Source: a virus
Lineage: Duplodnaviria > Caudoviricetes
IMG/VR virus record: IMGVR_UViG_3300028048_000071
Location: 32,001-96,000 of that record
DNA length: 64,000 nt
Reading direction: 5' to 3' (one strand)
In this document: positions 1 through 64,000 of the stretch, one piece after another
How the letters are laid out: each line of letters begins with the position of its first letter
Position numbering within the stretch: the first letter of the stretch is position 1
Translations under genes and position numbers: made by a program
The notes under the pieces: model-generated
Databases searched by the model: none
Told to the model about the DNA's origin: nothing
The model's input: only the letters and a program-made list of their open reading frames with translations

Positions 1-67
1 GAGTGATTTTGATAAATTTTGTATAAGCCATTGTAAAGATATTGAAGTTATTTTAGGAGGAAATGAT

Positions 68-448
68 ATGAATATTAAATTTTATTATAATAAGCAAGAT
101 TTTTCTAAAAATGATGGGGTTAAACTTAAAGATTCAGAAATTCAAGATATGATTGATGATGTAATTAAAAGATTAGACGCCCCAGGAGAGTATTCTTTCT
201 CTGCAACTGGAGATACTATTGTAATTGGCTTCAGATGGGAAGAAGAAATCAATATATATGTGTGTAAAAACTATGAACACGCAGAGGCTTGGCTAGATGA
301 AAATGGAAATTGGGAGAAAATGGACTGGCTAAAAGACTATGAAGAAGAGGAAATTCGTGAAAAATATGAGGAATTTTCAAGAGATGAACTTATAGAAATG
401 CTTATAAAAGACAGAAAACCTCAATATAATCCACGAAAAGAGGTCTAA
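68..448 (+). CDS. hypothetical phage protein
   Basis: 126-aa ORF preceded by AGGAGG SD; no recognised motif. Confidence 0.8.
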   Translation: MNIKFYYNKQDFSKNDGVKLKDSEIQDMIDDVIKRLDAPGEYSFSATGDTIVIGFRWEEEINIYVCKNYEHAEAWLDENGNWEKMDWLKDYEEEEIREKYEEFSRDELIEMLIKDRKPQYNPRKEV

Positions 449-525
449 AAACACTTAATTTTTGTTGAAAAATAGTGTAAAATGTATTAGAAATGGTTGA
501 TTTTTGTTAGAAAAGAGGTAATTTT

Positions 526-822
526 ATGAAGAAAATTGTAATAACTGAGCCATTTAGGGTAATTAGTAATGTTACAGACTGTGTTTATACAGTTAGAGAA
601 GTAGAAATCAATAAAAAGGGTATAATTGAAAATTATATCATAGATGGTAGAGCTTGGAGTCCTAGTAGATTCAGAGGTAACAAGCCTTTGTGTATAAACA
701 GAGTTTGTATGGAACCATTAGAAAATGTTCTTCCAGCTAGAGGAACAATTGAAGATGAATTATATAATATTATGGCATCTATACACAATATTATAAAAAA
801 AATAGAAGATAAGGAGGAATAA
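526..822 (+). CDS. hypothetical phage protein
   Basis: 98-aa ORF with GAGGT SD, in tight + strand operon. Confidence 0.75.
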   Translation: MKKIVITEPFRVISNVTDCVYTVREVEINKKGIIENYIIDGRAWSPSRFRGNKPLCINRVCMEPLENVLPARGTIEDELYNIMASIHNIIKKIEDKEE

Positions 823-824
823 AA

Positions 825-1319
825 ATGATAGAAGGAACAACAGTAACTCAAAATTATGGTTCTACTATTTCATATTTCACACCAAAAACTATGACTTTAA
901 AAGAAATATTAAAGTCTTGGTTAGATGAAAATCTAGGAGAGGGCTTTAGATTTAAATTTGATGATGAAGAATTTGTTGTAGAAAATAAAAAAATAAGAAC
1001 TGTAGATAAATTTCAATGTGATGATTATGGAAATGAAGATTATGAAGATTTATTTGATTGGATTAATACTGATAGTTTAGATGAAGAGGTTGAAATAACT
1101 AATTATGTTTATAGTATTTCTTTAAAATATGATGATTTCTATGATTATACACCAACAATTTATAATACAAACAGAGAAGTGAGATGTTGTCCTGTATGTG
1201 GAGGTAATGGAATTGTTAGTAACGGGTTCTATAATCATACCGGTAATACTTGGATTACATCGACAACTGCACCAGAACAATGTAGAAGTTGCAATGGTAA
1301 AGGGTATGTAGAAATATGA
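825..1319 (+). CDS. hypothetical protein with C-terminal DnaJ-type CxxCxGxG zinc finger
   Basis: CPVCGGNG ... CRSCNGKG pair; AAGGAGG SD. Confidence 0.75.
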   Translation: MIEGTTVTQNYGSTISYFTPKTMTLKEILKSWLDENLGEGFRFKFDDEEFVVENKKIRTVDKFQCDDYGNEDYEDLFDWINTDSLDEEVEITNYVYSISLKYDDFYDYTPTIYNTNREVRCCPVCGGNGIVSNGFYNHTGNTWITSTTAPEQCRSCNGKGYVEI

Positions 1320-1726
1320 TAGAGATTACAAATATCTGGGCTGGGTGGTTAACTTTTCAAATTCACTATGGAGATTTAACACATCAATTTACCGTTAGCT
1401 ATTTAGATGATTTTAAAGAAGAAATAGATTATTTATTAGGAATAAATGAAAACGATGAGCATCCGGAGTATTTATATAACTATAAATATGGAATAGAAAG
1501 TAGGGCTATTACACTAGACGGAGAAGGAACTTTGCTTAAACTTAGTATTTTAAAAACTGAATATGAGGATTACTTAACTCTTGTATGGTGGTTAAATGAT
1601 GAAATTCCTGTTTGTATGGTATTTGATTATTCAAGTTTTGTAGAAAGCTATCTAAACGAAATGAATAGAATTGGAGAAGAAACATATAAAAAAGATTTTT
1701 TAATGGATTATGAAAGAGAAGAATAA
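1316..1726 (+). CDS. hypothetical phage protein
   Basis: 136-aa ORF, ATGA overlap with upstream gene. Confidence 0.75.
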   Translation: MIEITNIWAGWLTFQIHYGDLTHQFTVSYLDDFKEEIDYLLGINENDEHPEYLYNYKYGIESRAITLDGEGTLLKLSILKTEYEDYLTLVWWLNDEIPVCMVFDYSSFVESYLNEMNRIGEETYKKDFLMDYEREE

Positions 1727-1737
1727 GAGGTGATTTT

Positions 1738-1935
1738 ATGTTAATGGTATTTTTAATATCAATCGCATTAACTTTATTGCTTACTGGGATAACATTCCCA
1801 ATACATATGGGATTGTTGTTATATTATTTACCTGAAGAATTAGTAGATAAAGCTTTTATTTTTAATACGGCTTTAATGTGGTTAATAATATTTATAATTT
1901 TAATAATAAATGTAAAGAGGGAGAATAAAAAATGA
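1738..1935 (+). CDS. small membrane protein (2 predicted TM segments)
   Basis: hydrophobic 65 aa; GAGGTG SD; ATGA overlap with next gene. Confidence 0.7.
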   Translation: MLMVFLISIALTLLLTGITFPIHMGLLLYYLPEELVDKAFIFNTALMWLIIFIILIINVKRENKK

Positions 1936-3188
1936 TTAAAAATTACGAGATAACAATAAGTCCTAATTATGTAAGTAATTGGGGAATAAATGAGGCTATA
2001 AGAGAAATACTTCAAAATGCTATTGATGCAGATAAAAATGGATATAAGAAAAGTATTTATTATAGTGGAGATACTTTATATATTAATAATGAAGGAATTT
2101 CATTATCTGCAAAAGACCTTATATTAGGGTGCTCAAGTAAATCAGACCAAGATGGTATGATAGGTAAATATGGAGAAGGATTTAAATTAGCATTAGTTGT
2201 TCTTTTAAGAAAAGGTATGAATGTTTATGTTGATAATAATGATAAATTATGGAGTCCTTCATTTAAAGTCAGTGAACAATTTGGAACTCAAGTTCTAAAT
2301 ATAGAAGAAAGTGACGATGGAAGAGGAGAAGGTCTAACTTTTGTTATCAGTCCGGTTGACCAACAACTATATAATTCTTTATTAAATTACTTCCCTTGTA
2401 TAGATGAAAGTTTTGGTAATGTTGTTAATTGTGATAATGGACAAATATTACTAGATAAGCAATTTAAAGGTAAAATGTATGTAGAAGGATTATATATTCA
2501 AACAGATGATAATTTTCAATATGGCTATAATTTTAATTCAGATGTTGTAGAATTAGACAGAGATAGAAAAGCAATTAATTATTATGAATTAAGAGCATTA
2601 ACTGCTCAGTCAATTGTTACGGCGGAAGAATGTAATAAAGAAATATTTGATGCTATTACAAAAAGTTGTGTTGATGTTAGAGATATAGAGGAAGTAATAG
2701 ATGAGGCTAGTGAATCTTTCTTGGAAGAATACAGGGAACAATTTTATGAAGAGAATGAACTTGAAGAAAATACTCTTGTTGCGACAGAATCTGTTATGAA
2801 ACAGCTTGAGCAAATGGATATAGATGTTCCAGTTGTAAAAGGAACAGAGATTCAAAGCTACTTAATTGCTAAAGCTAATGATAAATTAGGAATTATTGAA
2901 GAAGCAAAAGAAGCTATTAAAAATAAAGACGAAAAAGAAGAAGCTTTTGATGATTTTAAAAATTCTAAATATGCAAGATTAATGAATTGGTTCTATACAA
3001 ATAAACATTATTTACCAAAAAAGGCACAAGTTCCATTTCTTGATATAATGAAATCTATGACTCCATATGGATTTTATAAAATATCTGATTCTATTCCAGA
3101 AGAATTTGATTATTCTGATGAAAATATCAAAGCATTAAAAGAAGAGATATTAAAAAAGGAAGAAATTTTAGATGAAGAAGAGATGTAG
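1932..3188 (+). CDS. GHKL (HATPase_c-like) ATPase-domain protein
   Basis: N-box REILQNAIDA, G1-like NEGI, G2 box IGKYGEGFKLA; acidic C-terminal part. Confidence 0.8.
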   Translation: MIKNYEITISPNYVSNWGINEAIREILQNAIDADKNGYKKSIYYSGDTLYINNEGISLSAKDLILGCSSKSDQDGMIGKYGEGFKLALVVLLRKGMNVYVDNNDKLWSPSFKVSEQFGTQVLNIEESDDGRGEGLTFVISPVDQQLYNSLLNYFPCIDESFGNVVNCDNGQILLDKQFKGKMYVEGLYIQTDDNFQYGYNFNSDVVELDRDRKAINYYELRALTAQSIVTAEECNKEIFDAITKSCVDVRDIEEVIDEASESFLEEYREQFYEENELEENTLVATESVMKQLEQMDIDVPVVKGTEIQSYLIAKANDKLGIIEEAKEAIKNKDEKEEAFDDFKNSKYARLMNWFYTNKHYLPKKAQVPFLDIMKSMTPYGFYKISDSIPEEFDYSDENIKALKEEILKKEEILDEEEM

Positions 3189-3208
3189 GCATCAAAAAAA
3201 ATATCATT

Positions 3209-3403
3209 GTGAAAAAAAATTGTTTATATGAGGAATGTCACGGTTATCATTTAGCAGAGTATGATATATATTGCTCTAAATGTGGTGAATATTTAGGACA
3301 TTGGGCTTATGGAAGTTTTGAGCCAGAGTTTGAAATAAAATATGTTCTTAAAGGATTTAAAAAAATATATTGGTGGTTTAGATATTATATTTTGCAAAAA
3401 TAA
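3209..3403 (+). CDS. small hypothetical protein with CxxC
   Basis: 64-aa ORF, CSKCGEYLG; GTG start uncertain. Confidence 0.5.
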   Translation: MKKNCLYEECHGYHLAEYDIYCSKCGEYLGHWAYGSFEPEFEIKYVLKGFKKIYWWFRYYILQK

Positions 3404-3430
3404 AAACGAGTTTAATTACTCGTCTTTTTT
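3402..3430. terminator. bidirectional intrinsic terminator between convergent genes
   Basis: aaaaACGAGT-ttaatt-ACTCGTctttttt, A/T runs on both sides. Confidence 0.6.
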
Positions 3431-4618
3431 ATTTATCCAATCTTTTAAAAGTTCACGCATTCTTTTTGATGGTATATAAACTGTTATAGGTTTACCATCT
3501 CTTATTGCACTTCTATAAATAAACTGTATTAGTTCAGATAAAGCATAAGTATCTTCATCTACTTCTATGCCTTCTGTTTCAAAAAAGTGCTTTAATGTTG
3601 GCTTCATATATCTATTAGCTATATAAGCAACGGCAGTAGTATCTTTATAATCATTTGTCGCTCTAATATTTATTGGAACAAAAGCTTTTGTATATCCTTT
3701 ACCTTTTATAATATCATAATATTCTTTAAAAGTAGTCCAAAGTTTTTCTTCTATTGGTGTCCCTTCGGCAGTATGTTTAAAAAAGTTGCTTATATTATTT
3801 TGTAATTTTTTCATTAACATAGATTTTTTATTTCTATGAAACCAGGACATTGATAAAGAACCTCTATTATCTCCTATAGCATTTAGTTTGCTATCCTCTA
3901 CTATTGTTATTAATTTTTTTTGTTCATCATAATTATATTTAACTTCTTTTGTTGTTAGTTGATAATTATCAACATAAAGTCTTTCTATATCTACTTGATT
4001 ATATTCATAATAGGCTTTTTGCCCGTTAAACATATAAGTTAAGATATAAACTTCTTTAAAAGAATCAAATATTTCTATAGGGAAAGTCCAAACCAAAGAT
4101 ACTACTTCTCCGGAATCAGAGCAATGTGCTTTAACTCCTCCCATTTCTATCATATGTTTATAATCTAAAAACCTACCTTCATAATCTTTTTTTTCTTCAT
4201 TCCATATAACCGTCATATCTTCTTTAACAGTTATATATTCTTTAACAATTGTTTGTAAGTCATTTTTAGTTATATCTATTTCTTCAATAACATCTGCTGC
4301 TTCATCAACAACTAATATATAATCATAAAATTGAGTTAAATCTAATACTCTATCTGTTAATTTTTGAAATAAAGCGTGAGTAGAAACAACATTATAGCCC
4401 TTTTCTATAAGTCTAGTTAAATCTTCTGATTTAGTAGGGGCTTCTTCTGGCTCTATAAAATTTCTGTTTGTGCAAGATTCTTTTATTCTATCTACCTCAG
4501 TTAGAAATGGAGTTATATATAAAAATTTTTCATTGTCATTTTTTGAATTATTTATAAAATTTATCATTGCGGTTGTTTTACCTACACCACATCCAGCATC
4601 AACAACTTTTATTTTCAT
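3416..4618 (-). CDS. SF2 helicase-like protein (possibly SPbeta YonV-like)
   Basis: Walker A GCGVGKT, motif Ia YITPFL, Walker B VVDEA, motif VI QFIYRSAIR; start moved to 4618 (GGAGGAGG SD, TAATG overlap). Confidence 0.8.
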   Translation of the reverse strand: MKIKVVDAGCGVGKTTAMINFINNSKNDNEKFLYITPFLTEVDRIKESCTNRNFIEPEEAPTKSEDLTRLIEKGYNVVSTHALFQKLTDRVLDLTQFYDYILVVDEAADVIEEIDITKNDLQTIVKEYITVKEDMTVIWNEEKKDYEGRFLDYKHMIEMGGVKAHCSDSGEVVSLVWTFPIEIFDSFKEVYILTYMFNGQKAYYEYNQVDIERLYVDNYQLTTKEVKYNYDEQKKLITIVEDSKLNAIGDNRGSLSMSWFHRNKKSMLMKKLQNNISNFFKHTAEGTPIEEKLWTTFKEYYDIIKGKGYTKAFVPINIRATNDYKDTTAVAYIANRYMKPTLKHFFETEGIEVDEDTYALSELIQFIYRSAIRDGKPITVYIPSKRMRELLKDWINKKDE

Positions 4619-5331
4619 TATATTCCTCCTCCCGATAGCCATTTATTAAACTCTTCTAAAATTTTATCTTTATCTCTGAGATAATATTGATATATTAAAT
4701 CTAATCCATTATGAGTATATATATATTGAAGATTTTTATTTTTACAAACAAAGTCTCTTCCGGTACATTGTCTACAACTGTTAGCTAAATAATTTTTACC
4801 AACCATATTAAAATAGTCTTTGTTGTATGGATAGTAAAATCCACAAGTATTGCATCTCTTCCATAATGTATCTTTTCTTATTTCATAATCTCTTGTAAGA
4901 CACATTATACTCCATACATCATAATCAGATAAGTCTGGTTGATAACCTATAAATTCTTGACTGTTATTAGATGTAACTCCAAAATAATTTTGAGCTGCCG
5001 CTAAATATTTTTGTTTCATCATCATTTTCTTTGGGGTATCTTTTGCTAGAGTTAAATTTTTAAGTATAAGACACATACCCTCAGTATTCATAAACCAAGT
5101 TTTAGTAGTTTTATCTTTGGCTGAACTATTCGGGTTGGTATATTCTATAACTCTCATATGGACTCTAAATTCTTCTTTATCTCTATAAAATCCTGGTGTG
5201 GTTCTTCTAAAAAGAACTTTACTAAAAAAAGAACTTAAAGGGTACCAATATTCTCCAGTATCTTTTTCTAAAAGTCTGTATGTTGTGACGCTTAATATAT
5301 TATATGTTTCTAATTCATATTTTTTGGTCAT
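4618..5331 (-). CDS. putative DNA-binding protein (Bro-N/antirepressor-like N-terminus, C-terminal CxxC zinc finger)
   Basis: YWYPLS...TWFMNTEGMCLIL resembles Bro-N; CNTC...CRQC; start at 5331 (GGGTGA SD) lies downstream of the leftward promoter. Confidence 0.55.
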   Translation of the reverse strand: MTKKYELETYNILSVTTYRLLEKDTGEYWYPLSSFFSKVLFRRTTPGFYRDKEEFRVHMRVIEYTNPNSSAKDKTTKTWFMNTEGMCLILKNLTLAKDTPKKMMMKQKYLAAAQNYFGVTSNNSQEFIGYQPDLSDYDVWSIMCLTRDYEIRKDTLWKRCNTCGFYYPYNKDYFNMVGKNYLANSCRQCTGRDFVCKNKNLQYIYTHNGLDLIYQYYLRDKDKILEEFNKWLSGGGI

Positions 5332-5347
5332 ATCATCACCCATTGTT

Positions 5348-5376
5348 ATTCTACCATATTTATTTATTTTTGTCAA
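5348..5376 (-). promoter_or_regulatory. sigma-A promoter, leftward
   Basis: TTGACA(5376-5371)-17 bp-TAGAAT(5353-5348) with extended TG. Confidence 0.8.
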
Positions 5377-5384
5377 ATAAATTA

Positions 5385-5413
5385 TTGACAAAATGAGGTT
5401 TTTTTGATATAAT
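5385..5413 (+). promoter_or_regulatory. sigma-A promoter, rightward (nucleotidase-RNAP operon)
   Basis: perfect TTGACA-17 bp-TATAAT with extended TG. Confidence 0.88.
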
Positions 5414-5447
5414 GTAGTTAATTAAGATAGAGGAAGGAGGAAACACG

Positions 5448-6035
5448 GTGATGACAATTTACTTAGACTTTGACAACACTATAGTTGAAAGTAATAAGAG
5501 AATAATAGATATGTTAAATAAAAAATATGGTACATCTAAAACCGAGGATGATTTGTTTGATTATAATTATAATTCTATTTATCCGATTAGTGAAAAAGAA
5601 AAACTTCAAATGTTTGAAAGTGAAGAGTTTTATAATGGATTAGAATTTAAGACCGGGGTTTTAGATGTTTTAAATAAATATAGTCAGTCTTATAATATTG
5701 TTATACTAAGTATTGGTACTGAAGAAAACTTAAGAAGAAAACAAGATTGGTTGAAAAACAACTTACCTTACGACTTTAAATTTATTGGGTTTGATGGAAA
5801 ATCAAAAAAGAAGAGCCGTATAAATATGGATAATGCTATTCAAATAGACGATAATTTTGATTGTTTAAAAACTAATGCTGCTTTAAAAATATTATATAAA
5901 AGTTTTCATAACTTTCCTTGGCAAGAACCGACTTCTAGTGAAGAATTTATGGTGGTGAATACTTGGGAAGAAATAGATTCAATTTTAGATTTTTATAAAA
6001 AGTATAATTGTAAAACATTAGAGAAAATAAGGTAA
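5448..6035 (+). CDS. HAD-family 5'(3')-deoxyribonucleotidase
   Basis: motif I IYLDFDNT, motif IV IDD, FPW; NT5C-like. Confidence 0.75.
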   Translation: MMTIYLDFDNTIVESNKRIIDMLNKKYGTSKTEDDLFDYNYNSIYPISEKEKLQMFESEEFYNGLEFKTGVLDVLNKYSQSYNIVILSIGTEENLRRKQDWLKNNLPYDFKFIGFDGKSKKKSRINMDNAIQIDDNFDCLKTNAALKILYKSFHNFPWQEPTSSEEFMVVNTWEEIDSILDFYKKYNCKTLEKIR

Positions 6036-6049
6036 GGAGGAGATTATTC

Positions 6050-8806
6050 TTGAAGGTTCTTCAGAATTTATATTATGTTTATAAGATACCATCAAATAAA
6101 ATTAACAATTTAAAAACATATAGTTTCAAAGATGCCTCAAGAGATGGTTGTGTGGTATCTATAGGGGATAATTTAGTCTTTGCTAAAATAAGAGAATATT
6201 ATGGGGAAACAGGAGACCATATATCTTTATATAACAAAGTTCAAGATATAAGAAAAGAAATGAAAAATATTAAAAAGCAACCTACTTGTCAAGAAAATAT
6301 AGATAAGTTAAAAGATTTACAACATCAATTAGATAAAATGCTTTTTATAGATGATATAGTTAATATAAAAGTTGTTACAAAAAAAGAATATAAACAAATT
6401 GCAAGAGATGGATTTGATTTAAATGGAAAACATTATGTAAGATTTATGGTTGGTTCTGGTCAAATGAGAAGAAACACTGTAAGTTTTATTAATGAAGAAT
6501 TATATGATTATATGCAAGAACATTTAATGTGTGGATTAGATAAAAAAATAAAGAATATAAATCTTGCAAAATTAAGTGCTTATTTTGCTTTATCTTTTTC
6601 TTCTGTTCTTTGGGTTAGAGAACCAAAGGTTTGTGTTATAAAAGATTTTGATACTGTGATACCAAATCAAAAGCTTAATTTTATCTATAAAGATGATGAA
6701 GGAAAAAATCAGGTTAAAGAGATATATAAAGATTTAAAACTTAATAGCTGTGATGGTCAGGGAATTATAAGTCCGGAAATGGCTCAAAATTGGGCGGAAG
6801 ATATGCACTTAAACTATGTCCCTTGTTCCTTTGTTGTAAGAACAGCATTTGTAAAAGGAAATCTAGTTACATTTGATTTTAAAGAATATGCAAGAGAAAA
6901 TGGTATAACTAAAATTAAGGATAGATATGGAACAGAATATAACATTGATGATATTGATGTATTATTATCGGAATCACAATTTAAAATGGCAAAATATTAT
7001 TCTGCTTGGGAAGGCTATCTAAGTTATCATCATTCTTATAACTTAAAATGGGGAGTAGCAAGATATAACAAAGAATTTGATGATGAATATGTATTGACTA
7101 ATTATCAATATATACAAGTTCTTGATTTAGATAGAGAAGATATAAAAGGATTAGTATCTTGTACAACAGATTGGTTTAAAAATATCTGTAGTGGAGATAA
7201 ATTATATTCTTTAGCTTATAATATAGGAATTAAAAATCCAGAAGATAGTTTATCTGAAATAATTAATTCTTGTGGAAGTGCTTTTACAAAAGCTATTGTT
7301 AAAAATTCAAAAATGTTAGAAGATGGATATGTTCAGAGAAAGATATATAATTCTATTAAAGAATCTATTCGTCAGGCTAAATTAGGAAGAATATGGGTTA
7401 AAGGAAATTATCAATTTATGATAAGTGACCCTATTGCTCAAGTAAGAAATGCCTTAGGTTTATCTCCAGATGGAGAATTGCAGGCAAATGAAGTTTATTC
7501 AAATTTCTGGAATGAAAGAAATGTTTCTGGAGAGGTTTGTTTGATGAGAAGTCCATTGACTCATTATTCAGAAATAAATGTTGAAAGATTAGCGAAAACA
7601 AAAGAAATGGAAAAGTGGTACAAATATATTTATAGTGGTGTCATTTATAGTATATATGATATTGCTACTGTTAAGCACGCAGATTCAGATTTTGATGGAG
7701 ATATAGTTTGTTCAACTAATAATGAATATTTTTTGAAGGGTGCTATGAGAAATGAAATTCCTATTACTTATGAAAAAGAAATGGTTCCTACTCAAAGAGT
7801 AACATTACCTAATTTTATTAGATGTGATGTTAAAGGATTAGATACTAAAGTTGGACAAATAACTAATTATTCAACAAGTATGATAGCTATGCTTCCATTG
7901 TTCAAAGGAGAAGGTCAACAAGAGCAGCTTCAAGAAATGCAAAAAAGAATAAAATTGCTTAGAGAAATACAAGGAGCAGAAATAGATAAAATTAAAGGGA
8001 CTACCCCACCTCAATTTCCTAGAGAATGGAGATATTGGGTTAAAATAGACAAAGATGATGATGATATAACTAAAGCAGAGAAATATAAATATAATTCAAT
8101 GGTTGTTAAGAAAAAACCTTATTTCTTTATTTATTTATATTCTACTTTGATGAAAGAATATAAAGCGTATGAAAAAAACTTTAATAGTATTAGTTACAAA
8201 CATTTTGGAATGTCTATTAAAGATTTATTAAGAAAAGAAAATAGGTCTGAAGGAGAAAATAAACTAATTAGAAAATATAGAAAATATTCTCCTGTGTTAG
8301 AAACAGATTGTGTTATGAATAATTTATGTAAAGAAGTAGAAAGTTCTGATTCTGATATTAAATTTCATCCAAGCAAGATTAGTTTATTAAACGAATTTGC
8401 AGATTATTCTAATATAGACGAAGAAAAATTAGTTACTCTGATGGATATATGTAAAACATATAAATCAGAAAAACAATTCAGAGGATTTTCTGCTATGATA
8501 GAAAATGAAGGAATTGCTGATGATGACGTTGCCGAAATTATGAATCAAGTTTTATACGGGCATAAAGATAAATATAGGGAAAAAATTAAAAACCTATTTA
8601 GCAATACCAGAGAACTTTTTAATCATTTAATGATGATGTGTCAAAGAAAAAATATTAATCACGATATAGTTTGGGATATAATGGGAGACGACATAATAGA
8701 TATTATACCCGTTTGTAATCCTACTGTTTTGATAGAAGATGATTATGGTGTTGAATATTTAGGACATAAATATCAATTACAGGAGGTGGATAATGTTAGT
8801 ATTTGA
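6050..8806 (+). CDS. yonO: single-subunit RNA polymerase, YonO-like (eukaryotic RdRP-related double-psi-barrel)
   Basis: CDGQG, KGNL, RSP and catalytic DFDGD motifs in RdRP/YonO order; 918 aa; upstream of late genes as in SPbeta. Confidence 0.85.
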   Translation: MKVLQNLYYVYKIPSNKINNLKTYSFKDASRDGCVVSIGDNLVFAKIREYYGETGDHISLYNKVQDIRKEMKNIKKQPTCQENIDKLKDLQHQLDKMLFIDDIVNIKVVTKKEYKQIARDGFDLNGKHYVRFMVGSGQMRRNTVSFINEELYDYMQEHLMCGLDKKIKNINLAKLSAYFALSFSSVLWVREPKVCVIKDFDTVIPNQKLNFIYKDDEGKNQVKEIYKDLKLNSCDGQGIISPEMAQNWAEDMHLNYVPCSFVVRTAFVKGNLVTFDFKEYARENGITKIKDRYGTEYNIDDIDVLLSESQFKMAKYYSAWEGYLSYHHSYNLKWGVARYNKEFDDEYVLTNYQYIQVLDLDREDIKGLVSCTTDWFKNICSGDKLYSLAYNIGIKNPEDSLSEIINSCGSAFTKAIVKNSKMLEDGYVQRKIYNSIKESIRQAKLGRIWVKGNYQFMISDPIAQVRNALGLSPDGELQANEVYSNFWNERNVSGEVCLMRSPLTHYSEINVERLAKTKEMEKWYKYIYSGVIYSIYDIATVKHADSDFDGDIVCSTNNEYFLKGAMRNEIPITYEKEMVPTQRVTLPNFIRCDVKGLDTKVGQITNYSTSMIAMLPLFKGEGQQEQLQEMQKRIKLLREIQGAEIDKIKGTTPPQFPREWRYWVKIDKDDDDITKAEKYKYNSMVVKKKPYFFIYLYSTLMKEYKAYEKNFNSISYKHFGMSIKDLLRKENRSEGENKLIRKYRKYSPVLETDCVMNNLCKEVESSDSDIKFHPSKISLLNEFADYSNIDEEKLVTLMDICKTYKSEKQFRGFSAMIENEGIADDDVAEIMNQVLYGHKDKYREKIKNLFSNTRELFNHLMMMCQRKNINHDIVWDIMGDDIIDIIPVCNPTVLIEDDYGVEYLGHKYQLQEVDNVSI

Positions 8807-9578
8807 CGAAAAAAAATATGCAAGAAATCTTTTAAAAGAAAAAAAGTTTCAAACATATAGGCAAAAAGATATAGAAAGATATATTCTTATTAGATATTTA
8901 GCCAATGAAGGAAAGAATTTTGATGAAATAAAAAAAGAATTAGAAAAATTCCCTCTTATTGGATGTGAATATTTAGATAAAAAAGATGTTGATTTAATTT
9001 ATAGCAAAATAGTAGATAGAGCTCTTAGTTGCCCACTTGTAACCGATATTGAGGTTAATATTTACAAATCAGAAGTTGAAATAATTAATAATTTAGAAGA
9101 TGAAAATCTAAAGAACTTATTATTTATGTTGTTGGTTTATTATAAGTGGGCTGTAAATCAATCATATCTATATTTCTTTAGCAAACATAATAATGTTAAA
9201 ATGGTTATTACCAATGATATGGATGTTTGGAAATATGCGGGTATTATGAAGTTAAGAGTTGCCGAAAGATATAGACTATGTAATAAATTAATAATTAACG
9301 GTCTATATGTGGAAGATAATTTTAAATCAAATAATTATTTTTATTTACCTTTTTCTGTTGACGAAGGAGAAATTGCCTTTACAATAAAAAATTATGACAA
9401 TATATTAGGCGAATTGCAATTTTATAATGATAAAGAACATTATAAAAGATGTGCTATTTGTGGAACGGTTATTAGAAAAACACGTTCTCCAAAAAAATAT
9501 TGCACTAATTGTGCACACGACGAAAATATAAGAAAAACAAAAGAAAACAAAAAAAGTTTGAAAACCCAATCCTCTTAA
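8793..9578 (+). CDS. hypothetical protein with C-terminal zinc ribbon (possible RNAP accessory factor)
   Basis: CAICG...KYCTNC; overlaps RNAP stop; AGGAGG SD. Confidence 0.65.
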   Translation: MLVFDEKKYARNLLKEKKFQTYRQKDIERYILIRYLANEGKNFDEIKKELEKFPLIGCEYLDKKDVDLIYSKIVDRALSCPLVTDIEVNIYKSEVEIINNLEDENLKNLLFMLLVYYKWAVNQSYLYFFSKHNNVKMVITNDMDVWKYAGIMKLRVAERYRLCNKLIINGLYVEDNFKSNNYFYLPFSVDEGEIAFTIKNYDNILGELQFYNDKEHYKRCAICGTVIRKTRSPKKYCTNCAHDENIRKTKENKKSLKTQSS

Positions 9579-9672
9579 AACATTGAAAATAAAGGGCAAA
9601 ACAGATGTTCGTAAAAATATTATATATAATGAGAAAGAAAAACAAGTTTTATTTAATAAAAGGAGTTTGATT

Positions 9673-10875
9673 ATGGAATTAGAAAGAAAAGAAGGAGAGA
9701 CAGAGATACAATATTTATGGCGTATTGGTAAAATGGTTGATGCTGGCAAAATAGGAAGTTGGAAAGATATAACTCCTACTTTAAATAAACAACTTAGAGA
9801 AGATGATGAATATTATGATGAGTCGGCATATAGAAAAAAATATCAAGCAGCTAAAAAGTTCTATGATGAAATTTTTTCTCAACAAGGAGACGAAGATTTT
9901 AAAAAAGAACAAGAAGAAATATTGAGAGAAATAAAAAAAGAAAAAATAAAATTAAGAGACGAAAGAACAGAATCTAATAGAGGAATTAGAATAGAAGCCA
10001 GAGTCGAAGATAAACTTGATTATTTTGAAAAAATAATTGCAAATCAAGGCAAGGTAGACTATAAACCTCTTAAACCAGCCGAAAGAGAATTAATAAAAAC
10101 AAAATCAGACAATGATTTAGTTATTATGTTAAGTGATTTACATATAGGTCAAACTTTTGCTTCAGCTTGGGGAAGATATAATTTAGAAGTCGCAAAAGAT
10201 AGAATGAACCAATATTTAAATAAAATAATAGAAATAAAAGATAGACATAATTCTGAAAATTGCTTTGTAACATTGCAAGGAGATATGATTAGTAATTCTA
10301 TTCATAAAACTATTGCAATAACAAATAGAGAAAATGTAATTGAGCAAGTAATATCTGCTAGTGAAATGATAACTGCTTTTTTAGCAGAGCTTAGTAAGAT
10401 ATTTAATAATGTTACAGTAGCAAGCGTTGTTGGTAATCATTCAAGAATAGATAAAAAAGAAGATGCTCTTAAAGATGAAAGATTAGATACTCTAATTGAA
10501 TGGTATGCAAAAAGTAAATTAGAGAATTTTGAAAATATAGAATTTATTGAACCTTATGATAATACATTTAATTGTTTTGTTGTTAGAAACAAACATTACT
10601 TTATTGTTCACGGGGATTATGATAAATTTGATATGGCGGGAGTTGCCAAATTAAGTATGATGGCGGGTTATTTCCCTTATTGTATTTTATTTGGACATAG
10701 ACATTTCCCTGCTACAACTGAAATCAATGGTATTAAATTAGTTCAGTCTGGGAGTTTTCCTGGTGCTGGAGATGACCATACTATTGAATTAAGATTAAGT
10801 GGAAAACCATCTCAAACAGTATTAGTCTGCAATGAGGATGGAATAGAATGTAATTATACAGTGGAACTCGATTAA
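9673..10875 (+). CDS. calcineurin-like metallophosphoesterase (YonJ-like)
   Basis: SDLHIG, GDMI, GNHSR, HGD, GHRH motifs; start at 9673 after AGGAG. Confidence 0.8.
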   Translation: MELERKEGETEIQYLWRIGKMVDAGKIGSWKDITPTLNKQLREDDEYYDESAYRKKYQAAKKFYDEIFSQQGDEDFKKEQEEILREIKKEKIKLRDERTESNRGIRIEARVEDKLDYFEKIIANQGKVDYKPLKPAERELIKTKSDNDLVIMLSDLHIGQTFASAWGRYNLEVAKDRMNQYLNKIIEIKDRHNSENCFVTLQGDMISNSIHKTIAITNRENVIEQVISASEMITAFLAELSKIFNNVTVASVVGNHSRIDKKEDALKDERLDTLIEWYAKSKLENFENIEFIEPYDNTFNCFVVRNKHYFIVHGDYDKFDMAGVAKLSMMAGYFPYCILFGHRHFPATTEINGIKLVQSGSFPGAGDDHTIELRLSGKPSQTVLVCNEDGIECNYTVELD

Positions 10876-10891
10876 GAGTTCTTTTATTTTT
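10863..10891 (+). terminator. possible weak intrinsic terminator
   Basis: GAACTC-gattaa-GAGTTC followed by T run. Confidence 0.4.
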
Positions 10892-10910
10892 GAAAGAAAG
10901 GTGAGATTAG

Positions 10911-11738
10911 GTGGCTACAAAAAGTAAGAAAATTACTACAAGTCAGCCAAAAGAGCCTAAAAGAATTTGTCAGAATCAATCTTGTAATGCTATGGGAAGA
11001 TACCAAAATAATAGTGATTTTTATAAATCAAGAAATATATCAATAGGTTATCACCCTTATTGCAAAGAATGTGTTAATGAGATAATAGATATTGATAATA
11101 TGCAAACTGTTTATGATGTTTTGCAAACTTTAGACACACCATTTATACAGGATGTCTGGAAAGAGGCTCTGGCAGATATAGATGGTAATTATATAGATAA
11201 ATATTTAAATTTAATAAATAACACATATAAATCAAGATATGAAAATGCAAGATTTAAAGATAGTATTTATGATAGTGAGCTAGTATTAGAAAAAGATGAA
11301 AATGGAAATGAAGTTAAAAATTGGGATGATACTTGGCAAGGTTATTATTCAAAAAGAGAATTAAATTATCTTAATAAATATTATCAAGATTTAAATAATG
11401 ATTTTAAAATTATAACAACAAATCATAAGGATTATGCTAGAAGAATAGCACAAGCATCATTGATAATGAATGATACTTATAATGTTATGAGAGATAATCC
11501 TGATGATAAAGATGCGGTAAGTGCTTATAATACTGCTGTATCTAATTTTGATAGATTATCTAAATCAGCACAATTTGCCGAAAGTCAAAGAGGAGCAAAT
11601 GATGTTTCTCTTGGTTGTTTTGGTAGAGTATTTGATGCTGTTGAAAAACATAATTTCGTTCCTCAACACATACCAGAAGATAAAGATATGTTTGATAAGA
11701 TTATAGAACAATTTTCAAATATTGAAAAGAGTTTATAA
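10911..11738 (+). CDS. putative terminase small subunit (YonG-like)
   Basis: N-terminal Cys cluster (CKEC); TAATG-coupled to large terminase; positional inference. Confidence 0.55.
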   Translation: MATKSKKITTSQPKEPKRICQNQSCNAMGRYQNNSDFYKSRNISIGYHPYCKECVNEIIDIDNMQTVYDVLQTLDTPFIQDVWKEALADIDGNYIDKYLNLINNTYKSRYENARFKDSIYDSELVLEKDENGNEVKNWDDTWQGYYSKRELNYLNKYYQDLNNDFKIITTNHKDYARRIAQASLIMNDTYNVMRDNPDDKDAVSAYNTAVSNFDRLSKSAQFAESQRGANDVSLGCFGRVFDAVEKHNFVPQHIPEDKDMFDKIIEQFSNIEKSL

Positions 11739-13504
11739 TGGCAGTAAATATAAAAAAAGTTAGAAAGGGTGTAGAAGCTCAAAAATCTTGGGGATATGAT
11801 AACACTGATTCTCCATTGAGTTATGACCCTATTAATGAAGAAAAAATTGATTATGAAGAATGGACTAAATTCTTATCATACTATAGATATTATGTTGATG
11901 AATTTGCTGTAGACATATTAGGAATGACTAATTTGTTCCCATTTCAAAGACTTTTATTAAGAGCAATGGGAAAATTTCCAAACATAATGTTTATAATGTG
12001 TAGAGGTTTAACAAAATCATATATTGCTGCAATATTTATTTGTTGTATGGCTATCTTATATCCAGGTATGGCAATAGGAATTGTTTCTGGAAATGGTAAC
12101 CAAGCAAGAATGGTTGTTAAACAGAAAATAGAAGGGGAATTATGTAAAAACGAAAATATTAAAAGAGAAATTAAAAGTATAAAAACAAGTTTAGATGATT
12201 GTATTGTTACTTTTAAAAATGGAAGCTCAATAAGGGCTTTTACTTTGGGTAACAATCAAAAAGGAGATAGTTCAAGAGGTTGGAGATTTCAACTTATATT
12301 AGTTGATGAAGCTCGTCTAGTTAAAACAGAAGCATTAAAAGAAGTTTTAATACCAATGACTAAAACTCCAAGAACTAATGCAATAGATTTAAAAAAGAAA
12401 TTTCCAGAGGCTCCTTATGAAGAAGGACGAATGGTTTATATTTCATCTGCTTGGTTAAAAACTTGTGATTTATATCAAAGATTCTTAAATTTCTATAGTC
12501 AAATGACTTCGGGTGATAAAAACTATTTTGTTGCAAGTCTTGATTATAGAGTAGGTATAGATGCTGGATTATTTACAGAAGAAAATATGATGTTAGAAAA
12601 AAATGACCCAGAGATGACTTTAGATAAATGGGCTTATGAATATGAAGGTCGATTTGTTGGAAGTGCAAATGATAGTTATTATCCATATGATATAACTTCA
12701 AAATGTAGGTCATTAGATAGATGCGAATTAGAACAACCTAAAAAATGTCAATATAGATATATTGTAACGCACGACGTTGCTGTATCTGGTAAATCAGGTT
12801 CGGATAATTCCTGTACTCACGTTATAAAATTAATACCTAAAAAAAATGGTACTTTTACAAAACAAGTTGTTTTTACAAAAACAATGAATGGGGCTACTTT
12901 AAAAGAACAAAGAGATTTCTTAAGAGAGCTTATTCATATTAGATTTCCTAATACGGATAAATTAGTAATAGATGCTCAATCTGCTGGACAGGGTTTATTA
13001 TCATTGTTAGAAGAACCTTGGACTGCAAGAAATAATAGAGGAGAAGTAGAAGAGTTCCCTCCATTAATTTGTGATGACGATGAAGAAGCACAGATACTAT
13101 TACCGGATGCTGAACCTCTAATAAGAGGAATAACTGCAACACAAGAATTTAACAGCACTTTTTATCCATATATGAAAAGTGGTTTTGAAGATAGAAGTCT
13201 ACAATTATTGGTAGATAGTAGTGAAACAGATGAAGCATATAAGAGTGGTAAATATAGACCAGAAGAACAGGTAGTTCACGTTGAGCACGATAGCTTAGTT
13301 CAAGAATTAAGTAATATAAAACAATCATATTCTGAAGGTGGTAAAATAATTTATACCAGAATAGTTAAAAGTAAAAAAAGAGACCGTGCAACAAGTTTAA
13401 TGTATGGTTTATCTGTTGTTTGGGAATATGAAAAACAAGGAAAAGCAGATATGTATAAAAAAGAGGTAGACCCTCTTGCATATTTAAAAAAATATATATA
13501 TTAA
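11738..13504 (+). CDS. terL: terminase large subunit
   Basis: LFPFQ adenine motif, degenerate Walker A CRGLTKS, Walker B LVDEA, YISSA coupling motif, nuclease HDVA...KRDRATS. Confidence 0.9.
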   Translation: MAVNIKKVRKGVEAQKSWGYDNTDSPLSYDPINEEKIDYEEWTKFLSYYRYYVDEFAVDILGMTNLFPFQRLLLRAMGKFPNIMFIMCRGLTKSYIAAIFICCMAILYPGMAIGIVSGNGNQARMVVKQKIEGELCKNENIKREIKSIKTSLDDCIVTFKNGSSIRAFTLGNNQKGDSSRGWRFQLILVDEARLVKTEALKEVLIPMTKTPRTNAIDLKKKFPEAPYEEGRMVYISSAWLKTCDLYQRFLNFYSQMTSGDKNYFVASLDYRVGIDAGLFTEENMMLEKNDPEMTLDKWAYEYEGRFVGSANDSYYPYDITSKCRSLDRCELEQPKKCQYRYIVTHDVAVSGKSGSDNSCTHVIKLIPKKNGTFTKQVVFTKTMNGATLKEQRDFLRELIHIRFPNTDKLVIDAQSAGQGLLSLLEEPWTARNNRGEVEEFPPLICDDDEEAQILLPDAEPLIRGITATQEFNSTFYPYMKSGFEDRSLQLLVDSSETDEAYKSGKYRPEEQVVHVEHDSLVQELSNIKQSYSEGGKIIYTRIVKSKKRDRATSLMYGLSVVWEYEKQGKADMYKKEVDPLAYLKKYIY

Positions 13505-13524
13505 AGGAAGGTAGGTGAATAAGA

Positions 13525-15195
13525 TTGAGTAATAAAAAGGTTAAATCTAATACGGAGACTAATTTAACAGAAAAACAAGTAATAGAAGTTCTACAAGCAT
13601 ATGATAAAGCTTTAAATATTAGAGATAATCAAATTGCAAATGGCGTTTTTGATGTAACAGCATTTTCTAAAGGTATGGCTGATGCAGGAGCATTTACTCC
13701 ATATACACAAAATGAAATAATGAAAAGAATTAATATTGCTACGAATAGTGCTCCAGATGGAAAAAAAATAGATGAAGCATTATCTAATCCAATTGATAAT
13801 GAAGGTAATTTAGTTAATTATGGTCAATCTTATTATTTCAGTAGTTTAATGTATAAACGAAATCAAGAATATCTAGCAAACCTACCTGCGTTTGATTTAG
13901 AAATATCTTGTATTAATGCAAAACCAGAAGACTACAAAACAAATAAATATAAAAATGATTATGAAGAAATTAAAAAATTTATTAATTCTTTTAACTATAG
14001 AGAGCAATTCAAAAATATTGCTTGGAATATAGTTATGAATGAAACTTATTATGCAATGTTTAGAGAATTAGGAGATAAGTCTGTTATCCAAGAATTCCCT
14101 GCTAAATATTCTATGATTACTGGTAAATGGGAATATGGTCTTTTATATGATATAGATATGAATTGGTTCCTTCAGGGGGAAGTAGATATTAATTGTTATC
14201 CTGATTGGGTAATAAAAAAATATAAAGAAATGTTTGATGGTAAAAAAGAAAAACCATATATTCCAAGTAATAAGATAAATAAGAGAACTGGTACTTTTGG
14301 ATTATGGACTCAAACAGACCCTGCAGATGGATGTTGGGTTTTTAAATTTAATCCTAATCATAATTTACAAGTTCCATTTTTTTCTGGAATGTTACCAGAA
14401 ATGGCTGTCCTTCCAATATTAAGAAACCTACAAGTTAATCAAAGTATGGCTGCTGCAAGAAAATTATTAGTTTCTTCAATACCATATTTAAATGAAAAGA
14501 AGGCTGCTAGTGTAGCAAATCAATTAGCTATAGATGCAGATACTTTAGGTAAATTTATTGGACTTGCAACTCAAGGATTAGAGGCTGCAATTAAAGTATT
14601 AGCTTTACCAACTGAAGACATTAAAGGTGTTGAATTTAAAAACACTGATAGTGATACTTATGAAACATTTATGACTTTAACAAGTTCTTTATTAAGTGGT
14701 GGTAAAGTAATATTTTCAACAAGTGAAAATCAAAATGCAATAGAAACTCAATTTTCTATTGATATAGATAGAATGTTAATTAAATCTATATATCCTCAAT
14801 TTGAAAACTTTTTAGAATACTATGCAAATAAACATACTAAAAAATTCAAATGGGCATTTAGATTTGTTGGAACAAATGATAAATTTGATAGAGAAGCTAG
14901 ACAAGATGAGGCATTTAAATATGCTGATAAAGGAGTTGTTCTTCCAAATAAAATTGCTTCATCATTAGGAATGAATAAAATAGAATTAGAGAGAGAATTG
15001 GAAGAGATGAACGCTAGTGACTTTATTGATAAATTAAGACCTATGATTAATATTTATACTCAAGGAAATGTTACTGCTGGTTCAACACCAAATAATGGTG
15101 CTGGAAGACCTCAAGTTAAAGATGGGGATTTAACTAATAGTGGCAGTGAGACCAGAGATAAAGGGTCTAATATAGAAAAAGGTGGAAACCTATAA
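13525..15195 (+). CDS. portal protein (YonE-like)
   Basis: 556 aa directly after terL; GAGRP C-terminal motif typical of this portal group. Confidence 0.8.
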   Translation: MSNKKVKSNTETNLTEKQVIEVLQAYDKALNIRDNQIANGVFDVTAFSKGMADAGAFTPYTQNEIMKRINIATNSAPDGKKIDEALSNPIDNEGNLVNYGQSYYFSSLMYKRNQEYLANLPAFDLEISCINAKPEDYKTNKYKNDYEEIKKFINSFNYREQFKNIAWNIVMNETYYAMFRELGDKSVIQEFPAKYSMITGKWEYGLLYDIDMNWFLQGEVDINCYPDWVIKKYKEMFDGKKEKPYIPSNKINKRTGTFGLWTQTDPADGCWVFKFNPNHNLQVPFFSGMLPEMAVLPILRNLQVNQSMAAARKLLVSSIPYLNEKKAASVANQLAIDADTLGKFIGLATQGLEAAIKVLALPTEDIKGVEFKNTDSDTYETFMTLTSSLLSGGKVIFSTSENQNAIETQFSIDIDRMLIKSIYPQFENFLEYYANKHTKKFKWAFRFVGTNDKFDREARQDEAFKYADKGVVLPNKIASSLGMNKIELERELEEMNASDFIDKLRPMINIYTQGNVTAGSTPNNGAGRPQVKDGDLTNSGSETRDKGSNIEKGGNL

Positions 15196-15207
15196 AGGAG
15201 GGCTTAT

Positions 15208-15420
15208 ATGTTTATAGTAAATTCAAAAAATATTAACTTCTCAAACATATATGTTTGTGGAGAACAAATAGGTAACTTCCTAATAGAAGAAGGATTTCCA
15301 CTATTAGGAAGAGAAGGCAAAAAAATGAAATTTGCCAAAACAGAAAGATTAGAAAAAGTTTTACTTCATTTACCTGCCAAACTTAAATTATTGAGAAAGG
15401 TGGGGTTGATAGATGGATAA
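15208..15420 (+). CDS. hypothetical protein
   Basis: 70-aa ORF with AAGGAGG SD between portal and protease. Confidence 0.7.
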   Translation: MFIVNSKNINFSNIYVCGEQIGNFLIEEGFPLLGREGKKMKFAKTERLEKVLLHLPAKLKLLRKVGLIDG

Positions 15421-16783
15421 ATTTTTATTAGATATTGAAAATTTTGAAATATTACCTGAAGAATATTCAGATGAACAATTGGCAACTGTAGAAATATATG
15501 TTTGCCACGATGGTAATAATAGACACAATGTCCCTATTTCAAGAGAAGCCTTAGTAAAAGCTAAAGATACATTAAAAAATAAATTTTTAGTTGCAGGTTT
15601 TGATGGAAATGATTTTGAAGGACACGAACCAGATGAAATGATAGTAGGGTTCTTCCCAGAAAGTTCAAAAATGAAATTTGAAAAAAGAAAAGGAAGAACT
15701 TATTTGGTTGCTCAAGCTATAATGTCAAAAGTTTATGCTAAATGGGCTTATGATATTTTTAAAGAAAAAGGTAATCAAAGAGATGTTTCAATGGAAATAA
15801 CTGTCTTAAGGGGACAAGTTGATGAAAATGATAACCTATTAACTATAGATGAATTTGTATTTAATGGAGTTACCATTTTAGGATTGAGCCACGTACCTGC
15901 CTGTGAAGGCAGTAGTGCATCTATAATCAAATTTGACTGTGAAAATGCACTAAAAGTTTATAATGAACACCGTGATGATACTGCTATGGTGGAATTTTCA
16001 GGAAAGGAGGAAACAGGTACAATGGATGAAACTAAAGAAATAGTTGAAGAAGTTGAAGTTAAAGCTGAAACTAAAGAAGAAGAAAAAGTTGAAGAAGAAA
16101 CTAAAACTGAAGAAACTACAGAAGAATCATCTAAAGAAGACGATAAAACTATGTATTCTGAAGATGATAAAGAAAAAGACTTTGAATCTGAAGATGATAA
16201 ATCAGAAGATGATGATGACGATGACAATGATTCAGATGATTCAGACGATTCAGATGATAAAGATGAATCTAAGGAAGATGTAGAAGAAAAAGTAGAGAAC
16301 GAAGCTAAATCTGAGGAAGTTGAAGACGTTGAAAAAGAATGTAAAAACGAATCAGATGTAGAAGAAGTTGAAAAAGAATGTAAAAACGAAGAAAATCTTC
16401 CTACTGAAAATTGTGAAACTGATGAACCTGAAAAAGAAGAAGACCCTGAAACTGTTAAAGCAGAAAGAGATTCTTTAAAACAAGAATGTGAGGTTCTAAG
16501 AGACAAAGTTGAAAAATATGAAGCTAAAGAAAAATCAGTAAAAATAGAAAGTATAATTTCTGGTGTAGTTGATTTATTTAGTGCAGATGAAATTTCAGAG
16601 TTAAGAGAAGAATCTAAGAAATATTCATTAGATGAATTAAATATCTTTGACAATGAAGTAAAAGCTAGAGCTTTTGATAAAGTTAAAGCTAGTAAAAAAG
16701 TTGAAGATAAAAATTTTACAAGAATGGCTGTTAACGATGTTTTAGATAAACAAGAAAGTACATCTAAATATACGTGGAAATAA
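15413..16783 (+). CDS. prohead protease / scaffold fusion (YonD-like)
   Basis: CHDGNNRHN, VSMEI, GVTILG...PAC protease-like N half; very acidic coiled C half with duplicated VEKECKNE. Confidence 0.75.
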   Translation: MDKFLLDIENFEILPEEYSDEQLATVEIYVCHDGNNRHNVPISREALVKAKDTLKNKFLVAGFDGNDFEGHEPDEMIVGFFPESSKMKFEKRKGRTYLVAQAIMSKVYAKWAYDIFKEKGNQRDVSMEITVLRGQVDENDNLLTIDEFVFNGVTILGLSHVPACEGSSASIIKFDCENALKVYNEHRDDTAMVEFSGKEETGTMDETKEIVEEVEVKAETKEEEKVEEETKTEETTEESSKEDDKTMYSEDDKEKDFESEDDKSEDDDDDDNDSDDSDDSDDKDESKEDVEEKVENEAKSEEVEDVEKECKNESDVEEVEKECKNEENLPTENCETDEPEKEEDPETVKAERDSLKQECEVLRDKVEKYEAKEKSVKIESIISGVVDLFSADEISELREESKKYSLDELNIFDNEVKARAFDKVKASKKVEDKNFTRMAVNDVLDKQESTSKYTWK

Positions 16784-16810
16784 TTAAAAATTTAGAAGGA
16801 GGAAATTCAA

Positions 16811-17338
16811 ATGAACGAAAAAATAGTATTAATACCAAGTTTAGTTGCTGCTAAAAATGTTGATTCATATAATGCAAGTTTTATTGCTACAACTGACATC
16901 GACAATGGTATGGTTTTCGCTGCTGGAGATTATAGCGACGAACAAGTTTATGACGTAGCTGCTATTGGTGCAGATTTACACAATATCTATATGGCATTTA
17001 GTCCAGAAGATACAATTATCACAGATGCTATGGGAAATGAATATAAAATTGGTATCAATGACCCAAGAACATTCACTAACGTAGCAGGAAAGGTTTTCAG
17101 TGCTTATAGACCACAAGTTGGAGACAAAATTTTAATCTCTGCTGCTGGTATTGAAGGAACTGCTAATGATTATGCAGTTGTTGCTACTGGAGAAAACAAA
17201 TTACAATACGCTAGTGCTGCTGTTTCAGGATTATCTTATAAAGTATTAAATGCTGATGATTATATTACAATTGGTGGAGCAACTAACATTGGTTCACAAA
17301 GAGTTGCAGCAGTATTATTAGAATGTGTTGCTATCTAA
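16811..17338 (+). CDS. capsid decoration/structural protein (YonC-like)
   Basis: between scaffold and capsid genes; strong SD; highly-expressed codon style. Confidence 0.6.
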   Translation: MNEKIVLIPSLVAAKNVDSYNASFIATTDIDNGMVFAAGDYSDEQVYDVAAIGADLHNIYMAFSPEDTIITDAMGNEYKIGINDPRTFTNVAGKVFSAYRPQVGDKILISAAGIEGTANDYAVVATGENKLQYASAAVSGLSYKVLNADDYITIGGATNIGSQRVAAVLLECVAI

Positions 17339-17404
17339 TAAATAACAAAAAAACAAAAGAATAAAAAGAAATAATTAATAAAATATTAGAAGGAGGAATA
17401 TAAA

Positions 17405-18493
17405 ATGAGATTACCAAATAGTGTTTTAGCATTCACAGCAAATGATGAAAATAGAAAGAACGCTTATTCAAAATTTGTTGAATATTATGAATCATATATA
17501 AATGGTAAAAAAAGTAGTGCAGCTGGTACTACATTTGAAGAAATGAACAGCAAAATGTTAGAATTCTATACAGATGAAATCGAAAGAATGTCAGGAAGAA
17601 AAGTTAGCGATTATAATGATTTAGCTCAATTCTGCAACTTCTCTGATGTTAAAGAATCTGCATTTGCTATTATTGGTATGATTACTGATTTAATTATACC
17701 TGACGCTTTAATTAAAGATTTAGGAGTTATTGCAGAAGTTAAAAACGGTTCTTGGGGAGACACTTTAAAAGTTGATATTGAACCAAGAGATTTATTTGTT
17801 GTTGCTAAAGGTGGAAGAGCAAGAAGAGATTTTGATATAACTAGACAATTCAAAGGAGAAAAGACTGTAGTTCCTGAAGTACACGCAATTTCTGTAGGTA
17901 TTTCTTTATATGATGTTTTAAGAGGAGCTTATACATTAGCTGAATTCGTAAGAAAAGCTGTTATGTCTATTGAAACTCAAATGAGATATGACATTTATGA
18001 TGCTTTCGCTACTATGATGAATAACTTACCAACTACTGGTTCAGCTGCATTAAAGATTTCTGGATGGAATCAAGATTCTGCTATCGCATTAGCTCAAAAA
18101 GTTAGTGCTTGGAATGGTGGAAGACAAGCTATCTTCTTAGGAACTAAATTAGCATTATCAAAAATCTTACCTGCATCTACAAATACTAGAATTTTATTAG
18201 GAGATGAATACGTTAAAGTTGGTTACTTAAGAGATTTCTTTGGAATTTCTTGCGTAGAATTAGAACAAGTTGCTGATTATAAAACTGAATTTGCAGTTAA
18301 ATTAGACGACCAAAAAATCTATGTTTTATGCCCAGGTACTGACAAATTAGTTAAAGTATTCGTTGAAGGTTCTACATTAGCAAATAACGAAACTAACTTC
18401 TATAATGCAAACTTACAACAAGTTGCTACATTATATAAATCTTATGGTGTTGGTGCATTTACTTCAGCTTTAGCTGGTGAAATTGCTCTATAA
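17405..18493 (+). CDS. major capsid protein
   Basis: 362 aa, position, strong SD, biased codon usage, followed by terminator. Confidence 0.8.
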   Translation: MRLPNSVLAFTANDENRKNAYSKFVEYYESYINGKKSSAAGTTFEEMNSKMLEFYTDEIERMSGRKVSDYNDLAQFCNFSDVKESAFAIIGMITDLIIPDALIKDLGVIAEVKNGSWGDTLKVDIEPRDLFVVAKGGRARRDFDITRQFKGEKTVVPEVHAISVGISLYDVLRGAYTLAEFVRKAVMSIETQMRYDIYDAFATMMNNLPTTGSAALKISGWNQDSAIALAQKVSAWNGGRQAIFLGTKLALSKILPASTNTRILLGDEYVKVGYLRDFFGISCVELEQVADYKTEFAVKLDDQKIYVLCPGTDKLVKVFVEGSTLANNETNFYNANLQQVATLYKSYGVGAFTSALAGEIAL

Positions 18494-18520
18494 TTTGATT
18501 TATATTAACAGATATATATT

Positions 18521-18558
18521 GAGGGGTAATGAAATTAATTTCATCCCCTCTTATTTTT
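18521..18558 (+). terminator. intrinsic terminator after capsid gene
   Basis: GAGGGG..ATGAAAT/ATTTCAT-CCCCTC hairpin then T-rich tail. Confidence 0.7.
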
Positions 18559-18581
18559 AGTAAAAAAGGAGAGATAATATT

Positions 18582-19250
18582 ATGGCTACTACTACAAAAA
18601 AGAATAGTACAGTTAAAAAAGAAGAAGTAAAAAAAGATGAATACACAAAAAATTTAGAAAATCGTATTTCTGAATTAGAAGAATTAATTAAAGGTATGGC
18701 TGCTGCTACTAAAACAGCTAGCGAACCAACAGTAAATAACATCACTCAATATATCGGAGATAATAATAAAGATGTAGTTTTGACGTCGTTAACAGTTGGT
18801 CAATTAAACTTATCAACCGAAGGGTATGGGCAAGGTGTTGTTTACACATTTGAAGAAATAGGAGAACAACAGTCTATCCCTTATGATGACGTTAAAAAAA
18901 TCATTAAAAATAATAAAAATTTTATTGAGGGAGGAAATGTATTCATTAATGACGATGAAGTAATTAAAAGTCAAAGATTAGAAAACATTTATAAGAAACT
19001 ATTAAGTTATGATGGAATGCTTGATTTATTAAATAAAGATAGAAAAGCATTCACAAAAATTTTTAGTGGTATGACTAAAAATCAAAAAGAAAATTTAAAA
19101 GGAATTATATTTGATAAATTAGCAAAAGACTCATCTAGTGTCGATATGAATATTGTTCAAGTTATGAATGAAGATATGAATATAGATATAATGAGTGAAG
19201 TAAAAAATGCAAAAGATTTAATGGATTATATGAAAAGTGACAAGAACTAG
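18582..19250 (+). CDS. hypothetical head-module protein (YonA-like position)
   Basis: 222 aa with AAGGAG SD, follows capsid. Confidence 0.65.
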   Translation: MATTTKKNSTVKKEEVKKDEYTKNLENRISELEELIKGMAAATKTASEPTVNNITQYIGDNNKDVVLTSLTVGQLNLSTEGYGQGVVYTFEEIGEQQSIPYDDVKKIIKNNKNFIEGGNVFINDDEVIKSQRLENIYKKLLSYDGMLDLLNKDRKAFTKIFSGMTKNQKENLKGIIFDKLAKDSSSVDMNIVQVMNEDMNIDIMSEVKNAKDLMDYMKSDKN

Positions 19251-19261
19251 GAGGGGTATAT

Positions 19262-19783
19262 ATGGAAGATGAAGTATTAACTCCAGTAGATGAAACTGAA
19301 GAAGAAAATACTACAGAAAATGAAGAAGTAAAAGAAACTACTTCATATGATGATATAATTGACCTCGCTTTAGTGTCCATTGAGGATTATCACTTGAATA
19401 GATTAGCGGTAGCTTCACCAAAAGATTTCAATATAGTTTTAGAAGGTTTTATGGTTAGAGGATTGGCAAATTTTGAAAATTGTAGACAGGATTTATCTGA
19501 TAGAGATAGTTCGGCTAGGGTATTTAATTGTGCTTTAACTGAAATAGAAAAAAGTATCATAGCTGACTATACTGTTATAGCGTGGCTTGATAAAGAAATA
19601 AATGATGTCAGACAAATTACTGGTATGATGCAAAATAATAAAGAAGCACACAGATATTCAGAAGCCAATAACCTTAACGCTAAAATAAATAGAAGAAACC
19701 AGTTAATTGAAGAAGTTGCTACTAAGAAAACTACTTATAGTTTTAGCAAATCTAATTGGTTAAATAAGTGGGCATTAGATTAG
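19262..19783 (+). CDS. putative head-tail adaptor
   Basis: position; helical LTEIEKSIIADY..IAWL segment. Confidence 0.55.
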   Translation: MEDEVLTPVDETEEENTTENEEVKETTSYDDIIDLALVSIEDYHLNRLAVASPKDFNIVLEGFMVRGLANFENCRQDLSDRDSSARVFNCALTEIEKSIIADYTVIAWLDKEINDVRQITGMMQNNKEAHRYSEANNLNAKINRRNQLIEEVATKKTTYSFSKSNWLNKWALD

Positions 19784-19784
19784 A

Positions 19785-20150
19785 ATGAAATATGATTTTA
19801 ATTTAGATGAAAAAGCTACACTAGATTCTTTAACTATATTAATAAATCAATGTTGGAAAACATTGCCTATTTTTGAAGGAAAAAATAAAAATAGTGAAAT
19901 CGCATATTCCCGTGATGAAGCTTATGAAAATTATCAAAAACATCTTACTTTTTTAAGCACTAAATTAATAGGTGCTAGTGAATTATGGAAAGACAACCAA
20001 TATTATGTAGAATTACTTTATATGATAGAAGGTATGAAAAGTTTTAGTCCAGAAGAGCACGATAGAGTTAAATACATAGTAAACCATTGCACTAATCTTA
20101 TTAATAATATGAAAGATGAGGTTATGAAGGATGGCACTCAAGTATTATAA
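19785..20150 (+). CDS. hypothetical virion-assembly protein
   Basis: 121-aa ORF in connector region. Confidence 0.6.
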   Translation: MKYDFNLDEKATLDSLTILINQCWKTLPIFEGKNKNSEIAYSRDEAYENYQKHLTFLSTKLIGASELWKDNQYYVELLYMIEGMKSFSPEEHDRVKYIVNHCTNLINNMKDEVMKDGTQVL

Positions 20151-21420
20151 TGCCACTCAGGCTACTAGAATTACCAATCCTACTAAAGCTTATTATGATG
20201 ATTTCGTTGCAATAAGCAATCAAACATTTGATAATGCACCTAATGTTAAATACAATGAAATTCAATATGAAGTTCATTATGGTCAAAGAGACTTTAAACC
20301 AATACCAATGGTTAGAGTTGAGCCTGTTGTTAATTATAATACAGGTATTCAAGTAGGAGATGATTATCAAGTATTTATTTTTACTCCAGATTTTCCTGAA
20401 CCATATTATGGTATGAAATTTAAATGGGGTAGAAATTATTATTTAGTTATAAATGTTGATAAAGGTTCTGGATTATCTACCAGTGCAGAAGTAAGAAGAT
20501 GTAATAATACATTGAGATTTTTTGATGAGAATGGGAATAAAATATATGAACCTTGCATTTTAGACCAAGTGTTAAGATTCACGAATAATAATGACACTAT
20601 GACTATCGTCACTGGTAAAGCTGAACAATATGTATGGTGCCAACGTAATAGTAGAACTGTCAAAATAAAACCTAATGATAGATTTTTATTTGGTGTTCCT
20701 GAACAAAGAATTGGATTTAGACTATATGCTGGTGGTTTAGGAAATTCTCTTAATACAATTACAGGAGATGACCATTCACCAACTCTAACTCAATTTTATA
20801 TAGAAGAATATGAAATAAATTATCAAGAAGATGATATAGAAAATGGTTTTGCTAGTGCGGAAAGATATGAATATAGTATTGATATAAGTGAAAATAACAC
20901 TTATTTTGATATTGGTGCTACAGCTACTTTGAATGCTGTTATTTATAGAGGAAAAGAAGTGGTAAATAAGAATGTCATTTGGACTTCTTCTGATGAAGAT
21001 ATTATCTCTGTTAATGATAAAACTTTAACTGCAATTTCTGCAGGAGAAGTTACATTATATGCTGCTATGGAAGATAATAAAAATATTTATGGTTCTATAA
21101 ATATAACTGTATTAGATTCTGAAACAGAAGAGGATATATACAATATACTAATTAATCCAGATATAAATTATGTTTTAGAAGGAGAGACAATTTCTATAAC
21201 TGCTAACTTATATAAAAATGGAATAAAACAAGATGATATGTTGACTATTGTAGATGTAAGTGAAAACGTACCTAGACAAAATTATAGGATGACTGTTAAA
21301 GACAACACATTTACAATTGAAAATAAGCAGAAATATTTAAAGAATAAAGTGAAAGTTCAATGTTCTTATAATAATGAATTATTTGAAGTATTTGAATTTA
21401 CATTGAGGGGGTTATATTAA
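20131..21420 (+). CDS. head-closure/connector protein with Ig-like (Big_2) domain
   Basis: VIWTSSDEDIISV...AISAGEVTL Ig motif; position. Confidence 0.6.
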   Translation: MALKYYNATQATRITNPTKAYYDDFVAISNQTFDNAPNVKYNEIQYEVHYGQRDFKPIPMVRVEPVVNYNTGIQVGDDYQVFIFTPDFPEPYYGMKFKWGRNYYLVINVDKGSGLSTSAEVRRCNNTLRFFDENGNKIYEPCILDQVLRFTNNNDTMTIVTGKAEQYVWCQRNSRTVKIKPNDRFLFGVPEQRIGFRLYAGGLGNSLNTITGDDHSPTLTQFYIEEYEINYQEDDIENGFASAERYEYSIDISENNTYFDIGATATLNAVIYRGKEVVNKNVIWTSSDEDIISVNDKTLTAISAGEVTLYAAMEDNKNIYGSINITVLDSETEEDIYNILINPDINYVLEGETISITANLYKNGIKQDDMLTIVDVSENVPRQNYRMTVKDNTFTIENKQKYLKNKVKVQCSYNNELFEVFEFTLRGLY

Positions 21421-21977
21421 TGGTTGATATGAAAGCCGTTAAAGATGCTTATGCAACATATAATGTTATGCCAGAATTAAGTTATAAGATTATAGAACAT
21501 TTGATGACTAATCCAGAAGCAGAAATTATATGGAAATTATTAAAATATAATGATGCAGAAGCTTGGTCTAAGCCAAATTTGACCAAGAAGGAAAAGGCAG
21601 CAATGATATATGATGGGGTTGGAGCTCAAGATGATTTTAATGTTTTTCTTGATTATTTTATGGATGAATCTACAAATAAGGAGAAAAGTTTCTTGAGAAT
21701 TTATCCGGCTCAAATATTTCCTACTACAAGAACATATGGAATTTGTTGTGTTAATATAGAAGTGTTTATACACTCTCAAATAAATCATTTATCAAATTAT
21801 ACCACTAGATTAGATACTATAATTCAAAAACTATTAGAAGTATTAAATGGCTGTGACGTTAATGGAGTAGGGGTCTTATACTTCGACGCTAGCGTTACTA
21901 CTTATAGTCGTATTATAACTACTGGTGAAAAGCCATATAAAGGTAAAGTAATCACAATGGGGGTTAATTTGGCTTAA
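21420..21977 (+). CDS. putative tail completion/terminator protein
   Basis: position; TAATG coupling on both sides. Confidence 0.5.
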   Translation: MVDMKAVKDAYATYNVMPELSYKIIEHLMTNPEAEIIWKLLKYNDAEAWSKPNLTKKEKAAMIYDGVGAQDDFNVFLDYFMDESTNKEKSFLRIYPAQIFPTTRTYGICCVNIEVFIHSQINHLSNYTTRLDTIIQKLLEVLNGCDVNGVGVLYFDASVTTYSRIITTGEKPYKGKVITMGVNLA

Positions 21978-22744
21978 TGAATAATATAAAAGAATATGAT
22001 TTTTACTTATTCTATGATAAACCAATACCTTATAAAGATTTACTTATTTATCCTGCTACTATGGATAAATATTTAGATTTTCATTTTTATATAAATTGTT
22101 TATTATTAGATAAAAATAGTATTCCTAACCCAGAAGTTATATCAATGACATATTTACAATTTTTGTATTATATGGCAAGTACGACTGAGTTACCATATTT
22201 GTATATGTTCAAGGAGCTGTTGAAGATGGTTTTACATATAGATGATGATAGCTCTTTTTGGTTTGGAACAGATTCAAACGGTAAAGCTATCTTTAAAATA
22301 AATGGGGTCGCTTACAATTCTGATGATTGTGATAAAATGACCGATATTATTTTTATGCAAAATAGTATAGAACATATAGACGAAACTATTCAAAAAGAAG
22401 TAAGAGACGCAATGGATAAAGCAAAGGTCTATAAGATGAAACAAAACGCATATAAAATGTGTTCTTTAGAAGACCAAATGATATGCGTCTTAATATCGAC
22501 ACCTTTAAAGTTGCAAGATATTTATGATTTAACAATCAGAAAATTTAGCAAAATATTAGAGCGTGTTGACCATAAATTGCATTATGAAATTTATTTAGGT
22601 GCTGAAATGTCTGGTATGGTTAAGTTTAAAGACGAAGACCATATTAAACATTGGATGGCTGATTTAACAAAATCAGATAATTATGAAGATGTTAAAGTTG
22701 ATGCTGAAGAAATGCACCATAAAATAGATGATATAAATAAATAA
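21977..22744 (+). CDS. hypothetical tail-assembly protein
   Basis: 255 aa; IYDLTIRKF...HW motif; precedes tail tube gene. Confidence 0.55.
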   Translation: MNNIKEYDFYLFYDKPIPYKDLLIYPATMDKYLDFHFYINCLLLDKNSIPNPEVISMTYLQFLYYMASTTELPYLYMFKELLKMVLHIDDDSSFWFGTDSNGKAIFKINGVAYNSDDCDKMTDIIFMQNSIEHIDETIQKEVRDAMDKAKVYKMKQNAYKMCSLEDQMICVLISTPLKLQDIYDLTIRKFSKILERVDHKLHYEIYLGAEMSGMVKFKDEDHIKHWMADLTKSDNYEDVKVDAEEMHHKIDDINK

Positions 22745-22766
22745 AAAAAATGAAGGAGGATAAAAT

Positions 22767-23807
22767 ATGAAAAAGTTTTTAGTAAGTACAGCTAATGTAT
22801 ATGGTTACGATTCTGACGATAACTTACTATTCGTTGGTACTACATTAATGGACAGTTCTATTGAAACAACTTTATCAAATACTGATGTTCGTGCTGGACA
22901 AGGTAACCAATTACAATATATTTATTATCACACTGCTGAAATGAACATTACTATTAATGAAGCTCAATTCTCATTACCATATTTAGCATTAAACGTAGGT
23001 TCTGCTATTACAACTGGAGCTAATGTATGGACTACTGAAACTATATCAGTTGAAAACGGAGCTGGAACTGTTACTGGAACTCCATTAGCAATTTCTGGAA
23101 CAACTTTATATGGTTGGGTTACTGATAAAGACGGTAATATTGAAAGAGTTACTTTCACAGGAAGTTCATTCAATATGAGTGATAGTACATATGCTGGTGA
23201 TGTTTGTGTAAGATATTATACTAATGACGCTTCTGCTCAACAAATTACTGTTTATGCAGATATGTTACCAAGTACAATTAGATTAGTTATGGAGGCTCAA
23301 TTATGTAGTTCTGATTCTACAACAAATAGAATTGGTACATTACAAGTTGAAGTTCCAAGAGCTTCAATGACAGGAGCATTTACATTATCAATGACTCCAG
23401 ATTCAGTAGCTCAAACTCCATTAACAGTTAGAGCATTATCATATACACCAACAAATAATGGTGGATGTACTGCAAATAGACCAGTATATGCTCAAATAAC
23501 TGAAATTTTATTTGATAGAAAATGGTATGACAATGTTATAGCATTAGCTATTGAAGGTGGAGATTTCTCATTAGTAGAAGGAGCAACAAAGACTTTAAAA
23601 GTATTTGCTATTCCTAACGATGGAAGTGCTGCATTCTTAGCACCAGTATCTGCTATTACATTTAGTTCAGATGATGATACAAAAGCATCTATAGACAATT
23701 CTGGAGTTGTAACAGCTGAAGCTGCTGGTTCAGCAACTGTTAAAGCTACTATCACTGAAAAACCATCAGTAGATGCAAATGTAATTGTTACTGTAACTGC
23801 TGAATAA
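22767..23807 (+). CDS. major tail (tube) protein with C-terminal Ig-like domain
   Basis: highly-expressed codon style, strong SD, FSSDDDTKASIDNSGVVTA Ig motif; no sheath gene seen, so siphovirus-like. Confidence 0.75.
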   Translation: MKKFLVSTANVYGYDSDDNLLFVGTTLMDSSIETTLSNTDVRAGQGNQLQYIYYHTAEMNITINEAQFSLPYLALNVGSAITTGANVWTTETISVENGAGTVTGTPLAISGTTLYGWVTDKDGNIERVTFTGSSFNMSDSTYAGDVCVRYYTNDASAQQITVYADMLPSTIRLVMEAQLCSSDSTTNRIGTLQVEVPRASMTGAFTLSMTPDSVAQTPLTVRALSYTPTNNGGCTANRPVYAQITEILFDRKWYDNVIALAIEGGDFSLVEGATKTLKVFAIPNDGSAAFLAPVSAITFSSDDDTKASIDNSGVVTAEAAGSATVKATITEKPSVDANVIVTVTAE

Positions 23808-23816
23808 TTTTAGTTT

Positions 23817-24278
23817 ATGGCTAAAATAAATTGTCAATATAGTCAATATAAAAAAGTTGGTTTAGAGCAGAGTTTAACCTGCTCTTTAACCGGCAAATAT
23901 TGTACTAAACAAAGGTATTGTCCTACTCAACGTAGGTTAGTTAATACTGATGATTGGCAGACTTGTACTCAGTTAAAAAAGGAGGAACTACAAATGGCTA
24001 ACAAAAAGAATACTAAAAAGGCTAATGTTACAAAGACAGTTCCTGTTGAAGAAACTGTTGAAACAAAAGTAGTAGAAGAATCTATAATTGAAACAGAGGA
24101 AAAAGTTTCTGCTATTGAAGTAGAAAAAGAACCAGAAGTTGTTGAGATTAAAGAGGATTTTACTAAATATGAAATAATATTAGCAACTCCATCATATTAT
24201 ATAATTAATAGAGATGGTAAAAACATAACAATAAAAGAAATAAATAATTATAAGAAAGGGGACATTGTTACTTTATAA
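23817..24278 (+). CDS. hypothetical protein (Cys-rich N-terminus; alternative start at 23994)
   Basis: open frame with CxxQRYC; strong internal AAGGAGG before ATG 23994. Confidence 0.55.
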   Translation: MAKINCQYSQYKKVGLEQSLTCSLTGKYCTKQRYCPTQRRLVNTDDWQTCTQLKKEELQMANKKNTKKANVTKTVPVEETVETKVVEESIIETEEKVSAIEVEKEPEVVEIKEDFTKYEIILATPSYYIINRDGKNITIKEINNYKKGDIVTL

Positions 24279-24307
24279 AAGGACGTGTCCTTTTCTTTTT
24301 ATTTTTA
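24254..24307 (+). terminator. intrinsic terminator
   Basis: AAAAGGAC-gt-GTCCTTTT (or GAAAGGGGACA/TGTCCTTTTC) followed by long T run. Confidence 0.6.
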
Positions 24308-24342
24308 TAAATTACAAAATAGAGAAGAAAAGGGGCTAATAT

Positions 24343-24792
24343 ATGGAACAAATTACAATTGGACAAATATTCAGCATCTTTGCGGTACTTGCAGGTGCAA
24401 TTGGTTCTATAGGAATTGTTATAGGTGCCATTGTTAAGTTTTGGAAATGGGTCAATAAAAAAGAAATGAATCCGATTTTAGAAGAAATAAAAAAAGTTAA
24501 TGATAAAATCGAAAAAGTTAATAAAAATGTTGATGACGTTAGAGATGATATGACTAAAAAGATGGATGAAGCACATCGACAGATGAACGAGAAAATAGAC
24601 TCATTAGAAATAAACCAATGTAAAGATGCAATTGTTGATTTTATATCAGATATAAAGTCAGGTAAAAACGTATCTTCAAAAGAAGAACGTGCTTATGAGG
24701 CTTATGATAAATATACTAATGTATATCATCAAAATTCTTATATCCATAAATTATGGGAAGAGAATATAAATAAAGATAATACAAAGGAGTAG
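24343..24792 (+). CDS. membrane-anchored coiled-coil protein (holin/lysis-associated candidate)
   Basis: one N-terminal TM helix, coiled coil, C-terminal YDKY...NSYI. Confidence 0.6.
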   Translation: MEQITIGQIFSIFAVLAGAIGSIGIVIGAIVKFWKWVNKKEMNPILEEIKKVNDKIEKVNKNVDDVRDDMTKKMDEAHRQMNEKIDSLEINQCKDAIVDFISDIKSGKNVSSKEERAYEAYDKYTNVYHQNSYIHKLWEENINKDNTKE

Positions 24793-24799
24793 ATGAACA

Positions 24800-24982
24800 T
24801 TGGAACTCATCATTATTATTTTGGTGTTGATGATTATAGGATTTGTAATAATCCCCGTGTGCTTAAATTTGTGTAAAGAACAGATATGGGAATTTGTTAA
24901 AGAGAATATAGAAAAAGACGCAAGATATAACAAGATGGTGAAAGAAATGTTGAAAGGAAAAAAAATAAGATGGAGATTTTAG
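24800..24982 (+). CDS. small membrane protein
   Basis: 60 aa, N-terminal TM, AAGGAG SD, TTG start, overlaps next gene. Confidence 0.5.
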   Translation: MELIIIILVLMIIGFVIIPVCLNLCKEQIWEFVKENIEKDARYNKMVKEMLKGKKIRWRF

Positions 24983-25500
24983 GAATTGATGCCGCAACTA
25001 AAAAAACCGGTTATAGCATTTTAGATTCAGAAACTGGCAATTTGGTTGATTATGGCTTAATAGAAACTAGCTCTGTTGATGTTAGGGACAGAATGAAGGA
25101 AATCTATTCTAAATTAAAAGAAATAATTACAAATAATAATAACATCAAGGTAGTTGTTGTTGAGGATGTACCCGTTAATAATCATTCAAATTTAAAAACG
25201 GGTAAGGACTTATCAATACTACACGGAGTAATATTAGGGGTATGTTTTGAACAACACCTACCTTGTGTAGTTTATGCACCATCAGGTTGGCGTTCAGTTG
25301 TAGGAACCTATGACGGAACTAGACAAGGGATGAAAAGAGAAGTGCAAAAACAAACTGCCGTAAATAAGGTAAACGAAATATATAATTTGGATTTTAATTA
25401 TTATCCAAGAGATACAAAAAAGAATAAAAGTGATGATGATAAGGCTGAGGCTATATTAATAGCAAGAGCTTTGTATTTAGAAAACAAGGAGGAAATTTAA
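24970..25500 (+). CDS. ruvC: RuvC-like Holliday junction resolvase
   Basis: ILGIDAATKKTGY, VVVED, APSGWR, DDKAEAILIA acidic catalytic pattern. Confidence 0.8.
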   Translation: MEILGIDAATKKTGYSILDSETGNLVDYGLIETSSVDVRDRMKEIYSKLKEIITNNNNIKVVVVEDVPVNNHSNLKTGKDLSILHGVILGVCFEQHLPCVVYAPSGWRSVVGTYDGTRQGMKREVQKQTAVNKVNEIYNLDFNYYPRDTKKNKSDDDKAEAILIARALYLENKEEI

Positions 25501-25502
25501 TT

Positions 25503-26009
25503 ATGGAAAAGATTGAAAGAAATGGAGTTTCAGTTGAATTAAAAAGAAATTATCTTACTGCAGGACAAGTTACTAATTTAATTTCTGAAGTTATAAAAAT
25601 TTATAATAATGGAGGATTATTAGATGATTATGCTTTTAATCCTGTTGATATGGAAATGAATTTTTATGCTGGATTATTTTATTATACAGTAGAAGAATAT
25701 AATGATATGGAAGATAATGATGAATTTGAAAAACTTTTTAGTGCAGGTATTCATAAAGAATTATTAGAAAAAGTTGAAAATGCTCAACTTGCATATGATT
25801 TAATGTGGAAAACTGCTAAAGAAGTAGGTAATTCAATTGGAACAATTTTAAATAAAATAAAAGGTTTTCTTGATAATTTACCAGAACAAGAAGATTTAAA
25901 TAAACTTGTAGATAAATTACCTAAAGAATGGGAAGCTGTTAAAAACGAATATGACGACATTATTGGAAGAAAAATAGAAGATAATGAAGTTAAGGGGGAC
26001 AAGGAATAA
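25503..26009 (+). CDS. hypothetical protein (possible tail assembly chaperone)
   Basis: acidic 168 aa upstream of tape measure; AAGGAGG SD. Confidence 0.55.
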   Translation: MEKIERNGVSVELKRNYLTAGQVTNLISEVIKIYNNGGLLDDYAFNPVDMEMNFYAGLFYYTVEEYNDMEDNDEFEKLFSAGIHKELLEKVENAQLAYDLMWKTAKEVGNSIGTILNKIKGFLDNLPEQEDLNKLVDKLPKEWEAVKNEYDDIIGRKIEDNEVKGDKE

Positions 26010-26031
26010 TATTCCACGCCCTCTTTTTTTT
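25992..26031 (+). terminator. terminator-like hairpin
   Basis: AGGGGG..GGAATA-a-TATTCC..CCCTCT then T run. Confidence 0.45.
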
Positions 26032-26063
26032 AGGAAATAACAAAATTGAAAGGAGACGGCTTT

Positions 26064-26579
26064 ATGGCACAAACTTTTAATAATAATAATGAAATGAAAA
26101 GTTATTTTAATAAAGTAATAGAAGAAGTTATTGAAGCTGTTTCTAATGATTTATTAAATGATTTTTTAAAACATATTGATGAAACAATATATGCTGCTAA
26201 ACCAGGAGAGTATGAGAGATATTATAAAGATGGAGGTTTTTATTCTGGTTGGAAAATATCTGATGAACAAGATAAACAAATCGGAGATTATGTAAAAGCA
26301 TTGGTTTTTGATGGTAGCAGATTAATCGCTCCTCAAAATGATATGAGAAATAGTCAGATGTCACACGGTGGTCACGATGGTGGAGATGTTAGAAACTTAA
26401 TGGCAATGATATTAAATAATGCTTATGATAACCTTATGTATTCTTATAATGGTGGTGCTTTATATTTAGCTGAACTTAGTAGCCAAGGATATTGGGATTC
26501 TTATGTTATAGATTTAGATAAAAAGATAGTTAAGTGGTTCGATAAAGAACTTGGAAAATATGGCATAAAAAGGGGGTGA
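26064..26579 (+). CDS. hypothetical tail-region protein
   Basis: start 26064 after AAAGGAG; precedes tape measure. Confidence 0.6.
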   Translation: MAQTFNNNNEMKSYFNKVIEEVIEAVSNDLLNDFLKHIDETIYAAKPGEYERYYKDGGFYSGWKISDEQDKQIGDYVKALVFDGSRLIAPQNDMRNSQMSHGGHDGGDVRNLMAMILNNAYDNLMYSYNGGALYLAELSSQGYWDSYVIDLDKKIVKWFDKELGKYGIKRG

Positions 26580-26586
26580 ATAGCAA

Positions 26587-29500
26587 ATGGATAGTAATAA
26601 ATATAGCGTAAAAGTTGGAATTAAATTAGATGAAAAAGCCGTTGCTAATATTAGTAATGAATTAGATACAAAATTGAAAGATAAGAATGTCAATATTAGT
26701 ATTGATGCTAAAAATCTTGAACAGATAAAAGACCTTTTAAATAATATTTATCTCGAATTAGGGCGTATCGAAAAGAAGAATGGATTTAGTTCTGCTACTA
26801 AGGGAGCTAAAGAATTTAATAAAGAACTTGAACAAACAACAAAACGTATTAAAAATCAATCTTTTGCAACAGATAACTGGGTTTATAACTGGTCTAAAGC
26901 GATGCAATCTTTCTTAACATATAATACGGTAACTCAATTCTTTAATACTGTTAGTGATGGAATTAAAGATATGATAAGCCAAGTTAAAGAATTAGATGAT
27001 GCTTTAACTGAGTTTAAAAAAGTATCTGATTTATCGGGAGAAGCACTAGATAGATATGTAGATAAAGCTTATGAAATGGGTAAAACGGTTGCTAAGACTG
27101 GAACAGAAATGATTGAAGCTGCAACTTCATTTAAAAAATCTGGTTATGGAGATGAAATGTCTCTTGAATTAGGTAAAGTTGCAACAATGTATACAAATAT
27201 TGCAGATGAAGCAATTAGTTCTGCGGATGCTGCTGATTTCGTAATAGCACAAATGAAAGCGTTTAAACTTGAAACCGGAAGTGCCACAGAAACTTTAGAA
27301 AACGCATATCACGTTATTGACTCTGTAAATGAGGTTTCAAATAACTTTGCTGTTAGTTCTGCAGATATTGCAACAAACTTAGGTAAAGCTTCTGCGGTAA
27401 TGGCTAATGCTGGAAACTCTCTTGAACAAATGATTGGTCTTATGACGGCTGGTACAGAAATTACTCGTAATGGTAGTAAAGTAGCTAATGGTTTAAAAAC
27501 TTTGACATTAAGACTTCAAGGAATGAATGATGAAGGAGAAAAAGACCTTGAATTACAAGCACAAATGGAGGCTTTATTCCAAAAATTAGGAATTTCTGTT
27601 TATGATACGAATGGACAATTAAAAAACACATATGAAATACTTTCTACTTTAGCTCCTGTTTATGAAACATTAACTAATGCTGAAAAAGCTTATGTAACAG
27701 AAACAATTGCCGGTAAATATCAAGCACAAAATGCTGCTGCTATTCTTTCAAACTGGAAAGTTGCTGTTGATGCAACTACTACTGCTTTAAATAGTAATGG
27801 AAGTGCTGCAAAAGAAAATGAAAATGTTTTAGAATCTATTCAAGGACATTTACAAAAATTAAATAGTGCCTGGGAAGAATTATCAAGAAATTTATTTAAT
27901 AGCGACTTATTAAAATTTATAATAGATTTAGGAACTGCGTTTTTAAAATTAGCAAATAGTGGTGTTGGTAAATTTATAATAAAAATGACTGCAGGTATAG
28001 TTATTTATAAATTGGCTACTACTGCATTACAAAAATTATCAACTACTATAGTTTTAACTGCGGCAAAACAACAATTATTGGCGGGTAATACTAAAAAAGT
28101 AACAGAAGAAATGCTTAAGGAAAAGGCTGCAAGTATGACACTTGGAGGTTCCTTAAAACAATTAGGAGGGACTGGTGCAGCAGCTTTAAAATCTTTAGCT
28201 GTTAGTCCTCTTGGTTGGATTTCTGGAGCAATTACTGCCGTTACTCTTATTTCATCAATTCTTAAAGGAATAGATGAACAACAACACGAAGCTGCTCAAA
28301 AGACTGTTGAGGCGGCTGGCGAATTAGATGATAAGATTTCTAATTTAGATGAAATGTCTACAAAAATACAAGAATTAAGAAGTGTTACAGATAGCAGTAC
28401 ATCTAGTTATGAAGATGCAACAAAAGCAAGAGAAGAATTAAATAAAATACAAAAGCAATTAATAGAAGATTATGGTGCAGAAGCAGATAAAATTGATTTA
28501 GTTAACGGTTCTATTTCTGAGCAAATAGCAGAATTAAAGAAGTTAAAAAAAGAAGCGGCTCAAGATTATCTTGATAAAAATAGAGATGAATATAATAACG
28601 CTAAATATAAGCTTTATGATAAAAATAGAATGAGGCAGCTTCAAGGAAGTGATTCTACTAGAGCTTTAGGTACTGAAAACAGATGGGAAACTGATGTTAA
28701 AAGTATTACTTTCTTAGGTAAAAATGCAAAAAAAGAAAAGCAAGAATATATAGATGAACAAAAATTCTTTAATGAGTATGTAGATAATTATAAAGAAATA
28801 ATGAATAAATATGGTAAGGTTAAGGAAGAAGCAAACAAAAATAATGGGAAAACAGAATTAACCTTTGTAAGTGATAATGCCGATTCAGAAAAGAAGGCAT
28901 TGGAAGAGTGGAAAAAATATTTATCTGATAATGAAAAAGAAATAGTAAATTCAGGAATAATGACTCAAAAAGAATTTGATAGAGCTTTAGAATATACTAC
29001 CGATAATATAGGTGTTTTAGAAAAAAGATATGCTGATTATTATAATGTTTTAAAAGAATATCAAAAAGAACAACTTACTGCTGCAGGGTATGATGATTTT
29101 ATTGCAGATGTTAAAGAACTATCAAATACTGAAGAATTAAATAAAGAAAATGTTCAGAAATTAATTAACAAATATGATGGTCTTGGAAAAGCTTTAAAAA
29201 GTAATGGCATATCTGTAAAGAAGATAATTAAAGAATATCAGAATGTAGGAAAAGTTGTTAGTGAAAATTCTAAAGATATAGAAGATGCTACTAAGTTATT
29301 CTCTGATGAAGGAATGACTAGAAGTCAAATATTAAAATTAAAAGATAATAAAAATGCTTCTAAAGATTTAACTGATGCTTATAAATCATTAAAGAAAATA
29401 GCTGATGATTCTGGAATCAGTATGGAAGCTTTAATTAATTATCTAGTTCAAACAAAGCAAGTTGCTAAAGATACTAATGAAGAAGTAGTAAAAACTGTTG

Positions 29501-30782
29501 ATACTGTATTAAAAGAATTTGATACTGATATATCTTCAATAGCAGATAAATACGGCGTATTAACTTCCGCAGCAGAAGAATTTAATTCAAATGGATACAT
29601 AACAGTAGATACATTTAAAAGTTTAATGGATAATAATTTGTGGCAATATTTAGATTGGACTGCAAATGGATTAAATGCAAATACCGACGCATTAATTAAT
29701 GAAGCTGATGCCGCTAAATATAATGCCCTTGTTGCCTTACAAGATGCTTTTGCAAAAGATGCTCTTGCTATTGCAACTGGAGATGTTAGCAATCAGAGTG
29801 AAATAGCAAAAGCTGCTGTAGCGGGATTAAAGGGAGAAATGGATTCTGCTGGTCTTATTGCTCAAGCTAGAGCAGGAAATTTATTTACTTATGCTGGAGC
29901 TATTCAGGCAATTAAAGATGCAGAAAAAGGAAAAGACCTAAGCGACGCAGACATTGAGAAAAAAGCAGGACAATTAAAAAATCTTGCTACTGCATATAAT
30001 AATGCGGCAAAAGGAATTGCAAATATAAATTTACAAGCTTCTGCCAAGAAATCCCGTGGTTCTGGAGGGGGAGGAAGTTCATCCTCTAAATCCGAAAAAG
30101 AATGGTGGGAGAAGGCTTACGATGATTTAAAAGCCCAATTTGATTATTCTGATATAACAATAGAACAATATATTGGTGGCTTAGAAAATCTTCTAGGTAA
30201 ATTAGACAAAGGTTCTGATGCTTGGAAAAAGATTAATAAAGAATTACAAAAAGCTAAACTTGATAAAGTTAAAGATGATTACAATGCTGGTCGTATATCT
30301 TTAAATCAATATATTATTTCTTTACAGAATCTGCAAAAAGCATACAAAGAAGGAACAGACGCTTGGAATGATTTAGCTGACGCAATTAAAAAAGCTAAAT
30401 TAGATAAATTAAAAGAACAACAAAATGATTTGAAATCAGCATTATCTGCTGTAAATGATACATTAGATAAACAAATAGATAAATACGAAGAAGCAAAAGA
30501 TGCTGCTGATAAAAAATATGATGATGAAATAGATAAACTTGAAGAACTTCAAGATAAATTAGATGACCAAAATGATGATTATGAAAGAGCTCAACAAGCT
30601 GTTGCTGATTATTTAGATGAACAAATGAATGCAATGGAGAAACAACGTGATACTGTAGAAACATATTATGATAATGTTCTTGATGCAATTGAAAAGATGA
30701 ATGAAAAGCAACAAGAGTCTCTTGAATTAGCTGAGGCATATGAAGCATTAATGAATGCAATGACTCAAAAGACCAAGAAGGT
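26587..30782 (+). CDS. tape measure protein, exon 1
   Basis: TP901-type TMP core (ELDDALTEFKKV...IDSVNEVSNNFAVSS...AGKYQ); ends at predicted 5' splice site ...AAG AAG GT. Confidence 0.88.
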
Positions 30783-32137
30783 AGAATATATGCTTTCTAT
30801 AAAGATAGCTCAAAACGGGGAAACTCCTGAGAAGGACAATCCCGTGGGTAAGATTTATTTTAAATATATTATAATGAAAGGAGTAGAATTATGGCTAGTG
30901 GTAAAAGATACACTATCGAAGAATTTAAAAATAAATTATTAGATATAAATTCAAATATTGAAATTATTAGTGATGAATATATAAATAATCATACTCCTTT
31001 GAAATATAAATGCAAAATTTGTAATAATGAGTGGGAAGCAAAACCACAACATTTATTAAGAGGGCACGGATGTTTAAAGTGCCACTTAAATAAAATAAGT
31101 TTAAATATTAATGATATACAAAATAAGGTAGAAAATATTACTATTATTAGTATAGAAAATAATAAATTAAATTGTAAATGCGATATTTGTGGCTACGAAT
31201 GGCAGACTTATAAAAGCTGTATATTACAAGGTCATAAATGCCCACAATGTGCAATTAAAAGAAGAACATTAACAAATGAAGAATTTATAAATAGGTTAAA
31301 TCAAATTAATAAAAATATTATATTATTAGAAGAATATAATGGAGCACATAATAAAATAAAAGTAAAATGTAAGATTTGCAAACAAGAATATAAAGTTACT
31401 CCTAGTAATTTATTAAAGGGGAATAAATGTAAAAGTTGTTTAGAAATAGCGAGAACATATAGCAAAGAAGATATAGAAAAAAGATTAAACAAAATTTCTA
31501 TTATAGGTGAATATAAAAATACTCACACTAAAACATTATTTGAATGTAATAAATGTAAACATAAATGGAATGCTTTACCGTCTTCTATATTATATGGGAA
31601 TGGATGCCCAAATTGTTGTTTATCAAAAGGAGAAAGATTTATTAGACAATTTTTAGAAGATAAAAATATTACGTTTGAACAACAAAAAAGATTTTCAGAT
31701 TTATTTTATAAAAATATCAAAAATAAATTATCTTATGATTTTTATTTACCTGAATATAATTTGTTAATAGAATATAATGGAAAACAACATTATTCCCCTA
31801 TAGATAGATTTGGAGGAGAAGAAGCTTTTATTAAACAACAAAATAGAGATAAATTAAAAGAGCAATATGCAAAAAATAATAATTTAAACTTATTAATTAT
31901 AAAATATAATGAAAATATAGAAGAAAGACTAAAACAATATATTTAAAATAAAATCCCGTAACGACCACAGAGATATAGGTAACTATACTCGTATGCTATC
32001 CTTTCACATAATGTGATTGAAGGTATGGTCTGAACTGCAACTATAATCTTAAAATGAAATTGCAGAATTAGGTTTAACGACCTAATCGCCACGAATAAGT
32101 GGTCAGTAACCTATAAGGTGAAAGTAACAGAGTTTTG
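30783..32137 (+). ncRNA. group I self-splicing intron in tape measure gene
   Basis: P1 AGAAGGU/GCUUUCU with U.G at 30782; P3 GATAGC(30804-09)/GCTATC(31995-32000); P4 ACGGGG/TCCCGT; P6 stem enclosing the ORF; P7 GACCA(31963-67)/TGGTC(32026-30); terminal G 32137; splicing restores KTKK-V-YKEGLGW. Confidence 0.92.
30891..31946 (+). CDS. intron-encoded homing endonuclease (tandem CxxC zinc-ribbon repeats + Vsr/DUF559-like nuclease)
   Basis: four KCxxC..W/Y....L.G..CxxC repeats; SKGE...YDFYL...IEYNGKQHY...RDKLK; own AAAGGAG SD; lies in P6 loop. Confidence 0.85.
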   Translation: MASGKRYTIEEFKNKLLDINSNIEIISDEYINNHTPLKYKCKICNNEWEAKPQHLLRGHGCLKCHLNKISLNINDIQNKVENITIISIENNKLNCKCDICGYEWQTYKSCILQGHKCPQCAIKRRTLTNEEFINRLNQINKNIILLEEYNGAHNKIKVKCKICKQEYKVTPSNLLKGNKCKSCLEIARTYSKEDIEKRLNKISIIGEYKNTHTKTLFECNKCKHKWNALPSSILYGNGCPNCCLSKGERFIRQFLEDKNITFEQQKRFSDLFYKNIKNKLSYDFYLPEYNLLIEYNGKQHYSPIDRFGGEEAFIKQQNRDKLKEQYAKNNNLNLLIIKYNENIEERLKQYI

Positions 32138-33050
32138 ATATAAAGAAGGTCTTGGTTGGATTTGGACTACTGATGCCGAAGCTATTCGTGATGCTAAACA
32201 AACTTATGAAGATTTATTAAAGAATGCTACAACAAAAGAAATAGAGGAGCAAAAAGATGCCACTATAAATTCTTTAGAGGAACAAATAAATGCTCTTCAA
32301 GATTATATAGATTCTTGGGACAAAGTTCTTGATAAATTTGATAATGAGAAAAATAGAAATTTAGCAGATTTATTACTTGGGGAAAATTGGACTGAAATGG
32401 TCTCTCAATTAGACCCTCAAATAGTAGATGATTTTTCTGACGCTTATTATGAACTTCAAAAGAACTTAGAAGAAACAGAAAAACAAATAGAAGAACTTAA
32501 TAAGAAAAAAGAAGAAGAAGATGAGTATTGGGATAAATTAATAGATGACTTAGAAGAATATAAAGACAAATGGTCTGATGTAGCAGATGTTTATGAAGAA
32601 GCTCAAAATGCTCTAAAAGCACGTCAAATAATGGGTGCTAATTGGGAGCAAGATATTCTTAACAGAAGACTTGACGTATTAGAAAACTTTAAGAATAAAT
32701 ATAATGCAATACTTGCTGAAATTGATAAAGTAGATAATATGTCTACTAATCAAGCTTCTAATTATACTGCATTAAGATTACCTGGTTATGCTAATGGTGG
32801 AGAGGTGGATTATACTGGTCTTGCAGTATTACACGGAACTCCAAATAAACCAGAATATGTTCTTAATAATAATCAAATGAGAAATCTATTAGGAAATTTA
32901 ACTAAACCTAGATTTACTTCAAATTTAGAAAAAAGTTCTTCAGTTGTAAATAATTATAGTTTTGGTAATATTGAATTGCCAAATGTTACAAATGCAAGAC
33001 AATTTGCTAACGAATTAAAATCTTTATTAAATATAACTAAAAATCAATAG
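32138..33050 (+). CDS. tape measure protein, exon 2 (spliced product 1702 aa)
   Basis: frame open from 32139 (YKEGLGWIW...) into the 32397-33050 ORF; GYANGG..HGT..PEYVLN TMP C-terminal motif. Confidence 0.88.
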
Positions 33051-33106
33051 GTACCGACATAAATGTCGGAACCATAAGGTCGCCGGCGTAAATGTCGGCT
33101 TCCTTA
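33050..33106 (+). repeat. two tandem related hairpins sharing TAAATGTCGG
   Basis: CCGACAT-aa-ATGTCGG and GCCGGCGT-aa-ATGTCGGC. Confidence 0.7.
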
Positions 33107-33132
33107 AAAAATTAAAGAAAGGAGGAGAAATA

Positions 33133-35517
33133 ATGATATATCAACCTAGGTCAATTCAACCTACATATAAATCCATAGATGCAAATAGTGTTGAAGAAAT
33201 ATCTTTAGTAGTAAATACTTCAGATAGAGTAACTGCATATAAACTTACAGTTTATGATTGGGAAAATAATGTTATATATCAAGGGGACAAAGAAGATTTT
33301 GCTGTTGAACTATATAATGGAGACACTGGATTTATAGAATTAGGAAGAGATATAGGATTACAAAATGGTAATGATTATAAATGGACTGCTAGATTATATC
33401 AACCAGAAGCAGATATGTTAATAACATATGGAAATGTTCTGGAACCAACGACATACAATTATGTGGTTCCATCTGGTGGTTTAGCGGAAGATAATTATGT
33501 TGTAAAAGTTGGAGATTATGGTTTCTCTTTTATATTACCTAATGATGCTTCCGAGGATAATGTTTTATCTTATAATTCTTATGATGATACTGTTACTCTT
33601 AGATATAATAGTGGAACAAGTGAAAGTTTATTGGCTGTTACAAAAATAACATTAGGTAATTTTGCTACTTTAAATATGACAGACCAAGGAGATAATACTT
33701 ATAAATATATAGTTTCTGCAGATGGATTGAATGCGGGCGATTATTATATTGAAGTTGGTGGAAGAAATATTTGGTTTACGACATTATCAGACTTAAAAGA
33801 AAATGATTATGTTACATATAATTCTTCTACTCAAAAGGTAACACAAACTTATAATGATATAACAATAAGTTTAACTACTATCAACTCTGTTCCTTTGAAT
33901 TTTACACAAGCAGAAAATACTACAACTAATGTTTATTTAAAACAAAATATAAATATAAAATCAGATATGTTATTAAAAATAGGTGATGAAAGTAAATCTA
34001 TTTCAAGTTATGATGTTAATACTGGTTTATGTATTGTTAGTGAACCATTTACTAATATTCCTACTAAACAAGATAAATATTCTATATATTCTGATTTTAT
34101 TGAAACAACTCCAGAAAATGTTTTATATGTTAGAGAAGTTCCTACTGTAACAATAACTAATTATCAGGAAACTTTAACAACTAAAGATTATACTTTTACG
34201 GGCTCTTATGAACAATCAGACGATGTCCCACTTGTTTATTTCTTATGGAATTTATATTCTGTAACAGATAATGGTGCTTCTTTGATAAAAACATCTGGGA
34301 AGGTTTATAGTGCAAATATTCAATTTTATTATGATGGTTTTAAAACAGGGGAAACTTATAGAATAGAACTTACTTGTGAAACTGAATTTGGAGTTAAAAC
34401 AACAACTAGAGCATTGAATTTTAATGTAAATTATACTGCATTATCTTATGATGACCAGCCAGTAACAGTAAGTACAACAGACCAAGGTTTAAGAATTTCT
34501 TGGGCTACATTAACAAGTGATTCTCCTTATTCTTTATATACTCAGGGGGCAAAAGGATATATACAAACTAATAATAGTAGTTCCTCTATTATTTGGTTAG
34601 AAAGAGGGCAAACAATATATCCAGGTCAAATAATTAAAGTTGGAGAAAATGAAGTTTCAGGAGTTATAGATTCTTATAATAGAAATGATGGTAAGGCAAT
34701 TTTAAGAATACCATTAAGTTATGCTCCTGTAAATGGAGACCCTTATTATATATTAGCAGAACCAGATTACAATTTAACTGGTATTGAATTTTTAGAAGAC
34801 ACTCCATATGTAGGAGTTAATTCTGCAAAATTAGGAGATAATTATTTAGTTTATGAAAAAGATGGAGGTCTGGCTGTTTGGGATGATGAATTTACTGTCT
34901 CAATGCAATTTAGACCTGATGAAAATTTCTTTTACAGTGATAATGGAATATATAATGATATGATACAAATAGCAAGATATACTTCCGATACAGATGATGT
35001 TCACGATTTAATTATATATGCAAGAAATTATAACTTTGGATTTATGATGCCTACAACTGATGAAGATGGAGATTTAGTTGGAGGACAAATATCTCAACCT
35101 AGTGATAATAGAAGTATAGTTTATGTAAATGGAGATATAGATTTATCATCTGGATTAAAATATATTTGTTTTGTTAATTCTGGTTATGTAGAAAAAATAG
35201 AAAGTTATAATTCTGAAACTGGAGCTGTAACATTAAGTAAGCCATTAACAGATTCAATGAATCCAGCGGTTAATGATTATTATTTCTTATATTCTGCTGT
35301 TGAAGAGGCATTTTATGATAATCCAAATAATATCTTTGTATTACAACCAAGTACAGTAAAAAATATATATGCTGATTATATATGGACTGATGACGATGTA
35401 TGGAGAGATACAAATTATTGGGTTGAAGGTGGAACTCAAATTGAAAGAGCCTCAGAAAATTGGTGGAAGTTAAAATTAACAAATAATTCAATAGAAGTTA
35501 GAGAAGGAGGTGTATAA
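33133..35517 (+). CDS. tail tip/baseplate structural protein
   Basis: 794 aa beta-rich, first gene after TMP. Confidence 0.7.
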   Translation: MIYQPRSIQPTYKSIDANSVEEISLVVNTSDRVTAYKLTVYDWENNVIYQGDKEDFAVELYNGDTGFIELGRDIGLQNGNDYKWTARLYQPEADMLITYGNVLEPTTYNYVVPSGGLAEDNYVVKVGDYGFSFILPNDASEDNVLSYNSYDDTVTLRYNSGTSESLLAVTKITLGNFATLNMTDQGDNTYKYIVSADGLNAGDYYIEVGGRNIWFTTLSDLKENDYVTYNSSTQKVTQTYNDITISLTTINSVPLNFTQAENTTTNVYLKQNINIKSDMLLKIGDESKSISSYDVNTGLCIVSEPFTNIPTKQDKYSIYSDFIETTPENVLYVREVPTVTITNYQETLTTKDYTFTGSYEQSDDVPLVYFLWNLYSVTDNGASLIKTSGKVYSANIQFYYDGFKTGETYRIELTCETEFGVKTTTRALNFNVNYTALSYDDQPVTVSTTDQGLRISWATLTSDSPYSLYTQGAKGYIQTNNSSSSIIWLERGQTIYPGQIIKVGENEVSGVIDSYNRNDGKAILRIPLSYAPVNGDPYYILAEPDYNLTGIEFLEDTPYVGVNSAKLGDNYLVYEKDGGLAVWDDEFTVSMQFRPDENFFYSDNGIYNDMIQIARYTSDTDDVHDLIIYARNYNFGFMMPTTDEDGDLVGGQISQPSDNRSIVYVNGDIDLSSGLKYICFVNSGYVEKIESYNSETGAVTLSKPLTDSMNPAVNDYYFLYSAVEEAFYDNPNNIFVLQPSTVKNIYADYIWTDDDVWRDTNYWVEGGTQIERASENWWKLKLTNNSIEVREGGV

Positions 35518-35519
35518 TT

Positions 35520-36365
35520 ATGAGTGCAACTATAGATAAAGTTCAATTTAATAGTCATATAACTCTTGATTTTGCTCATTTTGAACAATTATATCAAGAT
35601 AAAAACCAAGATATTTTTGTTGAAAAATATAAGCCTGTTGCTAGTAATTATACACGTTCCTTGGTTTGTTTCGAGCCAGATGGAGATTATGATAGTAAAG
35701 GTATGACACAAGAAGCACTTGGTTATCAATTTGATATTTATAGAAATGAAATAGGAGATTCTAAATTAGTTCCTATTTATAAGACAAGTGTAGGTCAATT
35801 ATCAATAGTAGATTACAATGTAAGAAATCAAAAAGAATATCAATATTATGTATTTAAAGAAAATGAAGAATCATCTTCTAAAGCTTCTTTATCTAATATT
35901 GTGCAAACTTGTTGGTGGGATTATGCTATTATTGGTATGACTCTTGAAGATGAAGAAACCAAAACATATAAAGTAGACCCATCTGATGTTTGGTTATTTC
36001 AATCAAACGTATCAAGCGATAGTACAACTCAAAATTTTTCTAAAACAACTTATCAAACATTAATGCCTTATCCAACTGTTTCGATGGGTAAGTCTAATTA
36101 TGCAACAGGTTCATTCTCTGGATTAATAGGTAGGGTTAGAAAAAGAGGATATGATGAGGATGCTACATTGTTAGAACAATGGAATGATTTTTGTGCTAAT
36201 CCTCAATTGAAGCTATATAAAGACAGAAAGGGACATAAGTATATAGTAGATGTAACTTCAAGTTCATCAGATATTGCTGATGAAACTAGAGAGCAAGCAA
36301 CAACGGTTAGTGTTGGTTGGACTCAAATTGGGAATGCCGACGATTATGTTATTATAGGTGATTAA
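35520..36365 (+). CDS. tail protein (distal-tail-like)
   Basis: YPTV..G..NY..GSFSG and LKLYKDRKG motifs; position. Confidence 0.6.
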   Translation: MSATIDKVQFNSHITLDFAHFEQLYQDKNQDIFVEKYKPVASNYTRSLVCFEPDGDYDSKGMTQEALGYQFDIYRNEIGDSKLVPIYKTSVGQLSIVDYNVRNQKEYQYYVFKENEESSSKASLSNIVQTCWWDYAIIGMTLEDEETKTYKVDPSDVWLFQSNVSSDSTTQNFSKTTYQTLMPYPTVSMGKSNYATGSFSGLIGRVRKRGYDEDATLLEQWNDFCANPQLKLYKDRKGHKYIVDVTSSSSDIADETREQATTVSVGWTQIGNADDYVIIGD

Positions 36366-36366
36366 T

Positions 36367-37710
36367 ATGGCAAGGTCTATATATCAGGTTCAAGCACTAG
36401 CAGATATTGCAAGAGAATATTTAACGACTACTTATGGAGAATATTTAATTTTAACAAGTACATCTAATTATGATTTAGATGCTTTAGAAAAAGCTTTAGA
36501 AACAGGAAAATATGAGGCTTCTTTTAGATTATTTCTTTTACACCCAGATGAAACAATTAATTATGAAATTCCACAAGAAGATATTATTTTAGGTTCTGGG
36601 AATTATAATGAAAATTATCAGAATGGTCAAAGACGTAATTTGAATATTAATTTAGTTAATAAAGATGGTAAATATACTCCTAGTATAAATACTTTATGGG
36701 TACAACATAAATTTAGATTTGATATTGGAATATCTTTTGGAGGAGAGACATTCTGGTTTCCGAGAGGTATTTTTGTTATGGGTAATCCTAGCTCAACTCA
36801 TCAAGATTCAGATAAGCAAGTAACTTTAACATTAGAAGATAAATTTGCTTTATTAGAAGGTAAAATGGGAACATTAGAAACAACATATGAAATACCTGCT
36901 GGAACTGAAATAAAAGACGCAATAGAAGGTATTTTAACTATAGATACTGGAGCAGGTTATCCATTAGATTTAAAACCTATCATATATGACCACAATTTTG
37001 ATGGAATAGTTACTCCATATACATTAACAAAAGACCCTGGTTCTAATTTTGGTGAAATGATATTAGAACTTGCGGATATGTTAGGGGCAGAATGCTTTTA
37101 TAACGATTTAGGAAATCTATGTTTTATTGATATTAATGAAACAATACAAGACCCTAATAAACCTGTTATATGGCATTATAGTGACCAAAAGAAAGAATTT
37201 TTAGATTCTTCAACAAGTTATGATTTTAATAACATAATTAACGAAGTTCACGTTGTTGGAGACAATGTTAATGGAAAAATATTTAGTGCTATGGCAAGAA
37301 ATGATGACCCAGCATCTCCAATATGTGTGAAAAGAATAGGAAGACATATTGATTATATAAGTGATGCTGCAATATATAGTGATAAATTAGCACAAGATAG
37401 AGCTGACTATGAATTAAGATGTAAAAGTATAGTAAATACAAGTGTCTCAATTTCTGCGACATTTAATCCTTTAATATTTGTTGACAATATAATTACAATA
37501 GAAGACGAATTTTATAATTTCAAGAGAGAAAAATTTATTATTCAATCAATTAGTTACAACATAGGTGTTGATAATAAAATGACAATTACTGTATCTAATT
37601 TAACTAACGCTAATGCTGTAGATGATGAAGAGAATAGATATTTATCTGATAATGCTCACAATTTCATTACAACAGCATATGGAGAGTTTATGTTAGTAGG
37701 AAGGAGGTAA
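36367..37710 (+). CDS. tail hub/Tal-like protein
   Basis: FPRGIF, ECFYNDLGNL, INEVHVVG, AQDRADYEL; start 36367 after AGGTGA. Confidence 0.65.
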   Translation: MARSIYQVQALADIAREYLTTTYGEYLILTSTSNYDLDALEKALETGKYEASFRLFLLHPDETINYEIPQEDIILGSGNYNENYQNGQRRNLNINLVNKDGKYTPSINTLWVQHKFRFDIGISFGGETFWFPRGIFVMGNPSSTHQDSDKQVTLTLEDKFALLEGKMGTLETTYEIPAGTEIKDAIEGILTIDTGAGYPLDLKPIIYDHNFDGIVTPYTLTKDPGSNFGEMILELADMLGAECFYNDLGNLCFIDINETIQDPNKPVIWHYSDQKKEFLDSSTSYDFNNIINEVHVVGDNVNGKIFSAMARNDDPASPICVKRIGRHIDYISDAAIYSDKLAQDRADYELRCKSIVNTSVSISATFNPLIFVDNIITIEDEFYNFKREKFIIQSISYNIGVDNKMTITVSNLTNANAVDDEENRYLSDNAHNFITTAYGEFMLVGRR

Positions 37711-37715
37711 AATAA

Positions 37716-39629
37716 ATGTCTGCTAGTAAATATAAAAATGGAAAAAATAATAGTAATGGAAATAAAGACGATTTATTATCTATAAAGAATGTAATACAAG
37801 AAATTGCTCAAGCAGAAATTCAAAAATATGGACTTCCAACATACAAGGCTGCTATTGTTCAAAAGATAAATGAAGATGGAACTGTTGATGTTTATTTACC
37901 TCCAAATCAAGAAAATTTAGTTACTGGCATTTTAAATAAATGTGGAGAATTATTATTTGTTGGCGATAGTGTAGAATTAGCAACAAAGAACGGTAGTTTA
38001 ACAAATTGTTGGGTTGCTATTAAACACGGAACTATCGTTCAAGGTCAAGCAGAAGAAGTAGAAAATCTTAGTGGAGAAGTTGTAATGAAAGTTAAAAATG
38101 GAAGACTTTCAGTTACAGAATTACAAAGAGACCCTTCTCTTGGAAGTGCATTTACTATTATTGCTGAAGATATAAATCTTGATGGTATGAATATTGTTTT
38201 AAATGGTAGTAGGGGAATTACAATTAGTTCTCCTTATTTTAATGTGACAAGTCAAGGATATATAACTGCTACCGGAGGTAAAATCGGTGGTTGGGAAATG
38301 GGAGATACTAGATTATATAGTGGCTCTGGTTCAAATTATGTAGCATTAGATAGTGGAACACAAGGAACAAATTATCCTATTTGGGCTGGAAATGAAAATC
38401 CAGCAAATGCTCCTTTTAGTGTAACTAGGGGAGGAACTATAAAAGCTACTAATGGTACTATTGGAAGTTTTACATTAAATACTAATAGATTATATAGTGG
38501 TTCTGGAAACACAACTGCTGGTATTGGAGTATATGGAAGCGACCACGCATTTTGGGCTGGAAGTGAAACATCTAGTTCTGCACCATTTAGAGTTGGTCAC
38601 GGAGGAGGATTAGTTGCTACAAATGCAACCATAGAAGGTACTATTAGTGCCTCTACAATAACAGGTTCTACAATTTCAGGTAATACCATATCAGGTGGTT
38701 CTATATCTGGTACTACAATAACAGGTACAACCATTTCAGGTAATACTATTAGTGGAGGTACAATTTCAGGTACAACTATATCAGGTGGTTCCATTAATAT
38801 AGGAAATGGAGTATTTAGTGTTAATTCATCTGGTAGAATGGTTTGTTATAATTCTGGTGGAGGATATTTATCAATGAACGCTGGAACAACCCATCCTTAC
38901 GCAAGTGGTTTAAATGTTGGTTCGGCTGTTGTAATAAATGGTACAGAATTATCTAAATCAGATGGAAGATTGCGTTGTTATGGAGATTTTCAGGCTGCAA
39001 ATTTTTATACTTTAGGACACGTTCAGTGTAACGATTATATTGCTGGAAGTGCTATTAATTTATTATCTGGTAATTCAAGTGGTAGTGCATCTGGAGGAGG
39101 AATACTGATAAAAACAGGTAATGGACATATAACTTTAAACGCCGCAAATGGTGGAGGTAATGTTTATGCTTCAGGTACTGGTGTTTCTAATGCAAAAGTT
39201 GTAACGGATAATGGTAGTGCATCTAGTAAGAATACAAAAACAAATATTGAAAAATTTGCAAGTAGCGATTATAAAAAAGCTTTAAATTTATTAAGTAATA
39301 TTGATATTTATTCATATGACTATAAATATGATTTATATCAAAATAGACATCAATATGGATTTATTATAGATGAAATAGAAAAAATTGAAGGATATGAAAA
39401 ATATTTTGATTTTCATTCAGAAAAAGCTGGAGTATTTGGAGACCACTTAGATTTTTCTATGGGAGAAAAAGATTCTAATCCAGATGATGTTATAGAAGTT
39501 AAAGAATATAACAGAGATACATTAGATAAATTTATGTTAACTTGTATGAAGGCTATGCAAGATAAAATAGATAAACAAGAAGAAGAAATAAAAGAATTAA
39601 AAGAAATAATTAAAAATATAATTGTTTAG
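37716..39629 (+). CDS. central tail fibre/spike with C-terminal intramolecular chaperone (peptidase S74-like)
   Basis: GKIGGW/APFSV repeats, ISG pentapeptide repeats, SSKNTKTNI...YGFIIDEI and terminal coiled coil. Confidence 0.75.
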   Translation: MSASKYKNGKNNSNGNKDDLLSIKNVIQEIAQAEIQKYGLPTYKAAIVQKINEDGTVDVYLPPNQENLVTGILNKCGELLFVGDSVELATKNGSLTNCWVAIKHGTIVQGQAEEVENLSGEVVMKVKNGRLSVTELQRDPSLGSAFTIIAEDINLDGMNIVLNGSRGITISSPYFNVTSQGYITATGGKIGGWEMGDTRLYSGSGSNYVALDSGTQGTNYPIWAGNENPANAPFSVTRGGTIKATNGTIGSFTLNTNRLYSGSGNTTAGIGVYGSDHAFWAGSETSSSAPFRVGHGGGLVATNATIEGTISASTITGSTISGNTISGGSISGTTITGTTISGNTISGGTISGTTISGGSINIGNGVFSVNSSGRMVCYNSGGGYLSMNAGTTHPYASGLNVGSAVVINGTELSKSDGRLRCYGDFQAANFYTLGHVQCNDYIAGSAINLLSGNSSGSASGGGILIKTGNGHITLNAANGGGNVYASGTGVSNAKVVTDNGSASSKNTKTNIEKFASSDYKKALNLLSNIDIYSYDYKYDLYQNRHQYGFIIDEIEKIEGYEKYFDFHSEKAGVFGDHLDFSMGEKDSNPDDVIEVKEYNRDTLDKFMLTCMKAMQDKIDKQEEEIKELKEIIKNIIV

Positions 39630-39641
39630 GGAGGTTTTAGT

Positions 39642-39905
39642 ATGGAATTAGCTCAAATTATAACTTTAGTAACATTTATCGTTACTTTAATTTTAGGTTT
39701 TGTATCAAAAAAATCTAAATTTATTTCAAACAATTTAATACCTGTTCAAAATTTATTAATAGGATTAATTGTTGCTGTTGTTGAATGGATTATAACAAAA
39801 GACTTTAATACAGCTATCGCCTTAAGTGGTATTATGGCTGGTGGAGCTTATGATATAGTTCATAATATACAAAAAATGAAAATAGAAAATAAGGAGGAAA
39901 ACTAA
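39642..39905 (+). CDS. holin
   Basis: 87 aa, 2-3 TM helices, NNLIP, GAYD, charged C-terminus; upstream of endolysin. Confidence 0.75.
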   Translation: MELAQIITLVTFIVTLILGFVSKKSKFISNNLIPVQNLLIGLIVAVVEWIITKDFNTAIALSGIMAGGAYDIVHNIQKMKIENKEEN

Positions 39906-39907
39906 TT

Positions 39908-40039
39908 ATGATAGATGAAATCAATGAAACTGTATTAGTTGAACAAGAAGGAGATAAAGCTCCTGAAAGAGATAAAGATTTTGGTCTTTATGATGAAAAC
40001 GGAGAAATTATAAAAGAAGAAGAAAATACCGAAGAATAA
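39908..40039 (+). CDS. small acidic hypothetical protein (43 aa, not in ORF track)
   Basis: AAGGAGG SD, ATG 39908 to TAA 40039, fills holin-lysin gap. Confidence 0.55.
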
Positions 40040-40052
40040 GGAGGAATGTAAA

Positions 40053-41177
40053 ATGGCAAAAGTATTTGGTATTGACATAAGCACTTGGCAAAGAGGTTAT
40101 CCTTACGCTGGAGCTACCATAGAAGGAGTTAAATTTGCTATTTTAAGAGCTGGTTATAGTCAAACAAAAGACAACCAATTTGAAACTCATTATGCAAATG
40201 CAAAAGCTCAAGGTTGGGGCGTTGGAGCATATTGGTATATGTATGCTACATCAGTTGCTGGAGCACAAGCAGAAGCAAGAGCATTTTTAAGAGCTATTGC
40301 TGGAAAACAATTTGAATATCCTATTTATCTTGATATAGAAGATTCGAGCGTTTCAAATAATACATCTAAAGCAACTAGAGATGCAATGATAAGAGCATTT
40401 GGAGAAATAATTGAATCTGCAGGATATTATTTTGGTGTTTATACTAATAAATATTGGTATTCAAGTTTAATTAGTGGTTCTGAATTAAATAAAAAATATG
40501 ATTGGTGGATTGCTCAATGGTCAACTGGAGCTCCAACTGGAGTTAATTATGGATTATGGCAATTTGGTGGAGAAACAAATTATCAAAGAAGCAATAAAGT
40601 TGCAGGAGTAACTACAGACCAAAACTGGGCTGTTAAAGATTATCCAGCAATTATGAAACAATTAGGATTAAATGGATTCCCTAAATCAGGAGGAAATACA
40701 CCTGCACCACAACCAACACCATCAACTAAATCAGTAGATGAATTAGCACGTGAAGTAATTTCTGGTAAATGGGGTAATGGTTCTGATAGAAAGAATAGAT
40801 TAACTGCTGCTGGATATGATTATAATGCAGTACAAAATAGGGTTAATGAAATTTTAGGAACAGGTTCAGCTCCTGCTAAAAAATCTAATGATGAGATAGC
40901 TAATGAGGTTATAGCAGGTAAATGGGGTAATGGAAATGAAAGAAAAGCTCGTTTAACTGCTGCAGGATATGATTATAATACTATTCAAGGTTTAGTTAAT
41001 CAAAAACTTAATGGTGGTTCAAGTTCTAATGTTATAAAATATACTGTAAAATCTGGAGATACATTATCTGGAATTGCAGCAAAATATGGAACTACATATC
41101 AAAAAATAGCTGCTGATAATGGAATTGCTAACCCTAATAAAATCTATCCAGGACAAGTTTTAACAATAAAAAAGTAA
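40053..41177 (+). CDS. endolysin: GH25 muramidase + 2x CW_7 (Cpl-7) + LysM
   Basis: [19 protein letters not shown]; two [20 protein letters not shown] repeats; [13 protein letters not shown] LysM. Confidence 0.92.
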
Positions 41178-41181
41178 TTTT

Positions 41182-41219
41182 TATAAAGAGATGGCTAAAT
41201 AAGGTCATCTCTTTAATAA
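41182..41219 (+). terminator. terminator-like hairpin after endolysin
   Basis: AAAGAGATGGC-loop-GTCATCTCTTT. Confidence 0.6.
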
Positions 41220-41240
41220 AGAAAATAAGGAGGATAATAT

Positions 41241-41606
41241 ATGGCTATTTTAAGAAAGAAAAAAGATAAAAATAAAAAAATAGAAATAGAAAAAGTAGAG
41301 ATTAAAGAGAATGAAGAAATTAAAGAAGAAAAGAAAATGTTGGTTGATGATAGCACAACAAATGGAGAAAAAACAAAGGTCGAAGAAATTAAGACAACAG
41401 GGGAAGAAGAAATTAAACCTAGAAAAGTATCTTTAAAGAAAGGTTCAAAAGTTATAGTAAATGGTAGATGTTTTGGGGCATCATCATTAGAATGTCCTTT
41501 GAAAACTGTAAGAAATCACGAGACAAAGATACTTGATGTAGATAAGGATAATAATTCAATTTTAATAGATGAAGGTTGGATTAGTATAGATAATTTAGTT
41601 AAATAA
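41241..41606 (+). CDS. hypothetical protein (charged N-terminus, SH3-like C-terminus)
   Basis: LKKGSKVIV...GWISIDNL; AAGGAGG SD. Confidence 0.6.
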   Translation: MAILRKKKDKNKKIEIEKVEIKENEEIKEEKKMLVDDSTTNGEKTKVEEIKTTGEEEIKPRKVSLKKGSKVIVNGRCFGASSLECPLKTVRNHETKILDVDKDNNSILIDEGWISIDNLVK

Positions 41607-41654
41607 AAAAAGGGAGTTTGGTTTTTAATATAGATTAAGAAAAGGAGGGAAAAT

Positions 41655-42314
41655 ATGGCTAAGCAAACAATAAATAATCTTGAATCTGCGGCAACTGTTA
41701 GAAGCAAGATTAATAGTAACTTTACAGAACTATATGACCAAAAAGCTGATAAAAATCACGCATATACAGATTCAAGTTATGGTGCTGCATCAAACGAATT
41801 ATTTGGTCACGTAAAAATAAATGTTGCTAATGGCTTAAATGTTAGCGATGGTGTAGTAAGTTTAGCTCTTGCAACGACTACCGGTGCTGGTGCGGTGCAA
41901 TTAGCTGATTCTCTTACTTCAAATGACCCAACAAAAGCATTAAGTGCTGCACAAGGGAAAATTTTAAATGATACTTTAACATCGTTAGACGAAAATACTC
42001 CTCCAAAAAATCACGCAGTTGACAATGGTGATTATGGACTTGCAACAAGTTCTTTATATGGACATTTAAGAGTTACATCTGGAAATGGATTAACTTTAAA
42101 CGACGGGACTTTATCACTAAATGCCGCAACTACAAGTGCTGCCGGTGCAGTACAATTGGAGGATTCATTAGAATCTCAATCTACTACTAAAGCATTAACT
42201 GCTAATATGGGATATTATTTGAATAAACATAAAGCAGAAGCTTTTAGTGGAACAACAGTGCCAAGTAATAATCTTGGTAGTGATGGAGATATATACTTTT
42301 TATTAGAAAATTAA
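41655..42314 (+). CDS. tail fibre protein with fibre repeats
   Basis: duplicated YG.A...LF/YGH and ATT..AGAVQL.DSL.S...TKAL.A units. Confidence 0.7.
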   Translation: MAKQTINNLESAATVRSKINSNFTELYDQKADKNHAYTDSSYGAASNELFGHVKINVANGLNVSDGVVSLALATTTGAGAVQLADSLTSNDPTKALSAAQGKILNDTLTSLDENTPPKNHAVDNGDYGLATSSLYGHLRVTSGNGLTLNDGTLSLNAATTSAAGAVQLEDSLESQSTTKALTANMGYYLNKHKAEAFSGTTVPSNNLGSDGDIYFLLEN

Positions 42315-42329
42315 GGGGAGGTGTAAAAT

Positions 42330-43250
42330 ATGGCAGTAATATCAGAATATCCATTACATAACACAGGTCAAGAAGTTCAAACAGCAATTGACGATGCGTT
42401 AGATACATTACCTTATCAAATAGGTTTAAAGGCTAATACGGCGGATGTTTTAACAAAAACAAATACTGATGCTTACACTCCTACGTCTGACTATCATCCA
42501 GCAACAAAACTCTACTGCGATACAGTAAGACCTACTGTAACAATAGGGCAAACAACAACTGGAGCTGAAGGAACTGAAGCTCTTGTTACAAATACAGGAA
42601 CAGAAAGAGATGCTATACTTAATTTTACAATTCCAAGAGGAAATACTGGTGATGCTGCAGGATTTGCAACACCAACTGCTGTTGCTAATACTTTAGCACC
42701 AGGTTCACAAGCAACCGCATCTGTAGTTGCTAGTGGTGCTGCAACAAGTAAGTTATTTGAATTTACTTTTGGTATTCCACAAGGTATTCAAGGTATTCAA
42801 GGTATTCAAGGATTTTATGTAGATAATATAGTAAAAACATCTGGAACTGGAGCTGCTGGAACAGTAGACACTTATACAATGTATTTAAACGATGAGAATG
42901 AAACAGTTGCCGGAACATTTAATGTTTATAATGGGGCTGATGGTCAAGGTGCTGGTACCGTTACAAGTATTGGAATAACCAATTCAGACAATTCATTATT
43001 AATAACTGGTTCACCAATTACTTCAAATGGTAATATAGCTGTTGAGCATACTAATTCTATAACAGCACAAAGTAATTTAGCTGTTCGTGCATTATCTTTT
43101 GATGCAAGTGGACATATAACTGGATATAGTACAGTTGAAGAAACAGGTTTGATGTTTAAAAATGTATATGATACCGATGATAATGGAATAGTTGATGGAG
43201 CAGAATCCTTACACGATGAAGATAGCCAAATATGGTTTGAATTATCATAA
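42330..43250 (+). CDS. tail fibre protein with short collagen-like segment
   Basis: LNFTIPRG/FTFGIPQG units, GIQ x3 (caaggtatt repeat), YDTDDNGIVD. Confidence 0.7.
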   Translation: MAVISEYPLHNTGQEVQTAIDDALDTLPYQIGLKANTADVLTKTNTDAYTPTSDYHPATKLYCDTVRPTVTIGQTTTGAEGTEALVTNTGTERDAILNFTIPRGNTGDAAGFATPTAVANTLAPGSQATASVVASGAATSKLFEFTFGIPQGIQGIQGIQGFYVDNIVKTSGTGAAGTVDTYTMYLNDENETVAGTFNVYNGADGQGAGTVTSIGITNSDNSLLITGSPITSNGNIAVEHTNSITAQSNLAVRALSFDASGHITGYSTVEETGLMFKNVYDTDDNGIVDGAESLHDEDSQIWFELS

Positions 43251-43266
43251 TAGAAGGTGAAATTTA

Positions 43267-44379
43267 ATGGCAAGTACGTCTGGAACTTTATGGAATGAAT
43301 CGGTAATAGTACCTAATAAATGGTCTGGAGGACAATTAGTTACTCCAGAAGTTAAATCTACTGCAACTTATCAATGTGAAAGAAACGGTAGTCAATTAAA
43401 AATAAAAATAGATACATCAAATCATTGTACCAGTAGGGGTGCATATTGGGACTGGAGATGGGCTTTCTCAGTTTCAGTAAATGGAGTTGATATAGCTTCA
43501 AATATTCAAATAAAGCCTAGAACTTATTTAAATACAATTGGTACTAGAGTATTTAGTGCTTCTACAGGATGGGCTACTGTTAATATAGGTTCAGCAAATT
43601 CTGTAGTTGTGTCTGTTAGATATTATGACACTCAAGCCTATAATAATTCTATAGAGAGACATTCTATGGGAGGAGGTTCTCTTACTTTAGGGAATATACC
43701 TCAATTACCAAGCGTATCAATAAGTCAAAATAGTAAAACTCATAATTCAATTAGAGTAAATTACTCTACAAGTGGTTCTTATGACTATGTAAGAATCTTT
43801 TTAAATAATAATAAATATGGAGATTTTACAGGGAGTCCTGTAACAATTTCAAATTTAAGTCCTAATACAACATATAAAATATTTGCAAAGGCACACGGTA
43901 ATGGGGGTTTTGGTGGTCAAAGTAATACTCTTACTATAAAAACATATTTAACGCCTTCAACTGTAAGTTCTAATAAAATAGAAAATTTAGAGCCTTTTAG
44001 TTGTTCAGCATCTATGACTTCTAGTAATGCAAATAATACAAGTAAATATGAATTTGCTTTGTGTGATATAAATAAAAATGTTGTTCAGGGAGCATATCAA
44101 ACAAATAATTCTTATTATAATTTTACTGGAATGCAAGAAGAAACTTCATACTACATAAGATATAGAGTTCAATCAAAAGATTCTGGTTCTTGGTCTAATT
44201 ATGTCTATAGTCCATTATTTAAAACTCCAGCCGACCAAGTTAGAGCTTGGGGTAAAATAAATGGTTCTTGGAATAAAGGTAAAGTTTTCTTAAAGAAAGA
44301 TGGACAATGGGTTAAGGCAAAGAAGGCTTATGTAAAAATAAATGGAGAATGGATTTTATCAATTAATAAATATGATTAG
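43267..44379 (+). CDS. fibronectin type III domain virion protein
   Basis: NLSPNTTY and MQEETSYYIRYRV FN3 motifs; C-terminal KING.W repeats. Confidence 0.7.
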   Translation: MASTSGTLWNESVIVPNKWSGGQLVTPEVKSTATYQCERNGSQLKIKIDTSNHCTSRGAYWDWRWAFSVSVNGVDIASNIQIKPRTYLNTIGTRVFSASTGWATVNIGSANSVVVSVRYYDTQAYNNSIERHSMGGGSLTLGNIPQLPSVSISQNSKTHNSIRVNYSTSGSYDYVRIFLNNNKYGDFTGSPVTISNLSPNTTYKIFAKAHGNGGFGGQSNTLTIKTYLTPSTVSSNKIENLEPFSCSASMTSSNANNTSKYEFALCDINKNVVQGAYQTNNSYYNFTGMQEETSYYIRYRVQSKDSGSWSNYVYSPLFKTPADQVRAWGKINGSWNKGKVFLKKDGQWVKAKKAYVKINGEWILSINKYD

Positions 44380-44394
44380 AAAGGGGGAAAATGA

Positions 44395-44724
44395 ATGAAT
44401 AGTAAAAGATTTAGAAAAAATTTTTCTATATTTAAAGGGACAAATAAAAATATTGAAATTTTATTTGCTTTTGGAAAATATTGTCCTTATGAATTATCAG
44501 AAGGCGATAAATTAATTTTGACGGTTCTTGATTATAGAAACAATGATGAAATAGTAATTCAAAAAGAAGTTACTGGTGATAATATTTTTTCATTTATTCC
44601 CTCTGATACTGAAGAACTAGACGTAGGATTTTATAGATATAATGTTAAATTTATACCAGAAGACACAGAAGATATTTATGAAGTTATTGCACCTAGCACA
44701 TTTCATATAGAGGCGGGTGAATAA
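44395..44724 (+). CDS. BppU-N-like Ig-fold adaptor
   Basis: F.PSDTEEL..G.Y.Y.V pattern. Confidence 0.55.
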   Translation: MNSKRFRKNFSIFKGTNKNIEILFAFGKYCPYELSEGDKLILTVLDYRNNDEIVIQKEVTGDNIFSFIPSDTEELDVGFYRYNVKFIPEDTEDIYEVIAPSTFHIEAGE

Positions 44725-44726
44725 TA

Positions 44727-45134
44727 ATGGATGAAAGAACAATATGGGAAGATTTAGGAAAAACAAATCCAAGTATAGAATCTGAAGTTATTGAAGTAGG
44801 GAATATTAGTGATGTTGAAATAAGATGTCCAAGACCAAATGTTTCAGATAATTATAATAAATTAACTAATAAACCAAAAATTAACGGTGTTACTTTAGAA
44901 GGAAATAAGACAGCGGAAGATTTAGGAATAGATGTTGCTGATTTAAATTATGTTCACAATCAAACCGAAGCTTCTGATGAATGGGTTATAGTTCATAATC
45001 TAAATAAATATCCTGCTGTTTCAATAATAGATAGTGCTGGAGACGAGGTTGAAGGTAATGTTCACTATGACACATTAAATCAAGTAACAATAACTTTTAT
45101 AGGTTCTTTTAAAGGAACCGCAACATTAAATTAA
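44727..45134 (+). CDS. tail fibre-associated protein
   Basis: YNKLTNKPKINGVTLEGN and W.IVHNLNKYPAV motifs. Confidence 0.65.
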   Translation: MDERTIWEDLGKTNPSIESEVIEVGNISDVEIRCPRPNVSDNYNKLTNKPKINGVTLEGNKTAEDLGIDVADLNYVHNQTEASDEWVIVHNLNKYPAVSIIDSAGDEVEGNVHYDTLNQVTITFIGSFKGTATLN

Positions 45135-45154
45135 AACGAAAGGGGTAATATAAT

Positions 45155-46648
45155 ATGGCAAAAAGTTTTTTAGTTGATATTAACTTAAACAAAAATGAAT
45201 TGCAAAATGCTATTGTTCAAAATTTAGCAACTAACCCAAGCAATCCAAAGCCAGGTCAAGTATATTTTAATACTACAACAAATAGATTTAGAGTATATAC
45301 TGGAACTGAATGGGATGAAATGGGTACTGGTGGTGGAACAGTAACTAGCGTTGATGCTGCTAATACAGATGGGTCATTAACTATTTCTGGTAATCCAATT
45401 ACTTCATCTGGAACAATAACTGTTGACCACACAAATACAATTAGTGCCGTTACAACTTCTGGAATATATCCAATAAAAGTTGATGCAAACGGACATATCA
45501 CTGAGACTGGAACTGCTTTAGGTAATGTTTCAACTACTGCGGCAGGTTTACTTCCAGCATTTAGTTCTGCAAACCAATCATCTACAGCTGTAGCAACAAA
45601 TGATTATGTTTGGGATGCAACTACAAATAAATATTCAAAATTACCAGCAAACGCATTTAAAGATACTACTTATACAGATGGAACTGCTGGTTATACTTTA
45701 AAAGCAAAACAAGATAGTGAAGGAAATCAAATTAATACAACTTATGCACCATTAGCAAGTCCAGCATTTACTGGAACTCCAACTGCACCAAAAGCAACTG
45801 CTGGTGATAGTAGCGACCAAATCGCAACTACATCATTTGTTAGTGAGGCTTTAGGGGCTGTATCTGGTGCAATGCACTTTAAAGGTACTGTTGGTACTGG
45901 TGGAACTGCCGGAACTTCTTTACCAACTAGCGGAGTAACTATTGGAGACACATATAAAGTTGTAACTAAAGGAACTTATGCTGGTCAAGCTGCTGGTGTA
46001 GGAGACTTATTTATAGCAACTGCTACTACTCCAACTTGGGCTTATGTACCATCTGGAGATGACGCTGCTGTAACAAGTATTACTGCTGGTACTGGTTTAA
46101 CTGGTGGAACAATAACTACTACTGGTACTATTGCTTTAGCTACAAGTGGTGTTTCTGCTGGTACATATCAAGGTATAACTGTTGATACTTATGGTAGAGT
46201 AACATCTGCTCAAGATATGGGTTATACAACAAACGAAGGTACTGTAACTTCAGTAGGAATAACTGCGGGTAGCGGTATTTCTGTATCTGGTAGTCCAATA
46301 ACTACAAGTGGTTCTATTACAGTAGGACATACAAATTCAATAACTGCACAATCTACATCTGGAGTATATCCAATCAAAATAGATGCAAATGGACATATCA
46401 CAGAATATGGTAGTGCTGTAACTATTTTAAAGAAATATGCTGCTACTATAACAGGAGATGCAAGTAAAACAAGTTTTACTATAACTCATAATTTAGGAAG
46501 CAGAGATGTAACAGTTCAAGTATATGATGGTACAAGCTATGAAGAAGTAATTGTTGATGTAACAAGAACTAGTACTTCAGTTGTAACTATCGGATTCGCT
46601 AGTGCACCTGCAACAGGAGCTACTTATAGAGTTGTAGTAATCGGCTAA
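45155..46648 (+). CDS. tail fibre protein
   Basis: APLASPAFTGTPTAP, GTVTSV repeats, ITVDTYGRVT, C-terminal ITHNLG domain. Confidence 0.75.
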   Translation: MAKSFLVDINLNKNELQNAIVQNLATNPSNPKPGQVYFNTTTNRFRVYTGTEWDEMGTGGGTVTSVDAANTDGSLTISGNPITSSGTITVDHTNTISAVTTSGIYPIKVDANGHITETGTALGNVSTTAAGLLPAFSSANQSSTAVATNDYVWDATTNKYSKLPANAFKDTTYTDGTAGYTLKAKQDSEGNQINTTYAPLASPAFTGTPTAPKATAGDSSDQIATTSFVSEALGAVSGAMHFKGTVGTGGTAGTSLPTSGVTIGDTYKVVTKGTYAGQAAGVGDLFIATATTPTWAYVPSGDDAAVTSITAGTGLTGGTITTTGTIALATSGVSAGTYQGITVDTYGRVTSAQDMGYTTNEGTVTSVGITAGSGISVSGSPITTSGSITVGHTNSITAQSTSGVYPIKIDANGHITEYGSAVTILKKYAATITGDASKTSFTITHNLGSRDVTVQVYDGTSYEEVIVDVTRTSTSVVTIGFASAPATGATYRVVVIG

Positions 46649-46664
46649 TTAAGGAGGTGGCTAA

Positions 46665-47768
46665 ATGCAACTATTAAGTACATTAAATAGTCTTGATAAT
46701 GTTGCTGATGGTTCTACAAGAAAGCTTCTTAAAACCGCCACTTCAAGCGGTTCTGGGAATGCAGTAACCGCAGTTAGCATATCAGGCGACACTTTAACTT
46801 ATACATTAGGTTCATCGTTTTCATTGAGTAATCATACTCACGATGCAGCCACAACGTCTGCAGCTGGTTTTTTATCAGCCGCAGACAAAAAGAAATTAGA
46901 TGCAACTTCAGGTTATTATGGAACTTGTAGTACAGCAAAAGGGACTGCCGCAAAAGTTGTTGATTGTAGTAATTATGTTTTAGCAACTGGTGCAGTTATT
47001 TATGTCAAATTTACCAACGCCAATGAGTATAATGGTACTGCGACATTAAATGTTAATGGTACTGGAGCAAAAGATATTGCTAGAGTAGGTACAACAAAAA
47101 CAACCAGATATTATTGGAGTGCAGGAGAAGTAGTCGGTTTTGTATATGATGGTACAAATTATATAATAATTGAAAGAGGAACTGCCTCAACTACTTATTA
47201 TGGTGTTACAAAATTAATAACAACCGCAACAAATACATCTGAGGCTTTGGCGTTAACTCCAAAAGCATTAAATAATTTTGCACAAAATATGATTGCTAAT
47301 TATGCAGTATATTCATCTTCTTCTACCTATAATGTAGGAGATAGAGTTAGATATAGTTATAATACATATGAATGTATAGTGGCTATTTCAACAGCAGAAG
47401 CGTGGACTGCAGCTCATTGGAAGGCTTTAGACCCTTTACAAACACAGATAGATGAAAAATCTGAGGTTTCTATAAGTAGGAATTTAACTTCTGGAGAAAA
47501 AATAGGTACTATAACTATAGATGGAACAGCAACTGATTTATATGCTCCTGCTACAGGTAGTGTTAATACGTCTTTGGCTAGTCCACAACAAACATATTAT
47601 TTAACAGGAGTTCAAACAACTGCTGCTGGGCAAGGTAATTTATATAATAGTTATTTGTCTAGTACATATACAGGAATAAAATATGTAACTTCTACTTCTC
47701 AAGAAGGTGGAAGTTTATATGTAGACGACAGAGAAGTCGTTACAGGATTATATTATGAAATTTCATAA
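46665..47768 (+). CDS. tail fibre protein with CBM5/12-like module
   Basis: ATTSAAGFLSAADKKKLD, VKFT.AN...TLNVNGTGAK, TYNVGDRV.Y...YEC...W...HW. Confidence 0.72.
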   Translation: MQLLSTLNSLDNVADGSTRKLLKTATSSGSGNAVTAVSISGDTLTYTLGSSFSLSNHTHDAATTSAAGFLSAADKKKLDATSGYYGTCSTAKGTAAKVVDCSNYVLATGAVIYVKFTNANEYNGTATLNVNGTGAKDIARVGTTKTTRYYWSAGEVVGFVYDGTNYIIIERGTASTTYYGVTKLITTATNTSEALALTPKALNNFAQNMIANYAVYSSSSTYNVGDRVRYSYNTYECIVAISTAEAWTAAHWKALDPLQTQIDEKSEVSISRNLTSGEKIGTITIDGTATDLYAPATGSVNTSLASPQQTYYLTGVQTTAAGQGNLYNSYLSSTYTGIKYVTSTSQEGGSLYVDDREVVTGLYYEIS

Positions 47769-47792
47769 AATAAAAGAAAGGAGAGATAATTA

Positions 47793-50027
47793 ATGGCTAC
47801 AGTTAAGTTTTATAATGATAAAGAAAAAACTCAACAAGTATATCCAGAAATTGACCCAGATGGAAATTATCCTGGTGTCACAGTTGGACTTGCCAATAAC
47901 CTTGTTTCACCAGACGGTATAAATGATATAGATACTTGGCAATATCGTTCAACTGGTGGAGAACTTGATATTACTGATGGATATGCAACATTAAAGAAAC
48001 TTATTGGTACAACTGAATCTTCAACTATAGAAGAAAGTCTAACACATAACTTAATTACAACTGGTGTAACTTCTGTAACTGTTGATACAAGTACATTTAA
48101 AAGTCAAATAAGTACAAGTGGAACATATAATTTTATATATACTCCAACAATTACTTATTCATCTGCTTTAGTATATTCATTAAATAAAAGCACTTTTGCT
48201 AATTATGTAAGTCAAGCAACTGGAACATATACATTTACTTATACTGCTGTTGTTTCACCAGTAGATACATCTAGTGTTATACAAACTTTTACACAATCAA
48301 CATTTGTTAACAAAGTAAATGAAACACCAGATACTTATACATTTACATATAATGGTTCAAATTGGCAATTAGATGGAACAAACGTAACAATGAGTCAATA
48401 TGGTATTACAACAAAAGGAACTGAAACAAGTGGAACAACAATTACTGTTTATTATACAAGTAATTCTTGGTATTACAATAATGCCTCAATTTCTATGAGT
48501 AATTATGGTATTTCAACAACTGGCTCTGAATCTGTTGGAGACACAATTGCTATATCTTATACATCTAATGACTGGATGTTAAATAACACTGCAATAACAC
48601 TTGCTGATTACGGAATTGTAATTACAGGAGGAACTGCAGCAATTGACGATAATATTCAAATAATATTTATTGCTGAACAAGTAGGTGTAATTCAAACTGC
48701 AAATCCAACTGGATTATATAGTGTTGGAATGAACCAATTTAATAAAGATGGTTCTCAAATATTTAGAAATTATACATTAAATTCATCTGGTGGAATAAGT
48801 GCGGCAACTGGATATTATGTAATTTATTTTAAATGTATAGGAGGAGAAACTTATACTATTTATAATGAAACACCTTCATCTACTGTTAGAGTTGGTTATA
48901 GTGCAACTATCCCAACTACATCAAGCACTGTTACATTATTAAGTACAGTTTCATCATCTGAATGGGCTGATGTTCTAGTTAATGACTCATATAAATCACA
49001 CTATTATCCAAATAATCCTGGATATTTAGTTGTTGCGACAAGTGACATTGAAAATTTATGTTGTCATTTAACTTGGGAAGCAGTAAAGGATGATGTATAT
49101 GAATCTTATTTTAATTATACATTACCTATTCCATACACTGATAAAAATGGAGATGTAATAACAACTTATGGTTTAGTAAACTTAGATGATGGTACTCAAT
49201 ATTATGATGAAATAAATTTTGAAGACCTTAAATGGTATAAGAGAACAACTAGAATTGAATATAGTGCTGAAAACTTGGCAACTGTTCAAGCATTAGGTGT
49301 TCCATATTTATATGATGCAAATTGGATTTATTATGGTGTTAATACAGTTGAATATAACTTAGAAGACGTTTCTTATTCATATGAAATATCAAACTATGGT
49401 ACTGAAGAGTTTATTAACTCTGCATTGCCATTAACTGCAACAATATTCTATCAAGAAAACTTAAGAGATAAAATAAGATTCTCTATGGAAGTTATTGATA
49501 ATAAAGTTGAGAAAATTGATAGTGCTTCTACTTATACAAAATATTCAAGTGCAAAAGCATCTTATAACCTAGATAAAGCATTAAGACATATACTTGGTCT
49601 TGATGTAGATACATTCTCAACAAGCAGCACTTATGCTGTTGGTGATTATGTTGTATACGATGGTAAATTGTGGAAATGTACCACTGCCGTAACAAGTGCA
49701 GGAGCTTGGACTGGTAATGGATTATCTGTTAGAAGTAATAATAATGGAATATTACTTGATATGGACACAACTAAATTTTTAAAATTCTTAGATTCAGATA
49801 GACCTGGAAGTCCTTGTGGAATTCCTGAACTTTATGCAAATGATGGCGGTACATACCAAATTCATTTAACATATGCAACAACATCAAACGATTATCACTT
49901 CGCTAATGCTGCTGAATTAGAAGAACAAACTGGTCTTGTAGTAAGTAGTGCAACTGGTGGAGTATCATTTAGTTATAATAGTTCTTCTGCAAATTGGGAA
50001 GAATCATATTTATTTAAAGCAAATTAA
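47793..50027 (+). CDS. large tail fibre/baseplate protein with C-terminal CBM5/12-like module
   Basis: internal W...T/SMS.YGI repeats; STYAVGDYVVYDGKLWKC; last gene before cassette array. Confidence 0.72.
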   Translation: MATVKFYNDKEKTQQVYPEIDPDGNYPGVTVGLANNLVSPDGINDIDTWQYRSTGGELDITDGYATLKKLIGTTESSTIEESLTHNLITTGVTSVTVDTSTFKSQISTSGTYNFIYTPTITYSSALVYSLNKSTFANYVSQATGTYTFTYTAVVSPVDTSSVIQTFTQSTFVNKVNETPDTYTFTYNGSNWQLDGTNVTMSQYGITTKGTETSGTTITVYYTSNSWYYNNASISMSNYGISTTGSESVGDTIAISYTSNDWMLNNTAITLADYGIVITGGTAAIDDNIQIIFIAEQVGVIQTANPTGLYSVGMNQFNKDGSQIFRNYTLNSSGGISAATGYYVIYFKCIGGETYTIYNETPSSTVRVGYSATIPTTSSTVTLLSTVSSSEWADVLVNDSYKSHYYPNNPGYLVVATSDIENLCCHLTWEAVKDDVYESYFNYTLPIPYTDKNGDVITTYGLVNLDDGTQYYDEINFEDLKWYKRTTRIEYSAENLATVQALGVPYLYDANWIYYGVNTVEYNLEDVSYSYEISNYGTEEFINSALPLTATIFYQENLRDKIRFSMEVIDNKVEKIDSASTYTKYSSAKASYNLDKALRHILGLDVDTFSTSSTYAVGDYVVYDGKLWKCTTAVTSAGAWTGNGLSVRSNNNGILLDMDTTKFLKFLDSDRPGSPCGIPELYANDGGTYQIHLTYATTSNDYHFANAAELEEQTGLVVSSATGGVSFSYNSSSANWEESYLFKAN

Positions 50028-50049
50028 TGAATGAAAGGAGAATAATTTT

Positions 50050-50211
50050 ATGTTAGAAATAATTAAATCATTCTTCTCCCCTGTAGGGGGGGGCGAACAA
50101 GCTTCGCTTCACAGAATGGAAATATACAAAGGAAGGAGGATTTGCGTCAAGAGTATAGTAACTCTTCAAGCAATTCCGACTTCAATAGAAAGAGAGGTGA
50201 AGAGTATCTAA
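50050..50211 (+). CDS. leader peptide 1 of cassette-selection bank (53 aa in current G8 state; not in ORF track)
   Basis: GAAAGGAG SD; MLEIIKSFFSPV-GGG-EQ...EVKSI*; one extra G fuses it to the 50142-50486 frame. Confidence 0.8.
   Translation: MLEIIKSFFSPVGGGEQASLHRMEIYKGRRICVKSIVTLQAIPTSIEREVKSI
50086..50093 (+). repeat. poly-G tract 1 (G8), candidate phase-variable switch
   Basis: G8 after codon 12 of leader 1 in an AT-rich genome. Confidence 0.9.
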
Positions 50212-50291
50212 AATCTTCTTATGGAAGATTTGCAGATGGAAGCAACGCTTCTGTCTTAATCTCTTCATCTTTCGCAAGTGAAAATATCGTA

Positions 50292-50300
50292 GGGGGGGGG
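50292..50300 (+). repeat. poly-G tract 2 (G9)
   Basis: GTA-GGGGGGGGG-C in frame in extended leader. Confidence 0.9.
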
Positions 50301-50426
50301 CAGCTACGCTCGAATAATTATTCAGCAAGCAGTCGCTCTTATAAAGGAGGTGAAGGCAATTACGCTAGCTTAATGTCTAGTGATTTTGCCGGAACCGAGA
50401 CAATGTTAAACCCTGACCGCATAGTC

Positions 50427-50435
50427 GGGGGGGGG
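50427..50435 (+). repeat. poly-G tract 3 (G9)
   Basis: GTC-GGGGGGGGG-C in frame in extended leader. Confidence 0.9.
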
Positions 50436-50582
50436 CGAAATCCATTTGGATTCGTCTTCAAAGAAAGGGGGCAAGCCACTATTTAGACTTGCCTCTTATA
50501 CACGAAATGATTTCTCTTTCAAGAAGGGAGGTGCAGGCTTAACAGTCTGTACTCCTTTTTATTATGAAGGAGGTGTGTGTTA

Positions 50583-50966
50583 ATGCAAATTAATAAAGAC
50601 CTTATTATTAGTGGAACTAATATGACTTTAGGCGATACAGCCTATAAAGATATATATTCAACAACTGAAACCAAGACTAATAAGGTTTGGATTGATGGTC
50701 GTACTATATATAGAAAGGTTATTACTGGAAATTTATCTCAGGCACAATGGAATCACGGAATAACTTTTGATACTATTGTTTCTATAGAAGGTGTTTTTAT
50801 AAATACTAATTCTGGTAATACATTTAATATACCTAGTACAAGACCTGATTTTCCTGATTATCAAGTTGGTGTATTTGTGAATAATACATTTATAACTTTA
50901 GAACGTGCTACTGGTGCTCAACGTGCGGATATGAGTTTTTATGTAGTTTTAGAATATGTGAAATAA
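50583..50966 (+). CDS. cassette 1: tail-tip/receptor-binding module
   Basis: MQINKDL N-terminus; YSTTETKTNKVWIDGRTIYRKV fibre-tip domain; own SD AAGGAGGTG. Confidence 0.75.
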   Translation: MQINKDLIISGTNMTLGDTAYKDIYSTTETKTNKVWIDGRTIYRKVITGNLSQAQWNHGITFDTIVSIEGVFINTNSGNTFNIPSTRPDFPDYQVGVFVNNTFITLERATGAQRADMSFYVVLEYVK

Positions 50967-50995
50967 CACACACAACAGGCTAACAGCCTAACATT

Positions 50996-51403
50996 ATGGC
51001 TAAATTTACAATTAATAAAGACTTCTTTGTAGGTGATACAAATTATTCTTTAGAGGATATTCCTTTTGGAGTAGAACCCGAAGTCCCATCTAATCAAAAT
51101 TATTTTAAATTTGGGAATATGATGATTTGTTGGGGTTGGAGAAACGTAACTTTAAACTGGAATGGGAATGGAGCTTATGCTGATTTTAATTTAGCAAACG
51201 ATGGAACTCCATATAAAGATACTGCATATAGAATTGTTGGGAGTTATGCTGGAAGCACAGCTTATTATGCAGGAAACTGGTGCTGGTTTGAAAGCAAAGG
51301 GACGACAAGTGCAAGAGTAAATTGCTGGTGTGAACAAGCTAATAAACCAACATCTATTATTATAGGTTTTATAGCCATTGGAAGATGGCGTGATGCTGAA
51401 TAA
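50996..51403 (+). CDS. cassette 2: gp53-C-like tail-tip module
   Basis: TINKDF N-terminus; YFKFGNMMICWG...FIAIGRW; no local SD. Confidence 0.72.
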   Translation: MAKFTINKDFFVGDTNYSLEDIPFGVEPEVPSNQNYFKFGNMMICWGWRNVTLNWNGNGAYADFNLANDGTPYKDTAYRIVGSYAGSTAYYAGNWCWFESKGTTSARVNCWCEQANKPTSIIIGFIAIGRWRDAE

Positions 51404-51439
51404 AAACATTTCGTGATGAGCAAGCCTTTTGGCGAACTT

Positions 51440-51850
51440 ATGAAGATTAATAAAGATTTAATCGTAGAGGGTACAAATCATACATTAGAAGATATACCTT
51501 TTGATATTGATTTATCTGATGTGTATTCTACAAATGAAACAAAAACAAATAAGGTTTGGATAGATAACAGACCTATATATAGAAGAGTCGTTACCGGTAC
51601 AGTTACCGCTGCAGGTCAAGGACAAACTGTAACCACTATAAGTAATATAAGACAAATCTTGACTATAAGAGGAGTTATGTATTCTAATTATGGTCAATGG
51701 TGGAATATTCCTAATTATCACGGAGAAGCAGGATATGTAAATTCCATATACTGCGATGCAAATGGAAGAGTCAATTTAGGAGTTGGGAACTTTTATAGTG
51801 CCGGTAAACCTTTTATAATTATTTTAGAGTATACAAAATCTACTGACTAA
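51440..51850 (+). CDS. cassette 3: tail-tip module (paralogue of cassette 1)
   Basis: MKINKDL start at 51440; YSTNETKTNKVWIDNRPIYRRV...LEYTK; no local SD. Confidence 0.75.
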   Translation: MKINKDLIVEGTNHTLEDIPFDIDLSDVYSTNETKTNKVWIDNRPIYRRVVTGTVTAAGQGQTVTTISNIRQILTIRGVMYSNYGQWWNIPNYHGEAGYVNSIYCDANGRVNLGVGNFYSAGKPFIIILEYTKSTD

Positions 51851-51886
51851 CATTGTCTGAACGGCAAAAAAAATAATGCCGATTCT

Positions 51887-52309
51887 ATGAAAATAAACAA
51901 AGACTTAATTATTAGTGATACAAATTATACTTTAGGAGATGTTGCTGATTTTATATCAAATAAAATAGAAATTAAAGAGCTTGCTTCTACAACAGGAAGT
52001 GGCGAAAACATTACAATAGATTTGACCGATAGTTATAAAAATTATGACTTTTTATTAGTTCAATGGAGTCCATATTCTTTATATGGGAATATTGATTTTT
52101 ATATTATAGATACTGCTACAATTTTATCTACACAATATGGAAATTATCCTTATGAAACCGGACACCTTCAAACAACATCAGTATGGTCAAATGTCGTATT
52201 TGGCTTTTCATCAACAACTAGATTTATAGCTAAATGTGCAAATACAGGAACTTGGGGAAAAGGTTCTTTTAAAATAATTTCTATTAAAGGAATAAAATTA
52301 CCTCACTAA
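51887..52309 (+). CDS. cassette 4: tail-tip module
   Basis: MKINKDL N-terminus; LTDSYKNYDFLLV...IKGIK; no local SD. Confidence 0.72.
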   Translation: MKINKDLIISDTNYTLGDVADFISNKIEIKELASTTGSGENITIDLTDSYKNYDFLLVQWSPYSLYGNIDFYIIDTATILSTQYGNYPYETGHLQTTSVWSNVVFGFSSTTRFIAKCANTGTWGKGSFKIISIKGIKLPH

Positions 52310-52354
52310 TCACATAATAGAGCGACCGCTCGTAAATGAGCAAAAGCGAATTAA

Positions 52355-52732
52355 ATGATTATAAACACAGATTTAATCTACCCTATCGGTAGTATATATT
52401 TAAGCGTCAACGCAACCAATCCGTCAAAGTATTTTGGCGGAGCTTGGGAGCAAATTACATCAGACGCATATTTAAAGATAGTAACTCAAAATGCTGGTTC
52501 TTTAGGTGGAACCAGTGTAGACCACAAGATACCTATTGAAAGTATGCCTAGTCACGACCACGGTGTGTACGGAGCATTAACTGGAGAAAATAAACCTATT
52601 ACCAATACTGGTAATGATTGGGGAGTTAATACAACACACGGATGGACTACAAATGCCATTTCAAAGACTGGCGGTGGACAGGCTTACTATCCTTATTACT
52701 ATGGCGTTTATGTTTGGAAAAGAACTGCTTAA
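52355..52732 (+). CDS. cassette 5: gp10-C/tail-collar-like module
   Basis: MIINTDL-IYPIGSIY...FGGAWE...MPSHDH...VYVWKRTA; no local SD. Confidence 0.78.
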   Translation: MIINTDLIYPIGSIYLSVNATNPSKYFGGAWEQITSDAYLKIVTQNAGSLGGTSVDHKIPIESMPSHDHGVYGALTGENKPITNTGNDWGVNTTHGWTTNAISKTGGGQAYYPYYYGVYVWKRTA

Positions 52733-52775
52733 ATATACTCTCTTATGATGTTTTGAAGATTTAGATACAAATCTT

Positions 52776-53165
52776 ATGATTATAAATACAAATATGTTGT
52801 TAGCAGCCTATCCTGTAGGTTCGCTATATTTAACAACAAATGAAATAAACCCAGGAACCTTATTTGGTGGAACCTGGGAAAAATTGACTGGGGATGCTTA
52901 TCTTAAAATAGTGACAAGTAATCCTGGTCAATATGATGGTACGTCAGACCAACATAAAATACCTATCAATAGTATGCCTTCTCACAGACACGGTAATAGA
53001 GTTACTTTAAATATGTCTCAAGGTGCTGGTCAAGATAGAAGCCTTGTAGTTGGTGGAGGTCAAGTATGGAATACTGCGGACAATTATCAAAATCAATTTG
53101 TTGGTGGTGGACAACCTTATTATCCATATTATTATGGTATTTATGTTTGGAGACGTACAGCATAA
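52776..53165 (+). CDS. cassette 6: gp10-C/tail-collar-like module
   Basis: MIINTNML-AYPVGSLY...FGGTWE...MPSHRH...WRRTA; no local SD. Confidence 0.78.
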   Translation: MIINTNMLLAAYPVGSLYLTTNEINPGTLFGGTWEKLTGDAYLKIVTSNPGQYDGTSDQHKIPINSMPSHRHGNRVTLNMSQGAGQDRSLVVGGGQVWNTADNYQNQFVGGGQPYYPYYYGIYVWRRTA

Positions 53166-53193
53166 TCGGAATTGCTTAATGCAATAAAACTTT

Positions 53194-53367
53194 ATGAAAA
53201 ATATTTTATTAAATAAAATCCTTCACATCGGGGGGGGGCAGAAATGTCTGCTCTTCACAAGAAAGGAGGGTTGGCTATTATTTTGTAACGTCAACTCTTC
53301 AAGGAATGGAGGTGGCAGACATTTAATATCTGCTATCTCTTGTGGAGGTGTAATCTTATGCAAATAA
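53194..53367 (+). CDS. leader peptide 2 (57 aa in current G9 state; not in ORF track)
   Basis: MKNILLNKILHI-GGG-QK...ILCK*; no local SD; stop lies just inside cassette 7 start. Confidence 0.72.
   Translation: MKNILLNKILHIGGGQKCLLFTRKEGWLLFCNVNSSRNGGGRHLISAISCGGVILCK
53230..53238 (+). repeat. poly-G tract 4 (G9)
   Basis: ATC-GGGGGGGGG-C after codon 12 of leader 2. Confidence 0.9.
53230..53361 (+). promoter_or_regulatory. RBS bank 2: three SD modules
   Basis: AAAGGAGGG 53262, GGAGGTG 53308, GGAGGTG 53344; first two in hairpins without a cassette ATG. Confidence 0.8.
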
Positions 53368-53750
53368 ACGTAGATTTAATATATCCTATAGGTTCTTTAT
53401 ATTTAACAACGTCTACTGTATCACCAGCAGTTTTGTTTGGTGGTACTTGGGAACGCATTAAAGGTAGATGTATTGTAGGTGTAGACGAAAATGACACCGA
53501 CTTTAATACTGTTAGTAAAACCGGCGGTGAAAAAACACATACATTGACTGTGGATGAAATGCCAGCACACAATCACAATATTCAAGGTGCGATGAATGGT
53601 GCTTCTGGAAGTAGTTGGTGTGTTGCTTTAAATAGTGATAGAAGCGTAAACTGGTCTATCACTAATGGGTCACAAAATAAAGGTGGTGGACAAGCACATA
53701 ACAATCTACAACCTTATTACACTGCTTATATATGGCGAAGAACCGCATAA
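53358..53750 (+). CDS. cassette 7: gp10-C/tail-collar-like module
   Basis: MQINVDL-IYPIGSLY...GGEKTHTLT..EMPAHNH...AHNNLQPY...WRRTA; own SD. Confidence 0.8.
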   Translation: MQINVDLIYPIGSLYLTTSTVSPAVLFGGTWERIKGRCIVGVDENDTDFNTVSKTGGEKTHTLTVDEMPAHNHNIQGAMNGASGSSWCVALNSDRSVNWSITNGSQNKGGGQAHNNLQPYYTAYIWRRTA

Positions 53751-53781
53751 GATTACTTAGATATTAAATTGTCGAATAATT

Positions 53782-54159
53782 ATGAAAATAAACTTAGATT
53801 TTATATATCCTGTTGGAAGTATTTATATGAGTGTTAATGCTACAAATCCAGGAATTTTATTTGGAGGAACTTGGACTCAATTAAAAGATAGGTTCTTACT
53901 TGGTGCTGGAAATACATATTCCGCTGGAGATACTGGTGGAGAGGCAACTCATACGTTAACTTATAATGAAATGCCTCAACATAGTCACACATTGTATAAT
54001 GAAAATGCAAGTGGATGGACTTTAAGTAAAGCATCTTTAAAAACAGGAACAAATAAAGGATATTCTGGTAATATCCAAATTGGAGATGCTGGAGGTAATC
54101 AAGCACATAATAATATGCCTCCATATCTAGTAGTCTATATGTGGAAAAGAACTGCATAA
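53782..54159 (+). CDS. cassette 8: gp10-C/tail-collar-like module
   Basis: MKINLDF-IYPVGSIY...GGEATHTLT..EMPQHSH...WKRTA; no local SD. Confidence 0.8.
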   Translation: MKINLDFIYPVGSIYMSVNATNPGILFGGTWTQLKDRFLLGAGNTYSAGDTGGEATHTLTYNEMPQHSHTLYNENASGWTLSKASLKTGTNKGYSGNIQIGDAGGNQAHNNMPPYLVVYMWKRTA

Positions 54160-54205
54160 ATTATTTTGACAAAAAGAGTTGACACTAAAATAATAGTGTT
54201 ATAAT

Positions 54206-54634
54206 ATGAAAATAAATGAAGATTTAATAATTAATGGAACGGATTTAAATTTAAATGATATAGTACAAAAAATATCGGCACTTGAAAAATATCAAGTAGA
54301 ATATAATGCTGATTCAATTACTTTGACATTTACAAATAAATATCCTTGTATAGCAATTACATATATGTCTCACGCAGGATGGGGATTTGGAGGAAATGAA
54401 TGGATTTGGAATGCTGATTTAACTAATTCTGTTCATTTAGGTTATACTAAAGCCTATGTTAATGGTAATGACTTATTATCAAGATTTATGAGTTCTGTGT
54501 CAATTAACTATTGTCCAACTGCGGGAGTAGAACATACAACTGTAAGAACTACAACCAAGGGTAACTCTGGTAATAGCAATGGACAATCAGTATGTGTTAT
54601 TTGTTTACCATTAATAACTAATTCAAAAGAATAA
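54206..54634 (+). CDS. cassette 9: tail-tip module of a different type
   Basis: MKINEDLIINGT N-terminus shared with cassettes 1,3,4; no local SD. Confidence 0.68.
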   Translation: MKINEDLIINGTDLNLNDIVQKISALEKYQVEYNADSITLTFTNKYPCIAITYMSHAGWGFGGNEWIWNADLTNSVHLGYTKAYVNGNDLLSRFMSSVSINYCPTAGVEHTTVRTTTKGNSGNSNGQSVCVICLPLITNSKE

Positions 54635-54656
54635 TTATAAGAAATAGAGTAAAATG

Positions 54657-54701
54657 AAAGGGGAATAACTTAACTAAAATTTTTGTTATTTCCTTTTTTT
54701 T
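54657..54701 (+). terminator. intrinsic terminator ending the late/cassette operon
   Basis: AAAGGGGAATAAC...GTTATTTCCTTT then T run. Confidence 0.7.
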
Positions 54702-54706
54702 ACCGC

Positions 54707-54735
54707 TTGACATTATCTTCTTTTTGTGCTATAAT
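54707..54735 (+). promoter_or_regulatory. sigma-A promoter for modification/replication operon
   Basis: perfect TTGACA-17 bp-TATAAT with extended TG. Confidence 0.88.
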
Positions 54736-54794
54736 GCAATTACAATAGAAGGGAGATAATGTGAGGAGACAATACAAGAAGGGGTGAAACAACA

Positions 54795-54965
54795 ATGAAG
54801 AAATATTTATTGTATTTATTACGATGGCAATTGTCTACTCCAATTTTAGCTATTGTTTTATATATATTCAAAACAAATGAAATTTTAGAAACCATAATAG
54901 CCAATTTAATTGGTGGTCTAATTTTCTTTTGGGTTGATAAATGGATATTTAAAGAAAAGAGGTGA
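54795..54965 (+). CDS. small membrane protein (56 aa; not in ORF track)
   Basis: GGGGTGA SD; MKKYLLYLLRWQLSTPIL...ANLIGGLIFFWVDKWIF. Confidence 0.7.
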   Translation: MKKYLLYLLRWQLSTPILAIVLYIFKTNEILETIIANLIGGLIFFWVDKWIFKEKR

Positions 54966-54971
54966 GTTGGA

Positions 54972-55172
54972 ATGAATAATGATTTTCTAAACGATGATAT
55001 TAAAGATGCTCTTATTGAAAGAGATGGATTTAGACAGCAAGTTGAAGATTTAACTAAAATATTAAAAGAAATTCATCTTTATTTGGTGGGGAGATTTAAT
55101 GAGACTCAAGATACAAAATATTTAGATGACTTAATTAAATTCCAAGAAATGTGTGGTGACTATTATGGATGA
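54972..55172 (+). CDS. hypothetical protein
   Basis: 66 aa, GAGGTG SD. Confidence 0.65.
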   Translation: MNNDFLNDDIKDALIERDGFRQQVEDLTKILKEIHLYLVGRFNETQDTKYLDDLIKFQEMCGDYYG

Positions 55173-56145
55173 TAGTCAATATATTATACAGATAATTAAA
55201 TCTGACAGAGAGTACCCTTATGGGCAATGTATAACACCTAAAGAAATTATTCATAAAGATAGTATTACATCGGAGGATATTATTATTGTAAATGATAAAC
55301 TTAATAAACTTGATGATATTGACTTATATTTAGTAGATTTAAAAGTTAAATTTGCACAAATAAATCCTGAAAAATATTATTTAAGTTACTCTGGAGGAAA
55401 AGATAGTCACTTGCTTTATTGGTTCATTAAAAATTATCTAAAATGCAATGATATTAAAATTATAGGGATAAATACTTATATGGAAAATCCTCAAATCCTA
55501 AAAAGAATTATTAAAAATAGTGATAAGGTTTTACTGCCTACTCTTAAACCATTTGAGATAAAAGAAAAATACGGAATTCCTTGTTTTAGTAAAGAACAAG
55601 ATTTCTATATATATTATTATCAGAATGCACTTAGAAAAGGTAAAAAACCTAGCAAAACAATACAACAGAAAATTGATGGGACTTATGATAAAGGATTTAG
55701 TGGTATTTCTAAAAAGGCAAGAGAATATGTAAAAAGTGGTAATGCTCACAATATAACTCACTTGTGTTGCTATTATTTAAAGAAAAAACCAGCACACGAC
55801 TTTGAAAAAGAAACTGGTTTAAAGCCTATATTGGGAATTAGAAGTGAAGAATCTGCTTTAAGAAAAAGACAGTATACAACTTGCTTTTCTAAAAATGGTA
55901 AATTCACGCCAATACATAATTTAACAGATGACATTTTAGAAGGAATCATATCTAAATATAATATAGAAGTTCCAGAAATATATAATCATATAAAGAGGAC
56001 TGGATGTGAAGGTTGTCCTTATGGTAGTTATTATCACGAAACAGAAAAAGAACTTGAATTAATGACTCCAGCCAAAAAGAAGTTTGTTTGTGAGTTGTTT
56101 AAAGAAAGTTATGAAGTTTTAGGAATTGAGGTGAAGGAAGAATGA
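55165..56145 (+). CDS. PAPS reductase-family (PP-loop, Fe-S) protein
   Basis: SYSGGKDS PP-loop, CCYYLKKKP, GIRSEES..R, RTGCEGCP. Confidence 0.85.
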   Translation: MDDSQYIIQIIKSDREYPYGQCITPKEIIHKDSITSEDIIIVNDKLNKLDDIDLYLVDLKVKFAQINPEKYYLSYSGGKDSHLLYWFIKNYLKCNDIKIIGINTYMENPQILKRIIKNSDKVLLPTLKPFEIKEKYGIPCFSKEQDFYIYYYQNALRKGKKPSKTIQQKIDGTYDKGFSGISKKAREYVKSGNAHNITHLCCYYLKKKPAHDFEKETGLKPILGIRSEESALRKRQYTTCFSKNGKFTPIHNLTDDILEGIISKYNIEVPEIYNHIKRTGCEGCPYGSYYHETEKELELMTPAKKKFVCELFKESYEVLGIEVKEE

Positions 56146-57212
56146 GTCGTAAAAATATTAACTTTGATGTCAATGCAACAGAGAAGCCCGATAAACACGT
56201 TTTAAGGACGATGTGGCGACTTTATCGTCACGGGTATGCAAACCCTAATGCAACATATAAAGACGCTAGAATGACCGCAGAATTGATTGAGACGGCACGT
56301 GAGAAGGTTGCAAAAGCTTTAGGTTGTTATCCGGATGAAATATTCTTTACAAGTGGAGCATCGGAATCAAATAGTTGGATTCAAGCAAATTTTATTTTGA
56401 CTGTTGATGATAGGTCGCATCACTCTTTTGAAAGAATGGTTGGAATTAATCAATATGGTAAAGTAAAGACAATACCTTTAGTTGTTAGTGAAACTGGTGA
56501 ATGGCTCATTAATGAAGTAAAGGCTAATCCAAAACAAGAATACTTCCTTGATATGACACAAGGAATTGGTAAAATGAAAATAAATTTACACGATATGCCA
56601 AATGTAATTTATGCTAGTGCTTCAGGGCATAAATTTGGTGGAATTTTAGGTTGTGGAATACTCTATATAAGACACGATAAACAATCTAAAGTAAGACCAT
56701 TAATTGTTGGAAGTCAAGAAAAAGGAATTAGAGGAGGAACTCAAAATGTTCCGGCGATAGTTTGTTTTGGAGAAGCAATAGAAAAAGCGATGAAAGATAT
56801 TGATAAGAATCAAGATAAAATTAGAAAAGTTACAAATTACATATATACTAAAATAAAAACAGGAGATGCTATCCCGGTGGATGACACGCCGTTATTTATA
56901 TATAAGAGCATACCTGTAGATGTGCGTATGGCTGAGCCATATACAAATGTTATTAATATTACGTTCAATTATCTTACTGCAACGGCTGCGGTACAGATTT
57001 TTGATAAATTAGGTTTCAATATTAGTGCTGGTAGTGCCTGCAATTCGGAATCAGAAAGACCGTCAGAGGCTTATTTAGCAAGTGGGTACACGGAAGATGA
57101 GGCTATGAGGACTATTAGGATTTCAGTAGGTAAAAACAACACTATAAAAGAAGCCAAGAAATTCATAAAGGCTTTAAAAAAGGTTGTCGCACTTTATGAT
57201 GAAGAAGATTAG
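56142..57212 (+). CDS. iscS: cysteine desulfurase (IscS/NifS/DndA-like)
   Basis: YANP, IFFTSGASESN, SGHKFGG (PLP lysine), GGTQNV, SAGSACNS (catalytic Cys), IRISVG. Confidence 0.88.
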   Translation: MSRKNINFDVNATEKPDKHVLRTMWRLYRHGYANPNATYKDARMTAELIETAREKVAKALGCYPDEIFFTSGASESNSWIQANFILTVDDRSHHSFERMVGINQYGKVKTIPLVVSETGEWLINEVKANPKQEYFLDMTQGIGKMKINLHDMPNVIYASASGHKFGGILGCGILYIRHDKQSKVRPLIVGSQEKGIRGGTQNVPAIVCFGEAIEKAMKDIDKNQDKIRKVTNYIYTKIKTGDAIPVDDTPLFIYKSIPVDVRMAEPYTNVINITFNYLTATAAVQIFDKLGFNISAGSACNSESERPSEAYLASGYTEDEAMRTIRISVGKNNTIKEAKKFIKALKKVVALYDEED

Positions 57213-57242
57213 GAAATTCTGAAAGGAGGAAACGAGAGAGTT

Positions 57243-58133
57243 ATGGCAGGATTTCAAAAAGCAAAAAAGGAAAAAGTTTGGACAAAAGTATTATTGGGAG
57301 GAGCAAGTGGTAGTGGTAAGTCTTACTCGGCATTAAGACTAGCGACAGGATTGGCTAATAAAACTGGGTCAAGAATTGCAGCTATCGACACAGAAGCAGG
57401 ACGTATAAGATATTATGCTAATGAATTTGATTTTGATGATATGCAATTAGAAGAGCCTTATACTCCACAAAAGTATATTGATGCTATTGATGAGGCAATT
57501 AAAGGTGGTTACCAAATATTGATAATTGATAGTATCTCACACGAATGGAATTATTGTGTTGAAACACACGATAAAATGCCAGGAAATTCTTATACAAATT
57601 GGGCAAAAATTACACCAATGCACGACCGTTTTATGGAAAAAGTATTACAATCACCTTTACATATTATTGCGACAGTACGTGGTAAAGATGAATATGTACT
57701 TGAAGAAAAAAACGGAAAACAAGCACCAAAGAAAGTTGGTCTTGGTTATAAACAAAGAGACGGTGTTGAATATAATTATACAGTTACATTCAACATAGAC
57801 CAAGAAACACATATTAGTAGTGTTTCAAAAGATAATACTCATATCTTTGAAGGAAAATTTGAAGTTTTAACAGAAAAAGATGGAGAAGCATTATATGATT
57901 GGGCTAATTCAGGTGAGACACCAGTTGAAAAAACTTACGATTTACCTAAATTAAGAGAAGATATTATCACAAGAGCAAAAGAATTAGGAGGAAGTAAAAA
58001 TCCAAGTGTTAAAGAATCTTGTGAAAGATTAATTGGAACATTAAATCCAAATAAGTCTGAAGATGGAAAAGCTTTGACTCAATTGTTAGATGAGCTTAAG
58101 GCTATTGAAGTAAGTAAAGAAGGAGATAAATAA
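57243..58133 (+). CDS. AAA_24/Sak4-like recombination ATPase
   Basis: GASGSGKS, IDTE, LIIDSISHEW; upstream of SSB. Confidence 0.8.
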   Translation: MAGFQKAKKEKVWTKVLLGGASGSGKSYSALRLATGLANKTGSRIAAIDTEAGRIRYYANEFDFDDMQLEEPYTPQKYIDAIDEAIKGGYQILIIDSISHEWNYCVETHDKMPGNSYTNWAKITPMHDRFMEKVLQSPLHIIATVRGKDEYVLEEKNGKQAPKKVGLGYKQRDGVEYNYTVTFNIDQETHISSVSKDNTHIFEGKFEVLTEKDGEALYDWANSGETPVEKTYDLPKLREDIITRAKELGGSKNPSVKESCERLIGTLNPNKSEDGKALTQLLDELKAIEVSKEGDK

Positions 58134-58135
58134 TT

Positions 58136-58618
58136 ATGGCAAAAAGATATTATACTGTTTGGTCAGTAGAGTTTGAAAATGATAATAGAGCTAAAGTTTC
58201 TTTATCAAGAAGTCGTAAAGTTAGAGATAATGATTACGATAAATCACTAGAAAATGCTGGTATAGCAAATAATGGTTATATTACAGATTTTAGTGATTCT
58301 TATGTTAATTTTGTTGGAAAGGCAGTAAATCAACTTAAGAAATATGAAATAAAAGAAAGAGACAGAATTTATTGCGATATTGATATTTCAAATGAACCTT
58401 ATGTTGATAAAGATGGTAATAAAGCATATCCAAAAGGATATAAACATACAGTTTATGAATTTGAATTACCAGGAAGTTCAGAAGATGATACAACTCCAGC
58501 TCAAACACCAAAAAATATTGATAGAGAACCAAGAGTAGGAGCAGATGTTCCTGCACCACAAAGTGCACCTGTATCAACTATAGATGATGCTGAGGATGAT
58601 TCAGAATTACCATTCTAG
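58136..58618 (+). CDS. ssb: single-stranded DNA-binding protein
   Basis: OB-fold-like VNFVGKA; acidic C-terminus ending DDSELPF. Confidence 0.75.
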   Translation: MAKRYYTVWSVEFENDNRAKVSLSRSRKVRDNDYDKSLENAGIANNGYITDFSDSYVNFVGKAVNQLKKYEIKERDRIYCDIDISNEPYVDKDGNKAYPKGYKHTVYEFELPGSSEDDTTPAQTPKNIDREPRVGADVPAPQSAPVSTIDDAEDDSELPF

Positions 58619-58738
58619 GACACAACTAATAAGAGAGAATGTGTAAAAGGATGGTGATTGATATGCTTAATGAAGCGATAGCGAATTTGGCATTGAAATT
58701 CGCCAACGAAAGTTATTTTATAAAGGAGGTGGATTTCA

Positions 58739-60697
58739 GTGCTAGTTCCTCAAGAAAAAATTGATGAAGCTAAAAGAATATATGATGGACAGGCAATGGA
58801 AGAGATAGTGGAGTATTTAGGAGTTGCTAAATGGGATGAAAGAACAAAAAAAGGTTCTTGTCCTTGGCACTCCGACTCCAACCCATCCTTTATCTGGAAT
58901 GAGAAAAATAATTCTTTTCATTGTTTTAGTTGTAATCGTAATTATGGAATTATAGATTTATATCTCGACCAAGGATTAAGTTATATTGATGCAGTTAAAA
59001 AATTATTTGAGAATACTGGAATAGAATATAACTTTAGTATGCAAGGAGTCCATTCTAAACCTTCATATAGATACCCAAAACACGTAGATAGCGAAGATAG
59101 AAATATTGTAAATACCTATTGGGAGAAAAGAAAGATTAGCCAAAAGACACTTGATTATTTAGATGTTCAACAGGATGAAAATGGAAATACTGTATATCAT
59201 TTTTACGACGAAAATGATGTGCTAACTTCTGTTAAATACAGACCATCTCATAAACCAAAGGCAGGAGAGAATAAATGTTGGTTTCAAAAAGATACTGATT
59301 TTTCTCCTATATTATTTAATATGAACAGATGTGACCCTTCTAAGCCTTTATATATAACTGAGGGAGAACCTGATTGTATGTCTTTGATAGAGGTAGGAAT
59401 AACAAATGCTGTTTCTGTTCCTAATGGTTGTATGAATCAAAAGTGGATTGAACAATGTTGGGATTGGTTAGAACAATTTCCTAAAATTATTATATGGGGA
59501 GATAACGACGAACCCGGAATTAAAGCACGCAATGAAATTTGTAATAGATTAGGAACTTGGAGAACTTATTATATTGAGCCAAATCCAAATGATTTGATAA
59601 ATGCTTTTGGAACAGACAGAGATGGAAAATCTCCTAAAGATGCAAATGAGGTTTTATACTTTTTTGGAAGAGAAAAGGTTTTAGAATATGCTAACAGTCC
59701 AATAGAGCTACCCATTGAAGGAGTTTTCGATTTAGCTAGTGCTGAAGAATTTGATATACAAAATGCAGAGGGATTATATACCGGAATAAAAGAATTAGAC
59801 GACAAAATATATAAACTTGTTTTCGGAACATTAAATATAATTACTGGTAAGTCTGGAGAAGGTAAATCTGTATTTGTTAATCAGGTTGCCATATGTCAAG
59901 CTTTAGACCAAGGTTATGATGTGTTTGTATATAGCGGTGAATTACCAGCACCTGTATTAAAAAATTGGGTAGAAACAAATATGATAGGAAGAGAAAATAT
60001 TGAGATGAGTGATGGCGGTCACGTTAGACATTTCAATGGAGAAGCCAGAAAAAAAATGGAAGATTGGTATTCTGGTAGAGTAATGACATACGACGATAGT
60101 TCTGATGCTACGGCGACAACACTACTTCATAAAATGGAAGAAATGGCTCGTAAATTTGGAACGAAAGTTTTTCTTATTGATAACTTAATGATGGTAGATT
60201 TAGAATGTGATGAACAAAGTAGATTACAAGCTGAAAAAGATTTTATAAAAGACCTTATTAATTTCGCTAAAAAATTTAATGTATTAGTATTTTTGGTTGC
60301 TCATCCTAGAAAAACTGGAGAAATAAGAGTTACAAAGGATGATATTTCTGGAAGCTCTAATATAGTTAATTTGGCACATATGGTGTTTAGCGTTCATAGA
60401 TATACTGATTCTGAAAGAGCAGGTGAAATGAACGAAAGAGGTAACTATAGAAGAGGCAAAGAACCTATAAAATATGAAAGTGTAATTGAAGTATTAAAGA
60501 ATCGTATTACTGGATTAGTTCCAAAAGTAGATGTTTTCTTTGATTATCCGTCTTATAGATTTTATAGAACTCCAGCAGAAATTTGGCATAGATATAAATG
60601 GGATGATAATATTTCACCTTTAAGAACAGATGACCCTAATCCACACGAAATTCCTGGGGAGGAGGATAATCCTTTAAATGATAGAGACGAAGATTAA
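58739..60697 (+). CDS. DNA primase-helicase (CHC2 zinc finger + TOPRIM + SF4 helicase)
   Basis: CPWH..D..PSF...HCFSC; ITEGEPD, DNDEPG, KDANE; GKSGEGKS, IDNLM, VAHPRK, KNR. Confidence 0.9.
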   Translation: MLVPQEKIDEAKRIYDGQAMEEIVEYLGVAKWDERTKKGSCPWHSDSNPSFIWNEKNNSFHCFSCNRNYGIIDLYLDQGLSYIDAVKKLFENTGIEYNFSMQGVHSKPSYRYPKHVDSEDRNIVNTYWEKRKISQKTLDYLDVQQDENGNTVYHFYDENDVLTSVKYRPSHKPKAGENKCWFQKDTDFSPILFNMNRCDPSKPLYITEGEPDCMSLIEVGITNAVSVPNGCMNQKWIEQCWDWLEQFPKIIIWGDNDEPGIKARNEICNRLGTWRTYYIEPNPNDLINAFGTDRDGKSPKDANEVLYFFGREKVLEYANSPIELPIEGVFDLASAEEFDIQNAEGLYTGIKELDDKIYKLVFGTLNIITGKSGEGKSVFVNQVAICQALDQGYDVFVYSGELPAPVLKNWVETNMIGRENIEMSDGGHVRHFNGEARKKMEDWYSGRVMTYDDSSDATATTLLHKMEEMARKFGTKVFLIDNLMMVDLECDEQSRLQAEKDFIKDLINFAKKFNVLVFLVAHPRKTGEIRVTKDDISGSSNIVNLAHMVFSVHRYTDSERAGEMNERGNYRRGKEPIKYESVIEVLKNRITGLVPKVDVFFDYPSYRFYRTPAEIWHRYKWDDNISPLRTDDPNPHEIPGEEDNPLNDRDED

Positions 60698-61499
60698 AAA
60701 TATAAAAAAAGAGTTAGAAAAATTTAATAGGTATAAATTCTATGAAGAACCCCATATATATACTTATATAGAAGATGATGGTTCTGAAACTAAAGTAGGC
60801 ATTTCTGTTACAACTCTTGTTGGTCAATATGAACAAGAATTTGATGAAGATAGAGTTGCTACATTTAAATCAAAGAAAGATGGTATTCCAAAAGAAGATT
60901 TAATTGCTATGTGGCATTTTGATAGAGATTTTGCTTGTTGTAAAGGAACTCATACTCACGCATATAATGAATTTTTATGGCGTGATGGAGAATTATATGA
61001 CTATAACAAAGAAGCTGTAATTGATGAATTTGGTTATGATGTTATTGCACCTGTATGGGATAAATTAAAAAAAATATGTGAGAGTTTTTATAAAAAATTC
61101 AAAGATAGACTTATCCCAATTGGGTTAGAACAAATTGTTGGAAGCAGAGATTATGATGTAGCCGGAGCAATAGATTTCTTAGCTTATTCAAAAAAGTTAG
61201 ATGCAATAATTATTATAGATTATAAAACCAATAAAAAAATAGAATTTGAATCTTATAAAGATAAAAAAATGCTTTATCCTCTAAATCATATTCCTGATTG
61301 TAATTATTATCATTATTGTTTACAGTTGGCTATATATAAATTTATTTTAGAATATGAAACTAAATTAAAAATATATAATAAAAAATGGCTAATTTGGATG
61401 AATGAAGCTAATGATGATTTTGTACTATATGAATGTGAAAATTTAGATGATGAAGCTAAAAAAATATTGGAAGCAAGGAGAAAAGAAATATATGTTTGA
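60678..61499 (+). CDS. PD-(D/E)xK exonuclease
   Basis: SVTT, KGTHTH, E...AGAIDF...IIDYKT, YCLQLAIY. Confidence 0.82.
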   Translation: MIETKIKNIKKELEKFNRYKFYEEPHIYTYIEDDGSETKVGISVTTLVGQYEQEFDEDRVATFKSKKDGIPKEDLIAMWHFDRDFACCKGTHTHAYNEFLWRDGELYDYNKEAVIDEFGYDVIAPVWDKLKKICESFYKKFKDRLIPIGLEQIVGSRDYDVAGAIDFLAYSKKLDAIIIIDYKTNKKIEFESYKDKKMLYPLNHIPDCNYYHYCLQLAIYKFILEYETKLKIYNKKWLIWMNEANDDFVLYECENLDDEAKKILEARRKEIYV

Positions 61500-61707
61500 A
61501 AATAATATTGTTCAAAAAAGATTATTAAAAAGAAAACAAATTATGGATGACCTTGAAAAAGCTAAAAATGATGGCATAGATTGGAAGGTTAGACAACTAG
61601 AAAGTAAATTATATATGTTTAATAGAAAACATTATCCAAATGTATTTTGGAATAGTGCAGAAAAAGGAACATATAGGAAACCAAAAGAAAAGAAGGTGCT
61701 TGTATAA
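61492..61707 (+). CDS. hypothetical protein
   Basis: start 61492 overlapping upstream stop; TAATG coupling downstream. Confidence 0.6.
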   Translation: MFENNIVQKRLLKRKQIMDDLEKAKNDGIDWKVRQLESKLYMFNRKHYPNVFWNSAEKGTYRKPKEKKVLV

Positions 61708-62249
61708 TGGATATTAATGAATTAAGTGGTTGGGGAATATCTCAACAAATAGCAGAAATAGTAGAAAATGGTTTTACTTTTGATGAAGAAACTGGAGAGG
61801 TATTTTTTACAACTGATGATTTAGAGGCATTACAAGAAGCACTAGATAATAAATTAGAATCATTGGCTGGTATTTATCAAATGTATGTATCAAAAGGAGA
61901 TGCTCTTAAAATTAGAAGTAAAGATATTGCTGATAGAGCTAAATCATTTGAAAAGAAAGCTGATAGAATTAAAGAATATATAGATGCTTTAATGAAAGCA
62001 AATGGTAAAGATGATAAACCATTAGAAATTGGAGATAAAAAATTATCATATAGAAAAAGTAAGGCTACGAATATATTTGATGAAGATAAATTAAAAGAAT
62101 GGATAAATTCTAGTGATGAAAATAAACAAAAATATTTCAAATATAAAGAGCCAGAAATTGCAAAAAAAGAATTAGGGGACGCTTTAAAACAAGGTGAAGA
62201 AATCCCTGGAATTGAATTAGTAGAAAATAAAAATCTACAAATAAAATAA
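61707..62249 (+). CDS. siphovirus Gp157-family protein
   Basis: LSYRKS, PEIAKKEL..ALK.GEEIPG.EL..N.NLQIK. Confidence 0.82.
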   Translation: MDINELSGWGISQQIAEIVENGFTFDEETGEVFFTTDDLEALQEALDNKLESLAGIYQMYVSKGDALKIRSKDIADRAKSFEKKADRIKEYIDALMKANGKDDKPLEIGDKKLSYRKSKATNIFDEDKLKEWINSSDENKQKYFKYKEPEIAKKELGDALKQGEEIPGIELVENKNLQIK

Positions 62250-62269
62250 GGAAGAAAAGGAGAAAAAAT

Positions 62270-62485
62270 ATGGAACCAAATTTAGTTTTAACATTATCTG
62301 TGGAGGAAGTAAATAAAATTCTTGTTGGATTAGATTATTATCAAAAGGATATTAAAGGATTATCTGAAAAGATAGTTGCTATATCTGAAGGACAAATAGC
62401 AGAATTTAATAAGAAATTACAAGAAGAACAAGAAAAGGCTGCTCAAAGTGAAGAAGAAAAGAATAAGAAAGGAAAAGAAAAATAA
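62270..62485 (+). CDS. hypothetical protein
   Basis: 71 aa, AAGGAG SD. Confidence 0.65.
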   Translation: MEPNLVLTLSVEEVNKILVGLDYYQKDIKGLSEKIVAISEGQIAEFNKKLQEEQEKAAQSEEEKNKKGKEK

Positions 62486-62488
62486 TTT

Positions 62489-62758
62489 ATGAGTGAGAAA
62501 CAAGAAAAGAAAATAATCTGTAGAGATTGTGGAAAAGAATTTACACTTACTGTTGGTGAACAAAATTTTTATGAAGAAAAAGGTTTTGCAGAACCAGTTA
62601 GATGTAAAGAATGTAGAGATAGAAGAAAAGCAGAGAGAGAAAATCAAAACACTTCTCAAGAAGAAACACCTAAAAATGATTTAGAAGAAATGCTTGAAAA
62701 ATTTAAAGCAAATACAGTTCTTTTTGAAAATGAAAAAAGAAACAAAAAAAGAAGATAA
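62489..62758 (+). CDS. zinc-ribbon protein (zf-trcl-like)
   Basis: CRDCGKEF..TVGEQ.FY..KGF..P.RCKECR. Confidence 0.8.
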   Translation: MSEKQEKKIICRDCGKEFTLTVGEQNFYEEKGFAEPVRCKECRDRRKAERENQNTSQEETPKNDLEEMLEKFKANTVLFENEKRNKKRR

Positions 62759-62801
62759 AAAGTCAATTACACTTGACTTTTTTTATATTTTGTGATACTA
62801 T
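62757..62801 (+). promoter_or_regulatory. terminator-like hairpin overlapping a sigma-A promoter for dnaE
   Basis: AAAAAGTCAA-ttacac-TTGACTTTTT; TTGACT(62773)-17 bp-TACTAT(62796) with extended TG. Confidence 0.6.
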
Positions 62802-62832
62802 CTATATATAAGATAGGAGAGGGTGATAAGGA

Positions 62833-64000
62833 ATGAAATATTACAATTATCACTGTCATAATATGTATGGAAATCCTATTTCTATGGATGTTATTGTCAG
62901 TATGGAAGATTATTGTAAAAGAGCTATAGAATTAGGACACGACGCATTTTTCACCACTTGTCACGGTTTGCAGGGAGATATATTTCAGGCAACAACTTTA
63001 GCACATCAATATAATCTTAAAATGATTGTTGGTGCTGAATTATATTATGTTAAAGACAGATTTGAAAAAGACCGTAGTAATAGACATATAATAATAATAG
63101 CTTTAAATCACGACGGAATTAGAGATTTAAATAGAGTAATATCAGAATCTTTTACAACCGGAATGTATTATAGACCACGTATAGATGAAGAATTATTATT
63201 TTCTTTAAATCCTAATAATGTAATAATAACGACTGCTTGTGTTGCTGGTTTATGGAACGATGAAGAACTAATAGTTAAAATGAAAAATTATTTTGGAGGT
63301 CATTTATTTTTAGAAGTACAAGACCATAATGAAGAAATTCAAAAAGAAGTTAATAAGACGGTCATAAGATTATCTCAAAAATATAATATAAGAATTATAC
63401 ACGCAAATGATAGTCATTATATTTATCCAGAAGACGCAAAATATAGAGATTTATTTTTAAAAGCTAAAGGTATTGTATATGAACAAGAGGCTAATTTTAT
63501 ATTAGATTATCCAGATTATGATGAAATTGTAAAAAGATATGAAATACAAGGAATCTTAAATAAAAATCAAATCAATGAAGCACTTCAAAGTACAAATGTT
63601 TTTCAAGAAGTTGATTGTAGTGATTATATAAATGATGAAATAAAATTGCCTTCTGTTTCTGAAAATCCCAATGGAGAATTAAAAAGAATTATAAATGAAT
63701 CTTGGACTCAGGACAGAGAAAGAATCCCGAAGGAAAAATGGAAAGAATATCTTGATGCAATTCGATATGAAGTTGATATTATAGAGAAAACAAATATGGC
63801 TAATTATTTTTTAATTGATTATAATATTGCTAAGATAGCTAAAGAGAAATATAATGGTGTATTAACTAATACTGGAAGAGGAAGTGCTCCATCTTTCTAC
63901 GTTACACGACTATTGCATCTTACTAATATAGATAGATTGGAATCTCCTATTACGTTATTCCCTACTAGATTTATGTCTATTGAGAGAATTTTAGGGGCTC
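62833..64000 (+). CDS. dnaE: DNA polymerase III alpha subunit (family C), 3' truncated by window edge
   Basis: PHP motifs YHCH, GAELY, YYRPRID, TTACVAG, ANDSHY; polymerase motif GRGSA; absent from ORF track because no stop in window. Confidence 0.9.
   Translation, partial: MKYYNYHCHNMYGNPISMDVIVSMEDYCKRAIELGHDAFFTTCHGLQGDIFQATTLAHQYNLKMIVGAELYYVKDRFEKDRSNRHIIIIALNHDGIRDLNRVISESFTTGMYYRPRIDEELLFSLNPNNVIITTACVAGLWNDEELIVKMKNYFGGHLFLEVQDHNEEIQKEVNKTVIRLSQKYNIRIIHANDSHYIYPEDAKYRDLFLKAKGIVYEQEANFILDYPDYDEIVKRYEIQGILNKNQINEALQSTNVFQEVDCSDYINDEIKLPSVSENPNGELKRIINESWTQDRERIPKEKWKEYLDAIRYEVDIIEKTNMANYFLIDYNIAKIAKEKYNGVLTNTGRGSAPSFYVTRLLHLTNIDRLESPITLFPTRFMSIERILGA

Follow-up and report, generated by a model that had tools for sequence, protein, structure and literature searches.

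How can one tail-tip gene be chosen from a row of complete, co-oriented alternatives when two of them carry strong ribosome-binding sites (RBSs) of their own? This question is raised by a phage locus in the window analysed here, that is, the whole stretch of 64,000 nucleotides of Caudoviricetes DNA (positions 32,001 to 96,000 of the virus record IMGVR_UViG_3300028048_000071). Nine alternative tail-tip genes, called cassettes hereafter, are arranged at this locus in banks with repeat-controlled leaders ahead of them. The cassettes are all on the + strand, like every other feature described below, and are complete open reading frames (ORFs), each with its own ATG. [quoted passage not shown] Leader 2 (53194..53367) is a short ORF without an SD and with one G9 tract (53230-38), and its read-through stop, TAA 53365-67, lies 7 nt past the A of the ATG of cassette 7 (53358..53750, 130 aa, a Gp10_C tail-tip domain, PF21939, 1.7e-29). 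That these two cassettes have their own SDs, as stated in a preliminary description of this DNA, is confirmed by their anti-SD duplex energies: -15.6 kcal/mol for GAAGGAGG of cassette 1 (50566..50573) and -13.2 for GTGGAGGT of cassette 7 (53342..53349). The corresponding energy is at least -3.5 in all other cassettes and leader 2 and -6 or lower in 80% of the other genes, and cassettes 1 and 7 have the only strong SDs at the locus.

The same description claimed that the initiation regions of both cassettes are perfectly complementary to the 3' ends of the same genes, and direct reading of the sequence agrees in both cases. In cassette 1 the 5' strand GTGTGTGTTA (50573..50582), which is the SD-AUG spacer, directly 3' of the GGAGG and ending 1 nt before the ATG at 50583, pairs over 10 nt with the 3' strand TAACACACAC (50964..50973), whose first letters are the TAA stop of the cassette; an inverted-repeat search extends this pair to 18 nt at 83%. 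In cassette 7 the 5' strand GTAATCTTATGC (53350..53361), with the AUG (53358-60) inside, pairs over 12 nt with the 3' strand GCATAAGATTAC (53745..53756), with the TAA stop (53748-50) inside. As a separate observation, GTGTGTGT/ACACACAC is low-complexity sequence, and this was counted against the reading of the helices as locks that is given below. Random placement of the same geometry in the window gives perfect runs of at least 10 nt with P = 0.003 and of at least 12 nt with P = 0.0003, and shuffling of the two actual windows gives P = 0.0026 and 0.0002 for cassettes 1 and 7, respectively. Start and 3' flank share runs of 4-8 nt in 50 real genes of the window, with one at 10, and mostly 4-7 nt in the non-first cassettes of eight loci, with two exceptions (9 and 10). 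The complementarities of cassettes 1 and 7 are not by chance.

Both helices have predicted base-pair probabilities of 0.99-1.0 in single-cassette transcripts (0.99 for the 5' strand of cassette 1, 0.99-1.0 for that of cassette 7). The SD-AUG spacers of the two cassettes are predicted to be essentially 0% unpaired, while the median for other strong-SD genes is 50% and none of 36 is at 0.02 or below. The preliminary description held that the initiation regions are masked by the genes' own 3' ends. The predicted helices, the occluded spacers and the recurrence described below support this in part, but not down to the start codon of cassette 1: there the SD and the spacer are predicted to be occluded and the AUG itself to be about 70% unpaired. 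In addition, local structure is predicted to pair most of the SD of cassette 1 even in transcripts that have not yet reached the 3' arm, so repression may not need the long-range arm. In minimum free energy (MFE) folds of whole banks, bank 1 (3.2 kb) recovers the long-range helices of cassettes 5, 4 and 3 and lacks those of cassette 1, L2 and c6, and bank 2 contains the cassette 7 helix; MFE folds over kilobases were treated as unreliable, not as contrary evidence. The masking reading is well supported by predicted structure and by comparison.

The pairing of a start with its own 3' flank was found in four further first cassettes of related phages, with unrelated sequences: 9 nt perfect in L010 cA1 (TGTTGCATA), 15 nt perfect in L010 cB1 (ATATTTATGTTTAAA), 10 nt perfect in L078 c1 (GTCTAGTTTA/TAAACTAGAC) and 11 bp with two G.U pairs in L076 c1. 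The L078 pair is in the same register as that of cassette 1; the two are separated by four double changes, all of them compensatory, and by none that disrupts pairing. Only cassette 1 of L078 was included in the comparison; the spacers after its cassettes 2 and 3 are without a partner in their own leader and one of them is identical to the spacer S7-8 of the window, so this locus looks like a recombinant mosaic. The mean stability of matched start/flank pairs is -13.6 kcal/mol versus -7.1 for mismatched ones, and in an exact permutation test the observed mean is reached by 1 of 5040 arrangements, the true pairing only. In L002, moreover, an unrelated cassette stands in place of cassette 1 with both arms retained, and the cassette 7 helix is weaker in its AUG part (9 bp, a U.U and 2 bp). 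In the clade of L005, L003, L004 and L012 the equivalent long-range arm is 13 nt upstream of the SD, and in L005, L003 and L012 the RBS is covered by a local CCTTC/GGAGG hairpin instead; RBS coverage by the 3' flank is thus not universal. Taken together, the comparison indicates real helices that are confined to first cassettes with an SD.

Each long-range helix has two parts: the start/stop pairing forms the inner arm, the outer arm connects the leader with the next spacer, and the SD of the cassette sits in the loop separating the two arms. At the leader end the 5' strand has the order outer arm (with the stop of the 'second-cassette' frame), a loop of 12-27 nt with the SD, and inner arm, which is the SD-AUG spacer in cassette 1 and the spacer plus AUG in cassette 7. 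After the cassette the 3' strand has the order inner arm starting at or on the cassette's own stop, 1-9 nt, outer arm, 0-15 nt, and the next AUG. In bank 1 the outer arm of the leader (50530..50550; GGTG, AGGCT and AGTCTGT in the RNAduplex composite helix) has the TAA of the alternative 'cassette 2' frame (50540-42) in its internal loop and is followed by the 22-nt loop (50551-72); its partner in spacer S1-2 (50975..50995; ACAGGCT, AGCCT and CATT) adjoins the cassette 2 ATG (50996) with its 3' end and could alternatively form a local hairpin, AGGCT-AAC-AGCCT. In bank 2 the outer arm (53318..53332, core ATTTAATATCT at 53321-31) holds the TAA (53324-26) of the 'cassette 8' frame, the inter-arm loop is 17 nt long, and the partner in spacer S7-8 (53758..53773) starts 1 nt after the inner arm and ends 8 nt before the cassette 8 ATG (53782). 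For every lineage RNAduplex recovers a two-part helix de novo, with energies of -21 to -28 kcal/mol and z -3 to -6.6 against dinucleotide shuffles. All spacers pair with one leader segment each in a strictly nested ladder. Its innermost rung is the cassette 1 or 7 helix, which is contiguous (1-2 nt) with the outer arm addressing cassette 2 or 8; consequently this helix may serve cassette 2 or 8, too. In these models the two helices are not stand-alone devices.

The only frame that crosses the 5' arm is the leader frame stopping at TAATG (cassette 1) or 7 nt past the AUG (cassette 7), and the other leader frames in the window stop 24-31 nt upstream of it. In all lineages the read-through stop overlaps or abuts the start and the remaining frames end 18-40 nt short of the arm; a read-through frame reaching the first-cassette start is also present in L002, L005, L007, L010 and L076, and TAATG or TAGTG is kept in the first four of these. 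The equivalent of leader 1 in L002, L007 and L005 is one uninterrupted ORF of 148-185 aa. G8-G11 tracts are restricted to leaders (overlapping G7 matches, 11 versus 0.74 expected), and tract length differs among L003, L004, L005 and L012 (G8/G10 in the near-identical L003/L004) and between the near-identical relatives L076 and L075, which have (ATAC)14 and (ATAC)15, respectively. Large phages, TGA=Trp phages and a widespread prophage-like element share the design, the repeats being G(n), (CAAT)n, (ATAC)n or (AC)n; the locus is in many gut and rumen phage contigs, and one cassette protein alone has index entries in 331 blocks of the collection. The leader frames end at different stops, each linked to a leader arm of its own, and many of these stops are 9-17 nt ahead of their arm, counted from the end of the stop to the start of the arm. 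A ribosome stopping at that distance would not open the arm, so a model in which ribosomes simply unmask each cassette as they pass is not favoured; expression under it would also be cumulative, not exclusive. A split RBS, in which the helix brings an orphan leader SD to a remote AUG, is a candidate that the arm geometry neither favours nor disfavours, the spacer arm-to-AUG distance being 7 to 28 nt by manual count and the SDs being sometimes 5' and sometimes 3' of the arms.

On balance these observations favour, if only by a little, the reading that both complementarities are selected RNA helices locking the RBS of the first cassette in each bank. The pairing probably keeps this cassette silent unless a ribosome comes from the repeat-controlled leader, a state that mutual exclusivity of the cassettes, as put forward in the preliminary description, would call for. 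While the helix is closed and the SD is in local structure, no 30S subunit would load on cassette 1 or 7 despite the only strong SDs of the locus. The poly-G lengths would set one frame that runs to TAATG in cassette 1 or, in cassette 7, to the TAA lying 7 nt beyond the AUG, and the ribosome in this frame would unwind the 5' arm, terminate on the start site and re-initiate there, as in ordinary translational coupling by RNA unfolding and reinitiation. In other frames the ribosome would halt 24-31 nt upstream and the lock would remain shut. Since the 3' arm contains the stop of the cassette, terminating cassette ribosomes should hold the lock open once translation has started. The same helix would also hold the next spacer against the leader and probably helps to direct ribosomes of the 'second-cassette' frame to cassette 2 or 8. 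In a wider proposal, which is tentative and which we hold with a little less than even confidence, the helices would be the exclusivity locks of a purely translational one-of-N selector: the frame set by the repeats would choose among 2n+1 leader stops, each in, or 9-17 nt before, one arm of a nested ladder of kilobase range, each helix would address one SD-less receptor-binding cassette, and the SD-bearing first cassettes would stay shut except in the read-through frame.

The most serious alternative, though an unlikely one as a full account, is that the helix is a tether and not a lock: it would hold S1-2 or S7-8, and hence the SD-less AUG of cassette 2 or 8, beside the 'second-cassette' leader stop, the terminating ribosome would re-initiate across the helix, and occlusion of the first RBS would be a side effect. 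The innermost position in the nested ladder and the contiguity with the outer arm bearing the second-cassette-frame stop speak for it, as does the S1-2 arm (14 nt) of the L005 clade, which pairs upstream of the SD and masks nothing. However, of all places in the leader the inner arm coincides precisely with the SD-AUG spacer or the AUG in five of the six lineage/bank combinations, and the RBSs of first cassettes have an unusual amount of structure also where the long-range arm lies elsewhere. Tethering and locking are compatible roles, so the former is more a complement than an alternative to the latter.

Other readings are much less probable than the lock. The long-range helices might be substrates of RNase III-type or other nucleases cutting the polycistronic RNA, with secondary effects on translation; the two-part helices total 20-27 bp, processing stems of kilobase range are known around rRNAs, and the 5'/3' duplex of Staphylococcus aureus icaR is an RNase III site. 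Nevertheless, the perfect runs are only 9-15 bp and are broken by large asymmetric loops, and processing leaves unexplained why the arms fit so closely with frame-specific stops and with the cassettes' start and stop codons, so this reading is improbable. Slightly more doubtful still is an enhancer role, in which the helix puts the cassette stop beside its own start for re-initiation on the same cassette: the 3' arm does contain or abut the stop codon in all lineages, but the start region needed for this is hidden in the closed helix, and the first cassettes already have the strongest SDs of the locus.

A function in DNA only, with the inverted repeats as boundaries or scars of cassette exchange or as inversion sites, is very improbable. 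The unrelated cassette of L002 is exactly between both conserved repeats, and cassette shuffling is evident in the L078 mosaic. However, the 133-kb genome has no match to RVT_1, which a diversity-generating retroelement would need, and no resolvase or serine invertase, its sole integrase being a distant one 76 kb away; the combination of a recombinase, both orientations and a common crossover site that marks invertase and shufflon systems is not found, and inversion would silence the cassettes since all are co-oriented. Moreover, the repeats differ between lineages and yet stay complementary, including G.U pairs meaningful only in RNA, and where cassettes have been replaced elsewhere, the old 3' tail and the spacer arm are still in place, so the arms go with the position instead of with a mobile unit. 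Finally, coincidence in AT-rich, low-complexity sequence is scarcely credible and effectively refuted by the chance estimates (joint probability ~1e-6 for cassettes 1 and 7), by the permutation test on a pattern found independently in four more first cassettes and by the dinucleotide-shuffle z scores, even though short inverted repeats are frequent (111 pairs in 4.9 kb) and 10 nt is also reached by one unrelated gene of the window.

If the lock works in this way, an RBS is masked over ~380 nt by the stop region of its own gene, and the locus would be a repeat-programmed switch by which one phage genome expresses alternative receptor-binding tips without a recombinase. Translational coupling would then be widened from neighbouring genes to addressed, long-range targets, and phages would have a third route to host-range bet-hedging beside DNA inversion and diversity-generating retroelements. 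This would be relevant to the prediction of host range from metagenomes and to the engineering of switchable gene sets. The locus is compact and modular (leader, arms and cassettes) and is present in many contigs, so it is testable with synthetic constructs.

A literature search found no account of such a locus. An Rfam scan of 49000-55500 gave no family and only four sub-threshold chance matches, a BLAST comparison of the locus with 50,697 phage records gave no relative of the leader and only short similarities in tip domains, and a search with the L010 fibre protein gave the self-match only. In an IMG/VR pattern search with the conserved leader end ATCTCTTG..GGAGGTGT there were 58 matches, of which only that in the L002 contig has an upstream G tract, the others being chance matches. 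Several known systems are similar in part. In icaR of S. aureus the 5'UTR pairs with the 3'UTR, so that the gene's own 3' end pairs with its ribosome-binding region, as is predicted here, and represses initiation. In icaR, however, an anti-SD-like motif pairs with the SD, and there is a link to decay by RNase III, whereas the arm described here pairs with the SD-AUG spacer or the AUG, includes the stop codon and is inside a polycistronic array with a leader-borne route of unlocking.

Simple-sequence-repeat contingency loci include the CAAT repeats of Haemophilus and the poly-G tracts of Neisseria and Campylobacter. Such loci have also been described in phages (10.1101/2025.10.21.683753). The present locus shares with them hypermutable tracts, G(n), (CAAT)n, (ATAC)n or (AC)n, which lie in a translated region, shift the frame and vary in length between near-identical relatives; the known ones, in contrast, toggle one gene by truncation, while here the repeat is in a leader and the frame sets the leader stop and presumably which separate downstream gene is translated. 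Alternative receptor-binding tips are also obtained from one locus by the inversions of Mu Gin and P1 Cin, by shufflons and by diversity-generating retroelements, but here there are co-oriented complete ORFs, no invertase or reverse transcriptase was found, and the complementarity is specific to each pair instead of a common recombination site.

A close likeness is also seen to translational coupling by RNA unfolding, known from MS2/fr coat-replicase and coat-lysis, f1 gene VII-IX and Escherichia coli rpmI-rplT (reviewed in PMC12548453). In both an inhibitory structure, here a predicted one, covers the downstream initiation region, the upstream ORF traverses one strand of the helix so that its ribosome can open it, and stop and start are close or overlap (TAATG). 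Unlike in these systems, it is the stop region of the masked gene itself, ~380 nt downstream, that provides the masking partner, and not the upstream ORF; the latter is a leader that is not conserved and has its frame set by hypermutable repeats, and the helix is a rung of a nested ladder for up to nine alternative genes. Calicivirus termination-reinitiation with rRNA tethering (TURBS), mentioned as a parallel in the same review (PMC12548453), is similar in its overlapping stop and start, in an rRNA-complementary motif shortly upstream of the stop (here GGAGGTG) and in a structure, here a putative one, that blocks independent downstream initiation, whereas the system described here is bacterial and SD-based, with a long-range helix over a whole ORF and many alternative targets.

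The source record is an IMG/VR virus of 132,932 bp, and the window (bases 32001–96000) has a G + C content of about 29% with nearly all genes on the plus strand. Nine co-oriented tail-tip cassette ORFs of 125–142 aa (c1–c9; 50583–54634) lie 3′ of a tail-fibre gene (744 aa; 47793–50027) and all nine have an M-x-I-N-x-D-type N-terminus in common. They constitute two banks, c1–c6 behind leader 1 (50050–50583; hypermutable tracts G8, G9 and G9) and c7–c9 behind leader 2 (53194–53367; tract G9), the latter leader being without a Shine-Dalgarno sequence (SD). The G7+ runs of the window are confined to these two leaders (11 overlapping matches vs 0.74 expected). The Pfam Gp10_C tip domain, which in other phages is the C-terminal part of long fibre proteins, occurs in four of the nine cassettes (c5–c8), and the evident candidate for attaching the stand-alone tips to fibre proteins is an N-terminal peptide that they share, M-x-I-N-x-D-L-I. 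In addition, both upstream fibre proteins (367 and 744 aa; 46665–50027) contain a CBM_5_12 carbohydrate-binding module, and directly 3′ of the locus (55153–57212) are encoded a PAPS-reductase-domain protein and a class-V, cysteine-desulfurase-like aminotransferase, a pair reminiscent of sulfur-transfer or DNA/tRNA-modification modules.

According to the preliminary description, the initiation regions of c1 and c7 are perfectly complementary to the stop regions of the same cassettes, and both complementarities were confirmed by reading the sequence. In c1, the 5′ arm GTGTGTGTTA (50573–82, plus strand) directly follows the GGAGG and its last base is 1 nt before the ATG, while the first bases of its complement (50964–73, plus strand) are the TAA stop. 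In c7, the 5′ arm GTAATCTTATGC (53350–61, plus strand) contains the ATG and its complement (53745–56, plus strand) contains the TAA. When this geometry was placed at random positions of the window, perfect runs had P = 0.003 for a length of at least 10 and P = 0.0003 for at least 12, and the real window genes (n = 50) give runs of 4–8, plus one of 10. The premise that c1 and c7 have their own SD is likewise borne out by anti-SD duplex energies of −15.6 and −13.2, respectively; these are −3.5 or weaker in every other cassette and in leader 2, and −6 or stronger in 80% of other genes. An anti-SD-like CTCCTT (50551–56) lies between two SDs, AAGGGAGG (50524–31) and AAGGAGG (50567–73), and can pair with either, so it may act as a local toggle; its equivalent in the same place is CTCCTTC in L002 and CCTTC in L005, both related contigs.

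Both helices are in the minimum free energy (MFE) structures of single-cassette transcripts with a base-pair probability of 0.99 (0.99–1.0 in larger contexts). The c7 helix is also present in the whole-bank-2 MFE structure, and the c1 helix is absent from that of the 3.2-kb bank 1. In the bank-1 MFE structure, poly-G tract 2 and the bases just 5′ of it (50281–50297) make 17 bp, many of them G·U, with CTCTCTTATGATGTTTT in the spacer between c5 and c6 (52738–52754). The initiation regions had been claimed to be masked by the cassettes' own 3′ ends, and this holds in prediction for the SD-AUG spacer, whose unpaired probability falls from 0.2–0.6 to about 0 once the 3′ flank is added, and for the AUG of c7-type cassettes, which is fully paired. 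It does not hold for the AUG of c1, which is about 70% free, nor for the first-cassette SDs, which are mostly paired (0.04–0.22 unpaired) even without the 3′ flank. For comparison, 36 further window genes with a strong SD have a median unpaired probability of 0.5 in SD and spacer, with all individual values above 0.14 for the SD and above 0.02 for the spacer. Occlusion of the first-cassette initiation regions is thus shown as a folding prediction.

The longest perfect complements between every spacer and its leader form a strictly nested series. In bank 1, leader positions 50168–79, 50204–18, 50332–39, 50384–408, 50501–09 and 50573–82 pair with spacer positions 53166–77, 52755–68, 52319–26, 51848–69, 51407–15 and 50964–73, respectively, and in bank 2, 53275–99, 53321–31 and 53350–61 pair with 54174–96, 53759–69 and 53745–56. 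Therefore, the c1 and c7 helices are the innermost rungs of a ladder. A six-fold nesting is found likewise in L005 (12649–16149), with arms of 10–14 nt unrelated in sequence to those of the window. Moreover, RNAduplex, given no prior information, returned a two-part helix in every lineage, that is, an outer arm joining the leader to the next spacer, a 12–27-nt 5′-strand loop with the first-cassette SD, and the inner arm, with energies of −21 to −28 kcal/mol and z of −3.0 to −6.6 against dinucleotide shuffles.

The reading frames follow the same ladder. After every tract, the stop of each frame lies within one particular leader arm or, measured from the end of the stop to the beginning of the arm, 9–17 nt upstream of it; these stops and arms follow the order of the ladder, and the remaining frame reads on. 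A leader with n tracts has 2n + 1 outputs, as many as there are cassettes or sub-leaders. With three tracts these are seven (seven cassettes in L005 and L012; in the window, the six cassettes c1–c6 and the SD-less leader 2), and with one tract they are three (c7–c9, both banks of L010, and L076). The leader 1 frame which reaches c1 stops at TAA 50581–83, and the two alternatives after tract 3 stop at 50484–86 and 50540–42, the nearer leaving 31 nt to the inner arm. For leader 2, the stop of the read-through frame is at 53365–67 and those of the others are at 53286–88 and 53324–26, the nearer 24 nt short of the inner arm. Since the other frames stop short, the 5′ arm would be unwound by the read-through ribosome only.

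Relatives were found by fibre-protein search: L002 (92% identity), L007 (79%), the clade of L003, L004, L005 and L012 (74–75%) and L010 (55%). With c7 as query, 2,779 stand-alone homologues were retrieved, and two further lineages, L078 and L075–L080, came from the contigs of three such homologues. The leader of L002, L005 and L007 is a single unbroken ORF of 148–185 aa which terminates on the first-cassette start via TAATG or TAGTG, and tract lengths vary among near-identical relatives. Other leaders have repeats different from poly-G with the same stop, arm and cassette architecture: (CAAT)8–13, (AC)9 and (ATAC)14–15 (L010 12393–12424; L078 5778–5832 and 5996–6014, here (CAAT)13 and (AC)9; L075–L080 about 6430–6487, (ATAC)14–15, then three cassettes and a holin). 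The compact L075–L080 version, with a 55–67-aa (ATAC)n leader, three cassettes, holin and lysin, is very common in public assemblies, one such cassette protein being listed in 331 blocks, and these loci are probably prophages because their neighbours are bacterial-looking genes. TGA is apparently read as Trp in L010 (12537–14923) and L078, which suggests a Mollicutes-like host; cassette B1 of L010 contains a single in-frame TGA but is an uninterrupted ORF with code 4, with which the L010 fibre gene encodes 742 aa. In L078, the spacer after c2 (6964–7004) is identical to the window spacer between c7 and c8 and that after c3 (7385–7430) is similar to the window spacer between c2 and c3; as no partner of either was found in the L078 leader, this locus has the appearance of a recombinant mosaic, and its distal cassettes may be unaddressed.

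Judged from sequence, the pairing of the start with its own 3′ flank is conserved across lineages by means of differing sequences. The c1 of L002 and L007 share the window arm GTGTGTGTTA (10 nt), and L002 c7 has a weakened window arm (9 bp + U·U + 2 bp). The 5′ arms elsewhere are TGTTGCATA in L010 cA1 (9 nt), ATATTTATGTTTAAA in L010 cB1 (15 nt, spanning the AUG), GTCTAGTTTA with the 3′ arm TAAACTAGAC in L078 c1 (10 nt) and ATGTTTATGCT in L076 c1 (11 bp including two G·U). L002 retains both c1 arms despite a c1 coding sequence unrelated to that of the window. The L078 c1 helix is in the register of window c1, with flanks aligned as homologous (MAFFT); four base pairs differ, all by two-sided changes, with no disruptive change. 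Covariation as well as recurrence of the two-part helix is documented across lineages. Non-first cassettes of eight loci have runs of mostly 4–7, with exceptions of 9 and 10. For seven independent first cassettes the mean energy is −13.6 kcal/mol matched vs −7.1 mismatched, and among all 5040 permutations the observed mean was attained by the true pairing alone. Where cassettes were replaced, the last 25–40 nt of the predecessor and the spacer arm persist 3′ of the new stop (L002 8700–8740; L003 about 14030–14065), so the arms belong to the position and not to the cassette. The exception to the conserved start pairing is the L005 clade, in which a 14-nt arm of the spacer between c1 and c2 pairs 13 nt upstream of the c1 SD and a weak, G·U-rich 7-bp pairing is left at the homologous position. 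The SD is paired here too (0.04–0.18 unpaired), by eye in a local CCTTC/GGAGG hairpin, and because of this a structured first-cassette ribosome-binding site looks, in these folding models, like the conserved requirement, with the long-range arm as its usual but not sole means.

From these patterns it is somewhat probable that the helices hold the first-cassette ribosome-binding site shut. The closed helix would block independent 30S loading on c1 and c7, the sole strong-SD cassettes, and the read-through ribosome would open it and re-initiate at the overlapping start, in line with both accepted coupling models, namely RNA unfolding and reinitiation (PMC12548453). Ribosomes terminating at the cassette's own stop, located in the 3′ arm, would then hold the helix open. 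For the second-cassette frame, the same helix would also keep the following spacer tethered to the leader; that it does only this is unlikely. Processing, stop-to-start recycling, a DNA-level feature and chance are each given smaller weights. DNA rearrangement is disfavoured, as neither an invertase nor a reverse transcriptase was found and the sole integrase is 76 kb distant, the cassettes are all co-oriented, the conserved pairs include G·U, and cassette replacement in L002 and L003 has spared the 3′ tail of the former cassette and the spacer arm.

Long-range masking of a ribosome-binding site that is relieved by upstream translation is known from MS2, f1 VII-IX and rpmI-rplT, and the locking proposed here resembles these. 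Pairing of 5′ and 3′ parts inside one mRNA is known from icaR, to which the c1 and c7 helices are likewise similar. The new features are that the partner is the gene's own stop region, that the proposed key is a repeat-framed leader, and that the helix is placed in a nested ladder. A 2025 preprint on phage contingency loci (10.1101/2025.10.21.683753) describes simple on/off frameshifts in T-even genes, and the literature search found no description of a locus such as this one. Provided that its function is the one suggested by the architecture, the surrounding selector system would be new in kind.

Follow-up and report, generated by a model that had tools for sequence, protein, structure and literature searches.

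The window, a 64,000-nucleotide stretch of a Caudoviricetes phage genome of 133 kb (positions 32,001 to 96,000 of IMG/VR record IMGVR_UViG_3300028048_000071), contains what appears from its sequence to be a rumen-type phage locus of nine alternative tail-tip genes, one of which would be chosen by slippage-prone G-runs in two short leaders. All cassettes lie on the + strand, downstream of a 744-aa tail fibre gene that is the conserved anchor of the locus across all relatives. The tracts T1 to T4 are the sole G runs of at least seven in the genome, and G8-G9 tracts are placed 12 codons into each of the window's two leaders. The features of the locus that bear on bank 2 and its link to bank 1 are as follows, where SD denotes a Shine-Dalgarno sequence.

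47793 to 50027, + strand: tail fibre gene at the operon head, 744 aa; ORF with a CBM_5_12 match; relatives 55-92% identical
50050 to 50582, + strand: leader 1 (bank 1), with T1 at 50086-93 (G8), T2 at 50292-300 (G9) and T3 at 50427-35 (G9)
50128 to 50183, + strand: bank 1 module 1, candidate output addressing leader 2; orphan SD, hairpin and address arms
53166 to 53193, + strand: address spacer before leader 2, 28 nt, no SD; helix ends 9 nt before the ATG
53194 to 53367, + strand: leader 2 reading frame as sequenced (G9); ORF that ends 7 nt inside cassette 7
53230 to 53238, + strand: tract T4 (G9), 12 codons downstream of ATG 53194
53263 to 53299, + strand: module for cassette 9; SD 53263-70, address arms 53274-84 and 53290-99, stop 53286-88 between the arms
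53308 to 53343, + strand: module for cassette 8; SD 53308-14 as the 5′ strand of a 12-bp hairpin, stop 53324-26 in the loop, address arm 53318-31
53344 to 53367, + strand: cassette 7's own ribosome-binding site; SD 53344-50 (-10.6), ATG 53358, G9 leader stop 53365-67
53358 to 53750, + strand: cassette 7, tip protein, Gp10_C (PF21939, E 1.7e-29); matches the C-terminal ends of PHROG tail-fibre families
53751 to 53781, + strand: address spacer before cassette 8, no SD; arm 53756-73, which includes 53759-69; helix ends 8 nt before the ATG
53782 to 54159, + strand: cassette 8, tip protein, Gp10_C (PF21939, E 3.1e-24)
54160 to 54205, + strand: address spacer before cassette 9, no SD; arms 54174-83 and 54187-97; helix ends 8 nt before the ATG
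54206 to 54634, + strand: cassette 9, tip protein of another fold; N-terminal M-K-I-N-x-D-L-I motif common to the cassettes; weak jelly-roll match below the Pfam cut-off
54662 to 54735, + strand: end of the transcription unit; hairpin and T-run at 54662-54701, read from the sequence, then a 12/12 consensus promoter at 54707-35

Matches to Gp10_C (PF21939) in cassettes 5-8 (E 7e-11 to 2e-29) indicate homology to known tip domains; cassettes 1-4 and 9 gave no significant family match and have an N-terminal motif in common. Comparison of the 4.7-kb locus at the nucleotide level with 50,697 phage records gave no match, and Rfam 15 over 49800-54900 returned nothing at gathering score, with four sub-threshold matches only. 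The original prediction for this DNA had described the second bank as an output of the first, and every coordinate in it was rechecked directly in the sequence.

Frame-specific stops in the two leaders

Downstream of each tract, a frame either continues into the following tract or is closed by a single specific stop. Leader 1 has seven such stops (50156, 50209, 50315, 50371, 50484, 50540 and 50581), and its frame as sequenced leads to 50209, in the module for cassette 6. Reading of the frames places module 1 within reach when T1 is G7 or G10. In this module, an orphan SD (50131-40) accompanies TAG 50156 and TAA 50159 in the loop of a local hairpin, with address arms at 50142-47 and 50168-79. 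Leader 2 has three outcomes at T4: G9 leads to stop 53365 (cassette 7), G10 to 53286 (cassette 9) and G8 to 53324 (cassette 8). The third-frame stop of leader 2 overlaps the start of cassette 7, which is an arrangement of ordinary overlap coupling, and at cassette 1 the leader stop is likewise overlapped by the start (TAATG 50581-85; SD energy -13.4). This overlap type of termination-reinitiation coupling is present at cassettes 1 and 7 only. It is absent at cassettes 8 and 9 and at leader 2, as their paired stops lie 0.4-3 kb away and their starts have no SD. If these three are coupled to leader translation at all, the coupling would be through a helix, which is the new element.

The remaining stops follow a common design. 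Each non-overlap stop sits in a hairpin loop, and an orphan SD forms the 5′ strand of that hairpin. A single SD-less spacer, located before one distant start codon, is complementary to the loop, to the 3′ strand and to an arm that flanks the hairpin. The target starts lack an SD, whereas orphan SDs stand in the leaders. The farthest target of bank 1 is not a cassette but the second leader, which has a tract of its own and, as its three outputs, cassettes 9, 8 and 7. The predicted lack of an SD before leader 2 was borne out, with an anti-SD duplex energy of +2.1 kcal/mol, the weakest among the 50+ genes scored (background median -9.0). For comparison, 74% of this phage's genes have an SD energy at or below -6 kcal/mol.

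Local folding places the two elements of each module differently. SD bases are paired in 117 of 137 cases and stop bases in 16 of 69, compared with 65% of bases overall, and the local fold z is -5.68 for leader 2 and -5.6 for the other leader. The inner stem of module 1 covaries in the related contigs L012 and L014, with the stop kept in the loop. In the module for cassette 9, pairing with 53290-99 in a local hairpin masks the SD; five of the six SD bases are paired when the module is alone and none of the six when it is duplexed with spacer 9. The geometry on the helix is regular, with 2-5 nt between one helix end and the SD and 6-9 nt between that end and the start codon; the SD-to-stop distance is variable (7 to 20 nt). 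The long-range helices did not form in a global minimum-energy fold of 53166-54215 (1,050 nt), and in two-strand folds most modules retain the local hairpin and pair solely via the flanking arm. The proposed switch must therefore be kinetic and driven by the ribosome.

Pairing between stop modules and distant spacers

The pairings named in the original prediction were recovered at base resolution. The spacer upstream of leader 2 was said to pair with the first module of bank 1, like that of a cassette, and 53166-77 (TCGGAATTGCTT) is indeed the exact reverse complement of 50168-79 over 12 bp, with 6 bp more between 53179-84 and 50142-47 (one G-U pair). For cassette 9, 53275-84 pairs with 54187-96 and 53290-99 with 54174-83, both perfectly over 10 bp and flanking TAA 53286-88. 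For cassette 8, a perfect 11-bp match joins 53321-31 to 53759-69, with TAA 53324-26 inside it.

A generic inverted-repeat search was swamped by AT-rich noise, so duplex-energy tests against controls were used instead. The longest perfect match was equalled in 300 control windows four times for leader 2, never for cassette 8 and twice for cassette 9, and the z values against shuffled spacers were -3.2, -2.8 and -3.9, respectively. All eight spacers of the window beat about 99% of 300 control windows, and all 18 spacers from three lineages beat shuffled controls (mean z -3.9). In addition, the best partner of each stop module is its expected spacer. Module-by-spacer matrices are perfectly anti-diagonal for W1, W2, L005, L015A and L015B, and likewise for L068 and L037. 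Across these seven banks, which come from five phage lineages and are unrelated in sequence, modules and spacers are matched one-to-one in nested order. In line with the earlier argument that an independently recurring design makes coincidence unlikely, the control windows, the shuffles and the nested order in five lineages exclude chance. The pairs are almost all Watson-Crick, and duplex energies for sense and antisense strands are not significantly different (16 of 22, p 0.26); pairing alone is therefore no proof of a role at the RNA level.

Relatives of the locus

Comparison with relatives relates the number of tracts to the number of cassettes. One tract accompanies three cassettes (L068, L037), two accompany five (L015), three accompany seven (L005, L008, L009) and four accompany nine (the window and L002). 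The single-tract, three-cassette units among these are of the kind that the original prediction had proposed to look for in related phages. In L005, L008 and L009 the three tracts are chained with no relay and there are exactly seven cassettes. L015 is a distant phage (55% fibre identity) that reads TGA as Trp, and the first module of its (CAAT)8 bank pairs, over 10 and 11 bp, with a spacer that lacks an SD and precedes a second leader bearing G9. This layout, a (CAAT)n bank leading to a G9 bank, is an independent repeat of the relay. Taken with the pairing at 53166-77, the relatives support a wiring in which leader 2 would be one output of leader 1, and they favor the earlier view of a one-tract, three-output unit that could be chained or nested.

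Some relatives depart from this pattern. L028 and L029 break the rule, with two tracts yet only four cassettes and one well-matched spacer only, and L057, L058 and L062 are simple one-tract, one-gene couplers. Exactly 12 codons before the G-tract in both leaders had been seen as part of the design. The count is correct for this window, but relatives differ, with 22 codons in leader 1 of L002, 14 in L005, about 2 and 8 in L015 and about 14 and 23 in L068 and L037, and the 12-codon spacing is a coincidence of this lineage. The type of repeat varies as well and includes G(n), (CAAT)n, (AAAC)n, (ACAA)n and (AC)n. There is clear recombinational exchange of cassettes. Where cassettes have been swapped, the spacers are still conserved in their positions, with 3′-end remnants of the replaced cassettes remaining before them. 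Among viral contigs, a search for the bank 2 leader turned up a further copy in L002 only.

Tract lengths vary among assembled contigs. T1 is G8 in the window, G9 in L002, L012 and L025 and G11 in L014, and T3 is G8, G9 or G10 within the L005 group. Among near-identical contigs, the differing lengths select different modules, although such differences between assemblies could partly be homopolymer errors. The locus has two features of contingency loci, namely a slippage-prone repeat that shifts a frame and a repeat length that varies among near-identical genomes, the latter as seen in assembled contigs.

A proposed translational selector

We propose that the locus is probably a two-level selector that acts through translation to choose one of nine alternative tail-tip proteins. 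DNA slippage would set the tract length, which would set the frame and thereby the stop that is used. A ribosome translating the leader would melt the hairpins that it crosses and terminate in one of them. Only at this termination module would the SD be unmasked by arriving translation while the address arm stays undisturbed, as no ribosome passes the stop. The tethered spacer could then capture the arm, keep the SD open and set its own ATG beside it, creating a split ribosome-binding site. Under this scheme, T1 at G7 or G10 would start leader 2, and T4 would then pick cassette 7 (G9), 8 (G8) or 9 (G10). As sequenced, with T1 at G8, the locus would express cassette 6 and leave bank 2 silent. 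With somewhat less confidence, we incline to a broader reading in which such loci form a natural, RNA-encoded and cascadable multiplexer. Here, repeat length would determine the frame, the frame a hairpin stop, and the SD unmasked only at that stop would be brought by a uniquely addressed helix to an SD-less start up to 3 kb away. An output could itself be another leader, so that a single repeated unit would build trees with 3, 5, 7 or 9 outputs, with varied repeats and under two genetic codes.

Several other explanations of the complementarity have to be weighed. Chance matches in AT-rich DNA might be suspected given that the generic repeat search gives 105 inverted pairs in the 4.7-kb region, but this reading is contradicted by the control windows, the shuffles, cross-leader controls and the nested one-to-one mapping replicated in five lineages, and we regard it as exceedingly improbable. 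A more substantial alternative comes from the RNA phage MS2, in which an upstream-frame sequence pairs with a downstream initiation region (coat-replicase) and links upstream translation to downstream initiation. Repressor helices of this type would hide the cassette starts until a crossing ribosome relieves them, giving graded expression rather than a 1-of-N choice, with the SD-like motifs of the leaders incidental. Complementarity between an upstream frame and a downstream start is the hallmark of that system and is found here, and the helices sit where a 30S subunit would dock. Sequestration of an SD or start by the helix is not found, however: the core helices stop 6-9 nt short of the ATG, leaving the start codon uncovered, and the targets have no SD for them to cover. 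Repression would also leave unexplained the presence in every module of an SD that lies 2-5 nt from the helix and is masked by a hairpin whose loop holds a frame-specific stop, as well as the equal numbers of outputs and stops, and the cassette 1 path would unmask all cassettes. We therefore consider MS2-type repression unlikely.

A little less likely still is constitutive translation of all cassettes from AU-rich starts, with the tracts gating cassettes 1 and 7 only and the complementarity either having a part in the processing or stability of the RNA (double-strand cleavage, for instance) or being left over from cassette exchange. The AU-rich, SD-less starts might initiate on their own, since SD-independent initiation on unstructured A/U-rich leaders is known; the one-tract, one-gene couplers of L057, L058 and L062 would fit, as would the clear recombinational exchange. 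Exchange footprints, however, would not complement leader segments at frame-specific stops, nested one-to-one, in seven banks of unrelated sequence. Most genes of this phage do use an SD, and this reading would give no purpose to a second leader that has a tract and three stops of its own. An action of the inverted repeats on DNA, as in programmed inversion between leader and spacer repeats after the manner of Mu/P1 segments or shufflons, is very improbable. The repeats are inverted and mostly Watson-Crick, the strand test is indifferent, and the genome encodes one tyrosine recombinase, but this single Phage_integrase match lies 76 kb away and no Resolvase-family match and no serine invertase were found. 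Moreover, the cassettes are all co-oriented, the contigs long enough to judge are all colinear, and by a geometric argument inversion between leader arm and spacer would not join a leader SD to a cassette. Each repeat pair is unique in sequence, and there is therefore no common crossover site. An integron-like reading was dropped because each cassette's own 3′ end does not contain the repeat partners, which lie in the leader instead.

The proposed selector has partial parallels in known systems. Whereas the MS2 helix masks a complete ribosome-binding site and has one target, the helices described here, up to seven per leader, differently addressed and spanning 0.4-3 kb, appear to deliver an SD to targets that have none. 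In T4 genes 38 and 25, a helix bridges a distant SD and start codon to a working distance. That bridge is a local and constitutive hairpin of about 20-30 nt, whereas the helix proposed here would be conditional and long-range, with its SD in another frame unit kilobases upstream. Synthetic toehold switches free a hairpin-sequestered SD through a complementary strand that invades from a single-stranded toehold. These are artificial and use a trigger RNA in trans; in the selector, a remote stretch of the natural mRNA itself would be the invader, and opening would depend on ribosome termination. Tail fibres are also switched by DNA inversion (the Gin/G segment of Mu, Cin of P1, the R64 shufflon) and by diversity-generating retroelements. 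Such systems share with this locus the outcome of alternative receptor-binding tips per genome and population bet-hedging. Unlike them, the locus has no adjacent invertase, inverted cassettes or shared crossover sites, no reverse transcriptase or template repeat was seen, and the choice appears to be made at translation. Campylobacter phages have hypermutable poly-G tracts within their receptor-binding-protein genes, and contingency loci occur in T2/T4 (bioRxiv 10.1101/2025.10.21.683753). There, slippage-prone repeats give rise to reversible frame changes and to diversity in host range or defence escape, and the tracts of the present locus likewise vary in length between close relatives. The tracts of those phages lie inside the regulated gene and act as on/off switches, whereas the tracts here lie in non-coding-like leader frames, with all three frames used, and the frame would route translation to one of up to nine separate genes, with a second tier. 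A literature search for a selector of this kind found no description, and the relay layout, with a second leader as an output of the first, is not known to have been described before.

If real, the selector would pick one of many receptor-binding tips with neither recombinase nor reverse transcriptase, through replication slippage and mRNA architecture alone. It would also represent a new principle of bacterial translation, in which an SD is supplied to a distant start via an addressable helix that is gated by an upstream termination site. Its units would combine into a hierarchy, an unusual property in a natural post-transcriptional circuit, and would offer synthetic biology a compact, protein-free design for 1-of-N gene selection. 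With up to nine adsorption phenotypes in a single genome, the prediction of host range from phage genomes would be affected. With regard to the host, a scan of a genome collection gave two irrelevant N-terminal matches and one more copy of leader 1, L025, which lies in a Clostridia bin and gives a weak hint of the host.

Organization of the tail fibre locus

The IMG/VR virus record that contains the window is 132,932 bp long and is rated complete by CheckV. Within it, a tail fibre gene heads an array of two leaders and nine small genes, here called cassettes, with the following layout.

Features of the array and its downstream border (positions in the window)
47793-50027: tail fibre gene (744 aa), heading the array upstream of leader 1
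ATG 50050: leader 1, a short frame with three G-tracts (T1-T3), directly after the tail fibre gene
Between leader 1 and leader 2: cassettes 1-6, six small genes
ATG 53194: leader 2, a short frame with one G-tract (T4), between cassette 6 and cassette 7
Downstream of leader 2: cassettes 7-9, three small genes
54662-54735: hairpin with T8 immediately 3′ of cassette 9, followed by a promoter of perfect consensus (12/12; TTGACA-17-TATAAT) with TG upstream; border between the tail operon and the following unit

All nine cassettes (9/9) have the same orientation, a size of 125-145 aa and the N-terminus M-x-I-N-x-D-L-I. Cassettes 5-8 carry Gp10_C domains and cassette 7 resembles tail-fibre families at their C-terminal ends, which marks the cassettes as alternative tail tips. 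G runs of at least 7 occur in the entire genome only as the four tracts, each on the sense strand. Shortly 3′ of the array lies a gene resembling phosphoadenosine phosphosulfate reductase (55153-56145; PHROG 424, E 2e-25). The sole hint of the host, a weak one, is Clostridia: a 6.1-kb contig (L025, JAZUNZ010000019.1) that codes for a fibre of 91% identity and carries leader 1 (G9/G9/G8) was binned within a Clostridia MAG.

Pairing of leader stops with distant spacers

Each leader is built of modules, hairpins with an orphan SD and a frame-specific stop, while distant start codons are preceded by SD-less address stretches, or spacers. When the best duplex partner was sought for every stop plus 30 nt of flank both 5′ and 3′, the seven frame-specific stops of bank 1 (leader 1 and cassettes 1-6) corresponded one-to-one with spacers. 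In stop order, the best partners were leader 2 and cassettes 6, 5, 4, 3 and 2, and the seventh stop overlaps the cassette 1 start. This pairing is strictly nested, the first module matching the farthest target, and a sub-bank addressed by module 1 thus lies at the far end. Among the three lineages tested, every spacer (18/18) beat its shuffles, with a mean z of -3.9, and nearly all favour their own leader over other leaders.

The original prediction held that bank 2 (leader 2 and cassettes 7-9) is itself an output of bank 1. The repeats on which it drew are all present at their coordinates, and leader 2 indeed lacks an SD, its anti-SD duplex energy of +2.1 kcal/mol being the weakest among all starts scored. 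The corresponding energies are 0.1 for cassette 8 and 0.7 for cassette 9, against -9.0 to -13.4 for leader 1, cassette 1 and cassette 7 and a median of -9.0 for the background. The T4 frames stop at 53286 (G10), 53324 (G8) and 53365 (G9), the last falling 7 nt within cassette 7; with cassette 9, cassette 8 and then the cassette 7 overlap as partners of these stops, bank 2 repeats the bank 1 design as anticipated. The longest perfect match was reached in 4, 0 and 2 of 300 control windows for the spacers of leader 2, cassette 8 and cassette 9, respectively, and the z scores against dinucleotide-shuffled spacers were -3.2, -2.8 and -3.9. Both window leaders have exactly 12 codons before the tract, but relatives range from about 2 to 23. 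This detail aside, the observation is borne out, and sequence comparison, including that with a second relay in a related phage (contig L015), supports a hierarchical reading of the two banks.

Two further motifs were seen in bank 2. GATTAC, at the start of spacer 8 right after the cassette 7 stop (53751-56), is complementary to GTAATC (53350-55) between the cassette 7 SD and ATG, and the cassette 7 start may be fed back on or masked by its own 3′ end through this pair. Spacer 9 (54160-54205) has two TTGACA hexamers and TGTTATAAT right before the ATG; this promoter-like match (10-11 of 12) is probably coincidental, as its transcript would begin at or after the ATG.

Module folding and a proposed selector mechanism

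The local folds of leader 2 (z -5.68) and of the first part of leader 1 (z -5.60) are far more stable than those of shuffled sequences. Paired in local folds are 117 of 137 SD-like bases, 16 of 69 stop-codon bases and 65% of bases overall, the typical module being a hairpin with the SD in its 5′ strand, the frame-specific stop in its loop and a CU-rich 3′ strand. Because the spacer-complementary segment spans the loop and 3′ strand and in most cases takes in a further arm immediately 3′ of the hairpin, local SD masking and full spacer pairing are mutually alternative; the SD of the cassette 9 module is paired at 5/6 bases alone versus 0/6 in the spacer duplex. Measured from one and the same end of the helix, the SD is 2-5 nt and the target ATG 6-9 nt away, the spacing of a split ribosome-binding site. 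In the relay module (50128-83), which addresses leader 2, the window, L002 and L025 share the inner stem AAGAGTA/TACTCTT and L012 and L014 have CAAGGT/ACCTTG, a compensatory change; across these contigs the loop retains the stop and the address arm does not differ. In the local fold of 53232-53256, the G-tract pairs with downstream CUGCUCUUC, so that a change in tract length would alter this tract hairpin too. Comparable tract hairpins occur in leader 1 and L005.

A plausible mechanism can be proposed from these features. The leader ribosome would open every hairpin along its path; when its frame reads through a module, it would also sweep the address arm, and the local hairpin would reclose after its passage, while modules past the stop would stay unopened. 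Only the termination module would then have its SD exposed and its downstream arm undisturbed, allowing the spacer to keep it open and place its own ATG beside the SD, with initiation by the retained subunit or a fresh 30S. Leader 2 would be the target if T1 were G7 or G10, and the ribosomes on it would reach T4 and thereby select cassette 7, 8 or 9; with T1 at G8, as sequenced, the window genome would express cassette 6. This selector model needs kinetics, since equilibrium folding did not favour the long-range leader-spacer helices. As leader-spacer pairs are almost all Watson-Crick and a strand test of sense versus antisense pairing gave no significant difference, the RNA-level reading rests on context, namely the SDs, stops, start codons and geometry, on the sense strand throughout.

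Tail tips are switched via DNA inversion in the Mu, P1 and shufflon systems. Inversion is an unattractive explanation for the inverted repeats here, given that the cassettes all share one orientation, every repeat pair is unique, all contigs of sufficient length are colinear and no recombinase lies near the locus; nor would inversion connect an SD to a cassette. The sole recombinase match in the genome (Phage_integrase family, E 1e-27; G000:C1:5676-6206) is outside the window, 76 kb from the locus, and may have a temperate or Xer-like role with no bearing on the selector. In phage receptor-binding genes and contingency loci, phase-variable tracts are known as on/off switches inside the gene. 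In MS2-type long-range coupling a complete ribosome-binding site is masked, and in T4 genes 38 and 25 a local hairpin bridges SD and start. Unlike the proposed selector, none of these systems, inversion included, is known to select one gene among several by reading frame via addressed helices, or to cascade. We found no description of such a frame-routed, helix-addressed selector in the literature, and no matching family in Rfam.

Tract lengths, which are probably phase-variable, differ among near-identical contigs: T1 is G8, G9, G9, G9 and G11 in the window lineage, and T3 is G8, G9 and G10 in the L005 lineage, assemblies to which some homopolymer error may contribute. Walked from ATG to its terminating module, the leader ends at the cassette 6 module in the window and L014, at cassette 1 in L002, L012 and L005, at cassette 2 in L003/L013 and L009, and at cassette 3 in L004.

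The design in related phages

Three relatives with 75% fibre identity (L005, L008 and L009) each lack a second leader and have three tracts with precisely seven cassettes. Their spacers are each matched to the corresponding module through perfect cores of 10-14 bp, in the nested order of the window, with module and spacer sequences unrelated to the window's. Spacers are kept by position despite differing cassettes, preceded by displaced cassette-end remnants, and the address thus belongs to the slot, not the gene. In L002 (8688-8740) and at spacer 4 of L008 (reverse strand), a replaced cassette's 3′ remnant (...YVWRRTA / ...YVWKRIA) separates the stop of the new cassette from the conserved address spacer, which shows that cassettes are exchanged with the address retained.

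The 112-kb relative L015 (fibre identity 55%; 2 tracts, 5 cassettes) carries a second, independent relay with another repeat type and another genetic code. Its (CAAT)8 tract has three outcomes, and the first module pairs (10 + 11 bp) with the spacer, lacking an SD, that precedes a second leader; the G9 tract of that leader has three outcomes addressing three further cassettes. The cassettes (L015:12537-14923) have TGA codons in frame and form open reading frames only in code 4 (TGA=Trp), so that the selector architecture extends to a recoded phage or host. The single-tract, three-cassette unit sought among relatives was found in L068 and L037, behind unrelated fibre genes, with tracts (AAAC)8 and (ACAA)9 and the same nested pairing as in the window (z -6.0 and -5.0 in L068; -2.1 and -4.2 in L037).

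An exception to the 2n+1 rule is L028:5344-7423 (also L029), which has (CAAT)13 and (AC)8, yet just four cassettes. Only one of its spacers is well matched to a module, and the spacer preceding its third cassette has the same sequence as spacer 8 of the window (53751-81), which gives these contigs the look of a recent mosaic whose addresses do not match. In L057:7340-8060 (also L058 and L062), short upstream frames with (AC)10 and (AG)8 each overlap one tip gene at their end through a TAATG-type junction, the plain on/off form of the repeat-gated coupler.
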